A DNA stretch of 64,000 bases from Candidatus Latescibacterota bacterium (GCA_965215195.1 CBDCDC010000002.1:2880001-2944000), one strand, 5' to 3'. Counted from the stretch's first letter, positions 1 through 64,000 are shown. Made by a program: numbers and translations. Notes: generated by a model not told the origin, from the sequence alone.

Positions 1-654
1 GAAGTAGCAGTGCATGGCGCGGCGCGGCAGGTCCTTGCTCTGGTTGCGGGTGCCGCCGTGCCACGTGTGGCTGTTGAACACGGCGACCGTGCCGGCCGGG
101 GCGATGAGCAGCTTTTCGTTGGGGTGGGGTGCCTGCGCGTCTTCCAAAACATTGCGCGGGTGTTGGCCTTTATGCGAGCCGGGCACCAGCCGAGTGCAGC
201 CGTTTTCTTCGCTAAAGTCGTCCAGCAGCCAGATCGAGTTGCAGACGTGAAACTGGCCGTCGTAGGCTGCTCCCCAATCGGCGTGTAGCCCCTGTAACCC
301 CTCGCCGGGCAGGGCGTCGCGGGCGTTGAGCGAGGAGAGCTTGAAAGGGCGGCCGATGACGTGGTGGATGGCGGCCAGCACCTTGGGGTGAGTATAGACG
401 CGGTCAAAGACCGGCCCCTTGTTGCAGAGGTCGGAGAGGCGGCGAGTGCCCTGCTCCTGATGGACTTCGCTACCGGCGTGGACTCCCTCTTGTGCGCACA
501 GCTCCTCAAAGCGGGCGCGCAGTGCCGCGAGCCACTCATCGTCGATAATGCCCGGGAGTACGGTGTAGCCCTTCTCGTCGAGATCGTTTCTGTTCTGCTC
601 GGTCAACAGGTCTGCGCAGACGCCCAAGGCGTCTAGTGCGTGTGCGATATCCAT
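1..654 (-). CDS. Phytanoyl-CoA dioxygenase (PhyH)-family Fe(II)/2OG dioxygenase, 3' end cut by window edge
   Basis: Translated by hand (absent from ORF track): MDIAHALDALGV...DEKGYTVL...GLHADW...SIWLLDDFSEENGCTRLVPGSH...VFNSHTWHGG; HxD...H triad; ATG overlaps the stop of the upstream gene (TAATG). Confidence 0.88.
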   Translation of the reverse strand, partial: MDIAHALDALGVCADLLTEQNRNDLDEKGYTVLPGIIDDEWLAALRARFEELCAQEGVHAGSEVHQEQGTRRLSDLCNKGPVFDRVYTHPKVLAAIHHVIGRPFKLSSLNARDALPGEGLQGLHADWGAAYDGQFHVCNSIWLLDDFSEENGCTRLVPGSHKGQHPRNVLEDAQAPHPNEKLLIAPAGTVAVFNSHTWHGGTRNQSKDLPRRAMHCYF

Positions 655-1493
655 TATACTCCCCTACTCCTTTCCGTTTCGACGAGTGCCTTGAGCGGCA
701 CGTCCGCATCCTGCGGCAAGTAGTAGCTCAAGGGATCGCCGACGACGCCAATGAGCTGTTTTTGGATCGGATTGCAGCGGGCGACGAGTTCGTCGGGCAT
801 GGCGATATAGTCCATGGGTTTGACCCAGCGATAACCATAGCCAAAGAACGCGGTCTTGCGCGGGAAGCCGGCCCAGTTGTGGCCGATGGAGTGATAGGTG
901 CGCTGCTCGAACAGGAAGGCCGAGCCAGCGCGGATATTCATCGCCTGTGCGCCGTATGGCAGCCCGGTCGCGGGGTCCGTAGCCGGGCGTCCGAGCAGGC
1001 GGTTGGACCCAGGCACGATCCAAGTGGCCCCCGAGGCCGGGGCGGTCTGGTCGCTGAGGGCATAGGCGATCTTGAGCAAAATCCGCGGGTGCGGCTCGCT
1101 CATCTCGCGGGGCGAGGTGCCGCCATCGCGGTGCCAGCCGAGTTTGTTTTTCGCCTCTTCAGCCGGCTCGTCGCCCGAAGGCAAGACGATCAAGTGCGAG
1201 GTCAGCATCTGGATATTCCAGCCGAGTATCTGCCAAGCTAGGGGAACCGTGGTGGGCCAGTCGAGGAGCTGGAGAAAGGCGGGGTGCTCAACGATGCAGT
1301 TGCGCATGTTGAGCTTGCCGCCCTTTTCGAGCCGGCCAGCGTCGGCATCGCACACATAGAGCGCGTCGGTGGCCGCGTTGAGTTCGGCGAGCGCGTCGGG
1401 CGACAGAGCGTCTTCGACGAGGAGATAGCCCTGCTGTTCAAAAAATGCCTGATCTTCAGGGGTGAGGACGGCTTGGGCGAGGGGCTGGGTCAT
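654..1493 (-). CDS. PhyH-family dioxygenase
   Basis: FFEQQGYLLVEDAL, WHRD, GATWIVPGS, RTYHS motifs; likely start MTQPL at 1493 (ORF extends to 1514). Confidence 0.88.
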   Translation of the reverse strand: MTQPLAQAVLTPEDQAFFEQQGYLLVEDALSPDALAELNAATDALYVCDADAGRLEKGGKLNMRNCIVEHPAFLQLLDWPTTVPLAWQILGWNIQMLTSHLIVLPSGDEPAEEAKNKLGWHRDGGTSPREMSEPHPRILLKIAYALSDQTAPASGATWIVPGSNRLLGRPATDPATGLPYGAQAMNIRAGSAFLFEQRTYHSIGHNWAGFPRKTAFFGYGYRWVKPMDYIAMPDELVARCNPIQKQLIGVVGDPLSYYLPQDADVPLKALVETERSRGV

Positions 1494-1636
1494 GGTTACA
1501 AAATTAAAGGACATTTTTCGTTTGACAATAGTTCACGCCCGGCCAAAGTCGAATAGCGTAAGCCAAGATGAAGGAGCCTCTTGAACTGTGCGTTATATAG
1601 ATTATTTTACAAAAAAGAGATAAAAAGGAGATATAT

Positions 1637-1918
1637 ATGGACTATCTTGCCGTAAAAGACCTCAAAAAGACTAGGGAACTCTGGAAAAAACTGGCCAGCG
1701 AGCGAGAGTTGGTCATTACTAAGGATGGCAAACCCTCGGCCTTGATGATCAGCGTCTCCCCAGAGACCTTAGAAGAGTCGTTGCGCGAGATTCGTCGGAC
1801 GCTCTTTTCGGCTGCCGTGCGCCGGGTGCGGAAGCGGGCCGAAACCGAGGGGATGCCCAGCGATGCAGCTATTGCAGCAGAGATTGCCCAAAGCAGGAAG
1901 GAACGCGGCCTTTCGTGA
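1637..1918 (+). CDS. Phd/YefM-family antitoxin
   Basis: 93 aa, MDYLAVKDLK...ELVITKDGKPSALMISV Phd-like N-terminus; AAGGAG RBS; 4-nt overlap with a PIN gene. Confidence 0.85.
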   Translation: MDYLAVKDLKKTRELWKKLASERELVITKDGKPSALMISVSPETLEESLREIRRTLFSAAVRRVRKRAETEGMPSDAAIAAEIAQSRKERGLS

Positions 1919-2331
1919 AGGCGGTCGTTGACACCAACGTTCTGGTATCCGGGCTGATCAATCCCGGCAGCTACCCCGGGCGAATCATTGATTTGTTGCG
2001 GGTGGATGCATTGCAGATAGTGGCGGACGACCGCATCTTGGCCGAATACCACGACGTTTTGCGTCGCGTCGCTTTCCGTGCGTACTTCTCCGAGCAAGAT
2101 CGGGAAGACATATTGGAGTACCTCGACAACAACGCTCTACATATCGCCAGTCGCTTCGTCGTACGCTGCCTGCCGGATTCGGGTGATGCGCCGTTTTTGG
2201 AAGTGGCCCTATCGGAGGTGCCCTTGGTGACGGGCAATGCGAAGCACTATCCTTTAGAAAAGCGGCGCGATTGCCAAGTGCTCAGTCCGAAAGAATTCCT
2301 GCATATGCACTTTTCGCCTCCATCGGCATGA
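1915..2331 (+). CDS. PIN-domain toxin (VapC-like)
   Basis: VVDTNVLVS, ILAEY, PDSGDAPFLEVA, LVTGNAKHY acidic PIN motifs. Confidence 0.88.
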   Translation: MKAVVDTNVLVSGLINPGSYPGRIIDLLRVDALQIVADDRILAEYHDVLRRVAFRAYFSEQDREDILEYLDNNALHIASRFVVRCLPDSGDAPFLEVALSEVPLVTGNAKHYPLEKRRDCQVLSPKEFLHMHFSPPSA

Positions 2332-2375
2332 GGCGCGTGGAATTGAAAGATCAAACGATTCTTGGAATACTCCCC

Positions 2376-3590
2376 ATGCCCGCACTCGACGGCATCCGCG
2401 TCCTCGACTTTACCCAAGTAATTTTCGGCCCAGCCGCCACCCAAGTTTTGGCCGATCACGGCGCCGAAGTCATCAAAATTGAGCGCCCCGGCGGCGATCT
2501 AGCTCGCGCCTTTGGGCCGTGGATAAAGGAACAAAGCCTGCCTTTTGCCAGCTTCAACCGCTCCAAGAAAAGCCTAATCGTCGATCTCAAGAAATCCGCC
2601 GGGCGTCAGATCGTCCATCGCCTGCTAGACAACGCGGACGTCCTGGTACACAATTTCCGCTCGGCTGCCGTCATGGCCAAGTTGGGGCTGGATTACGCTG
2701 CGCTGCAGGAGGAGTACCCGAAGCTCATCTACGCCGTTGGCTCGGGCTATGGCTCGCAAGGCCCGTACAGCGAGCGCAACAAGGGCGGCCACGAGTCCAT
2801 GGCCCAAGCCCTGAGCGGCGTGGCGGCCCGCTTCGTCGGTCCGCACGGTACGCCCCAGCGCCTGCCCTATACGGTCGCCGACTTCAACGGCGGCATGCTG
2901 CTGGCGCAGGGCATTCTCCTCGCGCTCTTGGCCCGCGAGCGCACCGGCAGCGGGCAATACGTGGAGACCTCGCTCCTCGACGGCATGGTCAGTATGCAGG
3001 CTTGGGCGACGACCAAAATTCTCAACTTGGGCGACGACGGGGAAGACGATGGCTCTGGGGGTGCAACTCATCCGCGCGGCAACCCGCTCGACGGAGCCGT
3101 GTTTGAGACGGCCGATGGCTTCTTGATGGTCACCGCGCTTTTCCGCCCCTTTGACCAACTATTGCGCGATTTGCAGGAGGCCCTAGCCATCGAAGGGCTC
3201 GTCGGGGATCCGCGCTTTGCCACGCTCGCCGCGGCCGTGGATCACCGCGAGGCCCTGCGGGAACGGCTGGCACCGGTCTTTGCCGAGAAAACGAGTGCCG
3301 AGTGGATTCCGCTGCTGGAGGCCAAGGACATCCTCGTGGCACCGGTGCGCTCGACAGCCGAGGCCCTAGCAGACCCTCAGCTCGCGGTCAACGAGATGCT
3401 AGTCGAAGTCCAGCATCCGCAAGTGGGTGCTATGCGCCACGTCGGTACGCCCCTGCGGCTAGCCGGGACGCCGGCCCCAGCACCGGCACCCGCTCCCTTA
3501 GCCGGGGAACACACCGCGGCTGTGCTGCGCGAGGCCGGGTACGCGGAGGCCGAGATCGCCGCGTTGCGCGCCCAAGGCGTCATTCTCTGA
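2376..3590 (+). CDS. Family III CoA-transferase (CaiB/BaiF)
   Basis: LDGIRVLDFTQVIFGP...LADHGAEVIKIERPGGD...NRSKKS; VADFNGG; APLAGEHT. Confidence 0.93.
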   Translation: MPALDGIRVLDFTQVIFGPAATQVLADHGAEVIKIERPGGDLARAFGPWIKEQSLPFASFNRSKKSLIVDLKKSAGRQIVHRLLDNADVLVHNFRSAAVMAKLGLDYAALQEEYPKLIYAVGSGYGSQGPYSERNKGGHESMAQALSGVAARFVGPHGTPQRLPYTVADFNGGMLLAQGILLALLARERTGSGQYVETSLLDGMVSMQAWATTKILNLGDDGEDDGSGGATHPRGNPLDGAVFETADGFLMVTALFRPFDQLLRDLQEALAIEGLVGDPRFATLAAAVDHREALRERLAPVFAEKTSAEWIPLLEAKDILVAPVRSTAEALADPQLAVNEMLVEVQHPQVGAMRHVGTPLRLAGTPAPAPAPAPLAGEHTAAVLREAGYAEAEIAALRAQGVIL

Positions 3591-3606
3591 TTGTACAGGA
3601 GCCCCC

Positions 3607-4590
3607 ATGACCGACATCGTGCGCTATGGAGTATTGAGTACCGCCCAGATCGCTCTCAACCGCCACCTGCCGGCCGCGCAGGCCGTGGGCAACGCCGAGA
3701 TCGCGGCCATCTCGAGCCGGGACCAAGCCAAGGCCGCAGCAAGCGCGGCCCAAGGCGACATTGCCAAGGCGTACGGCTCGTACCAAGCCGTGCTGGACGA
3801 TCCCGAAATCGACGCGATCATCAACCCCTTGCCCAATAGCATGCACTGCGAGTGGACGGTCAGGGCGGCGCAGGCCGGCAAGCACATCCTCTGCGAAAAA
3901 CCGCTCGCCGTCACTGTGGCGCAAGCGCGGCAGATGATCGACGCCGCCCAAGCCAACGGGGTGCTTTTAGTCGAGGCTTTTACCCACCGCCTCAACCCGC
4001 AATTGCAGTGTGCGCGCCGGCTGGTTCAACAGGGCGAGATCGGGGAGGTGAAACTAGCGCGGGCCGAGCTGACCTTCGGCATCCGCGATTGGGCCACCGA
4101 CGTCCGGGCTCAAAGCGAATTGGGCGGGGGTGCGCTCTTGGACGCCGGGTGCTACTGCGTCAGCGCAGTGCGCTTTGTGCTCAATGCCGAGCCAGTCGCC
4201 GCGCAGGCGTTTCAGCATGTGCGCAACGGAGTGGATGCGACCTTGGCCGGGCTGTTGCGCTTCCCCGGCGATCACGTCGCCTATATCGCGGCCGGCATGG
4301 AGGAGCCGTTCCGCTGCGTGTTGGAGGTCGTCGGCAGCCACGGCGCGATCCGCGTCCCCAACATGTTCGACGAGCAGGCCGCGGTCCACATCGCCATTGG
4401 CAACGACGAGCGCGTGGAGACCTTCTCCGGGCCGGATCGCTTTCAGGTGCAGCTAGAGCGCTTTTCTAGCTGCATTCTCCAAGGCAAGGCCCCCGAATTT
4501 CCCCCCACAGACGGCCTCAAGAACGTGGCCGCGCTACAGGCGCTAAAGCAGGCCGCCGAATCGGGGAGCCTAGTCGAAGTGCCGTCTTGA
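3607..4590 (+). CDS. Gfo/Idh/MocA oxidoreductase
   Basis: YGVLSTAQIA, PLPNSMH, HILCEKP, GGALLDAGCY. Confidence 0.92.
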   Translation: MTDIVRYGVLSTAQIALNRHLPAAQAVGNAEIAAISSRDQAKAAASAAQGDIAKAYGSYQAVLDDPEIDAIINPLPNSMHCEWTVRAAQAGKHILCEKPLAVTVAQARQMIDAAQANGVLLVEAFTHRLNPQLQCARRLVQQGEIGEVKLARAELTFGIRDWATDVRAQSELGGGALLDAGCYCVSAVRFVLNAEPVAAQAFQHVRNGVDATLAGLLRFPGDHVAYIAAGMEEPFRCVLEVVGSHGAIRVPNMFDEQAAVHIAIGNDERVETFSGPDRFQVQLERFSSCILQGKAPEFPPTDGLKNVAALQALKQAAESGSLVEVPS

Positions 4591-4593
4591 GCC

Positions 4594-5388
4594 ATGGCCC
4601 GCTACGAGTTCATTCGCTACGAGCAGCGCGACCACGTCGCCACGGTCACCCTCAATCGCCCCGAGGTTCTCAACGCCATACATCCGCCCATGGCCGAGGA
4701 ACTGGCCGACGCTTGGGAGCGAATCCGCGACGATGCCAGCGTCTGGATTGGGGTTGTGACCGGCAGCGGCGCACGGGCGTTCTGCGCTGGCGCCGATCTG
4801 AAGTGGCGGGCGGCAGCAGGCGAGGCCGCGCGCAGCCACAACCGCGCCGAGGCCAGCGGGGCTGCGCGGGGTTTCCAGCGGGGCCGCGACTGCTACAAGC
4901 CGCTTTTGGCCGTGGTCAATGGCTATGCGGTGGGCGGCGGGTTGGAGCTGGTCTTAGGGTGCGATTTGGTGGTGGCGGCCGAACACGCGCAATTGGGGTT
5001 GCCCGAGGCGCGGCGCGGGTTACTGGCCGACGCCGGGGGCATCCACAAGCTGGTGCGGCGGCTGCCGTGGAGCGCGGCCATGCAGCTCGTACTGACCGGC
5101 GAACTCATATCGGCGGAGGAAGCGCGGCGGATTGGGTTGGTCAACCAAGTGGTGCCAGCCGAGGGCCTGCAAGCGGCCACAGAGCAGTGGGTGGAGGCGA
5201 TTTTGGCGTGTGCGCCCTTGGCCTTGCAGGCCGGGAAAGAGGCGGCCGTGCGGGGATTGGACCTGCCCTTGTGGGAGGCGGTCAACACGCGCTTTGCGCT
5301 GGCCGAGCGCGTGTATGAGTCGGACGACTTTGTCGAAGGACCGAAGGCATTCACCGAGAAGCGGCAGCCGGTGTGGAAGGGAAAGTAG
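4594..5388 (+). CDS. Enoyl-CoA hydratase/crotonase (CaiD-like)
   Basis: TLNRPEVLNA, AFCAGADL, VNGYAVGGGLEL, GLPEA, EGPKAFTEKRQPVWKG. Confidence 0.93.
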   Translation: MARYEFIRYEQRDHVATVTLNRPEVLNAIHPPMAEELADAWERIRDDASVWIGVVTGSGARAFCAGADLKWRAAAGEAARSHNRAEASGAARGFQRGRDCYKPLLAVVNGYAVGGGLELVLGCDLVVAAEHAQLGLPEARRGLLADAGGIHKLVRRLPWSAAMQLVLTGELISAEEARRIGLVNQVVPAEGLQAATEQWVEAILACAPLALQAGKEAAVRGLDLPLWEAVNTRFALAERVYESDDFVEGPKAFTEKRQPVWKGK

Positions 5389-5429
5389 GGAAGGCACCGC
5401 GCAAACTTCAACGAAGAGAAAGCACTGCT

Positions 5430-6311
5430 ATGGAAAAATTTGCCCCCTTGAACATGTCCCCAGAAGAGCTAATCGAGTACACCCCAGAGTGGGAAGGCGG
5501 GCGCTTTGCCGACGGCCGTCCCAAGGTCCCCGACGACATCCTCGCGCGCATGCACAACGTCAGCATTACCCAAGCCTGGGGCGTCTTGCGCGGCCCCGGG
5601 TACAACTGGCAGTACGAAGATGGCTGGATTTGTACGCATCCCGGCCAAGTGCTGGTGGGCCGCGCCCTGACGGCCGCGTACCTGCCGCGGCGGCCCGTCA
5701 TGCGTCGGGTCATGGAAGCAAAAGGGAAGCGGGCCGGCTGCATTGGCGACCAGATCTCGTGGCCCATTGACATGCTGGTGCGCGGGGATGTGTACGTGGC
5801 CGACGTATTCGGCAAAATCGATCAAGGCGCCGTCATTGGCGACAACCTCGCCACTGCCATCTACGCCAATTCGGGCAACGGGGTGGTTCACGACGCGGCC
5901 GTCCGCGATATCGACGGCATCCAAGCCTTGCCCGATTTTACCAGTTTCGTGCGCGGCTTTCACCCCACCTTTGCCTCGCCCACCATCATGCTGGCTGGCG
6001 TCAACTGCCCGGTGCGGATCGGCGGGGCCACGGTCATGCCCGGCGACGTAGTGCTCGGCCGCGACGATGGCGTGGTCTTCATACCGCCTCACCTAGCCGA
6101 ACAGGTGGTCAAAACCTCCGAACTGATCTCGCTCCGCGACCGCTTTGGCAAGCAGTGCCTCGCCGAGGGCAAATACGCGCCCGGCCAAATCGATACCCGC
6201 TGGTCCGACCCCATTGAGGCGGACTTCTCGCGCTGGCTAGAAAGTCACATCGACGAACTGCCCGTGCCGCGTGCCGCCATCCAAGAGTTGCTCAAGGAGC
6301 GGACTTGGTGA
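5430..6311 (+). CDS. RraA/HMG-aldolase family protein
   Basis: LVGRALTA, IGDNLATAI, AVRDIDGI, IGGATVMPGDVVLGRDDGVVFIP. Confidence 0.85.
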   Translation: MEKFAPLNMSPEELIEYTPEWEGGRFADGRPKVPDDILARMHNVSITQAWGVLRGPGYNWQYEDGWICTHPGQVLVGRALTAAYLPRRPVMRRVMEAKGKRAGCIGDQISWPIDMLVRGDVYVADVFGKIDQGAVIGDNLATAIYANSGNGVVHDAAVRDIDGIQALPDFTSFVRGFHPTFASPTIMLAGVNCPVRIGGATVMPGDVVLGRDDGVVFIPPHLAEQVVKTSELISLRDRFGKQCLAEGKYAPGQIDTRWSDPIEADFSRWLESHIDELPVPRAAIQELLKERTW

Positions 6312-7068
6312 GCTCGGGCGATGGCTCGACCCGTTTCCCTGCCTTGAGAAAAGGCTCGGCATTTCCCCAGAGTTTGCTGCCGTCGGCCGAGGTCAGGGGC
6401 TCGCAAGAGTACTGGGCCAAGTACACGCGGCGCATCTGATTGGTGGTGTTGGTGCCGCTGGAGTGGAAGTTGTAGCTGGTGAAGACGGCAATGCTGCCGG
6501 CCGGGGCCACGACCGAGATGCCGGGGTCGCTGCCGAAGTAGCCGATCAAGTCGTTGCTCCCCTCCTCGCGGACGTGCTTGACCCAAGTGCGAATGCCCGA
6601 GCGCGAAAAAGGCAGCAAGTGGACGGTGCCATTGGCCTCGGACATGTCGTCGAGGGCACACCAACAGGTTAGATACGGCTTGTGATCCGGGTAGCCGACG
6701 TAGCCCGAGTCTTGGTGCCAAGAGAATTTCATGCCAGCCTCGGCACCTTTAACCACGTATTGTTCCCAAAACAAGTAGGCGTCGTCGCCTAGGGTAGCTT
6801 GGCAGATTGCGGCCATTAGGGGGCTGAAGAGAAACTCGCGCAGGCGCGGCTGCTCGCGGAAGCAGTTGGATACAAAGTAGCGGCTGTTGCGGTGATTGAG
6901 GCCCAAGGTATCCGTGCCCTCGGCGTCCATCCGGGCGTTGGCTTTGTCGATGAAGGCTTGGCACTCGCCGCGCAGGAGCTCGAGGTGGTGGGCGGGGATG
7001 GCGCTTTCGAGGACGAAATAACCCTCTTCTTTGAATTGCTGCCTTTGGGCGTCGGTGATCTGGCGCAT
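6292..7068 (-). CDS. PhyH-family dioxygenase
   Basis: QFKEEGYFVL, FSWHQDSGY, WCALDDMSEANG, FHSSGTN...RRVYLAQY. Confidence 0.9.
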   Translation of the reverse strand: MRQITDAQRQQFKEEGYFVLESAIPAHHLELLRGECQAFIDKANARMDAEGTDTLGLNHRNSRYFVSNCFREQPRLREFLFSPLMAAICQATLGDDAYLFWEQYVVKGAEAGMKFSWHQDSGYVGYPDHKPYLTCWCALDDMSEANGTVHLLPFSRSGIRTWVKHVREEGSNDLIGYFGSDPGISVVAPAGSIAVFTSYNFHSSGTNTTNQMRRVYLAQYSCEPLTSADGSKLWGNAEPFLKAGKRVEPSPELTKSAP

Positions 7069-7307
7069 GGATCGCTCCCGGTTGATTGCAATTTAATGTA
7101 AGCTGCGGCGATATACTGGGCAGAACCCACGAGGTGTGCAAGCCTTGCACACGCGCAAAACGATCCCGCACGTCCAACTGTCGCCGCATTCCCGACATAC
7201 CGTGCGGGCCGGTGCCCTTCCGTCCCTCCCACAATAGATTCATCTGGTGGGGGTTGAGGGGGTATGGGGCTTGATTTTGGGAGAGCTTTTTTTCAATTTG
7301 GGCCGCG

Positions 7308-7391
7308 TACGGCCCGAACTCGCCGCTGCACTTGGCGGCGTGGAATTCGGAGGCCGCGGCGGTGTTGCGCCGCTACGGTGGCCGAAAGTGA
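7308..7391 (+). pseudogene. Orphan 3' end of an ankyrin-repeat gene
   Basis: Reads YGPNSPLHLAAWNSEAAAVLRRYGGRK*; SPLHLAA matches the ankyrin TPLHxAA consensus; no start or body upstream. Confidence 0.5.
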
Positions 7392-8143
7392 AATACCCTG
7401 TTTGTTGAAAGGATCGGAGATACGATGACCGACGAACAACACCCCCTTCACGCCTTGCCCCAAGGCCATCGGCTGCAAGAATACGAACTGGTGCGCGTGT
7501 TGGGCATGGGCGGCTTCGGCATGACCTATCTGGGCTTTGACCACAACTTGGACAAGGCCGTCGCCCTCAAGGAATACCTGCCGTCGGATATTGCCACCCG
7601 CACGGCCGATGGCAGCGTCGCTCCGCAAGCCAGCACCTTTCGCGGCGATTTCCAATGGGGCTTGGAGCGGTTTTTGGACGAAGCACGCACGTTGGCGCGG
7701 TTTGATCATCGCCACATCATTAAAGTGCATCGTTTCTTTGAGGCGCATGGTACGGCGTATATCGTAATGGAGTATGCCGAAGGCGAGACCTTATCGGCGC
7801 ATCTGGAGCGCAAGGGGCCGCTGACGGAAGCCGAACTCAAGACGATTCTGTATCCGCTTCTGGACGGTTTGGAAGTGGTGCATCAAGCGGCTTTTCTGCA
7901 TCGGGACATCAAGCCGGGCAACATTGTCCTGCGGGCTGAGGACGCTTCGCCGGTGTTGCTGGACTTTGGTGCGGCGCGTCAGGCGATAGGAGCCAAGAGT
8001 CGTTCGGTGACGTCTATCGTGACGCCGGGGTATGCGCCGATAGAGCAGTATTCGAGTCGGGGTCGTCAAGGGGCTTGGTCGGATATTTATGCGTTGGGGG
8101 GCGTGTGCTATCGGGCGTTGACTGGGGACGTGCCGGCGGACGC
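7364..8143 (+). repeat. Copy 1 of a ~780 bp direct repeat (upstream region plus kinase domain); copy 2 at ~19523-20302
   Basis: gttgcgccgctacggtggccgaaagtgaaata...ggatcggagatacgATG and the kinase coding sequence recur with constant offset 12159. Confidence 0.92.
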
Positions 8144-9692
8144 GACGGATCGGATGCGGCATGATCCGCTGGTTCCGGTGTCTGAGCGGTGTGCGGGTCG
8201 GGCGAGTGGTGCATTTTTGTCAGCGATTGATGCGGCATTGGCAGTAGATGAGGGGGATCGTCCGCAGAGTGTGGGGGCGTGGCGGGCGGCGTTGGAAGGG
8301 GCTAGTTCGGCCTCGGCCCCAGCGCGTGGCCAAGCAGAAGGGGAGAGTCGTAGGATACCGGAGCCAGTGGCTCGGGCGGGGCAAGCTGAGGAAGTGGTGG
8401 ATGCTGTGGCGGCAGCAGAGAAGGATGCGGGGGATGAGGCGACAATTGTGGAGCGGGTGGAGCCGGCCGCGCCGCCGTCGGAGCGGCAGCAGAAGCCCAG
8501 CTTCAAGCGGCTTGCCGTAGTCTTGGGCGTGGTTGCTGCTCTGTTGGTTGGGGGCAAACTGTATGTTGATCATGCCGAACAGGTAGCGTTGGAGAAGGAG
8601 CGTCGGGCGGAACAAGCTGCCGAAGCGGCCAGACTTGCGGCTGAGCAAGCCGAGAAGGAGCGTCGGGCGGAACAAGCTGCCGAAGCGGCCAGACTTGCGG
8701 CTGAGCAAGCCGAGAAGGAGCGTCGGGCGGAACAAGCTGCCGAAGCGGCCAGACTTGCGGCTGAGCAAGCCGAGAAGGAGCGTCGGGCGGAACAAGCTGC
8801 CGAAGCGGCCAGACTTGCGGCTGAGCAAGCCGAGAAGGAGCGTCGGGCGGAACAAGCTGCCGAAGCGGCCAGACTTGCGGCTGAGCAAGCCGAACAGCAG
8901 GCGGCGTTAGAGAAACAGCGTCGGGAGCAGGCGGCGTTGGAAGCAGAGCGCAAGGCGGGCCAGGTGGCTTCGCTTCCGGGGGGTGCGGAGATGGCGTTTG
9001 TTTGGATCGCGCCGGGAGTGTTTCAGATGGGTTCGCCTTCCTCGGAGGCGGGTCGTGGTTCAGATGAAGGGCCGGTGCATGAGGTGGAGATCAGTCGGGG
9101 GTTTTGGTTGGGTAAATATGAGGTGACGCAAGCGCAGTGGGCGGCCGTGATGGGGGCGCGGCCGTGGTCTGGGAAGGATTATGTTCAGTCGAATCCATCT
9201 CATCCGGCGGTGTATATTTCTTGGAATGATGTACATGAATTTATTGGTCGTTTGAATGACGCGGCGGGTGAGGAGTTGTATCGGTTGCCGAGTGAAGCGG
9301 AGTGGGAGTATGCGTGTCGAGCGGGTACGCAGACTCGTTGGTCATTTGGGGATGCCGAGCACCAACTGACGCATTATGCATGGTACAGGGATAATGCTTG
9401 GGGTATGGGTGAGAGGTATGCTCATGCGGTAGGGACGAAGCGTGCGAATGGTTGGGGATTGTATGATATGCACGGGAATGTTTGGGAGTGGGTGCAGGAC
9501 TGGTATGGAAAGAAGTATTATAATAGCTCACCTCGGGTTGACCCCCCGGGGCCTACATCCGGCTCTAATCGCGTCCTCCGGGGCGGCGGCTTCTTCAATA
9601 TCGCCCGGCGCGTGCGGTCGGCGCATCGCAGCAACGCCTCGCCCGACCCCCGCCACTACGGCATTGGCGTGCGCCTTTTAAGGATTCGTTAA
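7425..9692 (+). CDS. Membrane Ser/Thr kinase with coiled-coil repeats and a C-terminal FGE-sulfatase (SUMF1/CLec-fold) domain
   Basis: GMGGFG, VALKE, HRDIKPGN, DFG, TPGYAPIEQ; TM LAVVLGVVAALLVGG; FQMGS...EGPVHEV...KYEVTQAQW...RLPSEAEWEYACRAG...NGWGLYDMHGNVWEWVQDWY...RVLRGG...IGVRL. Confidence 0.95.
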   Translation: MTDEQHPLHALPQGHRLQEYELVRVLGMGGFGMTYLGFDHNLDKAVALKEYLPSDIATRTADGSVAPQASTFRGDFQWGLERFLDEARTLARFDHRHIIKVHRFFEAHGTAYIVMEYAEGETLSAHLERKGPLTEAELKTILYPLLDGLEVVHQAAFLHRDIKPGNIVLRAEDASPVLLDFGAARQAIGAKSRSVTSIVTPGYAPIEQYSSRGRQGAWSDIYALGGVCYRALTGDVPADATDRMRHDPLVPVSERCAGRASGAFLSAIDAALAVDEGDRPQSVGAWRAALEGASSASAPARGQAEGESRRIPEPVARAGQAEEVVDAVAAAEKDAGDEATIVERVEPAAPPSERQQKPSFKRLAVVLGVVAALLVGGKLYVDHAEQVALEKERRAEQAAEAARLAAEQAEKERRAEQAAEAARLAAEQAEKERRAEQAAEAARLAAEQAEKERRAEQAAEAARLAAEQAEKERRAEQAAEAARLAAEQAEQQAALEKQRREQAALEAERKAGQVASLPGGAEMAFVWIAPGVFQMGSPSSEAGRGSDEGPVHEVEISRGFWLGKYEVTQAQWAAVMGARPWSGKDYVQSNPSHPAVYISWNDVHEFIGRLNDAAGEELYRLPSEAEWEYACRAGTQTRWSFGDAEHQLTHYAWYRDNAWGMGERYAHAVGTKRANGWGLYDMHGNVWEWVQDWYGKKYYNSSPRVDPPGPTSGSNRVLRGGGFFNIARRVRSAHRSNASPDPRHYGIGVRLLRIR
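8592..8891 (+). repeat. Perfect in-frame tandem repeat, 5 x 60 bp (EKERRAEQAAEAARLAAEQA)
   Basis: gagaaggagcgtcgggcggaacaagctgccgaagcggccagacttgcggctgagcaagcc repeated identically five times. Confidence 0.97.
9559..9692 (+). other. Putative DGR variable region (VR) at the 3' end of the kinase-CLec gene
   Basis: Codons at the variable positions of the RVxRGGxFxxxAxxVRSAxRxxxSPxxRxxxIG motif end in C/T (ggc ttc aat atc cgc cat agc aac gcc gac ccc cac tac ggc), as expected from AAC/AAT templates; abrupt switch from G/T-rich to C-rich sequence near 9541; no TR or RT in window. Confidence 0.7.
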
Positions 9693-9761
9693 CCCTTTAG
9701 TCCTTTTACCCTTTAACCCTTGGCGGGGGTCTTGGGGCGTGTGGGGTGTCTTTTGGGGTAT

Positions 9762-9830
9762 GCCTTTTGGGATTTCGCCCCGATAAAGGGGTGTGCGTAG
9801 CCGCCCTTCGGGGGCGGAATCCCAAAAGGC
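9762..9830. repeat. Long imperfect inverted repeat downstream of the VR
   Basis: gccttttgggatt / aatcccaaaaggc perfect 13 bp, extending imperfectly inward (cgcccc / ggggcg). Confidence 0.8.
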
Positions 9831-9845
9831 GGGGGAGGGGCCCCT

Positions 9846-9869
9846 GTGAGGCCCGCGTGCGGGCCTCAC
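9846..9869 (+). other. GC-rich perfect hairpin followed by gcgattttt (DGR cruciform-like element and/or terminator)
   Basis: gtgaggcccg-cgtg-cgggcctcac, 10-11 bp stem. Confidence 0.7.
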
Positions 9870-9903
9870 GCGATTTTTATCTTCCCCCCTTCCTGAGAGA
9901 AAC

Positions 9904-9948
9904 TGCCACCCGCACGGCCGACGGCAACGTCGCCCCGCAAGCCAGCAC
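9904..9948 (+). repeat. 45-bp orphan fragment of the kinase gene
   Basis: tgccacccgcacggccgacggcaacgtcgccccgcaagccagcac matches 7592-7636 with 3 mismatches (also ~19751-19795). Confidence 0.85.
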
Positions 9949-10008
9949 ATGGGACGCTCCTAAACGGCTGAGGTATGGCCAACCATCAACTCTGAGGAGG
10001 ATATACTT

Positions 10009-10893
10009 ATGCAGAACAGAACCCTTCGGGATCCTAATTCTCGGTTTATCACACCGGCAGGCGGAGTTATAGCACTTCTCTGTTTCTTTATGCCTTGGGT
10101 TAAAATCTCTTGCATGGGTACCACCACACAAGTTTCAGGTTTTGATCTTGCTACCAAGGGCGGAGACCTGATTATAAACCCTTTTGTTGCTTTAATTGCT
10201 GCCGTGGCAACTATTGGGATTAGCGTTTACATGTTGATGCAACAAACACCTTGGAAATCCAAATTGCCAGTTCTTATTAGCAGTGGGATTGGGATCTGTT
10301 GCCTTTGGGTCAGTTTGTTCAAGGATGGTCGTCCTAGTTTTGGAGGACTTGAAGGCACCCTCCAATTTGGAGCGTTTGGAACGATTATCGGATTTATTCT
10401 TTCTATTATCGGTGTATGGGCCACCTCTAAACCCGACGATAGTTCAGGCATCCCCGGTGAAAACCAGTATAGACCAAACCCAAAGGCTGAGTCCCGCTTG
10501 AACGAAACTGAACAAACGGCTGAAGCAGTGCGCCAAACTAAAGCGAATGCTCCGCAACCCACGCCTTTTAGCTGTCTATTGGAAGGCCAAGACCCCACCG
10601 GCCGGTCATTCGCCTTGACCATATCGGCATTGGCATTGAGTGAGCGGGCCGGGGTGACGCTCGGCAGAAGCCCGGCCAACGCCGAATTTGTCATTGACCA
10701 CCAAGAAGTCTCCCGCGAACACGTCCGGCTTGCCTGTGTTGACGGCGAACTCTACGCAGAGGACTTGAACGCCCTGAATGGCACCAAGGTGAATGGCCGC
10801 TTGCTCAATCCCCACGAGCAGGTGCTGTTGCAAAACAATGATCGGCTTGAGGTAGGGCCGATTGTTTTTGCCGTGCGCTTCGTTCAGGTCTAA
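10009..10893 (+). CDS. Multi-TM membrane protein with C-terminal FHA domain
   Basis: About 4 hydrophobic helices (LLCFFMPWV...SGFDL); FHA TLGRS...VSREH...NGTKVNG; C-terminal part nearly identical to that of 10993-12618. Confidence 0.85.
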   Translation: MQNRTLRDPNSRFITPAGGVIALLCFFMPWVKISCMGTTTQVSGFDLATKGGDLIINPFVALIAAVATIGISVYMLMQQTPWKSKLPVLISSGIGICCLWVSLFKDGRPSFGGLEGTLQFGAFGTIIGFILSIIGVWATSKPDDSSGIPGENQYRPNPKAESRLNETEQTAEAVRQTKANAPQPTPFSCLLEGQDPTGRSFALTISALALSERAGVTLGRSPANAEFVIDHQEVSREHVRLACVDGELYAEDLNALNGTKVNGRLLNPHEQVLLQNNDRLEVGPIVFAVRFVQV

Positions 10894-10992
10894 ATACACG
10901 ACAGTAACCTAAGTTGTGGTGCAGCCATGATTTAGATTTATTATCAACCTTCTTAGCTGTTGACGGCCAGCCTGAACGTACACGGAGAGGTT

Positions 10993-12618
10993 ATGAACAA
11001 ACAATACCTATCTTTCATCGCGCATTTCGCCGTGGCTTGGTTCCTTTGCACAAGCCCCGTCTCGGCGCAAATAGATGTGGATGCTGTTTCCGAAAGCATC
11101 GTGCGGGTGCGCGCTTATGACGATCACAAAGTCGTGGTTGAAGGGAGCGGTTTCGTCGTCAATGAAGAGGGCTACGTGCTGACGAATGCCCATCTCACAG
11201 CCAAGGCAGAGGGATTGACTGTATTGTCCCTGAAGACCGGGGCCGAGGTCGTGGCGCAGCGGGTGTTTGCCAGCCGCGCCCTGAACTTGGCCCTGCTGCA
11301 CGTACCGGGCTTGAACTTGCCGCCCCTCAGCTTGTCCGAGCAAGGTGCCGCTGTAGGCCGCGTCGTGCAGACGCTGCGGTTTGGCACGGACGAGGATGTT
11401 CGGCTTTCTCACGGGACGATTGGCACCTACCAAGACGTCCGCGGCAAGAAAGCAAGCCGTCCGGTGGCACACTTGCTCCAACACAACGCCTTGATAACGG
11501 CCAAAGCCTTTGGCATGCCCTTGTTCAACGAATGCGGGGACGTCGTCGCCCTCAATCTGCCCAACCCGGGCAGCGGCTCGTGGCCGTTTCGTAAAGCGAA
11601 GCCAAGCGGGACCATTTTTGCCCTGCGCAGCGGCGACATAATAGCGGCGCTTGAAGAGCGAGAAATCGCGCATACCGTGGTTGAAGCAGAATGCCTGAGT
11701 GCGGTTGAGCGCGCTGAACGCGCTAGAAAAGCGGCGGCTGACAGCCTCAAGTTGGCGAAGGCGCAGGCCGACTCGGTAGGCAAAGCCGCAGAAAAGGCCA
11801 AGGCGCAGGCCGATTCGGCGAGCGAAGCCGCAAAAAAGGCCAAGGCGAAAGAAAAGGCCGCTCGGCGGGCGGCAGAACGGGCGCAAGCGCGAGCCGATTC
11901 CGCCAAGAAAGCGGTGGCCGACAGCCTCCAAGCGGCCAAGGCTCAAGCCGACAGCCTCAAGATGGCGCAGGCGCGGGCTGATTCGGCGAGTAAGGCCGTG
12001 GCCGACAGTCTCAAGGCCGCCAAGGCTCAAGCCGACAGCCTCCAAGCGGTGGAAGAGAAGGCCCAAGCCCAAGCCGACAGCCTCCAAGCGGCCAAAGAAA
12101 AGGCCGCGCAGCGATTGCAGTGGGGCGTTGCTGCGGGGGCGGGATTGGTGCTGCTCGCACTGCTCGGTTGGTGGCTTTCCTCGCGGCGCAAAAAGGAGCA
12201 ATTACAGAGTGCCGAGTCTCGAGTGAGCGAAGCCGAGCAAACGGCTCAAGCCGCGCGCCAAGCGGCGGCGAACGCACCGCAACCCGCGCCTTTCAGATGT
12301 CTATTGGAAGGCCAAGACCCCACCGGCCGCCCATTTGCCTTGACCCTATCGGCCTTGGCATTGAGCGAGCGGGCCGGTGTGACGCTCGGCCGAAGCCCGG
12401 CCAATGCCGAATTTATTATTGACCACGAAGAAGTCTCCCGCGAACACGTCCGACTCGCGTGTGCTGACGGCCAACTCTACGCAGAGGACTTGAACGCCCT
12501 GAATGGCACCAAGGTGAATGGCCGCCTGCTCAACCCCGGCGAGCAGGTGCTGTTGCAAAACAATGATCGGCTTGAGATTGGGCCGGTGATTTTTAGCGTA
12601 CGCTTGCTGCAGGAGTGA
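10993..12618 (+). CDS. Exported trypsin-like domain (catalytic Ser absent) - coiled coil - TM - FHA
   Basis: Signal peptide; GSGFVV...LTNAHL; AKAFGMPLFNECGDVV in place of GNSGGPL; ADSLxAAKAQ repeats; TM; FHA GR/SxxH/NGT. Confidence 0.85.
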   Translation: MNKQYLSFIAHFAVAWFLCTSPVSAQIDVDAVSESIVRVRAYDDHKVVVEGSGFVVNEEGYVLTNAHLTAKAEGLTVLSLKTGAEVVAQRVFASRALNLALLHVPGLNLPPLSLSEQGAAVGRVVQTLRFGTDEDVRLSHGTIGTYQDVRGKKASRPVAHLLQHNALITAKAFGMPLFNECGDVVALNLPNPGSGSWPFRKAKPSGTIFALRSGDIIAALEEREIAHTVVEAECLSAVERAERARKAAADSLKLAKAQADSVGKAAEKAKAQADSASEAAKKAKAKEKAARRAAERAQARADSAKKAVADSLQAAKAQADSLKMAQARADSASKAVADSLKAAKAQADSLQAVEEKAQAQADSLQAAKEKAAQRLQWGVAAGAGLVLLALLGWWLSSRRKKEQLQSAESRVSEAEQTAQAARQAAANAPQPAPFRCLLEGQDPTGRPFALTLSALALSERAGVTLGRSPANAEFIIDHEEVSREHVRLACADGQLYAEDLNALNGTKVNGRLLNPGEQVLLQNNDRLEIGPVIFSVRLLQE

Positions 12619-12621
12619 ACA

Positions 12622-13944
12622 TTGCACCGCTCCAGACGCTGGGGTCTCGTCTTGTTTCTTGGTGCGCTGCTGCCGGGCCGCGCCGTTGCTGCGCCAGACT
12701 TTGACGCGCTGGAGAAGAGCGTGGTGCGCATCGTAACCCAGACCAGTGCTGGCACTGGATTCGCGATCAACGACCAAGGCTATATTGCGACCAATGTCCA
12801 CGTCATCGCCAATGCCCGCTCAATCCAAGCCATCCCGACAAACTCCAACGCCCTGTACGAGGTGGAAGTAATCGCCACGTCCCCAGAACTCGACCTCGCA
12901 ATCGCCCATATCCCAGATATAACCCTGCCGCCGATCGCGCTGTCGCTCGCCCCCGCCACCAAAGGACAGAAGGTATGGTCCATCGGCTATCCCGGTGGGG
13001 CTGACCGCAACAGGCCGGCGCACGACCCGACCGTGCAAGACGGCGTCATTGGGCGGGTTTTTTTAGGCGCGTGGCATGCACAAGAGCTCAGAATTATTCA
13101 GCACAATGCGCCGACCAACCCAGGCAACAGCGGCGGCCCCTTACTAGATGACTGTAGCCGGGCCGTCGGCGTCAATACGCAGGCGTCGCTCGTGGTCATT
13201 ACCAGTCCATCGAGCGGGGTGACGCGGGTGCCCCATGCGGCGGGCATTTACTGGTCTTCGCACATAGAGGAGTTGGCCAACCTGTTGGACGGCCACGGCA
13301 TTGCCTTTCAAGCGGAGAGTGACGATTGTGTGGCGGCTGGCGGCACGGGAAGCTCTGGCGAGGCCGAGAAGGCGCGGCGCGAGGCGGAAAAGGCGCGGCG
13401 CGAAGCCGAAGAAGCGCGAGAGCAGGCCGAAGAAGCCAGCGATCAATTCCTCGTCTATCTGCTATTGTTGGGTGGTGTGGCCTTGGTCGCATTGGTCGTT
13501 GCCTTGAAGAAGCCGCGCCAGTTCGCCCAGCAGACTTTGGCGAAGCCGCGCCAGCTCGTCCAACAGATGAGTCAGCGCGTGACCAAAAAAGGGGTAGAGG
13601 CCGTTGCAAAAGGCCCAAAGTACGGCCTCGTGCTAGCTGGTTTTGACGGTCGCGGCCACCGCGTTCGCATTGAGTTGTCGCCGGCCCGCTTGGCCGGTCA
13701 ACGCTTGGGGCTTTCGCTCGGCCGGCATCCCGAGCTGGTGGATGAAGTCGTCGCCGATGAAAACGTATCCCGACGGCATCTGCGCATTGCCGCCCAAGGC
13801 AATCGCTTGTACGTCGAAGACTTGAACTCCAGCAATGGGACGTTTTTGAATGAACAGCGCCTGTCGCCCTTTGAGCCGGCGCGATTGGAATATGGTGCCA
13901 AAGTTGCGTTGGGCGATTTGGTGCTCGTGGCGTCCAAACTTTAG
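12622..13944 (+). CDS. Exported trypsin-like serine protease - TM - FHA
   Basis: Signal peptide; GTGFAI, TNVHV, DLAI, PGNSGGPLL triad; TM FLVYLLLLGGVALVALVV; FHA SLGRH...VSRRH...SSNGTFLN. Confidence 0.9.
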   Translation: MHRSRRWGLVLFLGALLPGRAVAAPDFDALEKSVVRIVTQTSAGTGFAINDQGYIATNVHVIANARSIQAIPTNSNALYEVEVIATSPELDLAIAHIPDITLPPIALSLAPATKGQKVWSIGYPGGADRNRPAHDPTVQDGVIGRVFLGAWHAQELRIIQHNAPTNPGNSGGPLLDDCSRAVGVNTQASLVVITSPSSGVTRVPHAAGIYWSSHIEELANLLDGHGIAFQAESDDCVAAGGTGSSGEAEKARREAEKARREAEEAREQAEEASDQFLVYLLLLGGVALVALVVALKKPRQFAQQTLAKPRQLVQQMSQRVTKKGVEAVAKGPKYGLVLAGFDGRGHRVRIELSPARLAGQRLGLSLGRHPELVDEVVADENVSRRHLRIAAQGNRLYVEDLNSSNGTFLNEQRLSPFEPARLEYGAKVALGDLVLVASKL

Positions 13945-13956
13945 AGGGTATTGGGC

Positions 13957-14910
13957 ATGAAAAAACGCAGCCGCGAGCTCAGCATCTTTAGCATGTCCGC
14001 GCTCGATCTATTCGCATCGGCTCTCGGTGCCTTCATACTCATTACCGTAGTGCTGCTGCCCTTCTTTCCAAATCTGAACATGTCGGGACAAGCGCAGGCT
14101 GAGTTGGAACAGGCGCAGGCCGAGTTGGCGAAGTCGAAGGCCGAGTTGGCGCAAGCGGAGGCCGAGTTGGAGCGAGAGAAAGCCAAGCTAAGACAGGAAA
14201 AAGCCAAACTAGAGCGGGCCAAGGCCAAAGTTCCGAAAACAGAAAATCCACTTGCAAAACGAGTGGAGGCTTTGCAACAGGAGCTGAAGCAGGCAAAGGC
14301 CGAAGCGGCGAAAGCAAAAGGTCAGCTTGCAAAACGGGTGGAGGCTTTGCAACGGGAGATAGACGACACAACCGTTTTATTGGGAATCAAGACGAAGGCG
14401 AAGAAGTTTGTATTCGTCATAGATATGTCGGGCAGTATTTATCAACCGGCACAGCAAGATTATCGCCCGTTCATAACATTGTCCATACGAGACATGCTCG
14501 CTGCTTTTAAGTCGGAAATAGAGGTCTGTCTCATTGGTTTTCAAGGCTCAAATCGGCTGCACTATTGGCCTCAAAATAGAGGGTACTTTCAAGTGAAAAG
14601 GAATACGCGAGATCGCGTTGTCGGACAGGTAAAAGACTGGATGAGATTGGTGGATGGCGGCACACCCACGCGCACTGCTTTGCTGGCGGCGATTGCACTG
14701 CACCCCGAAGAAATCATCCTGTTGAGCGATGGGGCACCCTCAGAGGATTGGCGCATGGTCGTGCGGACTGTAACGGCTAAAAATAGGCGGAAAATACCCA
14801 TACACGCCGTAGCCGTTGGCAATTACGTGACAGACCGGAAATTTATTGATTTTCTGGTGCAGCTAACCGAACAAAATAACGGCTATGTCGTAGGAGCCAA
14901 ACCGGGTTGA
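13957..14910 (+). CDS. ExbD/MotB-like TM anchor - coiled coil - vWA (MIDAS) protein
   Basis: N-terminal SMSALDLFASALGAFILI with Asp in the TM; vWA VFVIDMSGS, GGTPT, LLSDG, IHAVAVG. Confidence 0.82.
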   Translation: MKKRSRELSIFSMSALDLFASALGAFILITVVLLPFFPNLNMSGQAQAELEQAQAELAKSKAELAQAEAELEREKAKLRQEKAKLERAKAKVPKTENPLAKRVEALQQELKQAKAEAAKAKGQLAKRVEALQREIDDTTVLLGIKTKAKKFVFVIDMSGSIYQPAQQDYRPFITLSIRDMLAAFKSEIEVCLIGFQGSNRLHYWPQNRGYFQVKRNTRDRVVGQVKDWMRLVDGGTPTRTALLAAIALHPEEIILLSDGAPSEDWRMVVRTVTAKNRRKIPIHAVAVGNYVTDRKFIDFLVQLTEQNNGYVVGAKPG

Positions 14911-14911
14911 C

Positions 14912-15295
14912 ATGAACAAATCGACGTTTTCGGTGTATCGAATTGGGCGCAGCCCCGGGGTGGACATTCGGATTGACGATGATTCGGTCTCGCGCGTCCA
15001 CGCCGAGCTAATTGCGACCCAAAGCGGCTCTTACTACCTCACGGATTGCGCCAGCAGCGGGGGTACTTATGTGGCGCGAAATGGTGAGTGGAGACGCATT
15101 CGGCAGGAATTTATAAGCCCGACCGACGCGATTTTACTCGGGCATTACCAGACGACCGCACCCGCACTTATCGCGCTGGCCGCGCAAAAGGAGCGCCGTT
15201 CAGGAGGCGGCAAACCCACGCGGGAGGACAGCTTGCCCGTAGGTCCCGTGCGGCGCAATGTAGATACGGGTGAGATCATGGGCGAGGAGGATTGA
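14912..15295 (+). CDS. Small FHA-domain protein
   Basis: IGRSPGVDIRIDDDSVSRVHAEL...DCASSGGTYV. Confidence 0.88.
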   Translation: MNKSTFSVYRIGRSPGVDIRIDDDSVSRVHAELIATQSGSYYLTDCASSGGTYVARNGEWRRIRQEFISPTDAILLGHYQTTAPALIALAAQKERRSGGGKPTREDSLPVGPVRRNVDTGEIMGEED

Positions 15296-15296
15296 C

Positions 15297-16082
15297 ATGG
15301 CAAACGGGCAAGGAATAGAGCTGGAGCAACGTCTAAAAGCAAGCGGCGTCAGCCTGTTAGGAGGCGTCGTATCCATAGCGATTATGAGCCTTATTTTTGG
15401 TCATCCCGAGTCGGCGGCCGGTGCTTTCCTGCTAGATCGCCACACCGAGAATTTCCCCTACCCGTTTACGATCCAAAACGTCATGTGGCTCATGTTTTGG
15501 CTTGGCTGCGGTGAACTCTGGGTGCGGTTTAACCAAGCCAAGCTCGAAACGGAGCAGGTGGCGAAACGCTATCTGCCGGAAGACGAGGAGGTTATGTTGC
15601 GGGCGCGGGATTTGGGTTCCTTTTATCAAAAGGTGCGGCCCAAGGCCGAGGAGCACCCCTTTTATTTACAGCGTCTGATCATGCGCTGTATTTTGCAATT
15701 TCAGGGGAGCCACTCGGTCAATCAGGCCAACTCCCTGTTGAATTCTTCCCTCGAACTATTCCAACACGAGCTCGAACTCAAATACGCGATGTTGCGCTAT
15801 CTCGTGTGGCTGATACCAACGTTGGGGTTTATCGGCACGGTGGTGGGCATTGCGTTTGCCTTGGATTACGCGGCCAACATTGAAGACCCACAGGACCCGA
15901 CCTTGCTGGCCGAAATCACCGGTCGGCTGGGCGTGGCGTTTTACACGACCCTGCTGGCGTTGGTTCAGTCGGCCCTGTTGGTGTTTGCGCTGCACATTGC
16001 ACAGAGCCGCGAAGAGATGGCCTTGAACCAATCTGGTCAATACTGTTTGGACAACTTAATCAACCGGCTTTACGAAAAGTAA
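15297..16082 (+). CDS. MotA/TolQ/ExbB proton-channel family protein
   Basis: IPTLGFIGTVVGI and LGVAFYTTLLAL motifs; multiple TMs; GAGGAGG RBS. Confidence 0.9.
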   Translation: MANGQGIELEQRLKASGVSLLGGVVSIAIMSLIFGHPESAAGAFLLDRHTENFPYPFTIQNVMWLMFWLGCGELWVRFNQAKLETEQVAKRYLPEDEEVMLRARDLGSFYQKVRPKAEEHPFYLQRLIMRCILQFQGSHSVNQANSLLNSSLELFQHELELKYAMLRYLVWLIPTLGFIGTVVGIAFALDYAANIEDPQDPTLLAEITGRLGVAFYTTLLALVQSALLVFALHIAQSREEMALNQSGQYCLDNLINRLYEK

Positions 16083-16115
16083 GTTGCTGGAACAACCCAA
16101 AAATAGGAGGGCACC

Positions 16116-16769
16116 ATGCCTGTTTATCGCGGACCCGATGGCAAAATCATTGAAGAGAAAACCGATAAGCGGAAGGAGGATACCAAACCAACGGACAGAG
16201 CTGACAGGCCGTTGCCGCCGGCACCACCGGATGGCGAGCAACCCGCCGGTGCCGGGCGTTTAGATGCGCCCACCCAGCGAATGGGCGAAAGCCGTGCGCC
16301 GGCCAATGTCGGCGCGGAGGAGCGGACGCGCTTGGTGGGAGGGCGGCCGCGGCGAGAAGACGAGGAGCGCCGGCAGGAGCGCGCCGCAGCGGATCGCGGC
16401 ATGGATGATCCGGTTGTGGGGTGGCTGGTGGTTGTGGAGGGGCCGGGCAAGGGGCGGGCCGTGCAATTGGGATATGGTTCCAATTCACTTGGACGCGGGG
16501 CCACCGACCGCATCAAGCTCGATTTTGGCGACGATCAGATTTCGCGCAATGGCCATGCCGTTGTCACGTACGATCCGCGCGGCCGGAGGTTTTACGTGCA
16601 GCACGGCGGCGGCAAGAATCTGACGTATCTCGGGGACCAGCCCGTGCTCACACCGGCTGAGTTGCCGGCGCTGAGTCACATTAGCATCGGCAATACGGTT
16701 CTCCGCTTCGTGCCCCTGTGCGGTGCTGAGTTTGATTGGCAGGATGCAGAAGGAAGCGAGGCGCGATGA
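16116..16769 (+). CDS. FHA-domain protein with disordered Thr-containing N-terminal tail
   Basis: PVVGWLVVVEGPGKG...SLGRG...FGDDQISRNGH...LRFVPLCG; AGGAGG RBS. Confidence 0.88.
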   Translation: MPVYRGPDGKIIEEKTDKRKEDTKPTDRADRPLPPAPPDGEQPAGAGRLDAPTQRMGESRAPANVGAEERTRLVGGRPRREDEERRQERAAADRGMDDPVVGWLVVVEGPGKGRAVQLGYGSNSLGRGATDRIKLDFGDDQISRNGHAVVTYDPRGRRFYVQHGGGKNLTYLGDQPVLTPAELPALSHISIGNTVLRFVPLCGAEFDWQDAEGSEAR

Positions 16770-17803
16770 ACGAATTAGACGGGCGCTTTGCCGCACGGCA
16801 AATTCCCGGCCAACGGGACTATCAAGAGGATGACTACGGCCTGTTAGATGGGCGCGACCTCGGCTTAGGCGGCCGCGAGCACACCATGTTGTTGGTGGCC
16901 GATGGCATGGGCGGCCACGTGGGCGGCGCAACGGCCAGTGGTCTTTTGAGCAAGACCTTTGTCGAGGCGTATCCGCAGGCTTCGGGGCCCATCGTCGATC
17001 GGCTGCGGGCCTGTCTCCAAGAGGCTAATGAAGCCATGGCTGCGGCCATTGCCGAAAATCCCGCACTCGACAGCATGGGTTCGACCTTGGTTGCGGCTGT
17101 TGTTTCAAGCGAAGGGCTGAACTGGATCAGCGTGGGCGACTCCCCGCTGTGGTTGTTTCGCGAGGGTGAATTGAGCCGGTTGAATGCCGATCATTCGATG
17201 GCGCCGGTTCTTGCGGATCTGGTGGCCACCGGGCGCATGACCGCAGCGGAAGCCGCTCAGGATCCAAGTCGGCATTCGCTGCGCTCGGCGGTCATGGGCG
17301 ACGACATCCATTTGATTGACGTATCATCGCAGCCGGTGGCTGTGCAGCAGGGCGACCGGGTACTCTTGGCGAGCGACGGTTTGATGACCCTCAGCGAGCA
17401 AGCGATCGCGGCGATCCTTAGAGAAAGGCAAGACGCGCCCTTGGAGGATAGTGCCGCAGCCCTTATCCAAGCGGTGGAAGCGGCCGAACATCCCCATCAG
17501 GACAATACGACCGTCTTGTTATACGCGCCGGCTGAGGGCGCGGAATTGGCGGCGGCTGATGTTGGCGGGGGGGAAGCTGCTCAGGGTAAGCCGCGATTGA
17601 AGCGCTGGGCTGGACTGTTGGGGATGTTGCTATGCGTTACTGTCTTATTGGGGGTGTTTTATTGGCTTGGGCCGGGCGAAGATGCGGCTGTTGAACCCAG
17701 TGAAGGCCCTGATGTTCAAGTGCCAGTGGCGTCCGACGCCGAAGAGGGCGCACCCGCTTCTCAGGAGGATAGCACCCGTACGGGACTGAACGAGCATGAG
17801 TGA
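16766..17803 (+). CDS. PP2C/PPM Ser/Thr phosphatase with C-terminal TM
   Basis: RDYQEDD, VADGMGG, SVGDS, LASDGL, QDNTT; TM WAGLLGMLLCVTVLLGVFYWL. Confidence 0.93.
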   Translation: MNELDGRFAARQIPGQRDYQEDDYGLLDGRDLGLGGREHTMLLVADGMGGHVGGATASGLLSKTFVEAYPQASGPIVDRLRACLQEANEAMAAAIAENPALDSMGSTLVAAVVSSEGLNWISVGDSPLWLFREGELSRLNADHSMAPVLADLVATGRMTAAEAAQDPSRHSLRSAVMGDDIHLIDVSSQPVAVQQGDRVLLASDGLMTLSEQAIAAILRERQDAPLEDSAAALIQAVEAAEHPHQDNTTVLLYAPAEGAELAAADVGGGEAAQGKPRLKRWAGLLGMLLCVTVLLGVFYWLGPGEDAAVEPSEGPDVQVPVASDAEEGAPASQEDSTRTGLNEHE

Positions 17804-19454
17804 GGAACAGCATCGCTTGGCGCTGCCGCAGGGGACGCGCATCCGGGACTTTGAATTTCACCGCGTCCTCGGCCACGGCGGGTTTGGCATCACCTATCTG
17901 GGATGGAACATGGCCTTGGATATTCCCGTGGCGATCAAGGAATATCTACCGGCCGACTTGGCTACCCGTGAGCAGGACTTGTCGGTCGTGCCGCAGACGG
18001 CGCAGGCGGCGTCGGACTTTCAGTGGGGCTTGGAGCGGTTTTTGGACGAAGCGCGCACGCTGGCGCGCTTTCAGCACCCCAACATCGTCCGCGTCCATCA
18101 CTTCTTTGAAGCGCATAGCACAGCCTATATCGCAATGGACTATGTGGAGGGGGAGGACTTGTCGGCGCATCTTGAGCGCAAGGGGACACTGAGCGAAGAC
18201 GCGCTAAAGGGTATTCTGGATCCGCTGTTGAGTGCCTTAGAAGTGGTGCATCAAGCGGCTTTTCTGCATCGGGACATCAAGCCGGGCAACATCGTCCTGC
18301 GCGATTCGGATGGCTCGCCGGTGTTGTTGGACTTTGGTGCGGCGCGGCAAGCGATTGGGGCGAAGAGTCGTTCGGTGACGTCGCTCGTGACGCCGGGGTA
18401 TGCGCCGCTTGAGCAGTATTCGAGTCGGGGTCGTCAGGGTGCATGGACGGATATTTATGCGTTAGGTGCGGTGTGCTATCGGGCGTTGACCGGGGACGTG
18501 CCGGCGGATGCGACGGATCGGATGCGGGAGGATCCGCTGATTCCGGTATCGCAGCGGTGTGCGGGTCAAGCCAGTCCAGCGTTTTTGTCGGCGATAGATG
18601 CAGCATTGGCAGTAAATGAGGGAGATCGTCCGCAGAGTGTTGGGGATTGGCGGGCGGCGATGGCGGTGGACGCGGCCCCGCAGCACGAGCGGATCCCTTC
18701 GTTGGCCAAGCGGTATGCGGCTCGGATAAGCCAAACGTTTCTTTCGGTGATTAATAAGACATTGATGCGAGGAAGGCAGGGCGCGAGCAGTGAGACCGCT
18801 GATGCGCCACTTTCTACTCAGTCAGCAGCCAAAGTTAAAGAGGCGAAGCGTTTGAACAGGTGGTTTAAGCTCCACTACATTTGCCTTGCTGCCATCATAC
18901 CGGTATTGACAGCACTATTTGTTGGTATCGCGGTGGTATTTATCTCCCCACAAGGCGAGCGTATCCTCAAAGATCTGATCCGTTTTTTAGAGTCGCAGCG
19001 GTTAGAGTCATACCCGAGTAGCGTATTCGGACTGTTTGGCATCATAATCGCGATTGTTACGGCCGTGTTCGGGTTGATTGCTTTTGTATCCGGGTTGCGT
19101 ATCCTGCATAAATTGTGGTCCCTCATCTCCGCTCACAAAGCAAAGACGACACCAAGCGAAGCCGTTGGATTTTTCTTTATACCGCTGTTCGGTTTCTACT
19201 GGAACTTCATTGCAATTTACGGTCTCGCCAAAGCCCTCAATACCGAAATTGGTCGAAAATCAGTCAGTGAGGCGGCCAGTTTTATCTATTGCTGCTCATT
19301 TTTGCTTGGCCCTCTATGGGTGATAATGGGATGGCGAGAGGATCAGATTTGGATGGTCCCTATTGGATATATTGTTATGGTTGTGCTCTGGTTCGTCGTT
19401 CTGAGGCAAATGCAGAGTGCTGGTATGTTCATTTTGCAAGCGGATAAGGTGTAG
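17796..19454 (+). CDS. Ser/Thr kinase with C-terminal multi-TM domain (DUF4328-like)
   Basis: GHGGFG, VAIKE, HRDIKPGN, DFG; lower-GC C-terminal half with TPSEAVGFFFIPLFGFYW and about 5 TMs. Confidence 0.9.
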   Translation: MSEEQHRLALPQGTRIRDFEFHRVLGHGGFGITYLGWNMALDIPVAIKEYLPADLATREQDLSVVPQTAQAASDFQWGLERFLDEARTLARFQHPNIVRVHHFFEAHSTAYIAMDYVEGEDLSAHLERKGTLSEDALKGILDPLLSALEVVHQAAFLHRDIKPGNIVLRDSDGSPVLLDFGAARQAIGAKSRSVTSLVTPGYAPLEQYSSRGRQGAWTDIYALGAVCYRALTGDVPADATDRMREDPLIPVSQRCAGQASPAFLSAIDAALAVNEGDRPQSVGDWRAAMAVDAAPQHERIPSLAKRYAARISQTFLSVINKTLMRGRQGASSETADAPLSTQSAAKVKEAKRLNRWFKLHYICLAAIIPVLTALFVGIAVVFISPQGERILKDLIRFLESQRLESYPSSVFGLFGIIIAIVTAVFGLIAFVSGLRILHKLWSLISAHKAKTTPSEAVGFFFIPLFGFYWNFIAIYGLAKALNTEIGRKSVSEAASFIYCCSFLLGPLWVIMGWREDQIWMVPIGYIVMVVLWFVVLRQMQSAGMFILQADKV

Positions 19455-19522
19455 TTACTAACGTTCTCACTTTTTCTAAGAGGCCGTCTGCAAACCCCTT
19501 GTGCGGTCCTCTGCGGCCCATA

Positions 19523-20302
19523 GTTGCGCCGCTACGGTGGCCGAAAGTGAAATACACTGTTTGTTGAAAGGATCGGAGATACGATGAGCGAAGAGCAACA
19601 CCCCCTTCACGCCTTGCCCCAAGGCCATCGGCTGCAAGAATACGAACTGGTGCGCGTGTTGGGCTTTGGCGGCTTCGGCATGACGTATTTGGGTTTCGAT
19701 CACAACTTGGACAAGGCCGTCGCTATCAAAGAATACCTACCGTCCGACATCGCTACCCGCACGGCCGATGGCAGCGTCGCCCCGCAAGCCAGCACCTTTC
19801 GCGGCGATTTCCAATGGGGCTTAGAGCGGTTTTTGGACGAAGCGCGCACGTTGGCGCGGTTTGATCATCGCCACATCATTAAAGTGCATCGTTTCTTTGA
19901 AGCGCATGGTACGGCGTATATCGTGATGGAGTATGCCGAAGGCGAGACCTTATCGGCGCATCTGGAGCGCAAGGGGCCGCTGACGGAAGCCGAACTCAAG
20001 ACGATTCTGTATCCGATTTTGGACGGTTTGGAAGTGGTGCATCAAGCGGCTTTTCTGCATCGGGACATCAAGCCGGGCAACATCGTCCTGCGCGATGAGG
20101 ACGCTTCGCCGGTGTTGTTGGACTTTGGTGCGGCGCGGCAGGCGATTGGGGCGAAGAGTCGTTCAGTGACGTCGATCGTGACGCCGGGATATGCGCCGAT
20201 AGAGCAGTATTCGAGTCGGGGTCGTCAGGGTGCATGGACGGACATTTACGCGTTGGGAGGCGTGTGCTATCGGGCGTTGACCGGACAGGTGCCGGAGGAT
20301 GC
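19523..20302 (+). repeat. Copy 2 of the ~780 bp direct repeat (see 7364-8143)
   Basis: Near-identical upstream region and kinase sequence. Confidence 0.92.
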
Positions 20303-20396
20303 GCAGCAGGCTACGGGGGCTGACGCGCCCATCGTGGCGCGTGTGGAGCCGGCCGGCCGTTTTCACGGGCGCAGGCTTTTAGGCGCGACCTACTGA
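19584..20396 (+). pseudogene. Truncated Ser/Thr kinase (C-lobe end deleted, no sensor domain)
   Basis: Near-identical to the 7425 kinase up to LTGQVPEDA, then jumps to a linker-like segment (ADAPIVARVEPA, cf. DEATIVERVEPA) and stops. Confidence 0.75.
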
Positions 20397-20405
20397 TAGG
20401 CTGAA

Positions 20406-21038
20406 ATGGAAACTCCTGCAATAGTGCAAGTGCTGGAACTGACCTCTTGGTGGGAGGTGCCAGCCGTCGTCTTGGCCATTCTCTACTTGGTATTGGCCGC
20501 GCGGGAAAACATCTGGTGTTGGGCGGCAGCTTTCGCCAGTACCGCGATTTACATCTACGTCTTCTTCGATGTTAAGCTGTTCCTAGAATCGGCCCTACAG
20601 ATTTACTACTTGGCCATGGCGGTCTATGGCTGGTACCAATGGCGGCATCCCTCCGATCAATCCTCATCACTGCCTATCTCTACTTGGTCGCTCAAAAAGC
20701 ACAGCTTGGTCATTGCTGCGACGGGGGCCATTGTGGTGACGTCCGGGTATCTTTTGCACAAAAACACGACGGCAGCACTGCCTTATGTCGATGCCTTTAC
20801 CACTTGGTATGCGGTGGTGACGACCTATATGGTAACAAGAAAAATTCTGGAAAACTGGGGGTACTGGTTTGTCATCGACAGCGTGTCGGTTTACCTCTAC
20901 TATAGCCGAGGGCTGTACCTGACCGCTTTGTTGTTTGTCGCGTATCTAATTATCATCGTCTTTGGCTATGTGAAATGGAAAAAGAAGTACGACCGGCAAA
21001 TGTCCAAACCGACCCACGAAGAAGAATTGAGCGCGTGA
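20406..21038 (+). CDS. pnuC: Nicotinamide riboside transporter PnuC
   Basis: AILYLVLAARENIWCW, LQIYYLAMAVYGWYQW, PYVDAFTT, RKILENWGYWFVID. Confidence 0.92.
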   Translation: METPAIVQVLELTSWWEVPAVVLAILYLVLAARENIWCWAAAFASTAIYIYVFFDVKLFLESALQIYYLAMAVYGWYQWRHPSDQSSSLPISTWSLKKHSLVIAATGAIVVTSGYLLHKNTTAALPYVDAFTTWYAVVTTYMVTRKILENWGYWFVIDSVSVYLYYSRGLYLTALLFVAYLIIIVFGYVKWKKKYDRQMSKPTHEEELSA

Positions 21039-21042
21039 GCGT

Positions 21043-21900
21043 ATGAAACGAACAGAGACCTGTGGACCTGTGGCCATCCAAGGATACACCGGATCGTTTA
21101 GCGAGGCGGCCGCACGGGCCTATTTTTCCCCAGAGACACAACTGGCACCACAGCCCGATTTCAAGGCGCTTTTCGCCGCGGTGGAAGACGAGTCTTGCGC
21201 CTGCGGCGTCGTGCCCATCGAGAATTCGCTGATGGGCAGCATCCACGAGAATTACGATCTGCTGCTGCAAAGCGACGTACACATCGTCGGCGAACTCAAG
21301 CTGCGCATCGTCCACAACCTCATCGTCAATCCGGGCGTGCAGCTAGCGGACATCCGCTACATTGCGTCGCAGCCGCCCGCCTTAGCCCAATGCACTCGCT
21401 TCATCCACTCGTTGGCCGGTGCGCAGACCATAGCGGCGGATGATACGGCCGGCGCGGTCAAAGAGCTGGCCGCGAGCGGTATGCGCGACCGCGGGGCCAT
21501 AGCCGGAGCGCGTGCGGCCGCCGCGTACGGAATGGAGATCCTCGTGTCCGGCATTGAGGACGCTCCGCACAATTTTACCCGCTTCTTGGTAGTGAGCCGC
21601 CGAGCCGCGTCAGTGCCGGCCGAGCCAGCCAAGACCACGCTCGTCTTTGGGCTAAGGGACGTGCCGGGCGCGTTGTGCCGGAGCCTCGCGGCCTTTGCCG
21701 AGCGCGGCATCAACCTGCTCAAAATCGAGTCGCGGCCCATGCCCGAGCGGCCTTGGGAATACGTCTTCTATCTCGATTTGGAGGGCCATTTGGAGCAGAC
21801 GGCTTGCGCCCAAGCCGTGGAGCATCTGCGGGAGACCGCTGAATTCGCCCGCATCTTGGGCTCGTACCGGCAGGGCGATACGGTCGAGGACTCGGGGTAG
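21043..21900 (+). CDS. pheA: Prephenate dehydratase with ACT domain
   Basis: AIQGYTGSFSEAA, VVPIENS, NFTRF, GINLLKIESRP, YVFYLDLEG. Confidence 0.93.
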   Translation: MKRTETCGPVAIQGYTGSFSEAAARAYFSPETQLAPQPDFKALFAAVEDESCACGVVPIENSLMGSIHENYDLLLQSDVHIVGELKLRIVHNLIVNPGVQLADIRYIASQPPALAQCTRFIHSLAGAQTIAADDTAGAVKELAASGMRDRGAIAGARAAAAYGMEILVSGIEDAPHNFTRFLVVSRRAASVPAEPAKTTLVFGLRDVPGALCRSLAAFAERGINLLKIESRPMPERPWEYVFYLDLEGHLEQTACAQAVEHLRETAEFARILGSYRQGDTVEDSG

Positions 21901-21937
21901 ACACCCACGCCTAAAGGCGCGGTGAAGCAGACCGCTT

Positions 21938-22618
21938 CTAAGACTCGGCTAAGAAGTTGGCGAGGAGATCGACGGCGGCTGTCTGGCCTATTTTGCCGGT
22001 GTTGATCGTCAGGTCGTAGAGCAGGGGGTCGTTCCAGTCGGCCTGGTGGAAGTTGCGCAGGTAGCTCTGACGCCATTGGTCGTGTTGCTCGATGAGTTTC
22101 TGCGCTTGCTCGCGATCCACGTCGCGGTTCTGCATCAATCGTTCAATCCGCGTTTCGAGCGGGGCGATGATTTTGACGTGGCAGGCATTGGGGTGGTCGG
22201 CGAGGATGACTTGGCTGGCCCGGCCGACGATGACGGCCCGGCCGTCTTGGCCGAACTCCTGCACGAGGGTCGTGATGAGTAGCTGGTACGTGCCGCGGTC
22301 GAGGTACGTGGCTTCGCTGGCCTCGTGATCGCGCATGTGGGGAAATTCGAGCCCAAACTCGGGCGCGTATGCGGCCGCCGATAGGGGAAAAGTCCCCGGG
22401 GCGACTTCAGGCACGAGCAACTTTTTGAGGAAGAACTTGAGCCGGCCCTCTCCCTTTTCGTCGTAGCGCTCCACCTCTTCGACCGAGGTGTCGGTGATGC
22501 TGGCGATCTCTTCGACGAGGCGGCGGTCGATAAATGCGTAGCCCAGCTTGGCGGCCAACTGCTCGGCGATCCAGTCGCCAAAGCTGCCGAGCTGACGGGC
22601 AACCGTGATGACAGTCAT
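21938..22618 (-). CDS. Cytidylate kinase-like family protein
   Basis: VITVARQLGSFG, AVIVGR, DWNDPLLYDLTINT. Confidence 0.87.
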   Translation of the reverse strand: MTVITVARQLGSFGDWIAEQLAAKLGYAFIDRRLVEEIASITDTSVEEVERYDEKGEGRLKFFLKKLLVPEVAPGTFPLSAAAYAPEFGLEFPHMRDHEASEATYLDRGTYQLLITTLVQEFGQDGRAVIVGRASQVILADHPNACHVKIIAPLETRIERLMQNRDVDREQAQKLIEQHDQWRQSYLRNFHQADWNDPLLYDLTINTGKIGQTAAVDLLANFLAES

Positions 22619-22698
22619 GGCGAGTCTCTTAGGTTGGGGTGCTCAGATACCAGCTTGTACTCATCTGTAAAGAGTATAAAAGGCGGGCGTTTGCCGTG

Positions 22699-23793
22699 TC
22701 AACGCTTTTCCAGCCGGCCCAACTGCGGTCCCAAGCGGATGGAATGGGTTTTGACGAGGCAGTAGATTGGGTCGCCGATGCCGAGCTGCATTTCCTCGAT
22801 GGCTTCTGGGGTCGTCTTGGCGGCCAGCCGCCGCCCGACATCCACGTAGATGAGCTGTTTCCCGCCCACATCGGCGATTGCGCTGATGGTCCCCTGCAAA
22901 GCATTGCGCACGCTCAGCCCTGCCGGGTGCTGGCGGGCGAGGACGATGTCGTCGGCGCGGATGCCGATGAAGAGGCGGCTGCCGACGGGTCGATCGCAGT
23001 AGGGAATTTTGAGCTGCTGACCGCAGCACAGAACCTCGCAGACGCCCCGCCCGGCGTCGGTCGCCGCAATTTCCACGTCGAGGACGTTTTCAAAGCCGTG
23101 TTCTTCCACCAACGGCAGGACTTGGGGGTGGGCGGCGATGGTGAAAAAGTCGCCGTGCGCCACGACTTGGCCGCGGTCGAGGACTACGACTTGGCTGGTG
23201 AGTTCGAGGATTTCGGCCACCGAGTGGCTGACGTAGAGAATGGGAATCTGGAGGGCATCGCGGACGTGGCACAAGTAGGGAATGATGCGGTTTTTGAGGC
23301 CCTGATCGAGCGAGGCCAGCGGCTCGTCCATCAGCAGGAGGCGCGGAGAAGCGAGCAGGGCGCGGCCCAAGGCAACGCGCTGGCGCTCGCCGCCGGACAG
23401 GTGCGCCGGCCGACGCTTGAGCAGGGGACCGATTTCGAGCAAATCGACGATCTGGTCCAAGGCAAAGCGGTGCGCCGCTGCCGGCAGCAGGTTGCGGCCA
23501 TAGCACAAGTTTTCCTCAGTGCTCAGGTGCGGAAAGAGCAAGTCGTCTTGAAACACGTAGCCGATGCGGCGGCGTTCGGGCGGCAAATTGATGCGCTGGG
23601 CCGAGGAGAACAGGGTTTGACCGTCTAGGGATATTTCGCCGGCATCTGGCCGCACCAACCCGGCGACCACGTCCAGCAGCGAGGTCTTGCCCGCGCCCGA
23701 CGGTCCGTACAGGGCGGTGACGGCATGGTGGCACTCGATATCGACGTCGAGCGCGAAGGGGTCTAGCTGGCGTTGAGCGCGGAGGCGGAGCAT
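22699..23793 (-). CDS. modC: Molybdate ABC transporter ATPase
   Basis: GPSGAGKT, LPPERRRIGYVFQD, LSGGERQR, LMDEP, TOBE SVRNAL; start MLRLRAQ. Confidence 0.93.
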   Translation of the reverse strand: MLRLRAQRQLDPFALDVDIECHHAVTALYGPSGAGKTSLLDVVAGLVRPDAGEISLDGQTLFSSAQRINLPPERRRIGYVFQDDLLFPHLSTEENLCYGRNLLPAAAHRFALDQIVDLLEIGPLLKRRPAHLSGGERQRVALGRALLASPRLLLMDEPLASLDQGLKNRIIPYLCHVRDALQIPILYVSHSVAEILELTSQVVVLDRGQVVAHGDFFTIAAHPQVLPLVEEHGFENVLDVEIAATDAGRGVCEVLCCGQQLKIPYCDRPVGSRLFIGIRADDIVLARQHPAGLSVRNALQGTISAIADVGGKQLIYVDVGRRLAAKTTPEAIEEMQLGIGDPIYCLVKTHSIRLGPQLGRLEKR

Positions 23794-23795
23794 GG

Positions 23796-24470
23796 CTAAC
23801 TCGAGCGCAGGCGACGGGCCGACCACTCGCTGGCCACGAGGGCCAGCAGCGAAAGCGCGACCGAGACCACGATTAGCCCGACGACGCGGCCTTCTCCGTC
23901 CGGTTGGTTGAGATACGTGTAAATGGCCGAAGGAATGGTGCGGGTCTGCCCGGCGATATTGGCCGCAAACGTGATGGTCGCGCCGAACTCGCCCAAGGAG
24001 CGGGCAAAGGTCAACAGCGAGCCGACCAGCAGGCCGGGGGCGGCGAGGCGCAAGGTCACGGTCAGAAAGGCGCGCACCGGACCTGCTCCGAGGGTGCGGG
24101 CGACGCGCTCTAGGCGCGGGTCCACGCTTTCAATGCCGAGGCGCACCGAGCGCAGCATCAGGGGAAAGCCGACCACGGCCGAGGCCAGCACTGCGCCCTT
24201 CCAGTCGAAGGCTAGCTGGAGGTTGAGGGCTGCGAGCACCGGGCCGAAGAGACCGCGGCGGCCAAAGAGCAACAGGAGCAGATAGCCGGTGACCACCGGC
24301 GGCAGGACCAGCGGCAGGTGACAGAGGCCATCGAGCGCGATCTTGAGCGGAAACTCCCGCCGGGCCAGCAGCCAGCCCAGCAACACGGCCGGCAACAGGC
24401 TCAGCAGTACGCAGCAAAAGGCCACGCGCAGGGAGAGCAAGAGGACCTGCACTTCCTCAGTGCCGAACAC
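23796..24470 (-). CDS. modB: Molybdate ABC transporter permease
   Basis: LPLVLPPVVTGY, FARSLGEFGATI, TRTIPSAIY; GTG start. Confidence 0.93.
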   Translation of the reverse strand: MFGTEEVQVLLLSLRVAFCCVLLSLLPAVLLGWLLARREFPLKIALDGLCHLPLVLPPVVTGYLLLLLFGRRGLFGPVLAALNLQLAFDWKGAVLASAVVGFPLMLRSVRLGIESVDPRLERVARTLGAGPVRAFLTVTLRLAAPGLLVGSLLTFARSLGEFGATITFAANIAGQTRTIPSAIYTYLNQPDGEGRVVGLIVVSVALSLLALVASEWSARRLRSS

Positions 24471-25203
24471 CTTGGTCGCCCAAAAGGGTAAAGCCGTGTT
24501 TGCGGAAGATGCCGGCGGCCGGTGCCGAGCTAAAAAACGCCAACAGGCTGCGGACCTGCGCACTGGCGCGGCCCTTGACGATGGCCGCCGGATAGACGAT
24601 GGGGCGGTGCAGTGAATCCGGCACCGTCGCTAGCGTTATTACGCGGTCGCTTTGGGCCGCATCGGTGGCGTACACCAAGCCGGCCGCGCACGCTCCGCGC
24701 TCGACGTACACTAGGGCGGCGCGGACGTCGGGTGCAGGTGCGATGCGGCTTTTGAGTGCCGGCCACCAGCCCAGCGCCTCTAGGGCTTGGCGAGCGTACT
24801 GACCGGCCGGTACGTGATCCGGGTCGCCGAGGGCCAAGCGGCCAGCGAAAGCACCGGCAAAGTCGAAGTCCCTTGCAAGGCGGACGGCAAAAGGCGCTCC
24901 CTTGGGTGCAATGACCACGAGGGCGTTGCCGAGGAGATCGACGCGAGTGTCTTGCTCAAGGTGCTGGCGCGCTTGGAGATAGCTCATCCACGCGGCATTG
25001 GCGGCAAAGTAAACGTCGGCTGGCGCCCCTGCGGCAATCTGTTTGGCCAAGGTCGAAGAGCTGGCAACGGACAGGCGCATCCCCTCGTAGCGAGTGGCTA
25101 GCTCTGAGAGTGCGGAACTCAGGCTAGCGGCGGCGAATACGCTTTGGGCCGCTGCCAGCGCAGGGCAGAGCAAGAGTAGCAGACTAAGTGTGCGCAGGGT
25201 CAT
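24457..25203 (-). CDS. modA: Molybdate-binding periplasmic protein
   Basis: Signal peptide, VFAAASL, ASSSTLAKQI, GDPDHVPAGQYA, GLVYATDA. Confidence 0.93.
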   Translation of the reverse strand: MTLRTLSLLLLLCPALAAAQSVFAAASLSSALSELATRYEGMRLSVASSSTLAKQIAAGAPADVYFAANAAWMSYLQARQHLEQDTRVDLLGNALVVIAPKGAPFAVRLARDFDFAGAFAGRLALGDPDHVPAGQYARQALEALGWWPALKSRIAPAPDVRAALVYVERGACAAGLVYATDAAQSDRVITLATVPDSLHRPIVYPAAIVKGRASAQVRSLLAFFSSAPAAGIFRKHGFTLLGDQGVRH

Positions 25204-27550
25204 GGCGCCAAAAATCGGCCAGCGACTGGGCGATATGGGCGGGGTTGCGGACGGAATGCACCGGGTGCCAAGAGGGGGGAAAGAGCTGGCGGTAGCGGCT
25301 TTGGGCAAAGCGGCGATCGACGAGGAGGATCGCGCCGCGGTCGCTTGCGGTGCGAATGACGCGGCCGGCGGCCTGCAACACGCGATTCATGCCCGGATAG
25401 ACGTAGGCGTACGCAAAGCCGGGAATCTCGCGCTCGTCGAAATAGTGGCGGATTAGGTCGCGCTCCAAGCAGAGCTGCGGCAGCCCAACGCCGACGATCA
25501 CCGCCCCGACTAGTCGCTCGCCGACTAAATCGATCCCCTCGCCAAAGACGCCGCCCATCACCGCAAAACCCACTGTGTACTGCGCGGCCTGTGCGTCGAA
25601 TGCGGAGAGGAACGCCTCGCGCTGGCGGTCGGACATGCCGCTTTCTTGGACGAGGAGGTCGATGCTCGGGTACGCGTCGGCAAAGCGCGTCGCCACCTCC
25701 TCCATGTATTTGTACGAAGGGAAAAAGGCGAGGTAGTTGCCCGTGCGCTGGCTGACGAGGGCGGCGATGGACTCGGCGATGGCGTCGTAGCTCTCGCCGC
25801 GCTTTTTGTACGTCGTCTCAATGTGGTCGGCCAGCAGCAGGCGCAGGTGCTCGGGAGGGAAAGGCGAACCAAGGCTCAGCAAAGTGTCCCCCTCCTCGCC
25901 GCCGAGCAGGTCGCGGAAGTACGCCAGCGGCGAGAGCGTGGCCGAAAAGAATACGGCCGCACAGCCGCGCCCTAGGGCTTGGCGGATATTTTGCGCTGGG
26001 TCGAGACAGAAGAGCCGGAAGCGAATGTCCCGCCCCTGTTTTTCGGTGTACGTGGTATAGTGCTCGTCGAAAAGCTCGCCGATGCGCTCAAAGCCCAGCG
26101 CCCGGAAGTAGCACTCGATCAATTCGTCCCAAAAGGGCAAGGCCCCGCCCTGCGCTAGGACCTTCTCGGCGGCGCGGAGGACATTGTGGACCAGTGCCAT
26201 CAGATCCGTCGGCAGTTGCGGGCTGATCCAGCACTCGCCGTCGCCTTCCTGTTCGACCTTGTTGCCGAGCTTGGCAAAGTAGCGGTTGAGGGCATCGAGC
26301 TGTTGGCTTAGGTCGGGATGCGTCTTGCCGACTAAGTGCTTTAGCGCGGCGATTTCGGCCTTGCCAAGATCGGCCGAGAACATTTCGCGCGCCCGATCGA
26401 CGAGATTGTGCGCCTCGTCGACGAGGAAGGCGTATTGCCCGCCGGCGTCTTGGAAGAAGCGCTTGAGGAAGGCGCGCGGATCGAAGACGTGGTTGTAATC
26501 GCAGATGATGACGTCGGTCCACGGCGCGAGGTCGAGCGAAAATTCAAAGGGGCAGACGCGGTGCTTTTGGGCGCATTCCTCGATGAGGGACCGAGTGAAG
26601 GCGTCGCGGGTGAAGATGTCTGCAAGCGCGTCGTTGATGCGGTCGTAGTAGCCGCGGGCGAACTCGCATTGCTCGGGATCGCAGGTGCTGCCGCCGTTGG
26701 GTTTGAAGCAGACCTTGTCGCGGGCCGTCAGCGTCAGGCTCTTGAGGCGTGCGCCCCCCCCGCGCAGGTCGTCGATGGCCTTTTCGGCGACCCGGCGTCC
26801 GCTAGTTTTGGCCGTCAGGTAGAAAATTTTTTCAGCATGGCCCAAGCCGAGGGCCTTGGCGGCCGGGAACAGGGTCGAGATGGTCTTGCCGATGCCGGTA
26901 GGTGCTTGGGCAAAGGCTCGACCGCGGCCGTCGATGGTGCGATAAGTGGCCACGGCCAGATCGCGCTGGCCGGGTCGGTATTCGGCAAAGGGGAATTCGA
27001 GTGCCGCAAGCGAAGAGTCGCGCTCGGCGCACCACTGGTGATACAGCCGCGCCCAATGCAGGTAGCGCTCGATGAGATCGGCGCAAAACGCCGCTAGTTC
27101 GTCGTACGCAAAGGTGCGACGGTCCTCGCGGCGCTTATGGGTATCTAACTGAAGGTACGTTAGCTGGATGTCGATGGCGTCGAGCCCACTTTGCTCGGCG
27201 ACCATAAAGGCGTAGAGCTTGGCCTGCGCCCAATGCGCTAGGTTTTCAGCAATCTCGTCGAGCTCGGCCTCGGTGGTCTTGATTTCCTCGACGAGCACGG
27301 CGTCGTCTTCGACGAGCAGGCCGTCGATGCGGCCGCTTATTTCGAGGGCGATCTCGTCGGTCTCGACTAGGTGGGAGATGGGCACTTCCGCCCGATAGTC
27401 GGCGGGGCGGGCGCGCTGGACTTGCTGGTGGCCGCGCGTGCCTTCCACTAGGCGGTCGGGGCGGGAAAAGCCGCCGAAAATTAGGTCGCCGGAGCGCAGC
27501 ACGAAGCCGACAAGTTCGCGCACCGAGGTTTTGAGCAGGCGCGGGGGCAT
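25184..27550 (-). CDS. DinG/Rad3-like Fe-S helicase with N-terminal PD-(D/E)XK nuclease domain
   Basis: GRIDG...EEIKT...QAKLYA; APTGIGKT; four Cys (VCF, TC, QC, VCPF); DEAHN; SATL; EGIDL; QAAGRVIR. Confidence 0.9.
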   Translation of the reverse strand: MPPRLLKTSVRELVGFVLRSGDLIFGGFSRPDRLVEGTRGHQQVQRARPADYRAEVPISHLVETDEIALEISGRIDGLLVEDDAVLVEEIKTTEAELDEIAENLAHWAQAKLYAFMVAEQSGLDAIDIQLTYLQLDTHKRREDRRTFAYDELAAFCADLIERYLHWARLYHQWCAERDSSLAALEFPFAEYRPGQRDLAVATYRTIDGRGRAFAQAPTGIGKTISTLFPAAKALGLGHAEKIFYLTAKTSGRRVAEKAIDDLRGGGARLKSLTLTARDKVCFKPNGGSTCDPEQCEFARGYYDRINDALADIFTRDAFTRSLIEECAQKHRVCPFEFSLDLAPWTDVIICDYNHVFDPRAFLKRFFQDAGGQYAFLVDEAHNLVDRAREMFSADLGKAEIAALKHLVGKTHPDLSQQLDALNRYFAKLGNKVEQEGDGECWISPQLPTDLMALVHNVLRAAEKVLAQGGALPFWDELIECYFRALGFERIGELFDEHYTTYTEKQGRDIRFRLFCLDPAQNIRQALGRGCAAVFFSATLSPLAYFRDLLGGEEGDTLLSLGSPFPPEHLRLLLADHIETTYKKRGESYDAIAESIAALVSQRTGNYLAFFPSYKYMEEVATRFADAYPSIDLLVQESGMSDRQREAFLSAFDAQAAQYTVGFAVMGGVFGEGIDLVGERLVGAVIVGVGLPQLCLERDLIRHYFDEREIPGFAYAYVYPGMNRVLQAAGRVIRTASDRGAILLVDRRFAQSRYRQLFPPSWHPVHSVRNPAHIAQSLADFWRHDPAHT

Positions 27551-27552
27551 GG

Positions 27553-27561
27553 TGTTATAAT
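27553..27561 (+). promoter_or_regulatory. Extended -10 promoter element upstream of mtnP
   Basis: TGtTATAAT about 40 nt before the AGGAG RBS/ATG, in a divergent intergenic gap. Confidence 0.5.
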
Positions 27562-27601
27562 ATAGGGTCGCTATTAGGCACTTGCATTTTCACAGGAGAG
27601 G

Positions 27602-28477
27602 ATGATGAGTCAATCCGCAGTCTTGGGCGTCATTGGCGGGTCGGGGTTGTACCATATAGAAGGGGCTGAAACGGTCGCCGAGCACCGGCTAGATACGCCC
27701 TTTGGCGCACCCTCGGACGCCATTGTCGAGGCGCGAATCGGCGAGCGCACACTGCATTTCCTGCCGCGACATGGCCGCGGGCATCGGCTGCTGCCGAGCG
27801 AAGTACCCTCTCGCGCCAATATCCACGCACTCAAGCAACTAGGGGTGAACCACGTTTTGGCCATCAGTGCCTGCGGCATCATGCAGGAGAATATCCGGCC
27901 TGGGGACATGATCGTGCCCGACCAAATTTTCGACCGCACGCGCGGACAACGCCCATCGACGTTCTTTGGCGACGGTATCGCCGGACATGTGATGTTCGCC
28001 GACCCGTTCTGTGCAGGGTTGCGGGGCGTGGTCATTGCGGCGGCACGGGCGGCAGGTGCCAACGTCCACGAGGGCGGCACCTACCTCTGCATGGAGGGAC
28101 CAGCCTTTTCCACCCGCGCTGAGTCGCATTTCTACCGCAACGCCGTGGGCGCGGCCGTGATCAGCATGACCGCTCTGCCCGAGGCCAAGCTGGCGCGCGA
28201 GGCGGAAATGTGTTACGCGCTGCTGGCCACGGGCACGGACTACGACTGCTGGCACGAGGAGGAAGAAGACGTGACCGTCGATCAAGTGCTGGCAGTGCTA
28301 CGGGCCAACAGCACCTTGGCCAAGCAGATCGTCTCCGAGGTTGCCACGCGCCTGCCGCCCGAATCCACTTGCCCTTGTTTGCACGCGGCCGAACGCGCCA
28401 TTCTCACCGACCCAGCGGCGATTCCTTTAGAGGCGAAGGAGCGGCTCCGGGTTCTCTATGGAAAGTATTGGGATTGA
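27602..28477 (+). CDS. mtnP: S-methyl-5'-thioadenosine phosphorylase
   Basis: GVIGGSG, TPFGAPS, PRHGRGH, MEGPAFSTRAES, MTALPEAKLAREAE, TDYDCW. Confidence 0.93.
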   Translation: MMSQSAVLGVIGGSGLYHIEGAETVAEHRLDTPFGAPSDAIVEARIGERTLHFLPRHGRGHRLLPSEVPSRANIHALKQLGVNHVLAISACGIMQENIRPGDMIVPDQIFDRTRGQRPSTFFGDGIAGHVMFADPFCAGLRGVVIAAARAAGANVHEGGTYLCMEGPAFSTRAESHFYRNAVGAAVISMTALPEAKLAREAEMCYALLATGTDYDCWHEEEEDVTVDQVLAVLRANSTLAKQIVSEVATRLPPESTCPCLHAAERAILTDPAAIPLEAKERLRVLYGKYWD

Positions 28478-28558
28478 CAACCCATTCAACGAACCCTTCA
28501 GCCCGCACGATCAGACCCAGCTCTGCACCGGAGTTTTCCTCTGCGAAGATGGGCCGTG

Positions 28559-28645
28559 CTGCCCAGCGGCGGCGACACGGGCTACGCCGGCATCTTGCCC
28601 TTGGACGACGACCACGCGCTCATCGCGTACTACTTGACCCACGAA
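28559..28645 (+). pseudogene. Orphan C-terminal fragment of a BNR/sialidase-like beta-propeller gene
   Basis: LPSGGDTGYAGILPLDDDHALIAYYLTHE resembles the last blade of exo-sialidase-like proteins; no upstream body. Confidence 0.45.
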
Positions 28646-28834
28646 TCGCCCGACCGGGGTTCTTGCGTCTATTTGTCTTTTCAGTACTCATCGAGGATTG
28701 ACCACGGAGATTTGCCCATGGCGGAACGTTTTAGAATAGCGGTCGTCGGCGTCGGCCGGATTGGCGCATTCCACGCCCGCCACGTCCAAGAGCTGGCCAG
28801 CGAGCGGGGCGATTGCGCGTTGACCGCGGTAGTA

Positions 28835-29719
28835 ACCAATGGTGCTAGTGAGTTGACCGTGGTCGAGGTAGTTCCTACGCTGAGGGTGTCCCCCCTTCCA
28901 GCGAAGGAGCGTCCCATGACCACGGCCGAGTTTATAATAGCCCTCTTCTATCGGATCGACAACCAGATGGGCGATGTGCCCAAACACCCCCAAGCCGCCT
29001 TATATCCCAGCGAAACGGTGACCCTGGCGGTTCTATATGCGCTCAAAGGGGACGGCAAACGGGCGTTTTATCGCTGGGTAGTGCGCGATTGGCGCGCCTT
29101 TTTCCCGCGCCTGCCCGAACGCACCCGCTTGTTCCGCCTGTTTGTCGCCCATGCGGACTGGACCGATCGCTTTCGAGCGGACCCCACCCCCTTAGGCGTG
29201 ATCGATAGCTATGGCATCGAGTTGATCCATCCAGTACGCGAAGGCCGCTCCGCTCACCCTATCGGCCAGAAAGGGTTGTCCAATCACCGCTGGATCGTCG
29301 GCGGCAAGCTGGGCTTGATCGTCAACCAGTGGGGCTTGATCGTCGATTGGGATTGTAACACGGCCAATGTCCACGATTCGGTCTTTCACCCGATGATTGG
29401 TCGCTACGAAGAGCAGATGATCCTCCTCAGCGACCAAGGCTTTCATGCCAAAGAAGGTGATCCGGCTAATCTGAAAGTGTGTCCCCGCAAAACCTGGGGC
29501 GACCGGATGGTCATCGAGACCGTCTTTTCGATGCTGACCCGCATTGGCCGGTTCAAGCGACAGACCCATCGAGCTTGGGCCTACTTTAGAGCGCATCTGA
29601 GCGCGGCCATGGCCGCCTTTAACCTGCTGGCACAGTGGCATGGATTGCAACCGGATGAAAATGGATTCGTCCCGTTGTCCATCGCGGAATTTAGCTTGTA
29701 GCCCACTAGCACCATTGGT
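28835..29719 (+). mobile_element. 885-bp insertion sequence, IS982-like
   Basis: 16-bp perfect TIRs ACCAATGGTGCTAGTG / CACTAGCACCATTGGT; 5-bp TSD TAGTA at 28830-28834 and 29720-29724. Confidence 0.93.
28916..29701 (+). CDS. DDE transposase (IS982-like, 261 aa)
   Basis: AAGGAG RBS; VIDS...ANVHD...SDQGF...IETVFS catalytic pattern. Confidence 0.85.
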   Translation: MTTAEFIIALFYRIDNQMGDVPKHPQAALYPSETVTLAVLYALKGDGKRAFYRWVVRDWRAFFPRLPERTRLFRLFVAHADWTDRFRADPTPLGVIDSYGIELIHPVREGRSAHPIGQKGLSNHRWIVGGKLGLIVNQWGLIVDWDCNTANVHDSVFHPMIGRYEEQMILLSDQGFHAKEGDPANLKVCPRKTWGDRMVIETVFSMLTRIGRFKRQTHRAWAYFRAHLSAAMAAFNLLAQWHGLQPDENGFVPLSIAEFSL

Positions 29720-30873
29720 TAGTAGATGGCTACGGCGACTTGGCCGCCGAGGTCGCGGCCCAGCTACAGACTGGCCAAGAAACGGCGATTGGCGTTTTCA
29801 AAGACGTGGAGGAACTGGTCGCGGCTAAGGCAGCCGACGGCGCGTTCATTGCCTCGCGCACTGAAAACCACTACCGCGATGCCCAAATTTTGATCGACGC
29901 GGGCTGGCGCGTCTTGATGGAAAAGCCGCTGACGCATTCCTTGGCCACCGCGCGGGAGTTCGCCGCCTATCTGGACGCCGACGCCTTTGGCCGCACGGCC
30001 CTGATGCAGGCTTTTATGCGCCGCTTCGACGCCCCGCTGTTGTGGGCCAAAGCCCTGTTGGATCGAGGTGCTATTGGTGCGCCGTTCAAGATCGCTTCAA
30101 TCCTCGAAGATCCCGTGCCGCCGCCCCACGGGTACAATAGCTCCGGCCTGCTTTCGGATATGGCGGTCCACAACATCGACGAGATTCTCTGGCTCGGTGG
30201 GCAACAGCCCGAGCGGCTAGCTGGCTTTGGCAGCCTGCTTTACAACCAGCAGCACACGGACGTCAAAGAGGATTTCGACGACGCGCTCTTGCAGATGTAC
30301 TTTCCCGAAAACCTGATTGGCCAAGTGACGGTGAGCCGCAACCACGTAGCCGGGTATCGCAACGAGACGTGGGTTTACGCCACGGAGGGGGTGGTGCATG
30401 TGGGGGCCTTTGGTGCGGATCCGCTTAGAGTGGAAGCGGAAGCATTTGGGCGGCGGGGTTTAATTGAGCGGCGAGAATTCGCCCTGCGCGATTACGGCGC
30501 AGAAGTGCCGTTTTTTATCGAGCGCTTCGGGCCGGCGTACAAGGCCGAGGTAGCTCACTACATCGACCAGTGCCGCGCTGGCGCGCCGTTTGCCGTTGAT
30601 CACCGCGATGGGCTGAGGGCGCTGGAGATCGCGATGGTGGGAAGCGGGGCGTTGCAGGGGCGCGAAGGGGGCGTAGCGGTTGATTTTGCCGAGCGCGATT
30701 GAGACAGCAGAGAGCTAATTTTTGGGAAGTGCGGATATGGCACCAGTACGCGCATGGTCCTCGAGCCGCCGCGCCGCACGCCCAAAGGGGCGGAACGGTT
30801 CCTGCGGGTCTTGCATTATACCCTTTGCAATGGTTTTATTCGCAGTGAGGAAGTGCCTCGCGCCGAAGAGAAA

Positions 30874-31380
30874 GATAGCGTACAGTAGCTGCGGCGGATG
30901 AACGAGACCTGACGATAGGAGGTTGTTATGGTACCAGCCTGCGCCCTGCTTATTTTTTTCTTAGATATCGTCCTGTTTTTCGGATGGAGAGCAGAGATAT
31001 CAGCCAATTTCGTCCTGTTTTTTTTCGCCTTGTTTTTTCCCCTATATTTCGGATGGAGAGCAGAAAAGCAGCGCGAACGGCTGGAACAGCTAGCCGATCG
31101 GCTGCGCCGGCTCTACGAGCACGCCGGTCGGCCGGGCCTGCGGGTACGCCGTCCCAGACGACTTCACCTTGAGATGCATCAGGCCCTCCGAGATATGGAA
31201 AAGAGCCTCAGGACCTTGGAGCGGCACCACCAAATCCAGCGCCGTCGGCTGCGCTATCCCCGGCTGTTAATTGACGACCCCAAGTCTGTCCTCGACAATA
31301 TGGATCAGCGCCTCTCGCGGCTGGAAGAGGTCACCGCCCTCAGATAAAGGAACCGAGCCGTGCGAGTGCCGTTGTTGGTC
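30874..31380 (+). repeat. Copy 1 of a diverged ~500 bp direct repeat; copy 2 at ~34090-34605
   Basis: Shared upstream gatagcgtacagtagctgcg...gataggaggtt and downstream taaaggaaccgagccg..gcgagtgccgttgt. Confidence 0.85.
30928..31347 (+). CDS. Hypothetical membrane protein (2 TM + basic helical tail), paralog of 34144-34572
   Basis: AGGAGG RBS; RLEQLADRLRRLYE...LRYPRL...DQRLSRLEE shared with the paralog. Confidence 0.75.
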   Translation: MVPACALLIFFLDIVLFFGWRAEISANFVLFFFALFFPLYFGWRAEKQRERLEQLADRLRRLYEHAGRPGLRVRRPRRLHLEMHQALRDMEKSLRTLERHHQIQRRRLRYPRLLIDDPKSVLDNMDQRLSRLEEVTALR

Positions 31381-31430
31381 AAGGACCAGGCGACGCACGG
31401 CGATGTAGCTATCTGCGCCACCTTCTTTTT

Positions 31431-31470
31431 AAGCTGTCGTAAACCATATTGGTTTTACGACAGCTTTTTA
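31431..31470 (+). terminator. Stem-loop, likely intrinsic terminator
   Basis: aagctgtcgtaaa / tttacgacagctt 13-bp stem followed by T-tract. Confidence 0.6.
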
Positions 31471-31701
31471 TTGTTAGTCCAGCGTCAGTTTTATCGTCTT
31501 CGCCGCGTCTATGCATATAATAGAGCAGGTGCGCGGACGTCTTGCTAAAGCATGCACCATATCGCTCCGCCGAAATCGAAGATGTAGTGCAGGAGGCCGC
31601 CAGCTAAGCCTTTCACCATCGCAATCGGCTCCGCGACCCAAGTGGCCGTTGACCAATTGTCAGAGAAAACCTTAACTACACGACAGTAGGGCCTTACCCT
31701 C

Positions 31702-31728
31702 GGATCGAGGGCGGGACGCCCTCGATCC
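31702..31728. repeat. REP-like palindrome
   Basis: ggatcgagggcg-gga-cgccctcgatcc perfect 12-bp stem. Confidence 0.65.
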
Positions 31729-32066
31729 CGGACTCATCGGAAACAGCAAAAAAGGCGTACTCAAAGTCAAGGTCCTAGTACCGGCTCCGATCGCGTCATA
31801 CGGGGAGGAAACTTCGGTATTTTCCTTCGACACGTGCGGTCAGCGTATCGCACCGGCTACTCGCCCAGCAATCGCTCCGTCGCCGTAGGTGTACGCATCT
31901 TGATGACTCGTTAGTTTTTCCTCGGCTCTTCCCAAGCGGTTCGACCTCGGCGACGGAATTCTCTATTAAAAGCTCCGATGAGCGCATAGGAGGAAGACCA
32001 GCGGTACGGAGGGAGTATTAAAAACCTCGGGAAACAAATGTACCTAGACAGGAGGGCTAAACGAAG

Positions 32067-34070
32067 ATGGCTCGTCAAAAAAAGAAAAGTACCAAGCAGA
32101 AAAAGCCCAGCGACCCTTTCTCAAAACTCACTTGGGAAGACCTGGAGGAATGGGCGGGTGCCGTCATCGTCGCCCGAGGACGCCCCTATCAGAGAAACGG
32201 AGCGGTTGGGGACTTGGGACGCACCGAGGACGGGACGTTGGTAGCTTGGGTGATGGGAACGCGGCGCTATGCCACCCGAGTGCATATTACGGAGCGGAAT
32301 GGTCTGGAATCCGCCTGCACCTGTCCTTATTGGGACATCTGCAAACACGCGGTGGCTGTGGTACTGGAATACTTGGAACGCCTCAAGACCGATAGTGCTA
32401 TTGGCCAAATTGAGGAGGACGATCCGCGCTTGTTGGGACTAGAAGCGATAGAGGACGAGTACGACGAGTACGAGGAATTCGCCGAGGAAGAGGAGGAAGA
32501 AAACGTCAAGGCGCGTTCCGGGCACTCGAAGTCCAAGAAGTCCAAGACGGCTTCCCTGCACCCGTACCTCCAAGAGCAGACCAAAGCCGAACTCGTAGCG
32601 CTGGTGGTGGAACTCGCGGACGCGCACGACGAGGTGCGCCAATTACTCGCAGACCGCCGCACTTTGGCCTCGGGGCAGACGCACAAAATTCTCCAGACGA
32701 TCCGCCGCGAGATCCGCGCCTTAGAAGAGCCGGTGTGGGACGAATACGAGCACAGAGACTCTGAGGCCAACATGGAGCGCCTCAAGGCGGCGCTCAAAGG
32801 GTTGGTAGAAGCTGGACAAGCCGACGCGGCGTTGCAACTGGGACCGGAACTACTGGCCGCGGGCAACCAGGCACTTGAGTACGATCACGAAGGCGAGTCC
32901 GACGGGGTGCTCGCCGATTGCCTCCATGTTCTTTTTCAGGCCCTCGATGCGGCTTCCTTGTCGCCGGCAGACCAGATAGAATGGGCCCTAAATATGGCGC
33001 TGGCCGACACGTACAGTCTGTGCGACGCTGGTTTGGACCACCTGTGGAAAAAACGCTACGCCAAAAGCGATTGGTCTGCAGTGAGCGACCGGCTAGCGCG
33101 GCGTCTCAAAGCTATCGGGCCTGCTGAGGGAGAGGATGACTTTTCGCATAACTTCAAGCGGAGCCAAATTGCCGACTGGCTGATTCGCGCCCTAGAAAAG
33201 GCCGGCCGCCCAGACGAGATCATCCCGCTGTGCGAGCGCGAAGCGCCGATCACCTTCAGCTATGAACGCTTGGTGGATCGCCTGATGGCCGGCCGCCGCT
33301 GGGAAGAGGCCCGGCGCTGGTGCCATCAGGGGATGGAGGCGGTTTCCTCGACCTATCCGGGCATTGCAGCGGCCTTGCGCCAGCAGCTACAGACGGTTAA
33401 CCAGCGCAGTGGCGATCCGCTCGCCGGGTTGGCCCTTCAGGCCGAGGAGTTTTTTGCCGATCCTAGCCTGAGCGGTTTCCAAGCTCTGTGCAAAGCCGCC
33501 CGCAAGGTGCGCCTCGGCAAGCCCGTCGAGGCTTGGGCGCGGCACTATTTGGAAACCGGCCGGCGACCCGGGGTTGGTCGGAAACGCAAGAGCGATCCAA
33601 AGATAGACTGGCCCCTGCCGGCCTCTGAAGTTGAGGTGCGTACTGATTCCCAACCAACTGAGGCACCTATGACCGGGATACTAATCCGGTTGGCTATTGC
33701 CGAGAACAAGCCGGATGAGGTACTCAAGTGGTACGACTATGCCAGCCGCAAAAAGGGTGGGTTGGGGGCGTATGACTTCCTCGTCGATGCCACCGAGGTG
33801 GCCGAGGCCGTCAAGTCGGCCCATCCAGATCGGGCGATAGCCATTTGGAAGGAAACTGCGGAGAGGCATATCGCCCGGGTACAGACGAGTGGGTACGAGG
33901 CATCAGTACCCTATCTGCGAAAAATGAAAAATGCGCTCACTCGAGCTGGTCGCAAGCAGGAATGGGAAGCGTATCTGGCTTCCTTGCGGGAGGAGAACAA
34001 ACGCCGTCCGCGGTGTCTGGAGGTGCTGGACCGGTTGAAAGGTGGACGCCGGCGAATTATCGACACGTAG
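32067..34070 (+). CDS. SWIM zinc-finger protein with long helical C-terminus
   Basis: RGRPYQRNGAV...GTRRY...ACTCPYWDICKHAVAV (CxC..CxH); acidic linker; C-terminal LREENKRRPR. Confidence 0.9.
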   Translation: MARQKKKSTKQKKPSDPFSKLTWEDLEEWAGAVIVARGRPYQRNGAVGDLGRTEDGTLVAWVMGTRRYATRVHITERNGLESACTCPYWDICKHAVAVVLEYLERLKTDSAIGQIEEDDPRLLGLEAIEDEYDEYEEFAEEEEEENVKARSGHSKSKKSKTASLHPYLQEQTKAELVALVVELADAHDEVRQLLADRRTLASGQTHKILQTIRREIRALEEPVWDEYEHRDSEANMERLKAALKGLVEAGQADAALQLGPELLAAGNQALEYDHEGESDGVLADCLHVLFQALDAASLSPADQIEWALNMALADTYSLCDAGLDHLWKKRYAKSDWSAVSDRLARRLKAIGPAEGEDDFSHNFKRSQIADWLIRALEKAGRPDEIIPLCEREAPITFSYERLVDRLMAGRRWEEARRWCHQGMEAVSSTYPGIAAALRQQLQTVNQRSGDPLAGLALQAEEFFADPSLSGFQALCKAARKVRLGKPVEAWARHYLETGRRPGVGRKRKSDPKIDWPLPASEVEVRTDSQPTEAPMTGILIRLAIAENKPDEVLKWYDYASRKKGGLGAYDFLVDATEVAEAVKSAHPDRAIAIWKETAERHIARVQTSGYEASVPYLRKMKNALTRAGRKQEWEAYLASLREENKRRPRCLEVLDRLKGGRRRIIDT

Positions 34071-34143
34071 TCCCATTGCAATTTTTAAGGATAGCGTACA
34101 GTAGCTGCGTCCGATGGACGAGACCTAACGATAGGAGGTTATT

Positions 34144-34572
34144 ATGATACTAGCCTACGCCCTGTTTTTTTTCTTACTAGATATTTTTTTGCTTTTTCTC
34201 ACCCTATCTCTCGGATGGAAAGTAGAGATACCCGCCTATTTTGCCCTGTATCCCGCCCTATTTCCCGTCCTGTATCTCGGATGGATCGAGGAAAAGAATC
34301 GCGCACGGCTGGAACAACTCGCCGATCGGCTGCGCCGGCTTTACGAGCGCGCCGGTCAGCCGGCCCTACGGGTCCGTCGTCCCAGACGACTCCACCTTGA
34401 GACGCATCAGGTCCTCCAAGAATTGGAAAAAAGCCTCAGGATTTTGGAGCGTCATCACCAAATCCGGATCCGTCGGCTGCGCTATCCCCGGCTGTTTTTC
34501 GACGACCCCAAGCCCGTCCTCGACAATCTGGATCAGCGCCTCTCGCGGCTGGAAGAGATCGACGTCAAATAA
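34144..34572 (+). CDS. Hypothetical membrane protein, paralog of 30928-31347
   Basis: Same RBS context and C-terminal half; divergent TM region. Confidence 0.75.
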   Translation: MILAYALFFFLLDIFLLFLTLSLGWKVEIPAYFALYPALFPVLYLGWIEEKNRARLEQLADRLRRLYERAGQPALRVRRPRRLHLETHQVLQELEKSLRILERHHQIRIRRLRYPRLFFDDPKPVLDNLDQRLSRLEEIDVK

Positions 34573-34820
34573 AGGAACCGAGCCGGGCGAGTGCCGTTGT
34601 CGGTTGAGGGTCTAGGATGAATGAAAAGTGTATATGTTGTCGTCAAATTGTTGTGAAAAATGACGGTACACAGTCAAATAACTCGTATTTGATGGGATGC
34701 TTAGGGGGACTGTCGATGCGTGTCAGACGGGAGTCTGCGAAGAAACGCGGCGCGTGACGATGTTGAAGGGAGAGCCGCGCCAGCCGACCAAGAGAAAGCG
34801 ACGGTAGGGAGAATTTCTTT

Positions 34821-35366
34821 ATGACGACAAAAATTAACCAAGCGTCCCTCGCGCTTGTGCGAGGAGATATTACAAGGGAACGAGTCGATGCAATCGTCAA
34901 CGCGGCCAACGAGCGGCTCATGGGTGGTGGTGGCGTCGATGGCGCCATTCACCGCGCCGGGGGACCGGCCATCGCGGCGGAATGCAGCGCAATCCGCGCC
35001 AAGCAGGGCGGTTGTCCCACGGGTCAAGCTGTAATCACAGCGGGGGGAAACCTTCCCGCGAAGCACGTCATCCACACCGTGGGGCCGATCTGGCGAGGCG
35101 GAACCGCCGGTGAACCCGAACTCCTCGCTAGCTGTTATCGGGAGAGTTTAGGACTCGCATTGGAACACGGCATCGAGACGATTGCCTTCCCATCCATCAG
35201 TACCGGCGTGTACGGCTATCCGGTCGCGCAAGCCGCGGCCATCGCGCTCCATGCGGTAAAGCAATTCCTCGCAGCACACGATGGTCTCGATGAGGTGCGT
35301 TTCGTCCTCTTCGACGATGCGACGTACGGCGCTTATGAGAAGGCCCTTTCGGACATGAGAAGGTAA
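34821..35366 (+). CDS. Macro-domain O-acetyl-ADP-ribose deacetylase (YmdB-like)
   Basis: GDIT, DAIVNAAN, GGGGVDGAIH, VIHTVGP, FPSISTGVYGYP. Confidence 0.94.
   Translation: MTTKINQASLALVRGDITRERVDAIVNAANERLMGGGGVDGAIHRAGGPAIAAECSAIRAKQGGCPTGQAVITAGGNLPAKHVIHTVGPIWRGGTAGEPELLASCYRESLGLALEHGIETIAFPSISTGVYGYPVAQAAAIALHAVKQFLAAHDGLDEVRFVLFDDATYGAYEKALSDMRR
35259..35344 (+). repeat. 86-bp direct repeat (macro gene 3' end); second copy 36212-36297
   Basis: aagcaattcctcgcagc...gcttatgagaaggc, 3 mismatches. Confidence 0.93.
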
Positions 35367-35407
35367 AGGAGGGGTACTCGTCGCCGATGCCAAAAGTTCT
35401 CTCGGAC

Positions 35408-36019
35408 CTACTGAGTGTGGGAAGTGCAGATGTGGCAGTTGCAACTGGAATCAGTGAAGTGACGGACTCCCACCACTGCACCGTCCTTGCGGTCAGCCCG
35501 CTCGAACACCAATTGGAACAGGTCGTCCTCTTGATTCTCTAAGTAGCGACGAAGCGCATATGAACATATGTCCGCGAGTTGCACCATACTCGTGAGTTGG
35601 CTATCGACGAACAGAGGAGTCTCGATGATGTTCTCTACGGCAGTCCAGCGCGTCCCCTTATGGTGGAATCCACGCATAAGATCAGTATGGCGCTTGGCCA
35701 CCGTCTGATTATTGTCGTGTATCAACAATCCGTAGTTCTTTTGACTTGTCCCTGTGACTTGTAAGTACTGTTCAAACCGTGAGACAACCTGATCGAAAGC
35801 CATTTCTCCAATGTTGTACGGAGTATGCTTCCGTGGATCGAAGTGAACCTTGTCAACACATTCTTCATCATCGAGGAAGTGCTTCTGCTTAAGTTCCGCT
35901 ATTTCCCTGTCGCATGTCTTCCAGTGCCAGACAGGAATCGACAGACCAACTAGGATGAAGTGAGAAGTGTTTCCCGGAAGGTCTGGTGTGCCGGATTCAT
36001 CCATATAGCACAGATGCAT
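35408..36019 (-). CDS. DUF3800-family (RNase H-like) protein, possibly internally deleted
   Basis: N-terminal YMDESG, central IHDNN, C-terminal FVDSQLTSMVQLAD; lower GC than flanks. Confidence 0.82.
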   Translation of the reverse strand: MHLCYMDESGTPDLPGNTSHFILVGLSIPVWHWKTCDREIAELKQKHFLDDEECVDKVHFDPRKHTPYNIGEMAFDQVVSRFEQYLQVTGTSQKNYGLLIHDNNQTVAKRHTDLMRGFHHKGTRWTAVENIIETPLFVDSQLTSMVQLADICSYALRRYLENQEDDLFQLVFERADRKDGAVVGVRHFTDSSCNCHICTSHTQ

Positions 36020-36070
36020 AGATTTCTGTTAAGCCATTGTTTATACGGCAATTAGGTCCAAACAGTACAT

Positions 36071-36140
36071 AAAAAAGCGTCTGGGGTTCAGGCTCAAAGC
36101 CCAAAGACGAGACGCTTGGCGACTCATCCCAGACGCATAT
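36071..36140 (-). ncRNA. Candidate ~65-70 nt structured RNA upstream of DUF3800
   Basis: Minus strand GCGUCUGGG...CCCAGACGC 9-bp closing stem enclosing two small hairpins (GAGUCGC/GCGUCUC, GGCU/AGCC), followed by U6. Confidence 0.65.
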
Positions 36141-36142
36141 AT

Positions 36143-36171
36143 AGATTACTCTTATTATCGGGAAATGTCAA
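36143..36171 (-). promoter_or_regulatory. Sigma70-type promoter for the ncRNA/DUF3800 unit
   Basis: TTGACA (36171-36166) - 17 nt - TAATCT (36148-36143), placing +1 near the base of the hairpin. Confidence 0.7.
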
Positions 36172-36301
36172 CTGAAGTTTAGGAGAGAGCGGACGGAATG
36201 ACAACGCAGTGAAGCAATTCCTCGCAGCGCACGAAGGTCTCGATGAGGTGCGTTTCGTCCTCTTCGACGATGCGACGTACGGTGCTTATGAGAAGGCAAC
36301 G

Positions 36302-37103
36302 CTATCTCGTCGGGCGGACGTGCGGGCCATTCAGCAGTTTGCCCAGCCAAGTGTAGCGGACGAGAAATTGGTAGATCGGCAACAAAAGGCCGGTAACTGC
36401 GAGAACCACTAGGAAGTACTTTACCCTTGGAGAAAGCGGCCAATCGCGTACTGCCAATTGAGCGCCAATGACCAGCGGTACGTGCGCCACGTACAGCCAG
36501 TACGACGAATCCGATAAGTAGCGAATGGTTTTGTTTTCGCGGGAGCAGAGTTTGCGGAACAAGCCCATGTACGCAAAAATCATCATCCAAGCGTAGGTCG
36601 CCTGCAACGCCACGGCCGCGGTCCGGGCCATAGCCGGGCCGAATATCTCCTCGCGAAATCCGAATGCACCCATTGAAAATTCGAGATCGAGCGGGAAGAC
36701 TAGCTGCGCTCCAGATAGTGTCTTTTTCGGCCTTGGCCGCGTTGGCTGCAAATGCAGATGCAATGGCCCAGCCGCTGATCTAGTTCACTGCGGGAACGAT
36801 GGTCACCAGCCCGAGTAGGAACGACAGGAACACGCGGCGAAAGCGGTGGGAGAGCAATGATTTTAAGCCGCGCCCGCGCCAAAGCATGGCCGTGAAAAAG
36901 CCGCTCAACACAAAGAACACTGGCATGCGAAAGCCGTGGATCGCAGCGAAGAGCAGTCCGAAAATTCCGCTTTGCTGTGCATCCTGAACCGGCCAAGGAA
37001 ATGGGGTGAAGGACAACCCGGCGTGCAATGCGATGCCGAGCAACATGGCCGCGGCGCGCAGGGCATCGAGGTCGTAGCGGCGAGGGTACGAGCCTCTATT
37101 CAT
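36302..37103 (-). pseudogene. Acyltransferase-3 (OpgC/MdoC-like), internally deleted and split
   Basis: N-part RRYDLDALRAAAMLLGI...IHGFRMPVFF (36780-37103) and C-part RYLSDSSYWLY.AH.PLV...LLNG (36302-36763) in different frames; middle missing. Confidence 0.8.
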
Positions 37104-38361
37104 GCTTGATCGGCTCCGCCCTTCTCAACGTCCCTCCATCCCGCACGGCCTCGTAAATCTGGGCGAACTCGCGGCTGCCGTCGTCTTCGACCGGGAGGCA
37201 TTCGGACCCGCTTTCGCAGATGGGCATGGCGTCGCCGGGATACTCGCTGTGGAGGGCCTGCTTGGAGCAGCCATAGTAGGTGACTTCGCCGTTGGCGCGG
37301 GCGTAGCGATAGACGTGGCGGGGCGGCTCGACCCAACTGTAATCCACCCGATATTGCTCTATGGCCTGAAGGTCGATCTCGACGCCGAGGCCGGGCTGTT
37401 CCGGGACTCGGTAATAGCCGCCGCGTAGCTGGATCGGGTCGGCCAACAGTTGGCTTTCCCAGATGTTCATGCAGGTAATGGCCGGCCACTTGCTCTGGGG
37501 ACAGACCGCGCCCAAGTGGGCCGCCCACGTGGTGGTGATGCCCGTGCCGACGAGCTGGAGCCAGAAGGGCTTGTTGGCCACGTCTGCGACAGCGGATTGC
37601 TGGGCGATGCCGTGGGCCCCAGCGCAGACGACAAAGCCGTCGGCCACGTCCTCTTGCAGGGTGGTGAGAATGGGCGGCGAGCCGTAGTGCATGGCCAGCG
37701 GGCGGCGGATGTGGTTGCGGATTTGGGCGTTGCCAGCCACATCGGCTTGGGGGATTGGCGTCTCAATCATGGCCACCTGCGGGTATTGCTCCAAGGTCGC
37801 CAAAAACTCGACCGCGCTGGCGGCGTTGGCGAGCGTGCCGTTGAAGTCCAAGTCGAGCTTGAACTGCGGGGGAACGGCCTCGACGATGGCTTGGATGCAG
37901 GCGTGTAAGTCGTACCAAGTCCGCGCCTTGAGCTTGGCGGTGGTATAGCCCTCGGCGACGGCGTCAGCGCACTGGCGCGCCCAGTCTGCGGCCGGCATGT
38001 CCATCGCCCACCACGACAGCGGGCACCACGTGCGGACCTTGGTGCCCAACAGGCGATAAGCCGGGGTGCCGAGGACTTTTCCAACCGCGTCGAAGAGTGC
38101 CTGCTGGACCCCAGCGCCCAGCGCATCTTGCCACAGCAGATCGCCGACCGCGCGGCCGACGATGCGGTCTTCGATGTCTTCAGGGACTTTGGCCCACGTG
38201 TAATTGGGGATGGTTTCGCCCCAGCCTGTGGTGCCGTCGGCGAGGGTGATTTTGCAGAGTTGGACGATGCGCCAATGCGGCAGCCAGTATTTCATGTGCT
38301 GATTGGTGTGGGCGGTAAACGGAACGTCCAAGTGGATGAGTTCGACGGATTGGACTTGCAT
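37096..38361 (-). CDS. Enolase-superfamily (mandelate racemase/muconate lactonizing) enzyme
   Basis: GTTGWGE, ALFDAVGK, AKLKAR, LDFN, IETP, VPEQPGLGVEID. Confidence 0.88.
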   Translation of the reverse strand: MQVQSVELIHLDVPFTAHTNQHMKYWLPHWRIVQLCKITLADGTTGWGETIPNYTWAKVPEDIEDRIVGRAVGDLLWQDALGAGVQQALFDAVGKVLGTPAYRLLGTKVRTWCPLSWWAMDMPAADWARQCADAVAEGYTTAKLKARTWYDLHACIQAIVEAVPPQFKLDLDFNGTLANAASAVEFLATLEQYPQVAMIETPIPQADVAGNAQIRNHIRRPLAMHYGSPPILTTLQEDVADGFVVCAGAHGIAQQSAVADVANKPFWLQLVGTGITTTWAAHLGAVCPQSKWPAITCMNIWESQLLADPIQLRGGYYRVPEQPGLGVEIDLQAIEQYRVDYSWVEPPRHVYRYARANGEVTYYGCSKQALHSEYPGDAMPICESGSECLPVEDDGSREFAQIYEAVRDGGTLRRAEPIKHE

Positions 38362-38454
38362 TGGGGGCTCCTTTTGGAAGCAGTGGAATGGGCTAGATAC
38401 GGCGGGTTTGGGTGGGTGTCAATAGGAATTAGAAGCGGTTTTACGATTCCTGCT

Positions 38455-38480
38455 GGGAGCACGGGCGTCCCGCCCGCGTC
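38455..38480. repeat. REP-like element
   Basis: gggagcacgggcgtcccgcccgcg GC hairpin at the left edge of the R-M relic. Confidence 0.5.
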
Positions 38481-39950
38481 GTGGCGCGTCGGGTTTTGCT
38501 CAGTTGTTTTTCGCATCGTTCACTCGGCCATAAAGCATACGATACCGGCGATGAATGGGGGCTGAACGCTAAAAGGGCCATTGAGGGCATAAAGCCAGCT
38601 TGCGCGGTACTGCGCTTCGGCGACCTCGCAAACCGCCCGCTCAACTGGCCCGACTTAATGCGCCAGTCGCCGGAAGAGTTGTCCCTGCGTCGCGAGCCAT
38701 TCAGCTTGCGGCATCACCAGCGGGATGCGTTTGACGACGTGCTACAAGGATTCGCCGAGTACGATCGCGGCAAGCTCATCATGGCATGTGGCACGGGCAA
38801 AACGTTCGCCGCGCTCCGTATAGCCGAAGCGGTCGCCGGAAGCGGCGGACGGGTGCTCTACTTGGTGCCGTCCATCTCGCTGTTCCAGCAATCCATGCGC
38901 GAATGGGCCGAGCAAAAGAAGGTCCCGCACCGCTACATCGGTATCTGTTCCGACACCCGTGCTGGACGCAACGACGAGGATGCCTCGCTACAGGAACTCG
39001 AGATTCCGGTTACCACCGATCCGGCGGCGATCACAGATGCCTTGCAGGATGTGCCGCCGGACGCGCTGACAGTCGTGTTCTGCACCTATCACTCGCTGGG
39101 CCTTGTCGAGCAGGCGCAAGACGCTGGCGCACCGCACTTTGATCTCGTGCTCTGCGACGAAGCGCACCGCACCACAGGCATTGAGCGTCCCGGCGACAAC
39201 ACCTCGCCGTTTGTGCTGGTGCATGACGCAGAGCGAATCCGCGCCGATAAGCGCCTATACATGACTGCCACGCCGCGTCTCTATACCGAAGGGGCGAAAA
39301 GCAAAGCGGCGCGACACGACATCGAAGTGTTTTCCATGGACGACGCGGCGGTCTATGGTCCCGAGTTCCATCGCTTGCCGTTTTCGCGGACCGTAGAGCA
39401 GGACTTGCTGTCGGACTACAAGATCGTGGTCCTCGCTATCTCCGAGAGCCAAGTCGATGCGGTATTGCAAGCACATTTGGCGGCGGAAGATAGCGAAATA
39501 AACCTCGGCGATGCGGCGAAAATAGTCGGCTGCTGGCGTGCGTTGCAAAACCCGGAAAACCGCAAGCCGAGTGACGGGCTTTTTAGCGGCTATGGCAGCG
39601 GCGAGCCGCAGCAGGAGCACTACCAAATCGGTACGCGCAAGATGCGGTTTGCCGACGAGGCCAAGACCACGATCATCGTCAACGATCACATGCGCCTTGC
39701 GGGTATTCCAGCAACGGCGCACGAATACGTGGTGAATGGACGTACGCCGCTGGAGTGGTTCATCGACCGCTACCGGATCACCCAAGGTAAGGAGAGCGGC
39801 ATCGTCAACGATCCCAACGGCTGGTTCGATGACCCACGTGATCTGGTCACCGCGTTCCGCCGAATTGTGCATTTGAGCGTGGAGACGGTGCGGATTGTCA
39901 ATGAGTTGCCCGAACCGTTTCAAGCCGAATCGGACGAATCGCTAGGGTGA
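38481..39950 (+). pseudogene. Eroded type ISP (LlaBIII-like) restriction-modification gene
   Basis: MACGTGKT, DEAHRTTG, MTATPR joined in frame near 39575 to C-terminal YVVNGRTPLEW.IDRY...SGIVNDPN; N-terminal nuclease, second helicase domain and MTase missing; no convincing start. Confidence 0.82.
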
Positions 39951-40003
39951 ATGAGCCGCTTCGCAGGGCTATCGGGGACCTTTGGCGTTAGCGATATTCA
40001 CGC

Positions 40004-40456
40004 TCATGGGTTCTGTGAGCCGCGCGAGGGATCGGATCCTGAATTTTGAGAAGGCTGCCCAATCTCTTCATTAGATTTGTAAAAGTACCGAGCGACAACT
40101 AAGAAGAGGCCCAAAACATTGATCGTTGTCCCAGTGAGTATCGTGATCAATACTTGATCAGGCAAAGAAAAGGAGATTAAAAAATAATCCTTGGAAAGAA
40201 ATGGTACGTCGAGAGTAACTCCTTGGCATATAATGAGTATCCCGATTCCTATCAAACACCATTTTATGAGAAGATACAGTTTATTAGCATATTCTCTCCT
40301 AGCATTTATATCTTGCCTAAAATTAAGAAGTTTGAGTTTCTCACGTTCCTTATTAATAGACTTAATATGTTCTTCTAAAGTATGTTCATCATCCCCTTCA
40401 GAGGGCGAAGGAGGTGGAATGTCCTTGTAACCGCCCGTACTTCCTCCGGCACTCAT
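40004..40456 (-). CDS. Two-TM hypothetical protein, candidate toxin partner of the Panacea gene
   Basis: ATGA overlap with the DUF4065 stop; RREYANKLY, VLITILTGTTINVLGLFLVVARY; AT-rich. Confidence 0.65.
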   Translation of the reverse strand: MSAGGSTGGYKDIPPPSPSEGDDEHTLEEHIKSINKEREKLKLLNFRQDINARREYANKLYLLIKWCLIGIGILIICQGVTLDVPFLSKDYFLISFSLPDQVLITILTGTTINVLGLFLVVARYFYKSNEEIGQPSQNSGSDPSRGSQNP

Positions 40457-40953
40457 GAGATCTGATCCCTATAGTATTTTTTTATAATCCCATTATCAAT
40501 ATCAGCGTTTCTAATGTTCCCACTTCTATCCCGCGTTTGCTTCCACGGAGAGTCTACTTTATGAGTCAGATTAATTAATTGACCACCAGTCAGCTCTTTG
40601 TGAAGTTTCCATATATGGTTGAGAAACTCTTGAGTTTCAGTGTCGTTTCTTTTGATAGAAGGAGTCGAAGTGCTCCATTTTTCTAGGAAATCAATATAGT
40701 ATGGTTCCGTTGCCAACCTCTTGATTGGATCTGCACCAAACTCCTTAAATTCGTAATATAGCGAAGGAAAGACCGGCCCATATTCCCACGCTTCGGCATA
40801 TTCGTCATCAATAAGAGGTTCTTCATAAATAGCTAAATGCCAGCCGTGAGCAATATAGACCAATTTTTGAATCTGCAAGGGAGAAAGCTCAATGCCTTCT
40901 TTGCCGGCGAGATCTAAAAAGTAGTTAGCAACCTCTTTTGCCGAGTATCCCAT
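40453..40953 (-). CDS. Panacea/SocA (DUF4065) antitoxin-domain protein
   Basis: VANYFL...LQIQKLVYIAHGW...EAWEYGPV...LTH...PW; AGGAG RBS. Confidence 0.9.
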   Translation of the reverse strand: MGYSAKEVANYFLDLAGKEGIELSPLQIQKLVYIAHGWHLAIYEEPLIDDEYAEAWEYGPVFPSLYYEFKEFGADPIKRLATEPYYIDFLEKWSTSTPSIKRNDTETQEFLNHIWKLHKELTGGQLINLTHKVDSPWKQTRDRSGNIRNADIDNGIIKKYYRDQIS

Positions 40954-41089
40954 GCTATTCTCCTATACGGGTGGCTATGATACTGAACAAATGAACACTA
41001 TTTATCAGTGTCAAGGCAAATTTTATCTATATAAAGCAATTATCTTGCTAGAACAAGAAAATTACTGACTTCTTACTGATCGTACTCTA

Positions 41090-43195
41090 ATGGAAATTCG
41101 CCAATTCGCCGAGCAGGTGCTCTTTGGGACGCGCTGGGAGGACAAGCTCGTCGCCCTCGATCGCTACGAGGACCGTGCGCCCGGTGCGGGGATTGAGACC
41201 CCGAGTGCCCCGGGCCGCCCGCCCGGCTTGGGGTTGGACGAGTGGCACCAGCGGGAAAAGGTCCGCTTCCGCGACGTGCGCCACTTCCACAGCGAAAAAG
41301 AGCGCGGGCTGGTCTTGCACTTTTTTGCCAACCACGAGTTGCTCGCCTTGGAGCTGATGGCACTGGCCCTGCTCAAATTTCCGCAGGCCCCGGAGAAGTT
41401 TCGCCGCGGCTTGGTGCAGACGCTCAAAGACGAGCAGGAGCACGTGCGGCTCTACCAGCAGCGAATGCAGGCGATTGGGGTGCAGTTTGGCGAGATCCCG
41501 GTCGGCGACTTTTTCTGGAAGGCCATCGGGCCGATGCAGACCCCGATGGACTTTGTAACGGGCTTGAGCCTGACTCTCGAACAAGCCAATCTCGACTATG
41601 CGCGGCACTATGCCGAGGTCTATCGGCAGTTGGACGACCCGGAGACTGCGGCGATTCTGGAGCGGATCTACCGCGACGAAATCGGCCACGTCAAACACGG
41701 GCTGACGTGGTTTAGGCACTGGCAGGAGGCCGGGTTGAGCGAATGGGAAGCCTATGGCCGGGCCCTGCGCTTTCCGCTGGGCCCGGCGCGGGCCAAGGGC
41801 ATTGGCTTCAATCGCGCTGGTCGCCTTCAGGCCGGGCTTTCTGCGGACTATATCGACGAGTTAGAGCTTTTTTCGCAGTCGCGGGGACGCTGCCCGGCCG
41901 TGTACTGGTTCAACGCCAACTGCGAGGAGCAGGTGGCCTTGGGGCGGCCGGGTGTTACGCCGCCGCGGCCGGTGGCCGAGCTGGAGGCCGACTTCCAAGC
42001 ACTGCCCATGCTGCTGTGTGCCCGCGACGACGTAGTGCTCCTGCGCGAGAAGCCTTCGCCGGCTTTTTTGCGGCGGATGCAGGAGTTGGGTTTTGCGATC
42101 CCGGAGTTCGTCGAGTGCAGCGCGGATGGCCTCGCGGCGCTTGCCGAGCGCAAGGTCAACGCGCTCAGACCTTGGGGCTGGAGTCCAGACAGCGCTCAGT
42201 TGTTTGCGCCGTTGGTCGCGGGCTTGCCTCGCGGCGGGGAAGGGCCTTGCTGGAGCGCGGCGATTCGGCGGCTCTACGCCAAGTCGTGGAGCGCGGCGCG
42301 GCTGGGCGAATTCCTCGCGGCGCAGGAGGCCGACTATCTCTGTGGGGCGGATGTAGTAGGTACGGTCTGTGCGACGACAGACCAAACCTTGGCGCAGATA
42401 GGGCACTTGGCCGCGGCGGGTTTTGACGCGGTGGTCGTCAAGGCTATCTACGGCTCTTCGGGTCGCGGCCAAATCCACTGCCGTGGGGGACCACTGCGTA
42501 CGGCACAGCGCGGCTGGTTGGAGAACATTTTGCGACAGCAGGGCCAAGTCGTAGTAGAGCCGTGGCTCGACAAGGTAGTGGATCTGTCGCTGCACTTCGA
42601 CGTAGGGGCCGAGGGTGCGGCCGGGGCCGGCTGGACGCGGTTTCTCACGGCTGGGCGCGGGCAGTATCGCGGCGCGTTCGTTGGCTCGCTCACCGCCGGC
42701 CTCGACGAGGAGGTGAAGCGATTTCTCTACGGCGATGGCCGCGATGCACGCCGCTTGCCGCGGTTGGGCGAGCAGCTCGCCGAATGGCTCGCCGGCCCGA
42801 TGTGTGCTGCTGGCTATCGGGGGCCGGTCGGCGTGGATGCCATGGTGTACCGCGACCGCGACCGACTGCGGCTAAAGCCGATTGTGGAGATCAATCCGCG
42901 CACGACAATGGGGCGGGTGGCGCTCAAGTTGCAACAGGCGGTTAATTCGGCGCACACGGCCTTGTGGCTGGTGATTAGCCGGCGCGAGGTAACGGCGGCT
43001 GGTTTTGCCGACTTGGCTGAATGTGCCGCTGCGCTGGAGAGGACGCATCCGGCCCGGCTGATGCCTGACGGCCAGCAGTTGAGCGGTGGGGTGCTTTTTA
43101 CGACCGATCCGGCTCAGGCCCGTTCTTTCGCTACCGTGCTGCTGGTCGGGGAATCGCTGGACGAGTGTGAGGGCTATCTGCGGGATTTGGCTTAG
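41090..43195 (+). CDS. DUF455 ferritin-like diiron domain fused to an ATP-grasp-like domain
   Basis: FANHELLALE, DEQEH, LEQANLD, DEIGH; then VVKAIYGSSGRG, VVEPW, GPVGVD, IVEINPR. Confidence 0.8.
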   Translation: MEIRQFAEQVLFGTRWEDKLVALDRYEDRAPGAGIETPSAPGRPPGLGLDEWHQREKVRFRDVRHFHSEKERGLVLHFFANHELLALELMALALLKFPQAPEKFRRGLVQTLKDEQEHVRLYQQRMQAIGVQFGEIPVGDFFWKAIGPMQTPMDFVTGLSLTLEQANLDYARHYAEVYRQLDDPETAAILERIYRDEIGHVKHGLTWFRHWQEAGLSEWEAYGRALRFPLGPARAKGIGFNRAGRLQAGLSADYIDELELFSQSRGRCPAVYWFNANCEEQVALGRPGVTPPRPVAELEADFQALPMLLCARDDVVLLREKPSPAFLRRMQELGFAIPEFVECSADGLAALAERKVNALRPWGWSPDSAQLFAPLVAGLPRGGEGPCWSAAIRRLYAKSWSAARLGEFLAAQEADYLCGADVVGTVCATTDQTLAQIGHLAAAGFDAVVVKAIYGSSGRGQIHCRGGPLRTAQRGWLENILRQQGQVVVEPWLDKVVDLSLHFDVGAEGAAGAGWTRFLTAGRGQYRGAFVGSLTAGLDEEVKRFLYGDGRDARRLPRLGEQLAEWLAGPMCAAGYRGPVGVDAMVYRDRDRLRLKPIVEINPRTTMGRVALKLQQAVNSAHTALWLVISRREVTAAGFADLAECAAALERTHPARLMPDGQQLSGGVLFTTDPAQARSFATVLLVGESLDECEGYLRDLA

Positions 43196-43226
43196 CCGGC
43201 CTTCACCGGGCGGTCATCTCATCCAT
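43044..43226 (+). repeat. 183-bp direct repeat; second copy 44376-44558
   Basis: DUF455 3' end plus the last codons of the Rpn gene; 3 mismatches. Confidence 0.95.
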
Positions 43227-43496
43227 CAAGCGCGTGAACTCGGCGAGGTCCGCCACCTGTATGGCGGCGCGCAGCAAGGCTTGGAGTTGCTCCACCGCTT
43301 CGATGCCAGCCAAGCGACCCGACAACGCCCGGGCTAAATCCGCATCAAACCGAATCGCCAAGGCTTCTTGGATGCTTTGCCGAAGCCCAGCACGCCCTTG
43401 CTCAATGCCTTGCTCAATGCCTTGCTCAATGCCTTCTTCACGACCCTGCGCCAACGCTCGCTTGCGCAAAGACTCAAGTAACGGAAACTCAGTCAT
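43203..43496 (-). CDS. Putative intragenic small protein (Rpn-S-like, 97 aa)
   Basis: In-frame internal ATG preceded by GGAGGAG (tcggaggagattATG), just before the GIEQ repeats. Confidence 0.6.
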   Translation of the reverse strand: MTEFPLLESLRKRALAQGREEGIEQGIEQGIEQGRAGLRQSIQEALAIRFDADLARALSGRLAGIEAVEQLQALLRAAIQVADLAEFTRLMDEMTAR

Positions 43497-44132
43497 AATC
43501 TCCTCCGAAATAAGAGAAAAAATGGTCAATTCCTCGCACACCAACGAACTCAACACCCCCATGTGCGCCAACACACTATGCTTGACGGCACGAGATACAG
43601 CTAACTCCTCGGTCGTCTCCACACACCGACGCAACCAAGCCTCCACATCCATCCCCTCAGGACGACCCATCAGCGGCGTGAACGGCAGCACCCCCACAGA
43701 ACCCGACGCCAAATGCGCCAGCCCATCCAACGCGGTCAGACGGATCACCTTGTAGCGCAGCACCACCTCATAGCCGGCGGCCTCTTGGAGGTATTGCCCC
43801 GGATCGCGACGACCCGCGTCGGGACGCAAGTAGATTACGTGCGAAAACAGGGGCAAGCCATACTCGGCAAGGCAGCGTCCCATGTACCGAGCCATCCGCA
43901 GCGGCATGGGCACGGCCGTGCTATCCGTGGTCTGAAACTCGCAGTGGACTAACGCCTTCTGGCCGTTGAGCCGCACCCGCAGCAGACTGTCCATCGCCTG
44001 CGTCTCCACGATGGGCTGCTCCGGGTTGAGCAGTTCCAGCATCTGCCCCTGTGAATGCCCGAGCAGAAAGGCCAAAAAGTCTTGCGGATAGGTGCTGATT
44101 AGGGACTTGGAAACAGTGTCAAAAGCGGCCAT
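43203..44132 (-). CDS. Rpn/YhgA-like PD-(D/E)XK nuclease
   Basis: FDTVSKSL, MDSLL...HCEFQT, PLRMARY, VIYL, GREEGIEQGIEQGIEQGR tail. Confidence 0.88.
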   Translation of the reverse strand: MAAFDTVSKSLISTYPQDFLAFLLGHSQGQMLELLNPEQPIVETQAMDSLLRVRLNGQKALVHCEFQTTDSTAVPMPLRMARYMGRCLAEYGLPLFSHVIYLRPDAGRRDPGQYLQEAAGYEVVLRYKVIRLTALDGLAHLASGSVGVLPFTPLMGRPEGMDVEAWLRRCVETTEELAVSRAVKHSVLAHMGVLSSLVCEELTIFSLISEEIMTEFPLLESLRKRALAQGREEGIEQGIEQGIEQGRAGLRQSIQEALAIRFDADLARALSGRLAGIEAVEQLQALLRAAIQVADLAEFTRLMDEMTAR

Positions 44133-44570
44133 CCGAGCCTTTCTGCTAAGCGTTGACGCGATGGGGAGAATATACCCGATTGGGATACAAATACAAATAT
44201 AGCTTTTTTGAATTCAACCGCTTCTTAGAGGCGTCTTAAAGTCCCTGTTGGGTCGCCTCAAGGTTACAAGGCGAAAACGCCTCGGATACCGGAGGTGGCG
44301 CATTGCTCGCCGAAAATTTCCACCTGCCTTCGGCCCGCGCCGGTCCAGTCCCACTGTGTGCCCAAGCGCAGACGCCGCATCCGGCCCGGCTGATGCCTGA
44401 CGGCCAGCAGTTGAGCGGTGGGGTGCTTTTTACGACCGATCCGGCTCAGGCCCGTTCTTTCGCTACCGTGCTGCTGGTCGGGGAATCGCTGGACGAGGGC
44501 GAGGGCTATCTGCGAGATTTGGCTTAGCCGGCCTTCACCGGGCGGTCATCTCATCCATAGCCGACAAAAA

Positions 44571-44981
44571 TCAGCGATTCGCCAACAGCTCCTCTATCTC
44601 AGGCGGAAAGCCGCGCTGCCCGTCGCGGTTGAGGCTGGTGCCAGTGAGGCGGCCGTGCAGCACATGCGCGCGGTCGGCTTCTCTGAAGATGTCTTGGACA
44701 AAGCAAAAGCGCAGGCGGCTCTCCCGCTCCAAGCGCAACTCAACCGTGAAGCGGTCGCCGCTTCTGAGGGGGGCCTTGTAGTCGATTTCAGCGCGAGTGA
44801 GGACCAAGTCGTGGCCCTGTTGGTGGAAGCGGGCAAAGCTGAGGCCGAGGCTTTGCAAATACTGGTGGCGGGCGTGTTCGAGGTAGTTCTGGTACACGGC
44901 GTTGTTGACGACGCCTTGAAGGTCGCACTCGTAGTCGCGGACGGCTAGGGTGAGCGCGAAGTCGGGAGGCTGTGCTGGCAT
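44571..44981 (-). CDS. YbgC/FadM-family acyl-CoA thioesterase
   Basis: VRDYECDLQGVVNNAVYQNYLEHAR, IDYKAPLRSGD. Confidence 0.9.
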   Translation of the reverse strand: MPAQPPDFALTLAVRDYECDLQGVVNNAVYQNYLEHARHQYLQSLGLSFARFHQQGHDLVLTRAEIDYKAPLRSGDRFTVELRLERESRLRFCFVQDIFREADRAHVLHGRLTGTSLNRDGQRGFPPEIEELLANR

Positions 44982-45071
44982 GTTCTATCGTCCTATGGAC
45001 AAGAGCGACACTGCTGCTTGTTGGGTTGGGGGGACTTGGCTATTTTGTGCCCCACAAAAGGAGGGCGAGCC

Positions 45072-46034
45072 ATGCTAAAAATATCCGCTTGGCACGGCGA
45101 TTTGTCGGAATCGTACCTGCGCTACGTCACCCAACTCGGAGTCGATTGCTTGGACTTTGGCGCGGGCGACTACTTCCCCGGGGTCAAAGAGCAGGGCTAT
45201 CCCGACTTGGACGCCGTGATAAAAATAAGAAAGAAAATCCGTTCTTGGGGCTTGGACATCAATCGCGTGACCCTGCCGGACATAACCGAAAAGTTCATGT
45301 CCGGGCAGAGCGGCTGCGAGGAGGAACTGGAAAACACGGCCGCGGCGCTGGAGGTTTTTGCCGCGGCCGGAGTGCCCATTGCGCGGCAGCGATTTCACGG
45401 CGATGTGTTCCCTTGGATGCTCCACCGCTGGAACTCGCCGCGGCGCGGCGGCTACCACTACCGGGCCGAGAGCCGCGGCTTGGCCGAGAGTGATGAGGGG
45501 CCGCCTTCGCCCGAGGCGTTGGACACGTGGTGGGCGCGCTTTTGCACGGTGTACGAGCGCTTGGTACCCATTGCCGAAGACCGCGATATCAAGCTGGCGA
45601 TCCACCCGTCGGACTCGCCGCTGCCGGATACGCCGCTGGGCGGCTTGGGTTTTCCCAAGGTCATCGACGCCTTTCCGAGTCGCCAGGTCGGGTACCTCTA
45701 CTGCTGCGGCACCCGCGCCGAGGCCGGGGGCTTGCCCTTAGTGCTCGACGAGGTCCACAACTACGGGCGCAAGGGCCGGATTTTCATGGTGCATCTGCGC
45801 AATGTGCGCGGGAGCTTGGCCACGGCCGGAGGATTTGAGGAGACTCTGCTCGACGATGGCGACATGAATATGGCCAAAATCCTGCTGGAGTTGCACCGGG
45901 TGGGTTTCGACGGGTGCATCAACCCGGACCACATTCCAGCGCTAGAAGGGGACGCGGGGGCCTTGACGCGGGGGTTGGCGTACTCGGTGGGGTACATCAA
46001 GGCGTTGTTCGCCATGTTGGCGGCGATCAAGTAG
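45072..46034 (+). CDS. Mannonate dehydratase (UxuA)-like TIM-barrel enzyme
   Basis: LVPIAE..DIKLAIHPSD, VHLRNVRG, FEET..DDGDMNM, PDHIP, AYSVGYIK; AGGAGG RBS. Confidence 0.82.
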   Translation: MLKISAWHGDLSESYLRYVTQLGVDCLDFGAGDYFPGVKEQGYPDLDAVIKIRKKIRSWGLDINRVTLPDITEKFMSGQSGCEEELENTAAALEVFAAAGVPIARQRFHGDVFPWMLHRWNSPRRGGYHYRAESRGLAESDEGPPSPEALDTWWARFCTVYERLVPIAEDRDIKLAIHPSDSPLPDTPLGGLGFPKVIDAFPSRQVGYLYCCGTRAEAGGLPLVLDEVHNYGRKGRIFMVHLRNVRGSLATAGGFEETLLDDGDMNMAKILLELHRVGFDGCINPDHIPALEGDAGALTRGLAYSVGYIKALFAMLAAIK

Positions 46035-46100
46035 TGGTTAGTCCCCGCACGACACAGGGCACTAATTCGCCTAAAGTCGGCAGTCTGCAAGGAGTTTGCT

Positions 46101-47300
46101 ATGGAAATGAGCAAAAAGAAAATCGCGGCGATCATCACCGAATACCGCCCCAGGTCGCACGCCGACGTGATCGTCTCCAAGTTCCTCAAGGGCTTTCCCA
46201 CAGACGAGGGCTTGTGTGCGCCGAGGGTCGAAATCGCGTCTATGTACATCGACCAGTTCCCGGAAAACGACATGGGACGGGCGATGGCCCAAGAGCACGG
46301 GGTGCCGATTTTTAACAGCATCTCGGCGGCATTGTGTCTGGGGGGACAAGAGCTAGCGGTGGATGGGGTATTGTCCATCGGCGAGCACGGGGACTACGCT
46401 TGGAACGAAAAGGAGCAGCAGCTGTATCCGCGCCGCTACTTTATGGAGCAAATCTGCGGGGTGATGGCAACGGCGAAGCGAGGGGTGCCGGTGTTTAACG
46501 ACAAGCACTTGTCCTATAGCTGGACCGATGCGCTGTGGATGTACCAACGGGCGCAGGCGTTGGGGGCGGCGTTTATGGGCGGGTCTTCGCTGCCGGTGTG
46601 TTGGCGGCAGCCTTGGGTTGAGCACGAGTTGGAAACCCCTGTGGAGGAGGCGTTGGCGATCGGGTTTTCTGGGCTGGATATCTACGGGTTCCACACCCTC
46701 GAAGTCCTCCAGTGCATGGTCGAGCGGCGGCAAGGCGGCGAGACCGGGGTGGCCGCGGTGACCTGTCTGGAGGGGGAGGCCGTGTGGCGGGCCGCCGATG
46801 AGGGATTGTGGTCGCGGGACTTGGCAGAAGCGGCCTGCGCGGCAATTGCCGACAAGCCCGAGGGGTCGATGGAGGAGCACTGCCAAAACCCGGCGCTTTT
46901 TGTCGTGGAATACAGCGATGGCTTGCCGGGGGCCGTGCTGATGCTCAACGGCTACGTTCGCGACTTGGCGTATGCGGCGCGGGTCGGCGGACAGGTGCAA
47001 GCCTGCGAATTCTACGCCCAAGGGCACGGCGGGCCGGACGGGGCGTACGCGCATTTTAGCTACCTGTCGCTCAACGTCGAAGAGATGTTCCTGAGCGGCG
47101 CGGCCCAGTATCCAGTTGAGCGCACTTTGCTGACCAGCGGCATCCTCGAAGCGGCACTGACGTCGCGCTACGAGGGCTACAAGCGGCTGGAGACGCCGTG
47201 GCTGGACGTGGAATACCGGTCGTATGATACGTTGCGCTGGCGACCGACTGGGCCACGGCCGACTGGATCTTGCTTGGATCCGTGGCCGCCGAGCGCGTGA
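46101..47300 (+). CDS. Conserved hypothetical protein, Gfo/Idh/MocA-like fold
   Basis: IAAIITEY...HADVI, DGVLSIGEHGDY, FNDKHL, MGGSSLP, YGFHTLE, YPVERTLLTSG. Confidence 0.75.
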   Translation: MEMSKKKIAAIITEYRPRSHADVIVSKFLKGFPTDEGLCAPRVEIASMYIDQFPENDMGRAMAQEHGVPIFNSISAALCLGGQELAVDGVLSIGEHGDYAWNEKEQQLYPRRYFMEQICGVMATAKRGVPVFNDKHLSYSWTDALWMYQRAQALGAAFMGGSSLPVCWRQPWVEHELETPVEEALAIGFSGLDIYGFHTLEVLQCMVERRQGGETGVAAVTCLEGEAVWRAADEGLWSRDLAEAACAAIADKPEGSMEEHCQNPALFVVEYSDGLPGAVLMLNGYVRDLAYAARVGGQVQACEFYAQGHGGPDGAYAHFSYLSLNVEEMFLSGAAQYPVERTLLTSGILEAALTSRYEGYKRLETPWLDVEYRSYDTLRWRPTGPRPTGSCLDPWPPSA

Positions 47301-47383
47301 GCGGTAGACCTCGGCGGCTTGCTAGCCAGCTCATACATGCTACCACTCCCCTAAGGATCAGCCTGTACACTTGTCTGAACAAC

Positions 47384-47408
47384 GGGCGACTACAAGGGTC
47401 GCCCCTAC
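47384..47408. repeat. REP-like element (GTAG-type on minus strand)
   Basis: gggcgac-tacaagg-gtcgccc followed by ctac. Confidence 0.65.
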
Positions 47409-47547
47409 ATAAATGACGTGTTCAGAGCTTGAGCCCCGCCCCTGCTGTTCACGCCAGCTTCATCCGCTGCGCTCAGCGACGGGGATCGCGCACAGGAAGG
47501 ACAAAACTGGTTTTTGGCTTTCACCTAATCCAAGGAGGGATACCACG

Positions 47548-48582
47548 ATGCAACATCTCGCCACAATCGCGCTGGCCTTGGTGGCCGGCGCGGCCTTCGC
47601 CCAAGAGCCAATGGGCGACCCGTCGATCATTGCCAAAGATGCCCAACTCGAAGTGCTCTTCGACGGCGCGTTCTTTTCCGAGGGGCCGGCCGTGGCCCCT
47701 GACGGCTCGGTTTTCTTTAGCGACATTACCTTTTCCAAGAAATCGGGGATGCAGGCCGGGCATATATGGCGCTACGATCCCAAGAGCGGCAAGACTGCGA
47801 TCTTCCGCTCGCCCAGCGGCATGTCCAACGGGCTCAAGTTCGACGCGCTGGGCCGGCTGATCGCCGCAGAGGGCGCTGATTTTGGCGGGCAGCGCGTGAC
47901 GCGCACCGACCTTACAAGCGGCAAGGCCGAGATCATCGCCGGGCTGTACGAGGGCCGCCCCTTTAACGCCCCCAATGACATTTCCATTGACGAGAAGGGC
48001 CGCATCTACTTCAGCGACCCGCGCTATCTGGGGCACGAGCCGCTCGACCAGCCGGTGATGGGGGTGTACCGGATTGACCCGGACGGCACTATCGAGCGGA
48101 TCATCACCGACGCCGGCAAGCCCAACGGCGTCTGCGTTGCCCCGGACCAGCAGTCGCTCTACGTGGTGAGCAACGACAACGGCAATACCGGCATCTTCCG
48201 CTTGGAAGGTACGCCCGCGCACAAGGGCCGGATGGCGCTGTTGGCGTACGACTTGCACCCCGACGGCACGGCCACATTCCGCGAGGTGCTGGTCGATTAC
48301 TACCCAGAAGATGGGCCGGACGGCCTAGTCGCCGACGTCGATGGCAACCTGTACGTGGCGGTGCGCGATGTAACGCGCCCGGGCATCGTCGTGTATGCGC
48401 CCAGCGGCGAGGAATTGGCCTACATCCCCACGCCCGAAGTTCCGACCAACACGGCGTTTGGTCGCGGTGCAGAGAGCAAGACGCTCTACGTCACCTACGG
48501 AGGGGGTGCGCCGCCGGAAAACCCTGGCATCTTGGCCAAGATAAAGGTCAATAAGGACGGATACCACCTGCCGGCCCCGTGA
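47548..48582 (+). CDS. Exported SMP-30/gluconolactonase family protein
   Basis: AAGGAGG RBS, signal peptide, FSEGP, SNGL, FNAPND, PNG, PDGL..D.DGNL. Confidence 0.9.
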   Translation: MQHLATIALALVAGAAFAQEPMGDPSIIAKDAQLEVLFDGAFFSEGPAVAPDGSVFFSDITFSKKSGMQAGHIWRYDPKSGKTAIFRSPSGMSNGLKFDALGRLIAAEGADFGGQRVTRTDLTSGKAEIIAGLYEGRPFNAPNDISIDEKGRIYFSDPRYLGHEPLDQPVMGVYRIDPDGTIERIITDAGKPNGVCVAPDQQSLYVVSNDNGNTGIFRLEGTPAHKGRMALLAYDLHPDGTATFREVLVDYYPEDGPDGLVADVDGNLYVAVRDVTRPGIVVYAPSGEELAYIPTPEVPTNTAFGRGAESKTLYVTYGGGAPPENPGILAKIKVNKDGYHLPAP

Positions 48583-48586
48583 TGCG

Positions 48587-50296
48587 ATGACTTCTTTAGA
48601 CTGGGCCGTCGTCTTGGTCCTCAACGGCGGCATTGTCGCCTACAGCCTGATTGCCTTCCGCAACAAGGGCGAGAGTTTCGACTGGTACCTCGCGGCCAAA
48701 TCCATGCCTTGGTGGGTGATTGGGCTGTCGGCGTTTGGCACGGCCGTCGATAGCGGCGATTACGTCGGCATTGTCGGCGGATCGTACAAGCTCGGGCTGT
48801 CGCAACTGGCGCAGTGGTGGCTGGGCATTGCCGTGGGCTGGACCGTGCTCAGCTTCTTCGTCATCGTGCCGATGTACCGCTCTGGGGTTTTTACCAACGC
48901 CGAGTGGCTGGAGTTCCGCTTCGGGCCAGCGGCCCGCCTGCTAGCGGTCTTGATCAACGTCCAGTCGCGGACCAACGTGCTGGGCAACATCTTCTTTTCC
49001 ATGTTCTTGGTGCTCAATGTCATTGCCGGAATCGAGGATACGACCTGCTGGTTGGTGGTGGTGGGCGTGGCACTTAGCTCGGTGCTTTACATCGTGCGCG
49101 GCGGCTTGCGGGCCGGGGTCCTGACCGACGCGCTACAAAGCGCGACGATGATCGTGGCCTCTTTTGTGCTCTGGGGATTCGTCTATTCGGGGCTGGGCGG
49201 TTGGGACGGGGTGGCGGCGCGGCTGGAGGCCGTGGAAGAAGGGCTGGCGGATACGCTGCTGCACGTGGGAGGCTATTCGCCGCCCGGTGTGCCTCCCTTC
49301 ATAGTGATATTCGGCTTTTTGGTGGTGTTGACTACGTATGCGATTATCAACCAGTATGAGGCCATTCGCTTCCTCGGTGCGCGCTCGGAGTGGGACTTCA
49401 AAATGGCCGCGCTGGTGGCCAGCATCGCCACGGCGATTTGCCTGTTCTTCAACGTCAGCTTGGGGCCGATGGCGCGGGCGCAGTTTCCCGGCTTGGAAAT
49501 CGTCGATCAGGCCTATCCGCTGATGATCGAAGCGCACCTACCCGCTGGGCTGGTCGGGCTGGTGGTCGCCGGGCTGGTGGCAGCCGGGTACTCGACCTTT
49601 GACTCCATCGGCATTGGCATTTCCTCCCTCTTCGTGCGCGACGTGTACGCGCGCTTTATCGTCAAGAACGCCACGGATGCGCACTACACCAAGGTGGGGC
49701 GAATCTCAGTGCCGATCATTCTGGCGCTGGGCTTTGTCTATGTGCCCTTTTTGGGCGAGAAGGGGATGCTGCTGTTCTACCTGCGGCTGGCCGGGGCCAT
49801 TGCCGTGCCCCTGATGACGGTCATTTTGATGGGGGTTTTCACGCGAGTACACCGCGAGACCGGGATCGTCGGCTTGCTGGTGGGCTTAGGCTACGGGATG
49901 TCGGCGATATTGGCCGACTTCAACGAGTGGCCGCTGCCGGTGTGGTACCAGAATACGTGGTGGACCTACCTGTGGAATTTGGTGCTGCCTGCGCTGAGCA
50001 TGCTCATCGCTTCAAAGGTGATCGACTGGCGGCGCGGTCCGGTGCGCGACGAAGAATTGCGCGGGCTGATTTACGTCCGCCGCGAAGACCCGGCCGCATT
50101 GCGGCAGCACATGGGCCAGCGGCTCGCGGCGCTGGAAGGCACTTGGTTGCAAAAGACGCTAATGGAAGCCCCGATTCGGCCGGAGTACCCTTTTGCTGTA
50201 GGAGCGGATGGTCCGCGCTGGTACTTGCGGCCGGGGGTGTGGATCGGGGTTTATTTGGCCGTGGCGAGTATTCTACTTTTCGTGGTGTTATGGTAG
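48587..50296 (+). CDS. Sodium:solute symporter (SSS) family transporter
   Basis: WYLAAKSMPWW.IGLS, EWLEFRFG, GGLRAGVLTDALQ, GLVGLVVAGL.AA..ST. Confidence 0.9.
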   Translation: MTSLDWAVVLVLNGGIVAYSLIAFRNKGESFDWYLAAKSMPWWVIGLSAFGTAVDSGDYVGIVGGSYKLGLSQLAQWWLGIAVGWTVLSFFVIVPMYRSGVFTNAEWLEFRFGPAARLLAVLINVQSRTNVLGNIFFSMFLVLNVIAGIEDTTCWLVVVGVALSSVLYIVRGGLRAGVLTDALQSATMIVASFVLWGFVYSGLGGWDGVAARLEAVEEGLADTLLHVGGYSPPGVPPFIVIFGFLVVLTTYAIINQYEAIRFLGARSEWDFKMAALVASIATAICLFFNVSLGPMARAQFPGLEIVDQAYPLMIEAHLPAGLVGLVVAGLVAAGYSTFDSIGIGISSLFVRDVYARFIVKNATDAHYTKVGRISVPIILALGFVYVPFLGEKGMLLFYLRLAGAIAVPLMTVILMGVFTRVHRETGIVGLLVGLGYGMSAILADFNEWPLPVWYQNTWWTYLWNLVLPALSMLIASKVIDWRRGPVRDEELRGLIYVRREDPAALRQHMGQRLAALEGTWLQKTLMEAPIRPEYPFAVGADGPRWYLRPGVWIGVYLAVASILLFVVLW

Positions 50297-50324
50297 GCAT
50301 TAGATGCGACGGAGGAGAGCAATT

Positions 50325-51407
50325 ATGCCGGTACAGACGTTGGACGATCTGCTTAAAGAAATCAGAGAAGATTCTAGTATTTCTAACTTGAACGAAGCAG
50401 ATGCCAAAAGAAGGATTATTGAGCGTATCTTGAGTTTGCTTGGTTGGGACATTTACGGCCCTGAGATTAAGGCAGAGTATGGCGTTGGAGAACGAAGAGT
50501 TGATTATGCCTTACAAATCAATGGCGAAAATAAAGTATTTCTTGAAGCGAAGAAACCGGGAGAGAATTTGGACAATCACCAGAAGCAACTCCTCGATTAC
50601 TCCTTTGAGAGAGGTGTTAAGCTAGCTATTTTGACCAACGGAACTGAATGGTGGTTCTATCTTCCATTGAAAGAAGGTGATTGGAACGACCGCCGATTTG
50701 ATACCCTAAACCTTTTGCAACAAGATATAGAGGGTATCACTAAAAAATTCGATCTTCTACTTTCACGACAAAATGTTGATTCTGGAAAAGCGGTTCAACA
50801 CGCCGAGTCTATTTTGGAGAGACGCCAAAAGGAGAAGCTCTTCAGAGAAAGCCTGCCCAAAGCCTGGAATAGGATCATTGAGAATAGTGACCGCGACTCA
50901 TTATTGGTAGATCTACTAAAAGAAACAACGGAGGATATTGGTGGCTTCAGATTAGAGGAGAGTGAAGTTGGGAAAATTTCGCAGTTTATTCGTTCGCATC
51001 AGAAAAAGTGGATACTCTCCCCTGAACAGCAAGGAATAGATCCACCACCAGTAAAGTACGCTAAAGCCAAAACCGGAAACCATGAGAGAGCTCAACAGAT
51101 GCAGATTGACGATAGGCATTATAAATTAGCGTATGCTTTTGAAGTATTGGTAAATACTGCGAACTGGCTTATTGACAAAGGAAACTTGAAATCGTCAGAC
51201 TGTCCTATCGCTGTAACTCGAGGCGACAAACGAGTGTTAATTAATCGCAAACCTGAACATCCATCAGGTCGGGAATTTTTTGCTCCGAAAGAGCTAAAAG
51301 GTGGTCTCTACATTGAGGGGAATGTTGCCCTCAAAGAAGCTATCGAATATTCTAAAAGATTACTTAAAAAATGCGGATGCGATCGAGAAATGCTAAGAGT
51401 TTATTAA
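50325..51407 (+). CDS. HsdR N-terminal-like PD-(D/E)XK restriction endonuclease domain protein
   Basis: NEADAK..IIE.IL..LGWD, RVDYAL, LEAKK, QL..Y, ILTNG.EW.FY; AT-rich islet; GGAGGAG RBS. Confidence 0.85.
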   Translation: MPVQTLDDLLKEIREDSSISNLNEADAKRRIIERILSLLGWDIYGPEIKAEYGVGERRVDYALQINGENKVFLEAKKPGENLDNHQKQLLDYSFERGVKLAILTNGTEWWFYLPLKEGDWNDRRFDTLNLLQQDIEGITKKFDLLLSRQNVDSGKAVQHAESILERRQKEKLFRESLPKAWNRIIENSDRDSLLVDLLKETTEDIGGFRLEESEVGKISQFIRSHQKKWILSPEQQGIDPPPVKYAKAKTGNHERAQQMQIDDRHYKLAYAFEVLVNTANWLIDKGNLKSSDCPIAVTRGDKRVLINRKPEHPSGREFFAPKELKGGLYIEGNVALKEAIEYSKRLLKKCGCDREMLRVY

Positions 51408-51499
51408 GGGATGCCCCTACATGATGGCGATTATCGCTAGCTCGTCGGTTGCAATCGTCAACATCCCCTACCACCCACTCACCCCCTTTTGACGCGCTC

Positions 51500-53848
51500 A
51501 TGGCACACACCGCAGACCTCACCCCTGTCGAGCGCCGCGCCGTAGCCGCCTCGCCCTTCGACGCGCTCTATCCGCCGACCGAAAAGATCAAAACCATTGT
51601 GGTGGAGAACTTCCCAGGGCTGGGCAAGCTGGCGGCCATGCGCTTCGTCGAATGGGTCCAAGAGCACCCCGAGGGCGTGATCTCGCTGCCAACGGGCAAA
51701 ACCCCGCAGTACTTCATCCGCTGGGTTGAGCGGCTGATGCGGCATTGGGACGAAGCCGAGATCCAGCGCATACTCGCAGAAGCCGGCGTTGATCCGACGC
51801 ACAAACCGGACCTGCGCGGCCTGCACTTCGTGCAGATCGACGAGTTCTATCCAATGGACCCCCAGCAGGACAACAGCTTCTACAGCTATGTAAACCGCTT
51901 CTACATCGATGGCTTTGGGCTCGACCCGGCAAAAGCACTGCTGATCAATTGCGCTGAGATCGGCTTGCGGCCCGGCCAGACCCTGAACGAGGTGTGGCCC
52001 GATGGCGCGGTTGACTTGTCGCTGCGCTACCGGCCCGCCCGCACCTCGTTGGAGCAAGTGCAGCAAGACGCGCTGCAAAGGATTGACCAGTGGTGCTTGG
52101 AATACGAGGAGCAAATCCGCGCCCTTGGCGGCATTGGCTTCTTTTTGGGCGGCATTGGCCCAGACGGGCACATTGGCTTCAACGTGCGCGGCTCAGACCA
52201 CTTCTCGACCACATGGCTGACCGAAGTCAACTACGAGACGCAAGCGGCCGCGGCCGCCGATCTCGGTGGCATGGAGGTAGCGCGCAAGCGGTTGGTCATT
52301 ACCATCGGCCTCGGCACCATCACCGCCCGTCCCGATGCCTGCGCCGTGATTATCGCTGCGGGCGAAGCCAAGGCGGGAATTGTCGCGGCCGCCATTGAGG
52401 AAGCGGCCGACGTGCGCTATCCAGCCTCGGTTCTGCACCGCCTGCCACGTGCGCGATTTTACATTACGCGCGGCGCGGCCAAGTTGCTGCGGGTGCGGCA
52501 GCGAGTGCTTTTGCAGCAGCCGGAGGCCATCGACGACGAAGCAGTGGAAAAGATCGTCGTTGAGCTGGCCGGCAAATTGGGCAAGAAGGTCGTCGATTTG
52601 ACCGCGGCCGAGCTGGAGCAGGATGCGCTAGGCGCGGTGCTTTTGCAGCAACGCACCGAATCGGTTGAGGCCCTGACGCGCATGGTGTGCAACCGCTTGC
52701 TCGGCAAGATCGAGCGGGGCAGCCAAACCCTTTCCGGTACGCGCTTCCTCCACACCGAGCCGCACCACGACGACCTGATGCTGGGCTATCTGCCCTATAT
52801 CGTCCGCCACGTGCGCGACGCCACCAACGTGCATTATTTCGCCTGCTTTACCGGCGGCTTCACCGCGGTGACCAATCGCTTTATCGAGGACCACATTGAG
52901 CGGCTGCGGCGCTTTTTGTCCAGTGCTGCGTGCGCTGCGCTGTGGGCGCAGGGCTACTTTGACCCCAGTTGCGAAAACGGCCGCAACCGCGATGTTTGGC
53001 AGTACCTCGACGGAGTCGCGGCCGCAGACCCGCTCTTGTGCGACGAGGGGGCGGCGCGGCGCTTTTTGCGGAACCTCGTCGCCCTGTACCACGTTGAGGA
53101 CTGCGAGGGGATTGAGGCGCGGTTGGCCGAGTTAGAGGCCTACTTCGCCAGCCATTACCCAGGCCAGAAGGACGCGCCGGAGGTACAGATGCTCAAAAGC
53201 AAATGTCGCGAGTGGGAGGCCGAGTGTCTTTGGGGGTATTTTGGCTGGGACTGCGCCAATGTCAAACACCTGAGCCTCGGCTTTTACACCGGCGACCTCT
53301 TCACCCAAGAGCCGACGCTCGAAGGCGATGTGCCGCCGGTACTCGACCTCCTCAGGCAAGTAGCGCCCGACGTGGTCGGCGTAGCCCTAGACCCGGAGGC
53401 CAGCGGGCCGGACACCCACTACAAGGTGCTACAGGTGATCTCCGAGGCACTCCGCCGCTACGAGCGGCACAGCGGGCGTTCCGATATCAAGGTCTGGGGC
53501 TACCGCAACGTGTGGTACCGCTTTGACCCCAGCGAGGCCGATATTTTCGTGCCGGTTTCGCTCAATATGTTCTCGGTCATGCACAGCGCTTTTATGAACA
53601 CCTTTGTCTCCCAGCGCAGCGCCTCGTTCCCCAGTTACGAGCACGACGGCCCCTTCTCCGAGTTGGCGCAGCAGGTGCAGGTCGATCAGTACCAGAAGAT
53701 CAAAACCTGCCTCGGCCACGAGTGGTTCCACGAACACCCCAGCCCTCTAATCCGCGCCACGCGGGGCCTCGTCTTCCTCAAGGAAATGGATCTGGCCGAA
53801 TTCTACGAGCGCAGCCGAGCACTCAAACAGGCGGCCGAAAACCGCTGA
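51500..53848 (+). CDS. nagB: Glucosamine-6-phosphate deaminase fused to a PIG-L/LmbE-like domain
   Basis: SLPTGKTP, QIDEFY, GGIGPDGHIGFN, ITIGLGTI; C-terminal EPHHDD and GPDTHY. Confidence 0.82.
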   Translation: MAHTADLTPVERRAVAASPFDALYPPTEKIKTIVVENFPGLGKLAAMRFVEWVQEHPEGVISLPTGKTPQYFIRWVERLMRHWDEAEIQRILAEAGVDPTHKPDLRGLHFVQIDEFYPMDPQQDNSFYSYVNRFYIDGFGLDPAKALLINCAEIGLRPGQTLNEVWPDGAVDLSLRYRPARTSLEQVQQDALQRIDQWCLEYEEQIRALGGIGFFLGGIGPDGHIGFNVRGSDHFSTTWLTEVNYETQAAAAADLGGMEVARKRLVITIGLGTITARPDACAVIIAAGEAKAGIVAAAIEEAADVRYPASVLHRLPRARFYITRGAAKLLRVRQRVLLQQPEAIDDEAVEKIVVELAGKLGKKVVDLTAAELEQDALGAVLLQQRTESVEALTRMVCNRLLGKIERGSQTLSGTRFLHTEPHHDDLMLGYLPYIVRHVRDATNVHYFACFTGGFTAVTNRFIEDHIERLRRFLSSAACAALWAQGYFDPSCENGRNRDVWQYLDGVAAADPLLCDEGAARRFLRNLVALYHVEDCEGIEARLAELEAYFASHYPGQKDAPEVQMLKSKCREWEAECLWGYFGWDCANVKHLSLGFYTGDLFTQEPTLEGDVPPVLDLLRQVAPDVVGVALDPEASGPDTHYKVLQVISEALRRYERHSGRSDIKVWGYRNVWYRFDPSEADIFVPVSLNMFSVMHSAFMNTFVSQRSASFPSYEHDGPFSELAQQVQVDQYQKIKTCLGHEWFHEHPSPLIRATRGLVFLKEMDLAEFYERSRALKQAAENR

Positions 53849-53862
53849 GAAAGGAACCGATA

Positions 53863-54366
53863 ATGTTCAGCGAAAAAATACAACAAGCCCTCAACGATCA
53901 GCTTAACGCCGAATTTTTCTCGGCCTATACGTACCTGTCGCTGGCAGCCTACTTTGAGGACCTCGACCTCAATGGTTTTGCCCATTGGATGAAGATCCAG
54001 TACCAAGAGGAGTTAATGCACGCGGAAAAGATCTACGCCTTCATCAACGACCGCGACGGCCGCGTGCGCTTGCAGGCCCTCGCCGCACCGCACAGCGAAT
54101 GGGACTCGCCGCTAGACGCCTTCAAGTGCGCCTTGCAAAGCGAGCGGGCTTTGAGCGAGAAAATCTATGCGGTAGTAGATGAGGCCCTCGCCGAGCGCGA
54201 CCACGCCACGCACACTTTTATGCAGTGGTTTGTCAACGAGCAGGTGGAGGAGGAAGCCATCGTCCGCAATATCGTCAGCGATATGGAGCTGATTATCGAA
54301 AGCCGCGACGGGCTTTTTCTGATGGATCGGGACCTAGCGGGAAGGAGGCCGCAGGGCGAGGAATAA
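53863..54366 (+). CDS. ftnA: Non-heme ferritin
   Basis: LNDQLNAEFFSAY.Y, QYQEE..HA, DHAT..FMQWFVNEQVEEE. Confidence 0.93.
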   Translation: MFSEKIQQALNDQLNAEFFSAYTYLSLAAYFEDLDLNGFAHWMKIQYQEELMHAEKIYAFINDRDGRVRLQALAAPHSEWDSPLDAFKCALQSERALSEKIYAVVDEALAERDHATHTFMQWFVNEQVEEEAIVRNIVSDMELIIESRDGLFLMDRDLAGRRPQGEE

Positions 54367-54399
54367 AACGAGACCGGCGTCGCTGGCAATCGCCGTGCG

Positions 54400-55317
54400 C
54401 TACGGTCGCGGCAGGACGACAAACCCCACTGAATCCACCGACGCCGAACCAAACAGCCCGATACCCCCGTCCACCTGAAAGAACGGCCGCTCGAAATTGT
54501 CGCCGGCCATCCCCCCAAAGCCGCCCTGTTCCTGCTGGTCGGGGCTGGAGCGGGCGTACTCGAACCAGTTGTGATCGAGTGCGTACACTTTTATTAGCGA
54601 ACGCCCAGTATAAACTACGGCGAACCACGGCCAGCGCACGATTCCGTCGCTGGCGGCGAAGGGGGGCGATTGGTTGGCCCGCAAGTCCTCCGGGGTCCGG
54701 TCGTATATCTCTGGGAGATCCTTGTAGAGCAATTGCGCGTCCTCTGCCAAGGTGAAGAGCGCCGCTTGGTAGGCTTCCCCCGCCTTTTCCAAGTGGAGTT
54801 CGATTATGCCCTCCAGATGAGTAAGCTGATTCTCCGGTGCCGTGTACACCTCGTCCCCAAGCTCGGCAAATGACTTGAGGGTTCGCACAATTTCTTCGGT
54901 GTCTTCGTCCAATAAAACCGCTTGGCGCACCCCCAGTTGTTCGGGCGTGGTGGTGCTCGCCCGGACCGTCTTTCCCTCGACTTCTACTTCTAGCCGGTAC
55001 TCGGTCAGGGGTTCCACTTGGGGGGGCTCTGATGGTGGCAGATAGCGGCCGGGCGTGGCCGGGTCGGGTGCGTACTCGAAGCTCTGGTCTCCCCGGAAGA
55101 TGTGCACCCGGGCGTTAGACACCCCCACCGCATCCCGACTGTAGACTTGGCCGGGAGGCAAGGTGCGGCGCACGAACAATTCGGGTAGGGGCCGATCCAC
55201 TAGCAGAATCCCGTCCACCACCAGCTCGTTACCTTCTTCTACCGAGCCGAAGAGATCGCCTGGCTGGCGCTCGGCAGCGCAGGCTGTCAGGCACAGGACG
55301 ATGAGCAAATAGCGCAC
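54400..55317 (-). CDS. Lipoprotein partner of the TonB-dependent receptor (DUF4249-like)
   Basis: Lipobox LTAC; LVVDGIL, PGRY, YRLEV, VDGGIGLFGSA. Confidence 0.75.
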   Translation of the reverse strand: MRYLLIVLCLTACAAERQPGDLFGSVEEGNELVVDGILLVDRPLPELFVRRTLPPGQVYSRDAVGVSNARVHIFRGDQSFEYAPDPATPGRYLPPSEPPQVEPLTEYRLEVEVEGKTVRASTTTPEQLGVRQAVLLDEDTEEIVRTLKSFAELGDEVYTAPENQLTHLEGIIELHLEKAGEAYQAALFTLAEDAQLLYKDLPEIYDRTPEDLRANQSPPFAASDGIVRWPWFAVVYTGRSLIKVYALDHNWFEYARSSPDQQEQGGFGGMAGDNFERPFFQVDGGIGLFGSASVDSVGFVVLPRP

Positions 55318-55327
55318 GATTTCCTCC

Positions 55328-57586
55328 TCAAAACGAAAAATTGAAGCCCAGCGTCGGCACGATGGGCAGTTGCTTGATCACCTCTGGCTCGGTCTCGGGC
55401 TTGTTCGTGTCGAACTCCACGAACCACTCGTTGCGCCGGCTGTAGAGATTGAAAATTTGCAAGTAGAACTCGACATCGAGGCTCCACAGCCCAAACTCGC
55501 GGCTGGCGCTGGCATCGAGACGGTGATAGGGCAGTAGGCGGGCGCTGTTGCGAGAGGCTGGTAGCACGTAGTCTTGCACCGATCCGGTGGCTGGCTCGCG
55601 CAGGGAATAGCGGGCCGAGGCCGGGGTGAAGGACTGTCCGGTGGCGTATACAAGGTTCGAGCCAAGACGCCATTTCCCCGCTTGGTACGAGACCACGAAA
55701 GACAGGTCGTGGCGGCGGTCGTACTTGGCGGGGAAGGCGCGCCCGCGGTTCAGTTCGGAGAAGGTGCGCCGCGTCCAGCCCAGCGTATAGCCCACCCAGC
55801 CGGTGAGTGCCCCGGTGCGCCGCTGCAAAAAGACTTCGACTCCGCTGGCCCAGCCGCTACCCCCGCTTTTGAATATGTCATCCGAGCGCGTGCCTTCGCT
55901 ATCGACGGCCACCGCGTTGTCCAGCACCACCAGATTGGCCAAGTCGGTGTAGTAGGCCTCCACGGAGAGCTGGTAGCGCCGCGAGGGATTCCACTCAGTG
56001 CCTATCACCCCCTGATACGAGCGGCCCGGCTCAACGCTATTGTCGAGCGGCACCCAGAAATCGCCGCCGCTAAAGGCTTCGGTGGTGATCAGTTGCAGGT
56101 ACTGGCGGTACATTCCAGCGGCGGCCTTGACGCGGATTTTTTCGCTGAGGGCGCGGCTGAGGGACAGCCGCGGCGCAAAGTGCAGGCGATCCCCAACGCT
56201 GAAATAAGTGCCCCGTCCTCCGAGCCGCAGCCGCGTGGTGGGCCCGGCCTGCCACTCGTCTTGGACGTAGGCCGAGGCCAGCACTGACTTCTGGTACAAG
56301 GACTGCTCTTCTTGATTGAAGGACTGGGAATAGTCGAACTCAAACAGGGTTGCCAAAAAGCCGAGGGTGAGGGTGTGATCGCGGTTGGCGAAGTAATCCA
56401 CGTCGCCCTTGAGCGACCAATCGCGGATGCTGTTGGTAACGCCGAAAGGCGTGCCGAAGAAGCTGAATAAGAGGGTGTTTTCGTACGACGAGCCGGCCGC
56501 CATGAAGTGCCCGAACAGGGTCGGCGAAAACACCCGCGTCCAGCGCGCGGTCAGGGTGCGGTTGCCCCAGCGCATGTCGACGAAAGACTCATTCTCGTAC
56601 TCATCCTCGTCTTGTAAATCGACCCACAGATCATCTTGGCCCCAGTACGTGCTCACCGTAAAGGTGTCGTCGCCCCACCGCTGGTTGACTTTGCCGTTGA
56701 AGTCGTAGAAGTAATAGTTCAAGGGGATGTCCACCCCACGAGAGCGAATGGCGCTGAGCACGGGTTCCAAGTAGGTGCGGCGGCCGGCCAGCATCCACGA
56801 CCCTTGCCCCACCGGCCCTTCGGCCAGCAAGCGGCTCGCGATTAAGCTGATACCGCCGCGGCCGCTGAAGCGCTGTCGGTTGCCCTCGCGGTTGCTCACG
56901 TCGAGTACCGCCCCGAGCGTGCGGCCGTACGCGGCCGGATAGGCCCCTTTGTAGAGCTGGACGTCCTTGATGGCGTCTGGGTTGAAGGTCGAGAAGAAGC
57001 CGAACAGGTGCGAGGGGTTGTATAGGGGGATGTGGTCGAGGAGGATGGCCGTCTGGTCGGGGCCGCCACCGCGCACGTACAGGCCGCTGCTGACATCCGA
57101 CGCCGACTGGATGCCCGGCAGCAGTTGCAAGCTGCGGAGGAGATCGGCCTCGCCAATGGCCGGCATTTGCTGCAACGGCTCAACTTGCAGGGCGATAAAG
57201 CTGCTCTGGGTGGCCTGCTCCAGCGCTTCGCGGCGCTCGGCCTCCACCACGACCTCTTCGCCAAGGTCCACTGGCTTGGGCACCAGCGCCACGTCGAACC
57301 GCACGGCCTCGTCGGCACCAAAGCGCAGCGTGTCCCACCGGGTGTGATAGCCTATGTGCGACGCGCTCACCACATGCGTACCGGCCGGCACTTGCTTGAC
57401 TGCGTAGTAGCCGCTGTTGTTGCTGACTGCCCCGAGCTGAAGCCCCTCCACCACAATAGCGGCCAAGATCAGGGCTTCGCCGTTGTCGGCATCGGTGACA
57501 AAGCCGCTCAAAGTGGCAGCCAAGGTCTGAGTCGCCAAAGGCATGGCCACCAATAAAGCCCCCAGCCAATGTCTAAGAAATGTCAT
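55328..57586 (-). CDS. TonB-dependent receptor with N-terminal CarboxypepD-like domain
   Basis: LSGFVTDADNGEAL, LQLLPGIQ, YVRGGGPDQ, YHRLD, NLY, terminal F. Confidence 0.93.
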   Translation of the reverse strand: MTFLRHWLGALLVAMPLATQTLAATLSGFVTDADNGEALILAAIVVEGLQLGAVSNNSGYYAVKQVPAGTHVVSASHIGYHTRWDTLRFGADEAVRFDVALVPKPVDLGEEVVVEAERREALEQATQSSFIALQVEPLQQMPAIGEADLLRSLQLLPGIQSASDVSSGLYVRGGGPDQTAILLDHIPLYNPSHLFGFFSTFNPDAIKDVQLYKGAYPAAYGRTLGAVLDVSNREGNRQRFSGRGGISLIASRLLAEGPVGQGSWMLAGRRTYLEPVLSAIRSRGVDIPLNYYFYDFNGKVNQRWGDDTFTVSTYWGQDDLWVDLQDEDEYENESFVDMRWGNRTLTARWTRVFSPTLFGHFMAAGSSYENTLLFSFFGTPFGVTNSIRDWSLKGDVDYFANRDHTLTLGFLATLFEFDYSQSFNQEEQSLYQKSVLASAYVQDEWQAGPTTRLRLGGRGTYFSVGDRLHFAPRLSLSRALSEKIRVKAAAGMYRQYLQLITTEAFSGGDFWVPLDNSVEPGRSYQGVIGTEWNPSRRYQLSVEAYYTDLANLVVLDNAVAVDSEGTRSDDIFKSGGSGWASGVEVFLQRRTGALTGWVGYTLGWTRRTFSELNRGRAFPAKYDRRHDLSFVVSYQAGKWRLGSNLVYATGQSFTPASARYSLREPATGSVQDYVLPASRNSARLLPYHRLDASASREFGLWSLDVEFYLQIFNLYSRRNEWFVEFDTNKPETEPEVIKQLPIVPTLGFNFSF

Positions 57587-57630
57587 GCGCTCTCCGTTTG
57601 AAACAATAAATGCGACGCGTACCATGCCCT

Positions 57631-58710
57631 TTAACCCCCTAAACCCGCTCTGCTGCTACCTCTCCGCTTAAAACGATAGTGCGACACCCACCACTCCTGC
57701 CCGCTGTTGTAGCCCCACAATTCGGCGCAGGCCATAAAGAACATACGCCAGCGCTGTAACCAACGCTGCTTTGCGGCTGCTCCGTACTGGCGTTCCAAAA
57801 TGGCGAGGGCATCCCAGTGCCGGGCGTCGAGATTGGCCAGCCAATGCTCGGCCGTGCGGGCGTAATGCCGGCCATCAACCCGCCATTGTGCCTCTAGGAC
57901 TAGATCGTCTTGGAAGTAGTGCAGCAGATCGTCGGAGGGCATGATGCCGCCAGTAAAAAAGTAACGCCCCATCCAGTTTTTCTCACCCTCGGCGACAAAG
58001 GAGTACGCGTAGAGGCGATGGACGAAGAGGTGGATGAATAGCGAGCCAGCCGGTTTGAGCCAGCCGGCGATGCGCCGCATTAACTCGCGGTAATTGCACA
58101 TGTGCTCGAACATTTCCACCGATACCACCCGGTCGTAGCGTCTCGGGGCCGCGAACTCGTTCATGTCAGCGGTGATTACCTCGACGTTGTCCAACGCTAG
58201 GGCTTGGCAGTGCCCTTCGATAAAGTCGCGCTGCAACGTTGAATTGGACACGGCGGTGATGCGGCTACCGGGATAATGCTGCGCCATCCACAGGGTCAGC
58301 GAGCCCCAACCACAGCCTAGTTCCAGCACTTCTTGGCCGTCTTGCAAATCGGCGCGCTGACAGGTCAGTTCCAGCATGGCCGCTTCGGCTTGGTCTAGGC
58401 TGGCCGTGTCCGCAGGGAAGTAACAGCTACTGTACTTGAGATGACGGCCCAAGACCAGTTGGAAAAACTCGGGCGGGAGCTCGTAGTGCTGCTCGTTGGC
58501 ACTCTGCGTATGCCGGGCGATGGGCGCCTGATTCATCGAGGCGATGAAGCGGCATTTGGCCGCCTGCTCGGCCTCGCAGTCGGCGCCTCGCTCTTGCCGC
58601 AGACGTTCGCGATTGAGGCGGCGAATGCCCCAGCGGATAAGGGCATCGGGCAACAGGCCCCGCTCGGCCCAAGCGATCGCGTTCAAGGACGTTCCCTGCG
58701 GGGAAACCAC
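57631..58710 (-). CDS. Cfa/CMAS-like SAM-dependent methyltransferase
   Basis: [41 protein letters not shown]. Confidence 0.9.
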
Positions 58711-59471
58711 GGAATAAAGGGACTGGTGGTGCGCTGATAGCGGCGGTAGTCCTCGCCGCGGCTGACTAGGGCCCGCTTTTCAGCGTAGGGGATACCCGTC
58801 ACGCGGCACAGCAGAAACAACATCAGCCCCGGCCCGATCCAAGCCAACCACCCGCTCGCAGACCCGATCGCCATGACTGGGTAGGCCCACCAGTGGATCC
58901 ATTCAAAAAAATAGTTGGGATGGCGCGAATAGCGCCACAGGCCGCGATCGCAGGTGCGTTCGCGGTTAGCGGCTTGGCCGCGAAAGGCCGCCAATTGGCG
59001 GTCCGCCACCCATTCGCCGACCACGGCTACTGTCCAGACCAGCAGACCAGCGACGTCCCAAGCAGTCCAGCCCACCTGAGCTTTGGCCGCCACGGCGACA
59101 AAAGGCAGACCGAATAAGACTATCAGCAGGGCCTGCGCTTGGAATAGGTAGAAAAAGTGCCGCTGGGCCTTGGCACCCCAGTGGGCCCGCAGCATTTGGT
59201 AGCGGCCGTCCTCTTGCGCGGCCCGTACTAGCCGATCCATTAGCAGATAAGCGGTCAGGCGGAAGGACCACACCGCGCCCATTATACCAAGCAAAAGCCG
59301 CCGCGGCTGCCAGCCGTCCCCGCTGTAGGCTGCGGCCACGGCCACCAGCCCAATGCCAGCAGCCCAGCCCACGTCAACGACGCCGGCATCGCCCCGACGC
59401 CGCTGTAGCCAATACAGCGCGGCCATGCTCGCCATGGCTACCGGCAGACTATAGGCCAATATGCTCAACAC
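58683..59471 (-). CDS. DUF1295 (steroid 5-alpha-reductase-like) membrane protein
   Basis: [42 protein letters not shown]. Confidence 0.9.
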
Positions 59472-59476
59472 GCGCC

Positions 59477-60769
59477 CTAAATCTGACCGTGACCAATCTC
59501 GGGCAACTGCGCCGAGCGCCGGTTGGCCGGACGGGCCAAGAGCATTTGCACATCGGATATGTAGCGCTCTTCAAAGCCGCCGATGCAATACGAAAAATAG
59601 AAGTCCCACATGCGGATAAATTCCTCGGTAAAGCCTAGCTGCCGCACTTGTTCCTCTGCGTCCCCAAAACGCGCCCGCCAAGCCCGCAAGGTGCGGGCGT
59701 AGTGCGGACCAATGTCCTCCAAGTGTACCAAGCGCATATCCGTGGCCGCCGCCAGCGAGCGGCTGATGGCCGCCACCGACGGAATGCAGCTACCCGGAAA
59801 GACATAGGCCTTGATGAAATCGACCGAGCGACGCGCCCGTTCGTAGGCCCAATCGCCAATGACGATGGCCTGTAACAGCATCAGTCCCTCGGGCTTGAGC
59901 AGGTGGGCACAACAGCCGAAATAGGTGTCGAAGTAGTGATGGCCCACGGCTTCAATCATCTCTATGGAGACCAGTTTGTCGTACTGACCCTGCAGATCGC
60001 GGTAGTCCGCCAACACCACTTCCACCCGGCCATCCAAGCCGGCCGCGCGCACTCGTCGACGAGCTAGTTCGTACTGTTGCTGCGAAATGGTCGCCGTGGT
60101 CACCCGGCAGCCGTACTGGCGAGCCGCGTACAAGGCGAAGCCGCCCCATCCGGCCCCGATTTCCAACAGATGGTCCTCGGGCACTAGGGCGAGCTTTTTG
60201 CAGATGCGATCCACTTTGTAGCGGGATGCCTCTTCCAGCGAACTGTCTGGGCGTGGGAATACGGCGCTGGAATACATCATGTCGTCGTCGAGGAAGAGGC
60301 GGAAAAAGTCGTTGCTCAAGTCGTAGTGGGCGGCGATGTTGCGCCGGCTACCCCGGAGCGTATTGCGCTTGAGGGCGTGCCCCAACATGCGGGCCGGCGC
60401 GGCCAACCGGGCCCAACCTCGCTCGCGCTGCTGCATCCACTCCATATTGGCTACTGCCAAGCGGCACATCGCCGGCAGATCGTCGCAGCTCCACCACCCT
60501 TGCATGTAGGCTTCTGCTGCGCCGATGGTGCCCCCGAGGGCCAAGGTGCGGAAGAACCGCGGATGGTGAACCTGCAAAACCACTTGGGGACCGTCTGCGC
60601 CCCGCCCGAAAGTGCGGTGCTGTTCGCCTTCGACTAGGCAAATCGCCCCGCGCTGCAAGCGCCGCAGTTGCCTCAACACGAATCGCCGCGCCCAGCGCTC
60701 TGGCCAGCCGCCGAGGTCGGTGGGCCGTTTTTTAACTGCGGGGGAGAGAGCCACTTGCGCCATAGTCAT
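59477..60769 (-). CDS. cfa: Cyclopropane-fatty-acyl-phospholipid synthase family methyltransferase
   Basis: [52 protein letters not shown]. Confidence 0.9.
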
Positions 60770-61535
60770 TTTCCTTTGTCGACGACTTGGGATGAGGGTA
60801 GAACGGACAGCGCTTGAGCCACAGCTTTAGAGCCTGCCAGTGAATGGCGCCAATGATTTTTGTCGTTATCAGCGGATACTGCACCAGTACCCGCGCCAGC
60901 GCGGCCGCGCTTATTTTGCGCCGCTGTAGTACCAGCGTGGCGTCGAATAAATGACTGCCATCCTGCCAATTATCCATGTGTACTGCCAGCGTGCGCTGTG
61001 GCATCGTAAAGCGCCAAGTGTAGTCCTGCTGCATGGCCATGAAGGGCGAAACGTGGAAGGACTTGGAGAATTGGTAGCACTTGTGCGCTCCGCGGCCGCG
61101 GTCGAGACCTTGGTGCAAGACGTAGCAGTGCTGTTCGCCCCAAGGGGTATTATTTACCTCTCCGACCACGGTCTCGACGCGCCTATCGGCGTGGTCGAAG
61201 CAATAGTAAAAGCTGACGGGGTTGAAGCCGTATCCGCCGTAGCGCAGGTGGGTCAGCAGGCGGATCGGCCCGTCGGGATAGCGTCCGCTCTCGTCTTTGA
61301 CCAATTGCCGCACGCAGTCTTGTAGAGGATGCTGCGGCGCACCCAAGTGATCGGCGCGCCGGAAATAGGCCACATTAGGCCGCTCCGACGACCACAGCCA
61401 ATGCCCGTCGAACACGTTGGGCAATTCGGCTAAATCGAGGTACATCATAAAGAGTCGGTACTCAAAGGCGTGGACCACCGGCGCAAAGCGGCGATGCCGC
61501 ACCCATCCTTCGTATATGCAGCTATGCTGGTTCAC
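60732..61535 (-). CDS. DUF1365 family protein
   Basis: [50 protein letters not shown]; GTG start. Confidence 0.92.
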
Positions 61536-62794
61536 AATGCCTTGCCAAAGCGCTGCGCCACTTCCAAGGCACTGACGACCCCGTCCTCGTGAAAACCAAA
61601 GCCCCAATAGGCCCCGCAGTAGTGGATGCGATCGACCCCGTCGATGCGCGACCGCTGCTTTTGCGCGGCTAGTGAGGCTGGCGAATAGGCCGGGTGGTGA
61701 TAGGTCATGCGGGAGATGATCCGCTCTGGAGCAATATCGCTGGTGCGGTTGAGGCTGACGCAGAAGGGCCAGCGGCTCTTCAGACTCTGGAGGCTGTTCA
61801 TATTGTAGGTGACGGTAGCCGCGCCTCCCTCGTCGGGCGGGATGTAGTAATTCCAGCTAGCCCAAGCGCGCCGGCGCTTGGGCAACACGGACTCGTCAGT
61901 GTGCAGTGCGACCTCGTTGGCCTGATATGGTATGGCCCCCAGAACTTGGCGCTCGGCCGGGGTAGGCTCGGCCAATAGCCGCAGTGCTTGGTCGCTGTGT
62001 ACGGCCAAGATGACCTCGTCGAAGCGCTCGGGCTGTCCAGCTTGGGGATGCACTTCCACGCCTTGGTGCAAACGCCGCACGGAAGCCACGGGGCAATTGA
62101 CTCGAATGCGCTCTCTAAAGGGGCGGATCAGCACCTCGACGTAGCGCTGCGAGCCTCCTTTGATGACGCGCCAAGGCGTCCGCCCGCGCACTTGCAAAAA
62201 GGCGTGGTTGGCGAAAAACTGGACGAAGTAGCGCGCTGGGAACTCGTACATGCGGCCGGGCAAGGCCGACCACAGCGCCGATCCCAATGGGATGATGTGG
62301 TGTTGGACAAAAGCCTTGGAATAGCCATTGTCGGCGAGGTAGTCCCCGAGGGTCGTCGCGTCATTGGGATCGCGCAATAGTTCTGGTGCGGTGCGATTGA
62401 AACGCAGGATATCGGCTAACATGCGGTAGAACGACGGCCGCAGCGCATTGCGCCGCTGGGCCAACAAGCGGCTCAGTGGTGTGCTGGCGTATTCGAGACC
62501 GGTGCGGCCGCACTTGACGCTGAAACTCATTTGGGTCGGCTGAGAAGCCACGCCCAAACGCTGCAATAGGCGATTGAACTGCGGGTAGTTGGGTTCGTTG
62601 AAGACGATAAAGCCCGTATCCACCGCATAGGAGCGCCCCTCCTGTTCCACGTCTAAGGTATGGGTATGGCCGCCTATATAATCGTTGGCTTCAAACAGGG
62701 TAACGCGGTGATCTGGGTGCAGCAGATAGGCTGCCACCAAGCCAGAAATACCGCCTCCTACCACGGCGATATGCCGCCCCTGCGTCGGCTTCAT
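61532..62794 (-). CDS. FAD-dependent oxidoreductase (amine-oxidase-like)
   Basis: [26 protein letters not shown]...[21 protein letters not shown]. Confidence 0.92.
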
Positions 62795-63771
62795 GGCCCG
62801 CTGACGGCGCGGTCGTAAACCCGCTCGGGCACTGGCCTGAGATCGCGCACCAGACCGATCCAAGACAGCACTTTGAGCAGGTAATAGGTCGGATCGAACT
62901 CCCACCAGTAAAAACCCTGACGCGCCGCCCCTGGATAATAATGGTGATTGTTGTGCCAGCCCTCGCCCATGGTGATTAGCGCCAGCCAAAAATTATTGCG
63001 GCTGTGATCCCGGGTGGCAAAGCGGCGGCGACCAAAAAGATGGGAGAGCGAATTGATGGTACACGTGCCGTGGAACAGGACGATGGTGGAAATGGAAAAG
63101 CCCCAGACGAGCATCTGCCAGCCGTTGGTCTGCGACGCGGGAAAGCGGCTGCCGCAATACTCCCCCAAGGCGTACATCGCCGCGGCTAGCAAAGCGGGTA
63201 CGATGATGTCGAAACGGTCGAGAAAGCGCAACTCGGGGAAACGGGCTAGGTCGCGCACATTGTATAGGCGAGTGGGGAAATTCGACCGCGAGGTAATCCA
63301 CAGGACGTGGCTCCACCAAAACCCATGCTCTTTGGGCGAATGCACATCGCCGGCGACATCGGAGTGGCGATGGTGGTGGCGGTGGTGCCCGGCCCACCAC
63401 AACGGCCCGCGCTGCACTGCCGTATTGCCCAGCACGGCAAAGAGGAACTGCCCGGCCCGCGAGGTCTTGAATGCGCGGTGCGAAAAGTAGCGGTGGTAAA
63501 ACCCCGTTATGGCGAACATCCGCGCCCAATAGGCCAAGACGGCCACGGCCACGGCTAAGGGGCTCCAACCGACCCACAAAACTCCGAGGCAACTCAAGTG
63601 CAGCGCCGCAAAAGGCAACATGCGCAACCAATCGACCTGCCGCTCGTCTTCGGCGACCGCGGCGATCGCGGCGTCATCGCCCTTAAACCAGCGCAGGAAA
63701 GCTAGCCGCCAGCCTTTGAGTGGCCGCGTTTGGCCCTCGACTACCTGATTTCCATCTGTCAATTGTCTCAC
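62791..63771 (-). CDS. Delta-9-type acyl-lipid/acyl-CoA desaturase
   Basis: His boxes HRYFSH, HRHHH, GEGWHNNHH. Confidence 0.94.
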   Translation of the reverse strand: MRQLTDGNQVVEGQTRPLKGWRLAFLRWFKGDDAAIAAVAEDERQVDWLRMLPFAALHLSCLGVLWVGWSPLAVAVAVLAYWARMFAITGFYHRYFSHRAFKTSRAGQFLFAVLGNTAVQRGPLWWAGHHRHHHRHSDVAGDVHSPKEHGFWWSHVLWITSRSNFPTRLYNVRDLARFPELRFLDRFDIIVPALLAAAMYALGEYCGSRFPASQTNGWQMLVWGFSISTIVLFHGTCTINSLSHLFGRRRFATRDHSRNNFWLALITMGEGWHNNHHYYPGAARQGFYWWEFDPTYYLLKVLSWIGLVRDLRPVPERVYDRAVSGP

Positions 63772-64000
63772 CTTTGGGTCGGTATGGTCTCTTGGCGCAA
63801 GAGACTCAAGGAATCGCGCAAATCATTCAGGTTGGCTAGGGTAACGACCTTGGCTTGGTTGAGAAAAGGCCGGTAATGCTGGGCGGCCCGGCCACCGACC
63901 AACAGGGCAATATCGTCGCTCAGCAGACGGCGCAATTTGGTCAACTCTCCGCCGAGATGGGGATCGTCGCCCGGATAGATGATGCTGAGGAGGACGGCCT
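63768..64000 (-). CDS. C-terminus of a probable B12-binding MerR (CarH/LitR-like) regulator, 5' part outside window
   Basis: Hand translation AVLLSIIYPGDDPHLGGELTKLRRLLSDDIALLVGGRAA...QR*; S...VGG cobalamin-binding Rossmann end; GTGA overlap with the desaturase start. Confidence 0.6.
   Translation of the reverse strand, partial: AVLLSIIYPGDDPHLGGELTKLRRLLSDDIALLVGGRAAQHYRPFLNQAKVVTLANLNDLRDSLSLLRQETIPTQR

Follow-up and report, generated by a model that had tools for sequence, protein, structure and literature searches.

Several described systems resemble parts of the locus analysed here. In the threonine phosphorylation pathway of the T6SS, the membrane Hanks kinase PpkA, the PP2C phosphatase PppA and the FHA reader Fha1 control the assembly of an envelope machine, and PpkA uses a periplasmic vWA domain. 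In magnetosomes, the active HtrA-like protease MamE is encoded beside the degenerate, non-catalytic paralogue MamO, and GarA/OdhI of actinobacteria is an FHA phospho-switch that folds back on itself. In addition, the main text of one study predicts that a TolQ-like protein and a vWA protein with a trans-pore helix (TPH) pair to form a 5:2 motor, and finds TPH-vWA genes mostly in heterologous pairs (Mol Biol Evol 2025, PMC12204202). The window analysed in the present study, a stretch of 64,000 nucleotides from a Candidatus Latescibacterota bacterium, contains a 13-kb island of eleven genes, named here g01 to g11, which according to ORF calls and Pfam all lie on the plus strand between 7425 and 20396 (Table 1). 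From g03 to g10 the gaps between genes amount to -34 to +33 nt. A preliminary description had already listed eleven co-oriented genes with these architectures, tightly packed or overlapping from the ATG at 10993, and the ORF and Pfam calls agree with it. We propose, with a probability of about one half, that the island is one of three copies of a trans-envelope module in which phospho-Thr would control a TolQ-like motor with a vWA head.

Table 1. Features of the island; positions are counted from the first nucleotide of the window.
Feature	Position	Strand	Evidence and remarks
Whole island	7079..20403	.	Bypassed by two contigs of run X5, in which the PhyH and PnuC flanks are joined
g01, receptor Ser/Thr kinase with TM, repeat coiled coil and FGE-like C-type-lectin-fold domain	7425..9692	+	Pkinase 2.2e-37; FGE-sulfatase 4.4e-49
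Five tandem 60-nt repeats within g01	8592..8900	+	Family D1, 98-100% identity between copies; each codes for a coiled-coil unit of 20 residues
Terminator-like hairpin 3' of g01	9845..9870	+	11-pair stem, then T run; consensus scan only, with total matches not above shuffled sequence
Kinase-gene remnant, 50 nt	9899..9948	+	Repeat family D8; 90% identical to 7587-7636
g02, polytopic N-terminus and FHA	10009..10893	+	FHA 6.3e-15 (Pfam)
g03, signal peptide, dead trypsin-fold head, coiled coil of ~150 aa, TM, cytoplasmic FHA	10960..12618 (ATG 10993)	+	Trypsin_2 1.1e-16
g04, signal peptide, active-looking trypsin-fold protease, short coil, TM, cytoplasmic FHA	12622..13944	+	Trypsin_2 1.4e-26
g05, TM(Asp)-vWA protein	13951..14910	+	Trans-pore helix with Asp19 (SALDLFASALGAF), stalk, vWA head with MIDAS
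g06, small FHA protein with C-terminal motif VRRNVDTGEIM	14912..15295	+	Pfam FHA; 26-nt overlap with g07
g07, TolQ/ExbB/MotA-like channel subunit, 270 aa	15270..16082	+	Pfam PF01618 MotA_ExbB
g08, FHA protein with N-terminal motif PVYRGPDGKIIEE, disordered linker with conserved Thr, C-terminal FHA	16116..16769	+	Pfam
g09, PP2C phosphatase with C-terminal TM anchor	16736..17803	+	Pfam PP2C
g10, Ser/Thr kinase with polytopic membrane tail	17796..19454	+	Pfam Pkinase
g11, truncated copy of the kinase domain of g01	19584..20396	+	Without the kinase-domain end and all beyond

The core of the proposed module is formed by g07 and g05, which are separated by g06 alone. g07 matched PF01618 with 40.3 bits in the window against a cut-off of 22.9 (41.7 bits in the whole-genome scan), and a profile search of PDB sequences returned TolQ as the best match (1.8e-4), followed by MotA and ZorA (0.01-0.06). 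Across 63 family sequences, W180, P183, G186, F187, G189 and T190 are invariant and T226 and T227 near-invariant; this Thr and Pro/Gly signature sits in TM3 and TM4, the last two TM helices, and aligns to the TM helices of TolQ. Judged by these matches, g07 is a member of the MotA/TolQ/ExbB channel superfamily, of which the whole-genome scan found four ordinary ExbB/TolQ genes elsewhere in the host genome. In g05, Asp19 is kept in 33/33 aligned relatives, and the partner-helix Asp was found in 48 of 50 loci without a Latescibacterota label. The Pfam VWA match of g05 is marginal (24.4 bits, cut-off 23.8). Its AF2 model (pLDDT 82.9) contains helices at 14-38, 40-93 and 100-139 and a vWA domain at 141-319 with pLDDT above 90, so that a helical, coiled-coil stalk of ~100 residues lies between the trans-pore helix and the vWA domain. 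Foldseek matched the model to the vWA domain of ITIH1 (8.7e-8) and also to CLCA1 and integrin I domains, the MIDAS residues D158, S/T160, S162 and D260 occur in 29/33 aligned relatives, and Pfam vWA was found in at least 25 of 44 partner proteins of g07 relatives. The vWA fold and the MIDAS of g05 are thereby confirmed by model and alignment.

The pair resembles the TPH-vWA motors as presented in the main text of PMC12204202 in that a tolQ-like gene occurs without tolR or exbD and its partner combines an N-terminal Asp helix with a C-terminal vWA domain, and Idiomarina and Pseudidiomarina loci (L141, L171) belong to the g07 family here. In contrast to the heterologous pairs that predominate there, the window and most loci hold a single TPH gene; tandem TPH-vWA pairs were found in loci titled ‘delta proteobacterium’ (L164, L167, L176), Proteobacteria (L161) and Binataceae (L174). 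‘Kinase’, ‘trypsin’, ‘protease’, ‘phosphatase’ and ‘phospho’ have no occurrence in the main text of that study, which therefore describes neither the regulatory wiring nor the protease pair. The preliminary description had called the whole system undescribed, which does not hold for the TolQ-like/TPH-vWA core predicted there and does hold for the regulation: no description of a motor wired to a kinase, phosphatase, FHA proteins and protease was found in the literature searched. With ExbB-ExbD-TonB and TolQ-TolR-TolA the locus shares the channel superfamily, the inner-helix Asp and, presumably, ion flow that does work in the periplasm. However, no ExbD, TolR or MotB gene was found in the cluster by Pfam, NCBIfam or clustering of neighbouring ORFs, and by Pfam and NCBIfam both the ExbD/TolR periplasmic domain and a TonB/TolA-type partner are missing; the inner subunit g05 itself bears a stalk and head, and a dedicated Ser/Thr phospho-signalling set is present.

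The same genes recur in other genomes. Of ~486 g07 relatives in species genomes, 141 distinct loci with about ten phylum labels were annotated, using HMMs trained on members of the system itself together with longest-ORF calls, with Pfam checks on subsets. A standalone FHA gene was counted in 126 loci, the Asp-helix partner in 117, PP2C in 115, a Hanks kinase in 114 and trypsin-TM-FHA in 95. The first sample of 97 loci contained FHA in 90, PP2C in 84, kinase in 83, the Asp-helix partner in 79 and trypsin-FHA in 70; in the second sample of 44 new loci, drawn from matches ranked on a distant family member, the numbers were 36, 31, 31, 38 and 25, respectively. The partner counts refer to a distance of at most 8 kb from the g07 relative, and all five gene classes occurred together in 61/97 and 20/44 loci. 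This neighbourhood survey, set beforehand as the refuting test of the preliminary description, found the genes together with the motor gene in many phyla and thus did not refute it, and the pairing of a MotA-like protein with a TM(Asp)-vWA protein was borne out. Because the same set recurs around g07 relatives in 141 distinct loci, with largely the same gene order, the grouping is far beyond chance, and the cluster is a conserved system. In the host genome there are three paralogous cluster copies, which contain 11/11 of its Pfam FHA matches, 7/9 of the Pkinase and 3/4 of the PP2C_2 matches. That separate signalling, protease and channel genes merely became neighbours by chance has a negligible probability: in its favour is only that each domain family is common alone, whereas the genes overlap and mostly keep one order across phylum labels, and every FHA domain of the genome lies in the clusters. 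In a minority of loci the motor pair occurs without any phospho-genes (L032, L033, L090, L094, L097, L152, L155, L163, L175); therefore, the motor can exist without phospho-wiring.

Clustering of 4081 unannotated neighbouring ORFs gave no further widely conserved family and revealed no outer-membrane or peptidoglycan partner conserved in the cluster; the cluster belongs to no T6SS, T4P, Ton or Tol locus, in line with the earlier statement that T6SS, TonB and Tol genes are missing from it. A machine for surface adhesion, gliding or secretion, whose motor would shift an adhesive vWA head or put it under tension, as in the Agl-Glt system of Myxococcus, with the FHA bitopic proteins as motor-associated links, is quite improbable, as this clustering showed no conserved neighbour of the outer-membrane, secretin, pilus or Glt type and the carriers include planktonic lineages, e.g., SAR86 and Pseudohongiella. 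This idea draws on weak NCBIfam matches of the FHA domains to GltG, an FHA protein that associates with the motor in the gliding machinery (g06 1.6e-7), on vWA and ankyrin being protein-binding modules, and on the main text of PMC12204202, in which a role akin to gliding is suggested for vWA proteins linked to motors.

In the translations, the kinase motifs VAIK, HRD and DFG can be made out, as can the metal-binding motifs of PP2C. g09 scored 131.9 bits against the NCBIfam model Stp1_PP2C (cut-off 230). The truncated kinase of the preliminary description is a shortened copy of g01, with 93-97% identical DNA and 89% identical protein. As had also been claimed, the receptor kinases are variable, with 1-8 per locus, and the 62 tails examined comprised ankyrin (27), FGE-like (17) and DUF4328 (7), the polytopic tail class of g10, the rest being single cases. 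The sensor tails swap among ankyrin, FGE-like and polytopic types. The nearest solved chains to the C-terminal domain of g01 are the binding protein TvpA (2y3c, 6.4e-30), PvdO and FGE. A formylglycine-generating enzyme was rejected, as both catalytic Cys are absent in comparison with FGE 6muj (one gap, one replaced), and the domain is predicted to be non-catalytic. Likewise, g01 was rejected as a target of a diversity-generating retroelement: only whole-domain paralogues of 9301-9692 and no short template-like repeat were found, and the whole genome contains only two RVT_1 matches (C2:200788 and C2:298818).

The genes of the soluble FHA proteins g06 and g08 flank the motor gene g07, and both proteins carry a common terminal peptide motif, at the C-terminus of g06 and the N-terminus of g08. 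Among 183 standalone FHA ORFs the motif is C-terminal in 48 and N-terminal in 38, compared to 1/8586 background ORFs. In the g06 alignment (A6), R115, T119, G120 and E121 reach at least 90%, and its AF2 scores are 97-98 for the FHA domain, below 50 for the linker and 74 for the motif block. The N-terminal peptide, disordered Thr linker (conservation scored across 77 sequences) and C-terminal FHA domain of g08 recall GarA/OdhI, a likeness of sequence layout alone; however, NCBIfam scores are far below the cut-offs (FhaB/FipA-like, 47 bits against 125), and the partners here are envelope proteins, not metabolic enzymes. The set of kinase, PP2C and FHA reader is that of the T6SS pathway, with the difference that T6SS genes are missing here, four to five FHA proteins are present and the controlled machine would be a TolQ-like motor. 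A TagH/Fha1-type assignment of the FHA proteins was rejected (NCBIfam VI_FHA/TagH 35.1 and 28.1 bits, cut-off 120.25).

The bitopic proteins g03 and g04 form a further subgroup. Their His/Asp/Ser columns read H/N/F and H/D/S, respectively, in agreement with the earlier labels ‘dead’ and ‘active’. The dead paralogue was found in 80/96 loci and the live one in 63/96, which marks the former as the conserved and the latter as the accessory member. The preliminary description had inferred a recruitment of periplasmic proteases through their FHA tails; this was not upheld as the core of the system, because the conserved paralogue is catalytically dead and many loci lack the active one. HtrA, DegP or DegS proteases were rejected (NCBIfam 38-72 bits, cut-offs 408-470), no PDZ domain was matched by Pfam in g03 or g04, and from these comparisons both share only the trypsin fold with that family, g03 lacking the catalytic Asp and Ser. 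As a live/dead trypsin-fold pair they resemble MamE/MamO (g03-MamO 2.2e-6, g04-MamE 1.6e-9, both far below NCBIfam cut-offs), although here PDZ and haem motifs are missing and the heads stand on coiled-coil stalks, TM-linked to cytoplasmic FHA domains. The chimera g02 shares 87% identity with g03 (10486-10785 and 12211-12510), and its N-terminal 170 aa have no relative among 100 loci or elsewhere in the genome; it is specific to the window, and its FHA domain is a copy of the one encoded by the 3' end of g03.

As an island, the entire cluster seems to vary between strains. The joints of the run X5 contigs are 7078->20404 and 7080->20400 (sides 92 and 96, depth 206 and 99), and X5 depth is ~100-210 on the flanks as opposed to ~2-33 within the island, except for one kinase-domain bin. 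On the left, the boundary falls 10 nt upstream of the start of PhyH, which is at 7068 on the minus strand; on the right, it falls between the stop of g11 (20396) and the PnuC start (20406). Such variability, together with the three copies in the genome, kinase-gene turnover, recombination scars, a genomic context that differs in every genome and a tree that departs from the phylum labels (9 changes, minimum 5), would suit an anti-phage or anti-competitor defence island like Zorya, in which receptor kinases detect invaders and motor and protease act on the envelope. ZorAB shares with the pair a 5:2-type MotAB-like motor in non-flagellar, non-transport use and a weak profile similarity, which also counts in favour of defence. 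Membership in Zorya was nevertheless rejected: in PADLOC, g07 matched only positions 37-125 of the 505-position ZorA model (1.6e-5), g05 matched ZorB at its N-terminus only (8e-4), and the other Zorya models were unmatched, so that beyond these the check returned generic kinase matches alone. Furthermore, g07 has no long ZorA tail, the vWA head of g05 replaces the peptidoglycan-binding domain, ZorC/D-type effectors are missing, and neither Pfam nor the clustering of neighbouring ORFs revealed a nuclease, NADase or other cytoplasmic effector. As the phylogenetic spread and stable gene order look more like a housekeeping-type accessory machine, defence is improbable.

In the phospho-Thr-controlled module that we favour, the core would be a proton- or ion-driven motor of the 5:2 type, where, going by family membership, a TolQ-like pentamer of g07 encircles a dimer of the Asp-bearing trans-pore helix of g05, and from this helix the stalk and its vWA head, a metal-dependent binding module, would extend into the periplasm. 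The conserved linkage suggests dedicated control of the motor by Thr phosphorylation, with membrane receptor Hanks kinases as writers, whose FGE/lectin-like, periplasmic ankyrin or polytopic sensors are exchangeable, a membrane-anchored PP2C as eraser and FHA domains as readers. Given their conserved Thr-x-x-hydrophobic sites and the short docking motif that they share at one terminus, g06 and g08 are probably GarA-like phospho-switchable adaptors. g03 and g04 would couple a cytoplasmic FHA domain through the coiled-coil stalk to a periplasmic trypsin-fold head; the invariably dead head is most likely a binding or scaffold module beside the vWA head, and the live paralogue, if present, may add a cutting activity.

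Since the cytoplasmic loop of g07 contains no invariant Thr in the family alignment, the phospho-target may be something other than the motor. This would fit the motor as sender rather than receiver, and a reverse flow is a minor yet real possibility: motor and vWA head would sense envelope mechanics and control the kinases, with phosphorylation of FHA proteins and protease activation as output, by analogy with load-sensing flagellar stators or the proposed sensing of phage-induced envelope damage by Zorya. Stators of the MotA/TolQ superfamily are load sensors, and the gene set would be identical; however, the kinases own large, variable extracytoplasmic sensors, which a sensing motor would make superfluous. 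Because all FHA readers of the genome lie inside the clusters, phospho-signalling would be local in either direction. Under control of the motor by the kinases, an envelope or contact signal would first change kinase activity; FHA contacts that depend on phospho-Thr would then gather the stalked heads around the motor or let them go, and in this way switch the force that the vWA head exerts on a ligand in the envelope, with or without cleavage of the ligand. Compared with what is known, the motor core had been predicted before, and its wiring to kinases, PP2C, FHA proteins and proteases would be what is new with respect to the literature searched.

The listing of open reading frames (ORFs) and the Pfam matches both yielded the eleven co-oriented genes of the preliminary description, referred to here as g01 to g11, with exactly the architectures it had assigned: a kinase with a transmembrane (TM) segment and an FGE-like domain (g01), a polytopic FHA protein (g02), two trypsin-TM-FHA proteins (g03, g04), a TM-vWA protein (g05), two soluble FHA proteins (g06, g08) on either side of a TolQ/ExbB/MotA-like channel protein (g07), a PP2C-TM protein (g09), a kinase with a polytopic tail (g10) and a truncated kinase (g11). 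From g03 to g10 the intergenic spacing is -34 to +33 nt. The island lies between genes of ordinary metabolism, with enoyl-CoA hydratase, RraA-like and PhyH genes on one side and PnuC and prephenate dehydratase genes on the other, and homologues of these flanking genes were found at 0 of 100 other loci. A promoter/terminator scan gave totals no higher than those of shuffles. Coordinates are collected in the table.

Table. Features of the island, its own genome and related loci (positions without prefix refer to the window; L numbers are annotated loci around relatives of g07; C2 is the contig of the window's own genome).
Feature	Position	Strand	Description
Island g01-g11	7425-20396	+	Eleven genes
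g03	10960 (ATG at 10993)	+	Upstream end of the stretch g03 to g10
g10	end 19454	+	Downstream end of the stretch g03 to g10
Tandem repeats in g01	8592-8900	+	Five near-perfect 60-nt repeats; 20-residue coiled-coil unit between TM segment and FGE-like domain
Kinase remnant	9899-9948		50 nt
Joints in run X5	7078 to 20404; 7080 to 20400		Two contigs; sides 92 and 96 nt
Low-G+C bins	40001-42000; 50001-52000		2-kb bins, G+C ~0.50-0.51 vs window mean ~0.60
Kinase/PP2C pair	C2:130239-131801		Sole Hanks kinase/PP2C pair not belonging to one of the three clusters; frames of 398 aa and 438 aa; FHA domains absent nearby
Copy A, Sel1 protein	L098:15790-16704	-	Seven Sel1 repeats, directly adjoining; copy flanked by two unassigned ~290-aa ORFs
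Copy C, ATPase gene	L099:4027-5550	-	AAA_21/AbiEii-like; with several unassigned ORFs fills the 8-kb gap from the upstream kinase-FGE gene to the core
Domain-shuffling variant	L080:8276-9610	+	Trypsin-TM-FHA protein with C-terminal VKRNPGTGEVM; sole trypsin-FHA case
Chelatococcus-type loci	L032/L033:7270-14618		Motor and long coiled-coil partner with Ala at the Asp position; no phospho-genes; adjoins a VIT-domain protein and several TPR proteins
Tandem Asp-helix genes	~9000-11000 in L161 (Proteobacteria), L164, L167, L176 ("delta proteobacterium"), L174 (Binataceae)		Two genes after the motor; trypsin-FHA gene absent
Extra divergent gene pair	~5300-9500 in L055, L062, L064, L065, L086, L089, L095	-	Upstream, SAR86-/Cellvibrionaceae-type loci; PP2C-TM ~540-640 aa and TM-FHA ~740-780 aa
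Fused extra pair	L093 (Pseudomonas sp. WN033)		PP2C-TM and TM-FHA in one protein, 1028 aa
Thiosymbion locus	L031:7348-8490		IS-like transposase pair adjoining opposite-strand PP2C fragment; trypsin-FHA gene split over two frames; copy looks decayed

The channel protein g07 matches MotA_ExbB above the Pfam cut-off, and for a profile of 63 family members the closest solved family is TolQ (1.8e-4), with MotA, ZorA and PomA marginal. The last two TM helices bear a Thr and Pro/Gly signature that varies little or not at all within the family. The g05 protein starts with a helix bearing Asp19 within SALDLFASALGAF, a stretch that is near-identical across phyla; the Asp is kept in 33/33 aligned relatives and, at loci without a Latescibacterota label, in 48 of 50 partners, the exceptions being the identical L032 and L033. 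Its AlphaFold2 model (pLDDT 82.9) comprises a helix at 14-38 and two long ones at 40-93 and 100-139, while residues 141-319 form a confidently modelled vWA domain. Foldseek matches it to the vWA domains of ITIH1, CLCA1 and integrins. The MIDAS residues are kept in 29/33 relatives, and Pfam recognises vWA in at least 25 of the 44 partners from other phyla; a narrow first vWA HMM found 28/97 loci only, and a broader HMM was used thereafter. No curated NCBIfam family reached its cut-off for g05 or g07. The two proteins are a "TolQ-like plus trans-pore-helix vWA" pair, which the accessible part of PMC12204202 predicts as a new 5:2 motor class. The tandem Asp-helix genes at five of the related loci match the "heterologous pair" form in the same part of that paper.

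Among 1.84 billion representatives, g07 had 2524 matches at E≤1e-3, 829 at ≤1e-10 and 145 at ≤1e-30; a motif scan of species genomes gave 486 relatives, and neighbourhoods were taken from the best 80 per scan. The proposed linkage of the motor and vWA genes with trypsin-FHA, PP2C and kinase genes proved to be conserved. With neighbourhood HMMs that were built iteratively from the system's own domains and are thus circular (cross-checked by Pfam on subsets), the first sample of 97 loci among the matches listed contained FHA at 90, PP2C at 84, kinase at 83, the Asp-helix partner (g05 relatives) at 79, trypsin-FHA at 70 and all five at 61. A second sample, ranked on a distant family member, gave 32 duplicates of first-sample loci and, among the matches listed, 44 new distinct loci with FHA at 36, PP2C at 31, kinase at 31, Asp-helix partner at 38, trypsin-FHA at 25 and all five at 20. 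First-sample loci without a Latescibacterota label carried all five classes in 35/63 cases. Many incomplete loci of that sample are short contigs. The motor pair stands alone in a minority of loci (L032, L033, L090, L094, L097, L152, L155, L163, L175).

Outside Latescibacterota the common order is FHA, motor, FHA, PP2C, trypsin-FHA (1-2), Asp-helix partner, kinase. By record title, the carriers belong to Pseudomonadota, Latescibacterota, Acidobacteriota, Binatota, Rhodothermota, Bacteroidota, Gemmatimonadota and Verrucomicrobiota, while the Bacillota label appears on one short contig only. Pseudomonadota carriers include SAR86, Pseudohongiella, Idiomarina, Pseudidiomarina, Microbulbifer, Corallincola, Halioxenophilus, a Pseudomonas sp. 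and Nioella, with Pseudidiomarina mangrovi, Microbulbifer epialgicus, Corallincola platygyrae and Nioella ostreopsis as cultured, non-pathogenic carriers. When 4081 unannotated ORFs of the neighbourhoods were clustered, no other component proved to be widely conserved, whether outer-membrane, lipoprotein, peptidoglycan-binding or of any other kind; the clusters were mostly antisense shadow ORFs, and the only real extra family occurs in 8 SAR86/Pseudohongiella-type loci.

On contig C2 of the 6.13-Mb assembly the cluster is present in three paralogous copies, at ~1.02-1.03 Mb, in the window and at ~4.02-4.04 Mb, whose core proteins are 80-96% identical. In a whole-genome Pfam scan these three loci contained 7/9 Pkinase, 3/4 PP2C_2 and 6/10 Trypsin_2 matches, and because they also contained 11/11 FHA matches, the organism's phospho-Thr readers appear to serve this system exclusively. 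Four ordinary ExbB/TolQ genes are located elsewhere in the genome. A quickly built maximum-likelihood tree unites the three copies (support 89). Sequences labelled Latescibacterota form a clade (93) that lies within a wider set of Gammaproteobacteria, with a gammaproteobacterial clade (96) as its sister. On this tree phylum labels change 9 times vs a minimum of 5, which is compatible with cross-phylum transfers in either direction.

In g06, which overlaps g07 by 26 nt, an FHA domain is followed by a linker and the C-terminal peptide VRRNVDTGEIM; in g08, after g07, a linker containing conserved Thr residues connects the N-terminal PVYRGPDGKIIEE to a C-terminal FHA domain. The terminal peptides of g06 and g08 seem to belong to a single motif class: searched as a regular expression, the motif is carried C-terminally by 48 and N-terminally by 38 of the 183 standalone FHA ORFs, and it occurs in 1/8586 other ORFs. 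Conservation among g06 relatives reaches at least 90% at R115, T119, G120 and E121, and in the AF2 model of g06 the motif block reaches pLDDT 74 vs <50 for the linker. The phospho-Thr-binding Arg/Ser/His of FHA are conserved in the g06 alignment (G12, R13, S27, R28, H30). Many FHA domains prefer phospho-Thr with a hydrophobic residue at +3, a preference that the Thr-Gly-Glu-Ile stretch of g06 would fit. Together, these features suggest that g06 and g08 are putative phospho-switchable adaptors in the manner of GarA. A complex prediction of g07 with g06 from family alignments scored 0.00, which speaks neither for nor against contact.

Both members of the protease pair, g03 and g04, open with a signal-peptide-like sequence; a trypsin-fold domain and a coiled coil come next, and a single TM segment leads to the C-terminal FHA domain. 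The catalytic columns (His/Asn/Phe in g03, His/Asp/Ser in g04) bear out the distinction between a dead and an active trypsin. Across 96 loci with a trypsin-FHA gene, counted with the window excluded, a His/Asp/Ser paralogue and a Ser-less paralogue occur together at 49, the dead paralogue alone at 31 and the live one alone at 14, with 2 ambiguous. The dead paralogue is the more conserved (80/96 loci vs 63/96), and its triad has been degraded in various ways (HNF, HDY, AGY, GGA and others), which argues for a predicted binding or scaffolding role of the dead trypsin-fold head. The closest precedent known to us for such a live/dead pair is MamE/MamO, to which there were weak NCBIfam matches only.

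The receptor kinases are, as had been supposed, variable, with 1 to 8 kinases per Latescibacterota locus. Single-linkage clustering lumped most of the tails (one cluster of 95), so Pfam tallies were used instead: in 62 tails from 34 Latescibacterota loci (fragments and tails <80 aa dropped), ankyrin was found 27 times, FGE-sulfatase 17 and DUF4328 7, with Excalibur, TonB_C and PDZ as single cases. In a crude hydropathy test, 18/30 ankyrin-tailed kinases have a TM segment between kinase and repeats, so that the ankyrin repeats would be outside the cytoplasm. Taken together, the kinases of the three copies in the own genome have tails of the FGE-like, ankyrin, polytopic and unassigned kinds. In g01, the FGE-like domain is without both catalytic Cys positions, and its closest solved chain is the ligand-binding protein TvpA; diversification of this lectin-fold domain by a DGR was considered and rejected, as no DGR is involved.

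Kinase turnover has left scars in the island, namely g11, a truncated g01 copy with 93-97% DNA identity, the kinase remnant and the chimera g02. The FHA end of g02 is an 87% identical copy of the g03 3' end, and its N-terminus had no relative anywhere searched. Contigs from four public DNA runs were also placed on the window, with likeness set to 90. At the tandem repeats of g01, a "goes back 423" joint in contigs of runs X2 and X3 hints at copy-number variation, and in-frame length variants in coiled-coil regions may originate from the two paralogous copies; kinase-paralogue joints with short sides (20-25) were set aside as repeat or assembly ambiguities. In run X5, two contigs join the sides of the island; one boundary lies 10 nt upstream of where PhyH starts, and the other falls in the gap that separates the stop of g11 from the start of PnuC. 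These joints, which rest on contigs with only two sides placed and the letters between not given, together with deep flanks (~100-210) and a shallow interior, indicate a dominant related population without the 13.3-kb cluster, or with it replaced, at this site.

A known defence system was considered and rejected: PADLOC gave generic kinase matches and weak ZorA/ZorB matches only. The system had further been called undescribed, which is true in part: its motor core is already in the accessible part of PMC12204202, and our literature search found no paper joining the motor with FHA, PP2C, kinase and trypsin genes. The words kinase, trypsin, protease, phosphatase and phospho have 0 occurrences in the main text of PMC12204202, and the accessible part of PMC7159879 does not cover the system. 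Read from its genes, the system is a conserved set and a putative variation on the 5:2 motor theme that adds phospho-Thr wiring of its own and a pseudo-protease.

There is roughly one chance in eight that the system works in the ATP-free periplasm as a "pull-and-cut" machine powered by the proton-motive force, serving responses to contact with host, prey or phage. Docking would be licensed, via phospho-Thr/FHA contacts, by receptor kinases whose sensors can be swapped (ankyrin, lectin-like or polytopic): the stalked pseudo-protease clamp and the live protease would dock beside the rotating vWA head. With its MIDAS site, this head would take hold of a protein, either foreign or from the envelope, and mechanically unfold or extract it for cleavage. 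If true, the periplasm would have its own counterpart of AAA+ proteolysis.

Bacteria have few means of performing work beyond the inner membrane. Ion-driven 5:2 motors (flagellar stators, Ton, Tol, gliding, Zorya) belong to them, and the family adds a member whose inner subunit bears an adhesion-type head. This motor is co-inherited with a private Ser/Thr phospho-switch and a pseudo-protease in many phyla, from SAR86 plankton to sponge symbionts, and the co-inheritance of motor and phospho-switch points to a 5:2-type motor regulated by phospho-threonine readers; we know of no characterised example of such a motor under this control. Since cultured carriers have been identified, the question is directly testable, and the system offers a concrete function for the otherwise orphan Hanks kinase, PP2C and FHA genes of diderm bacteria.
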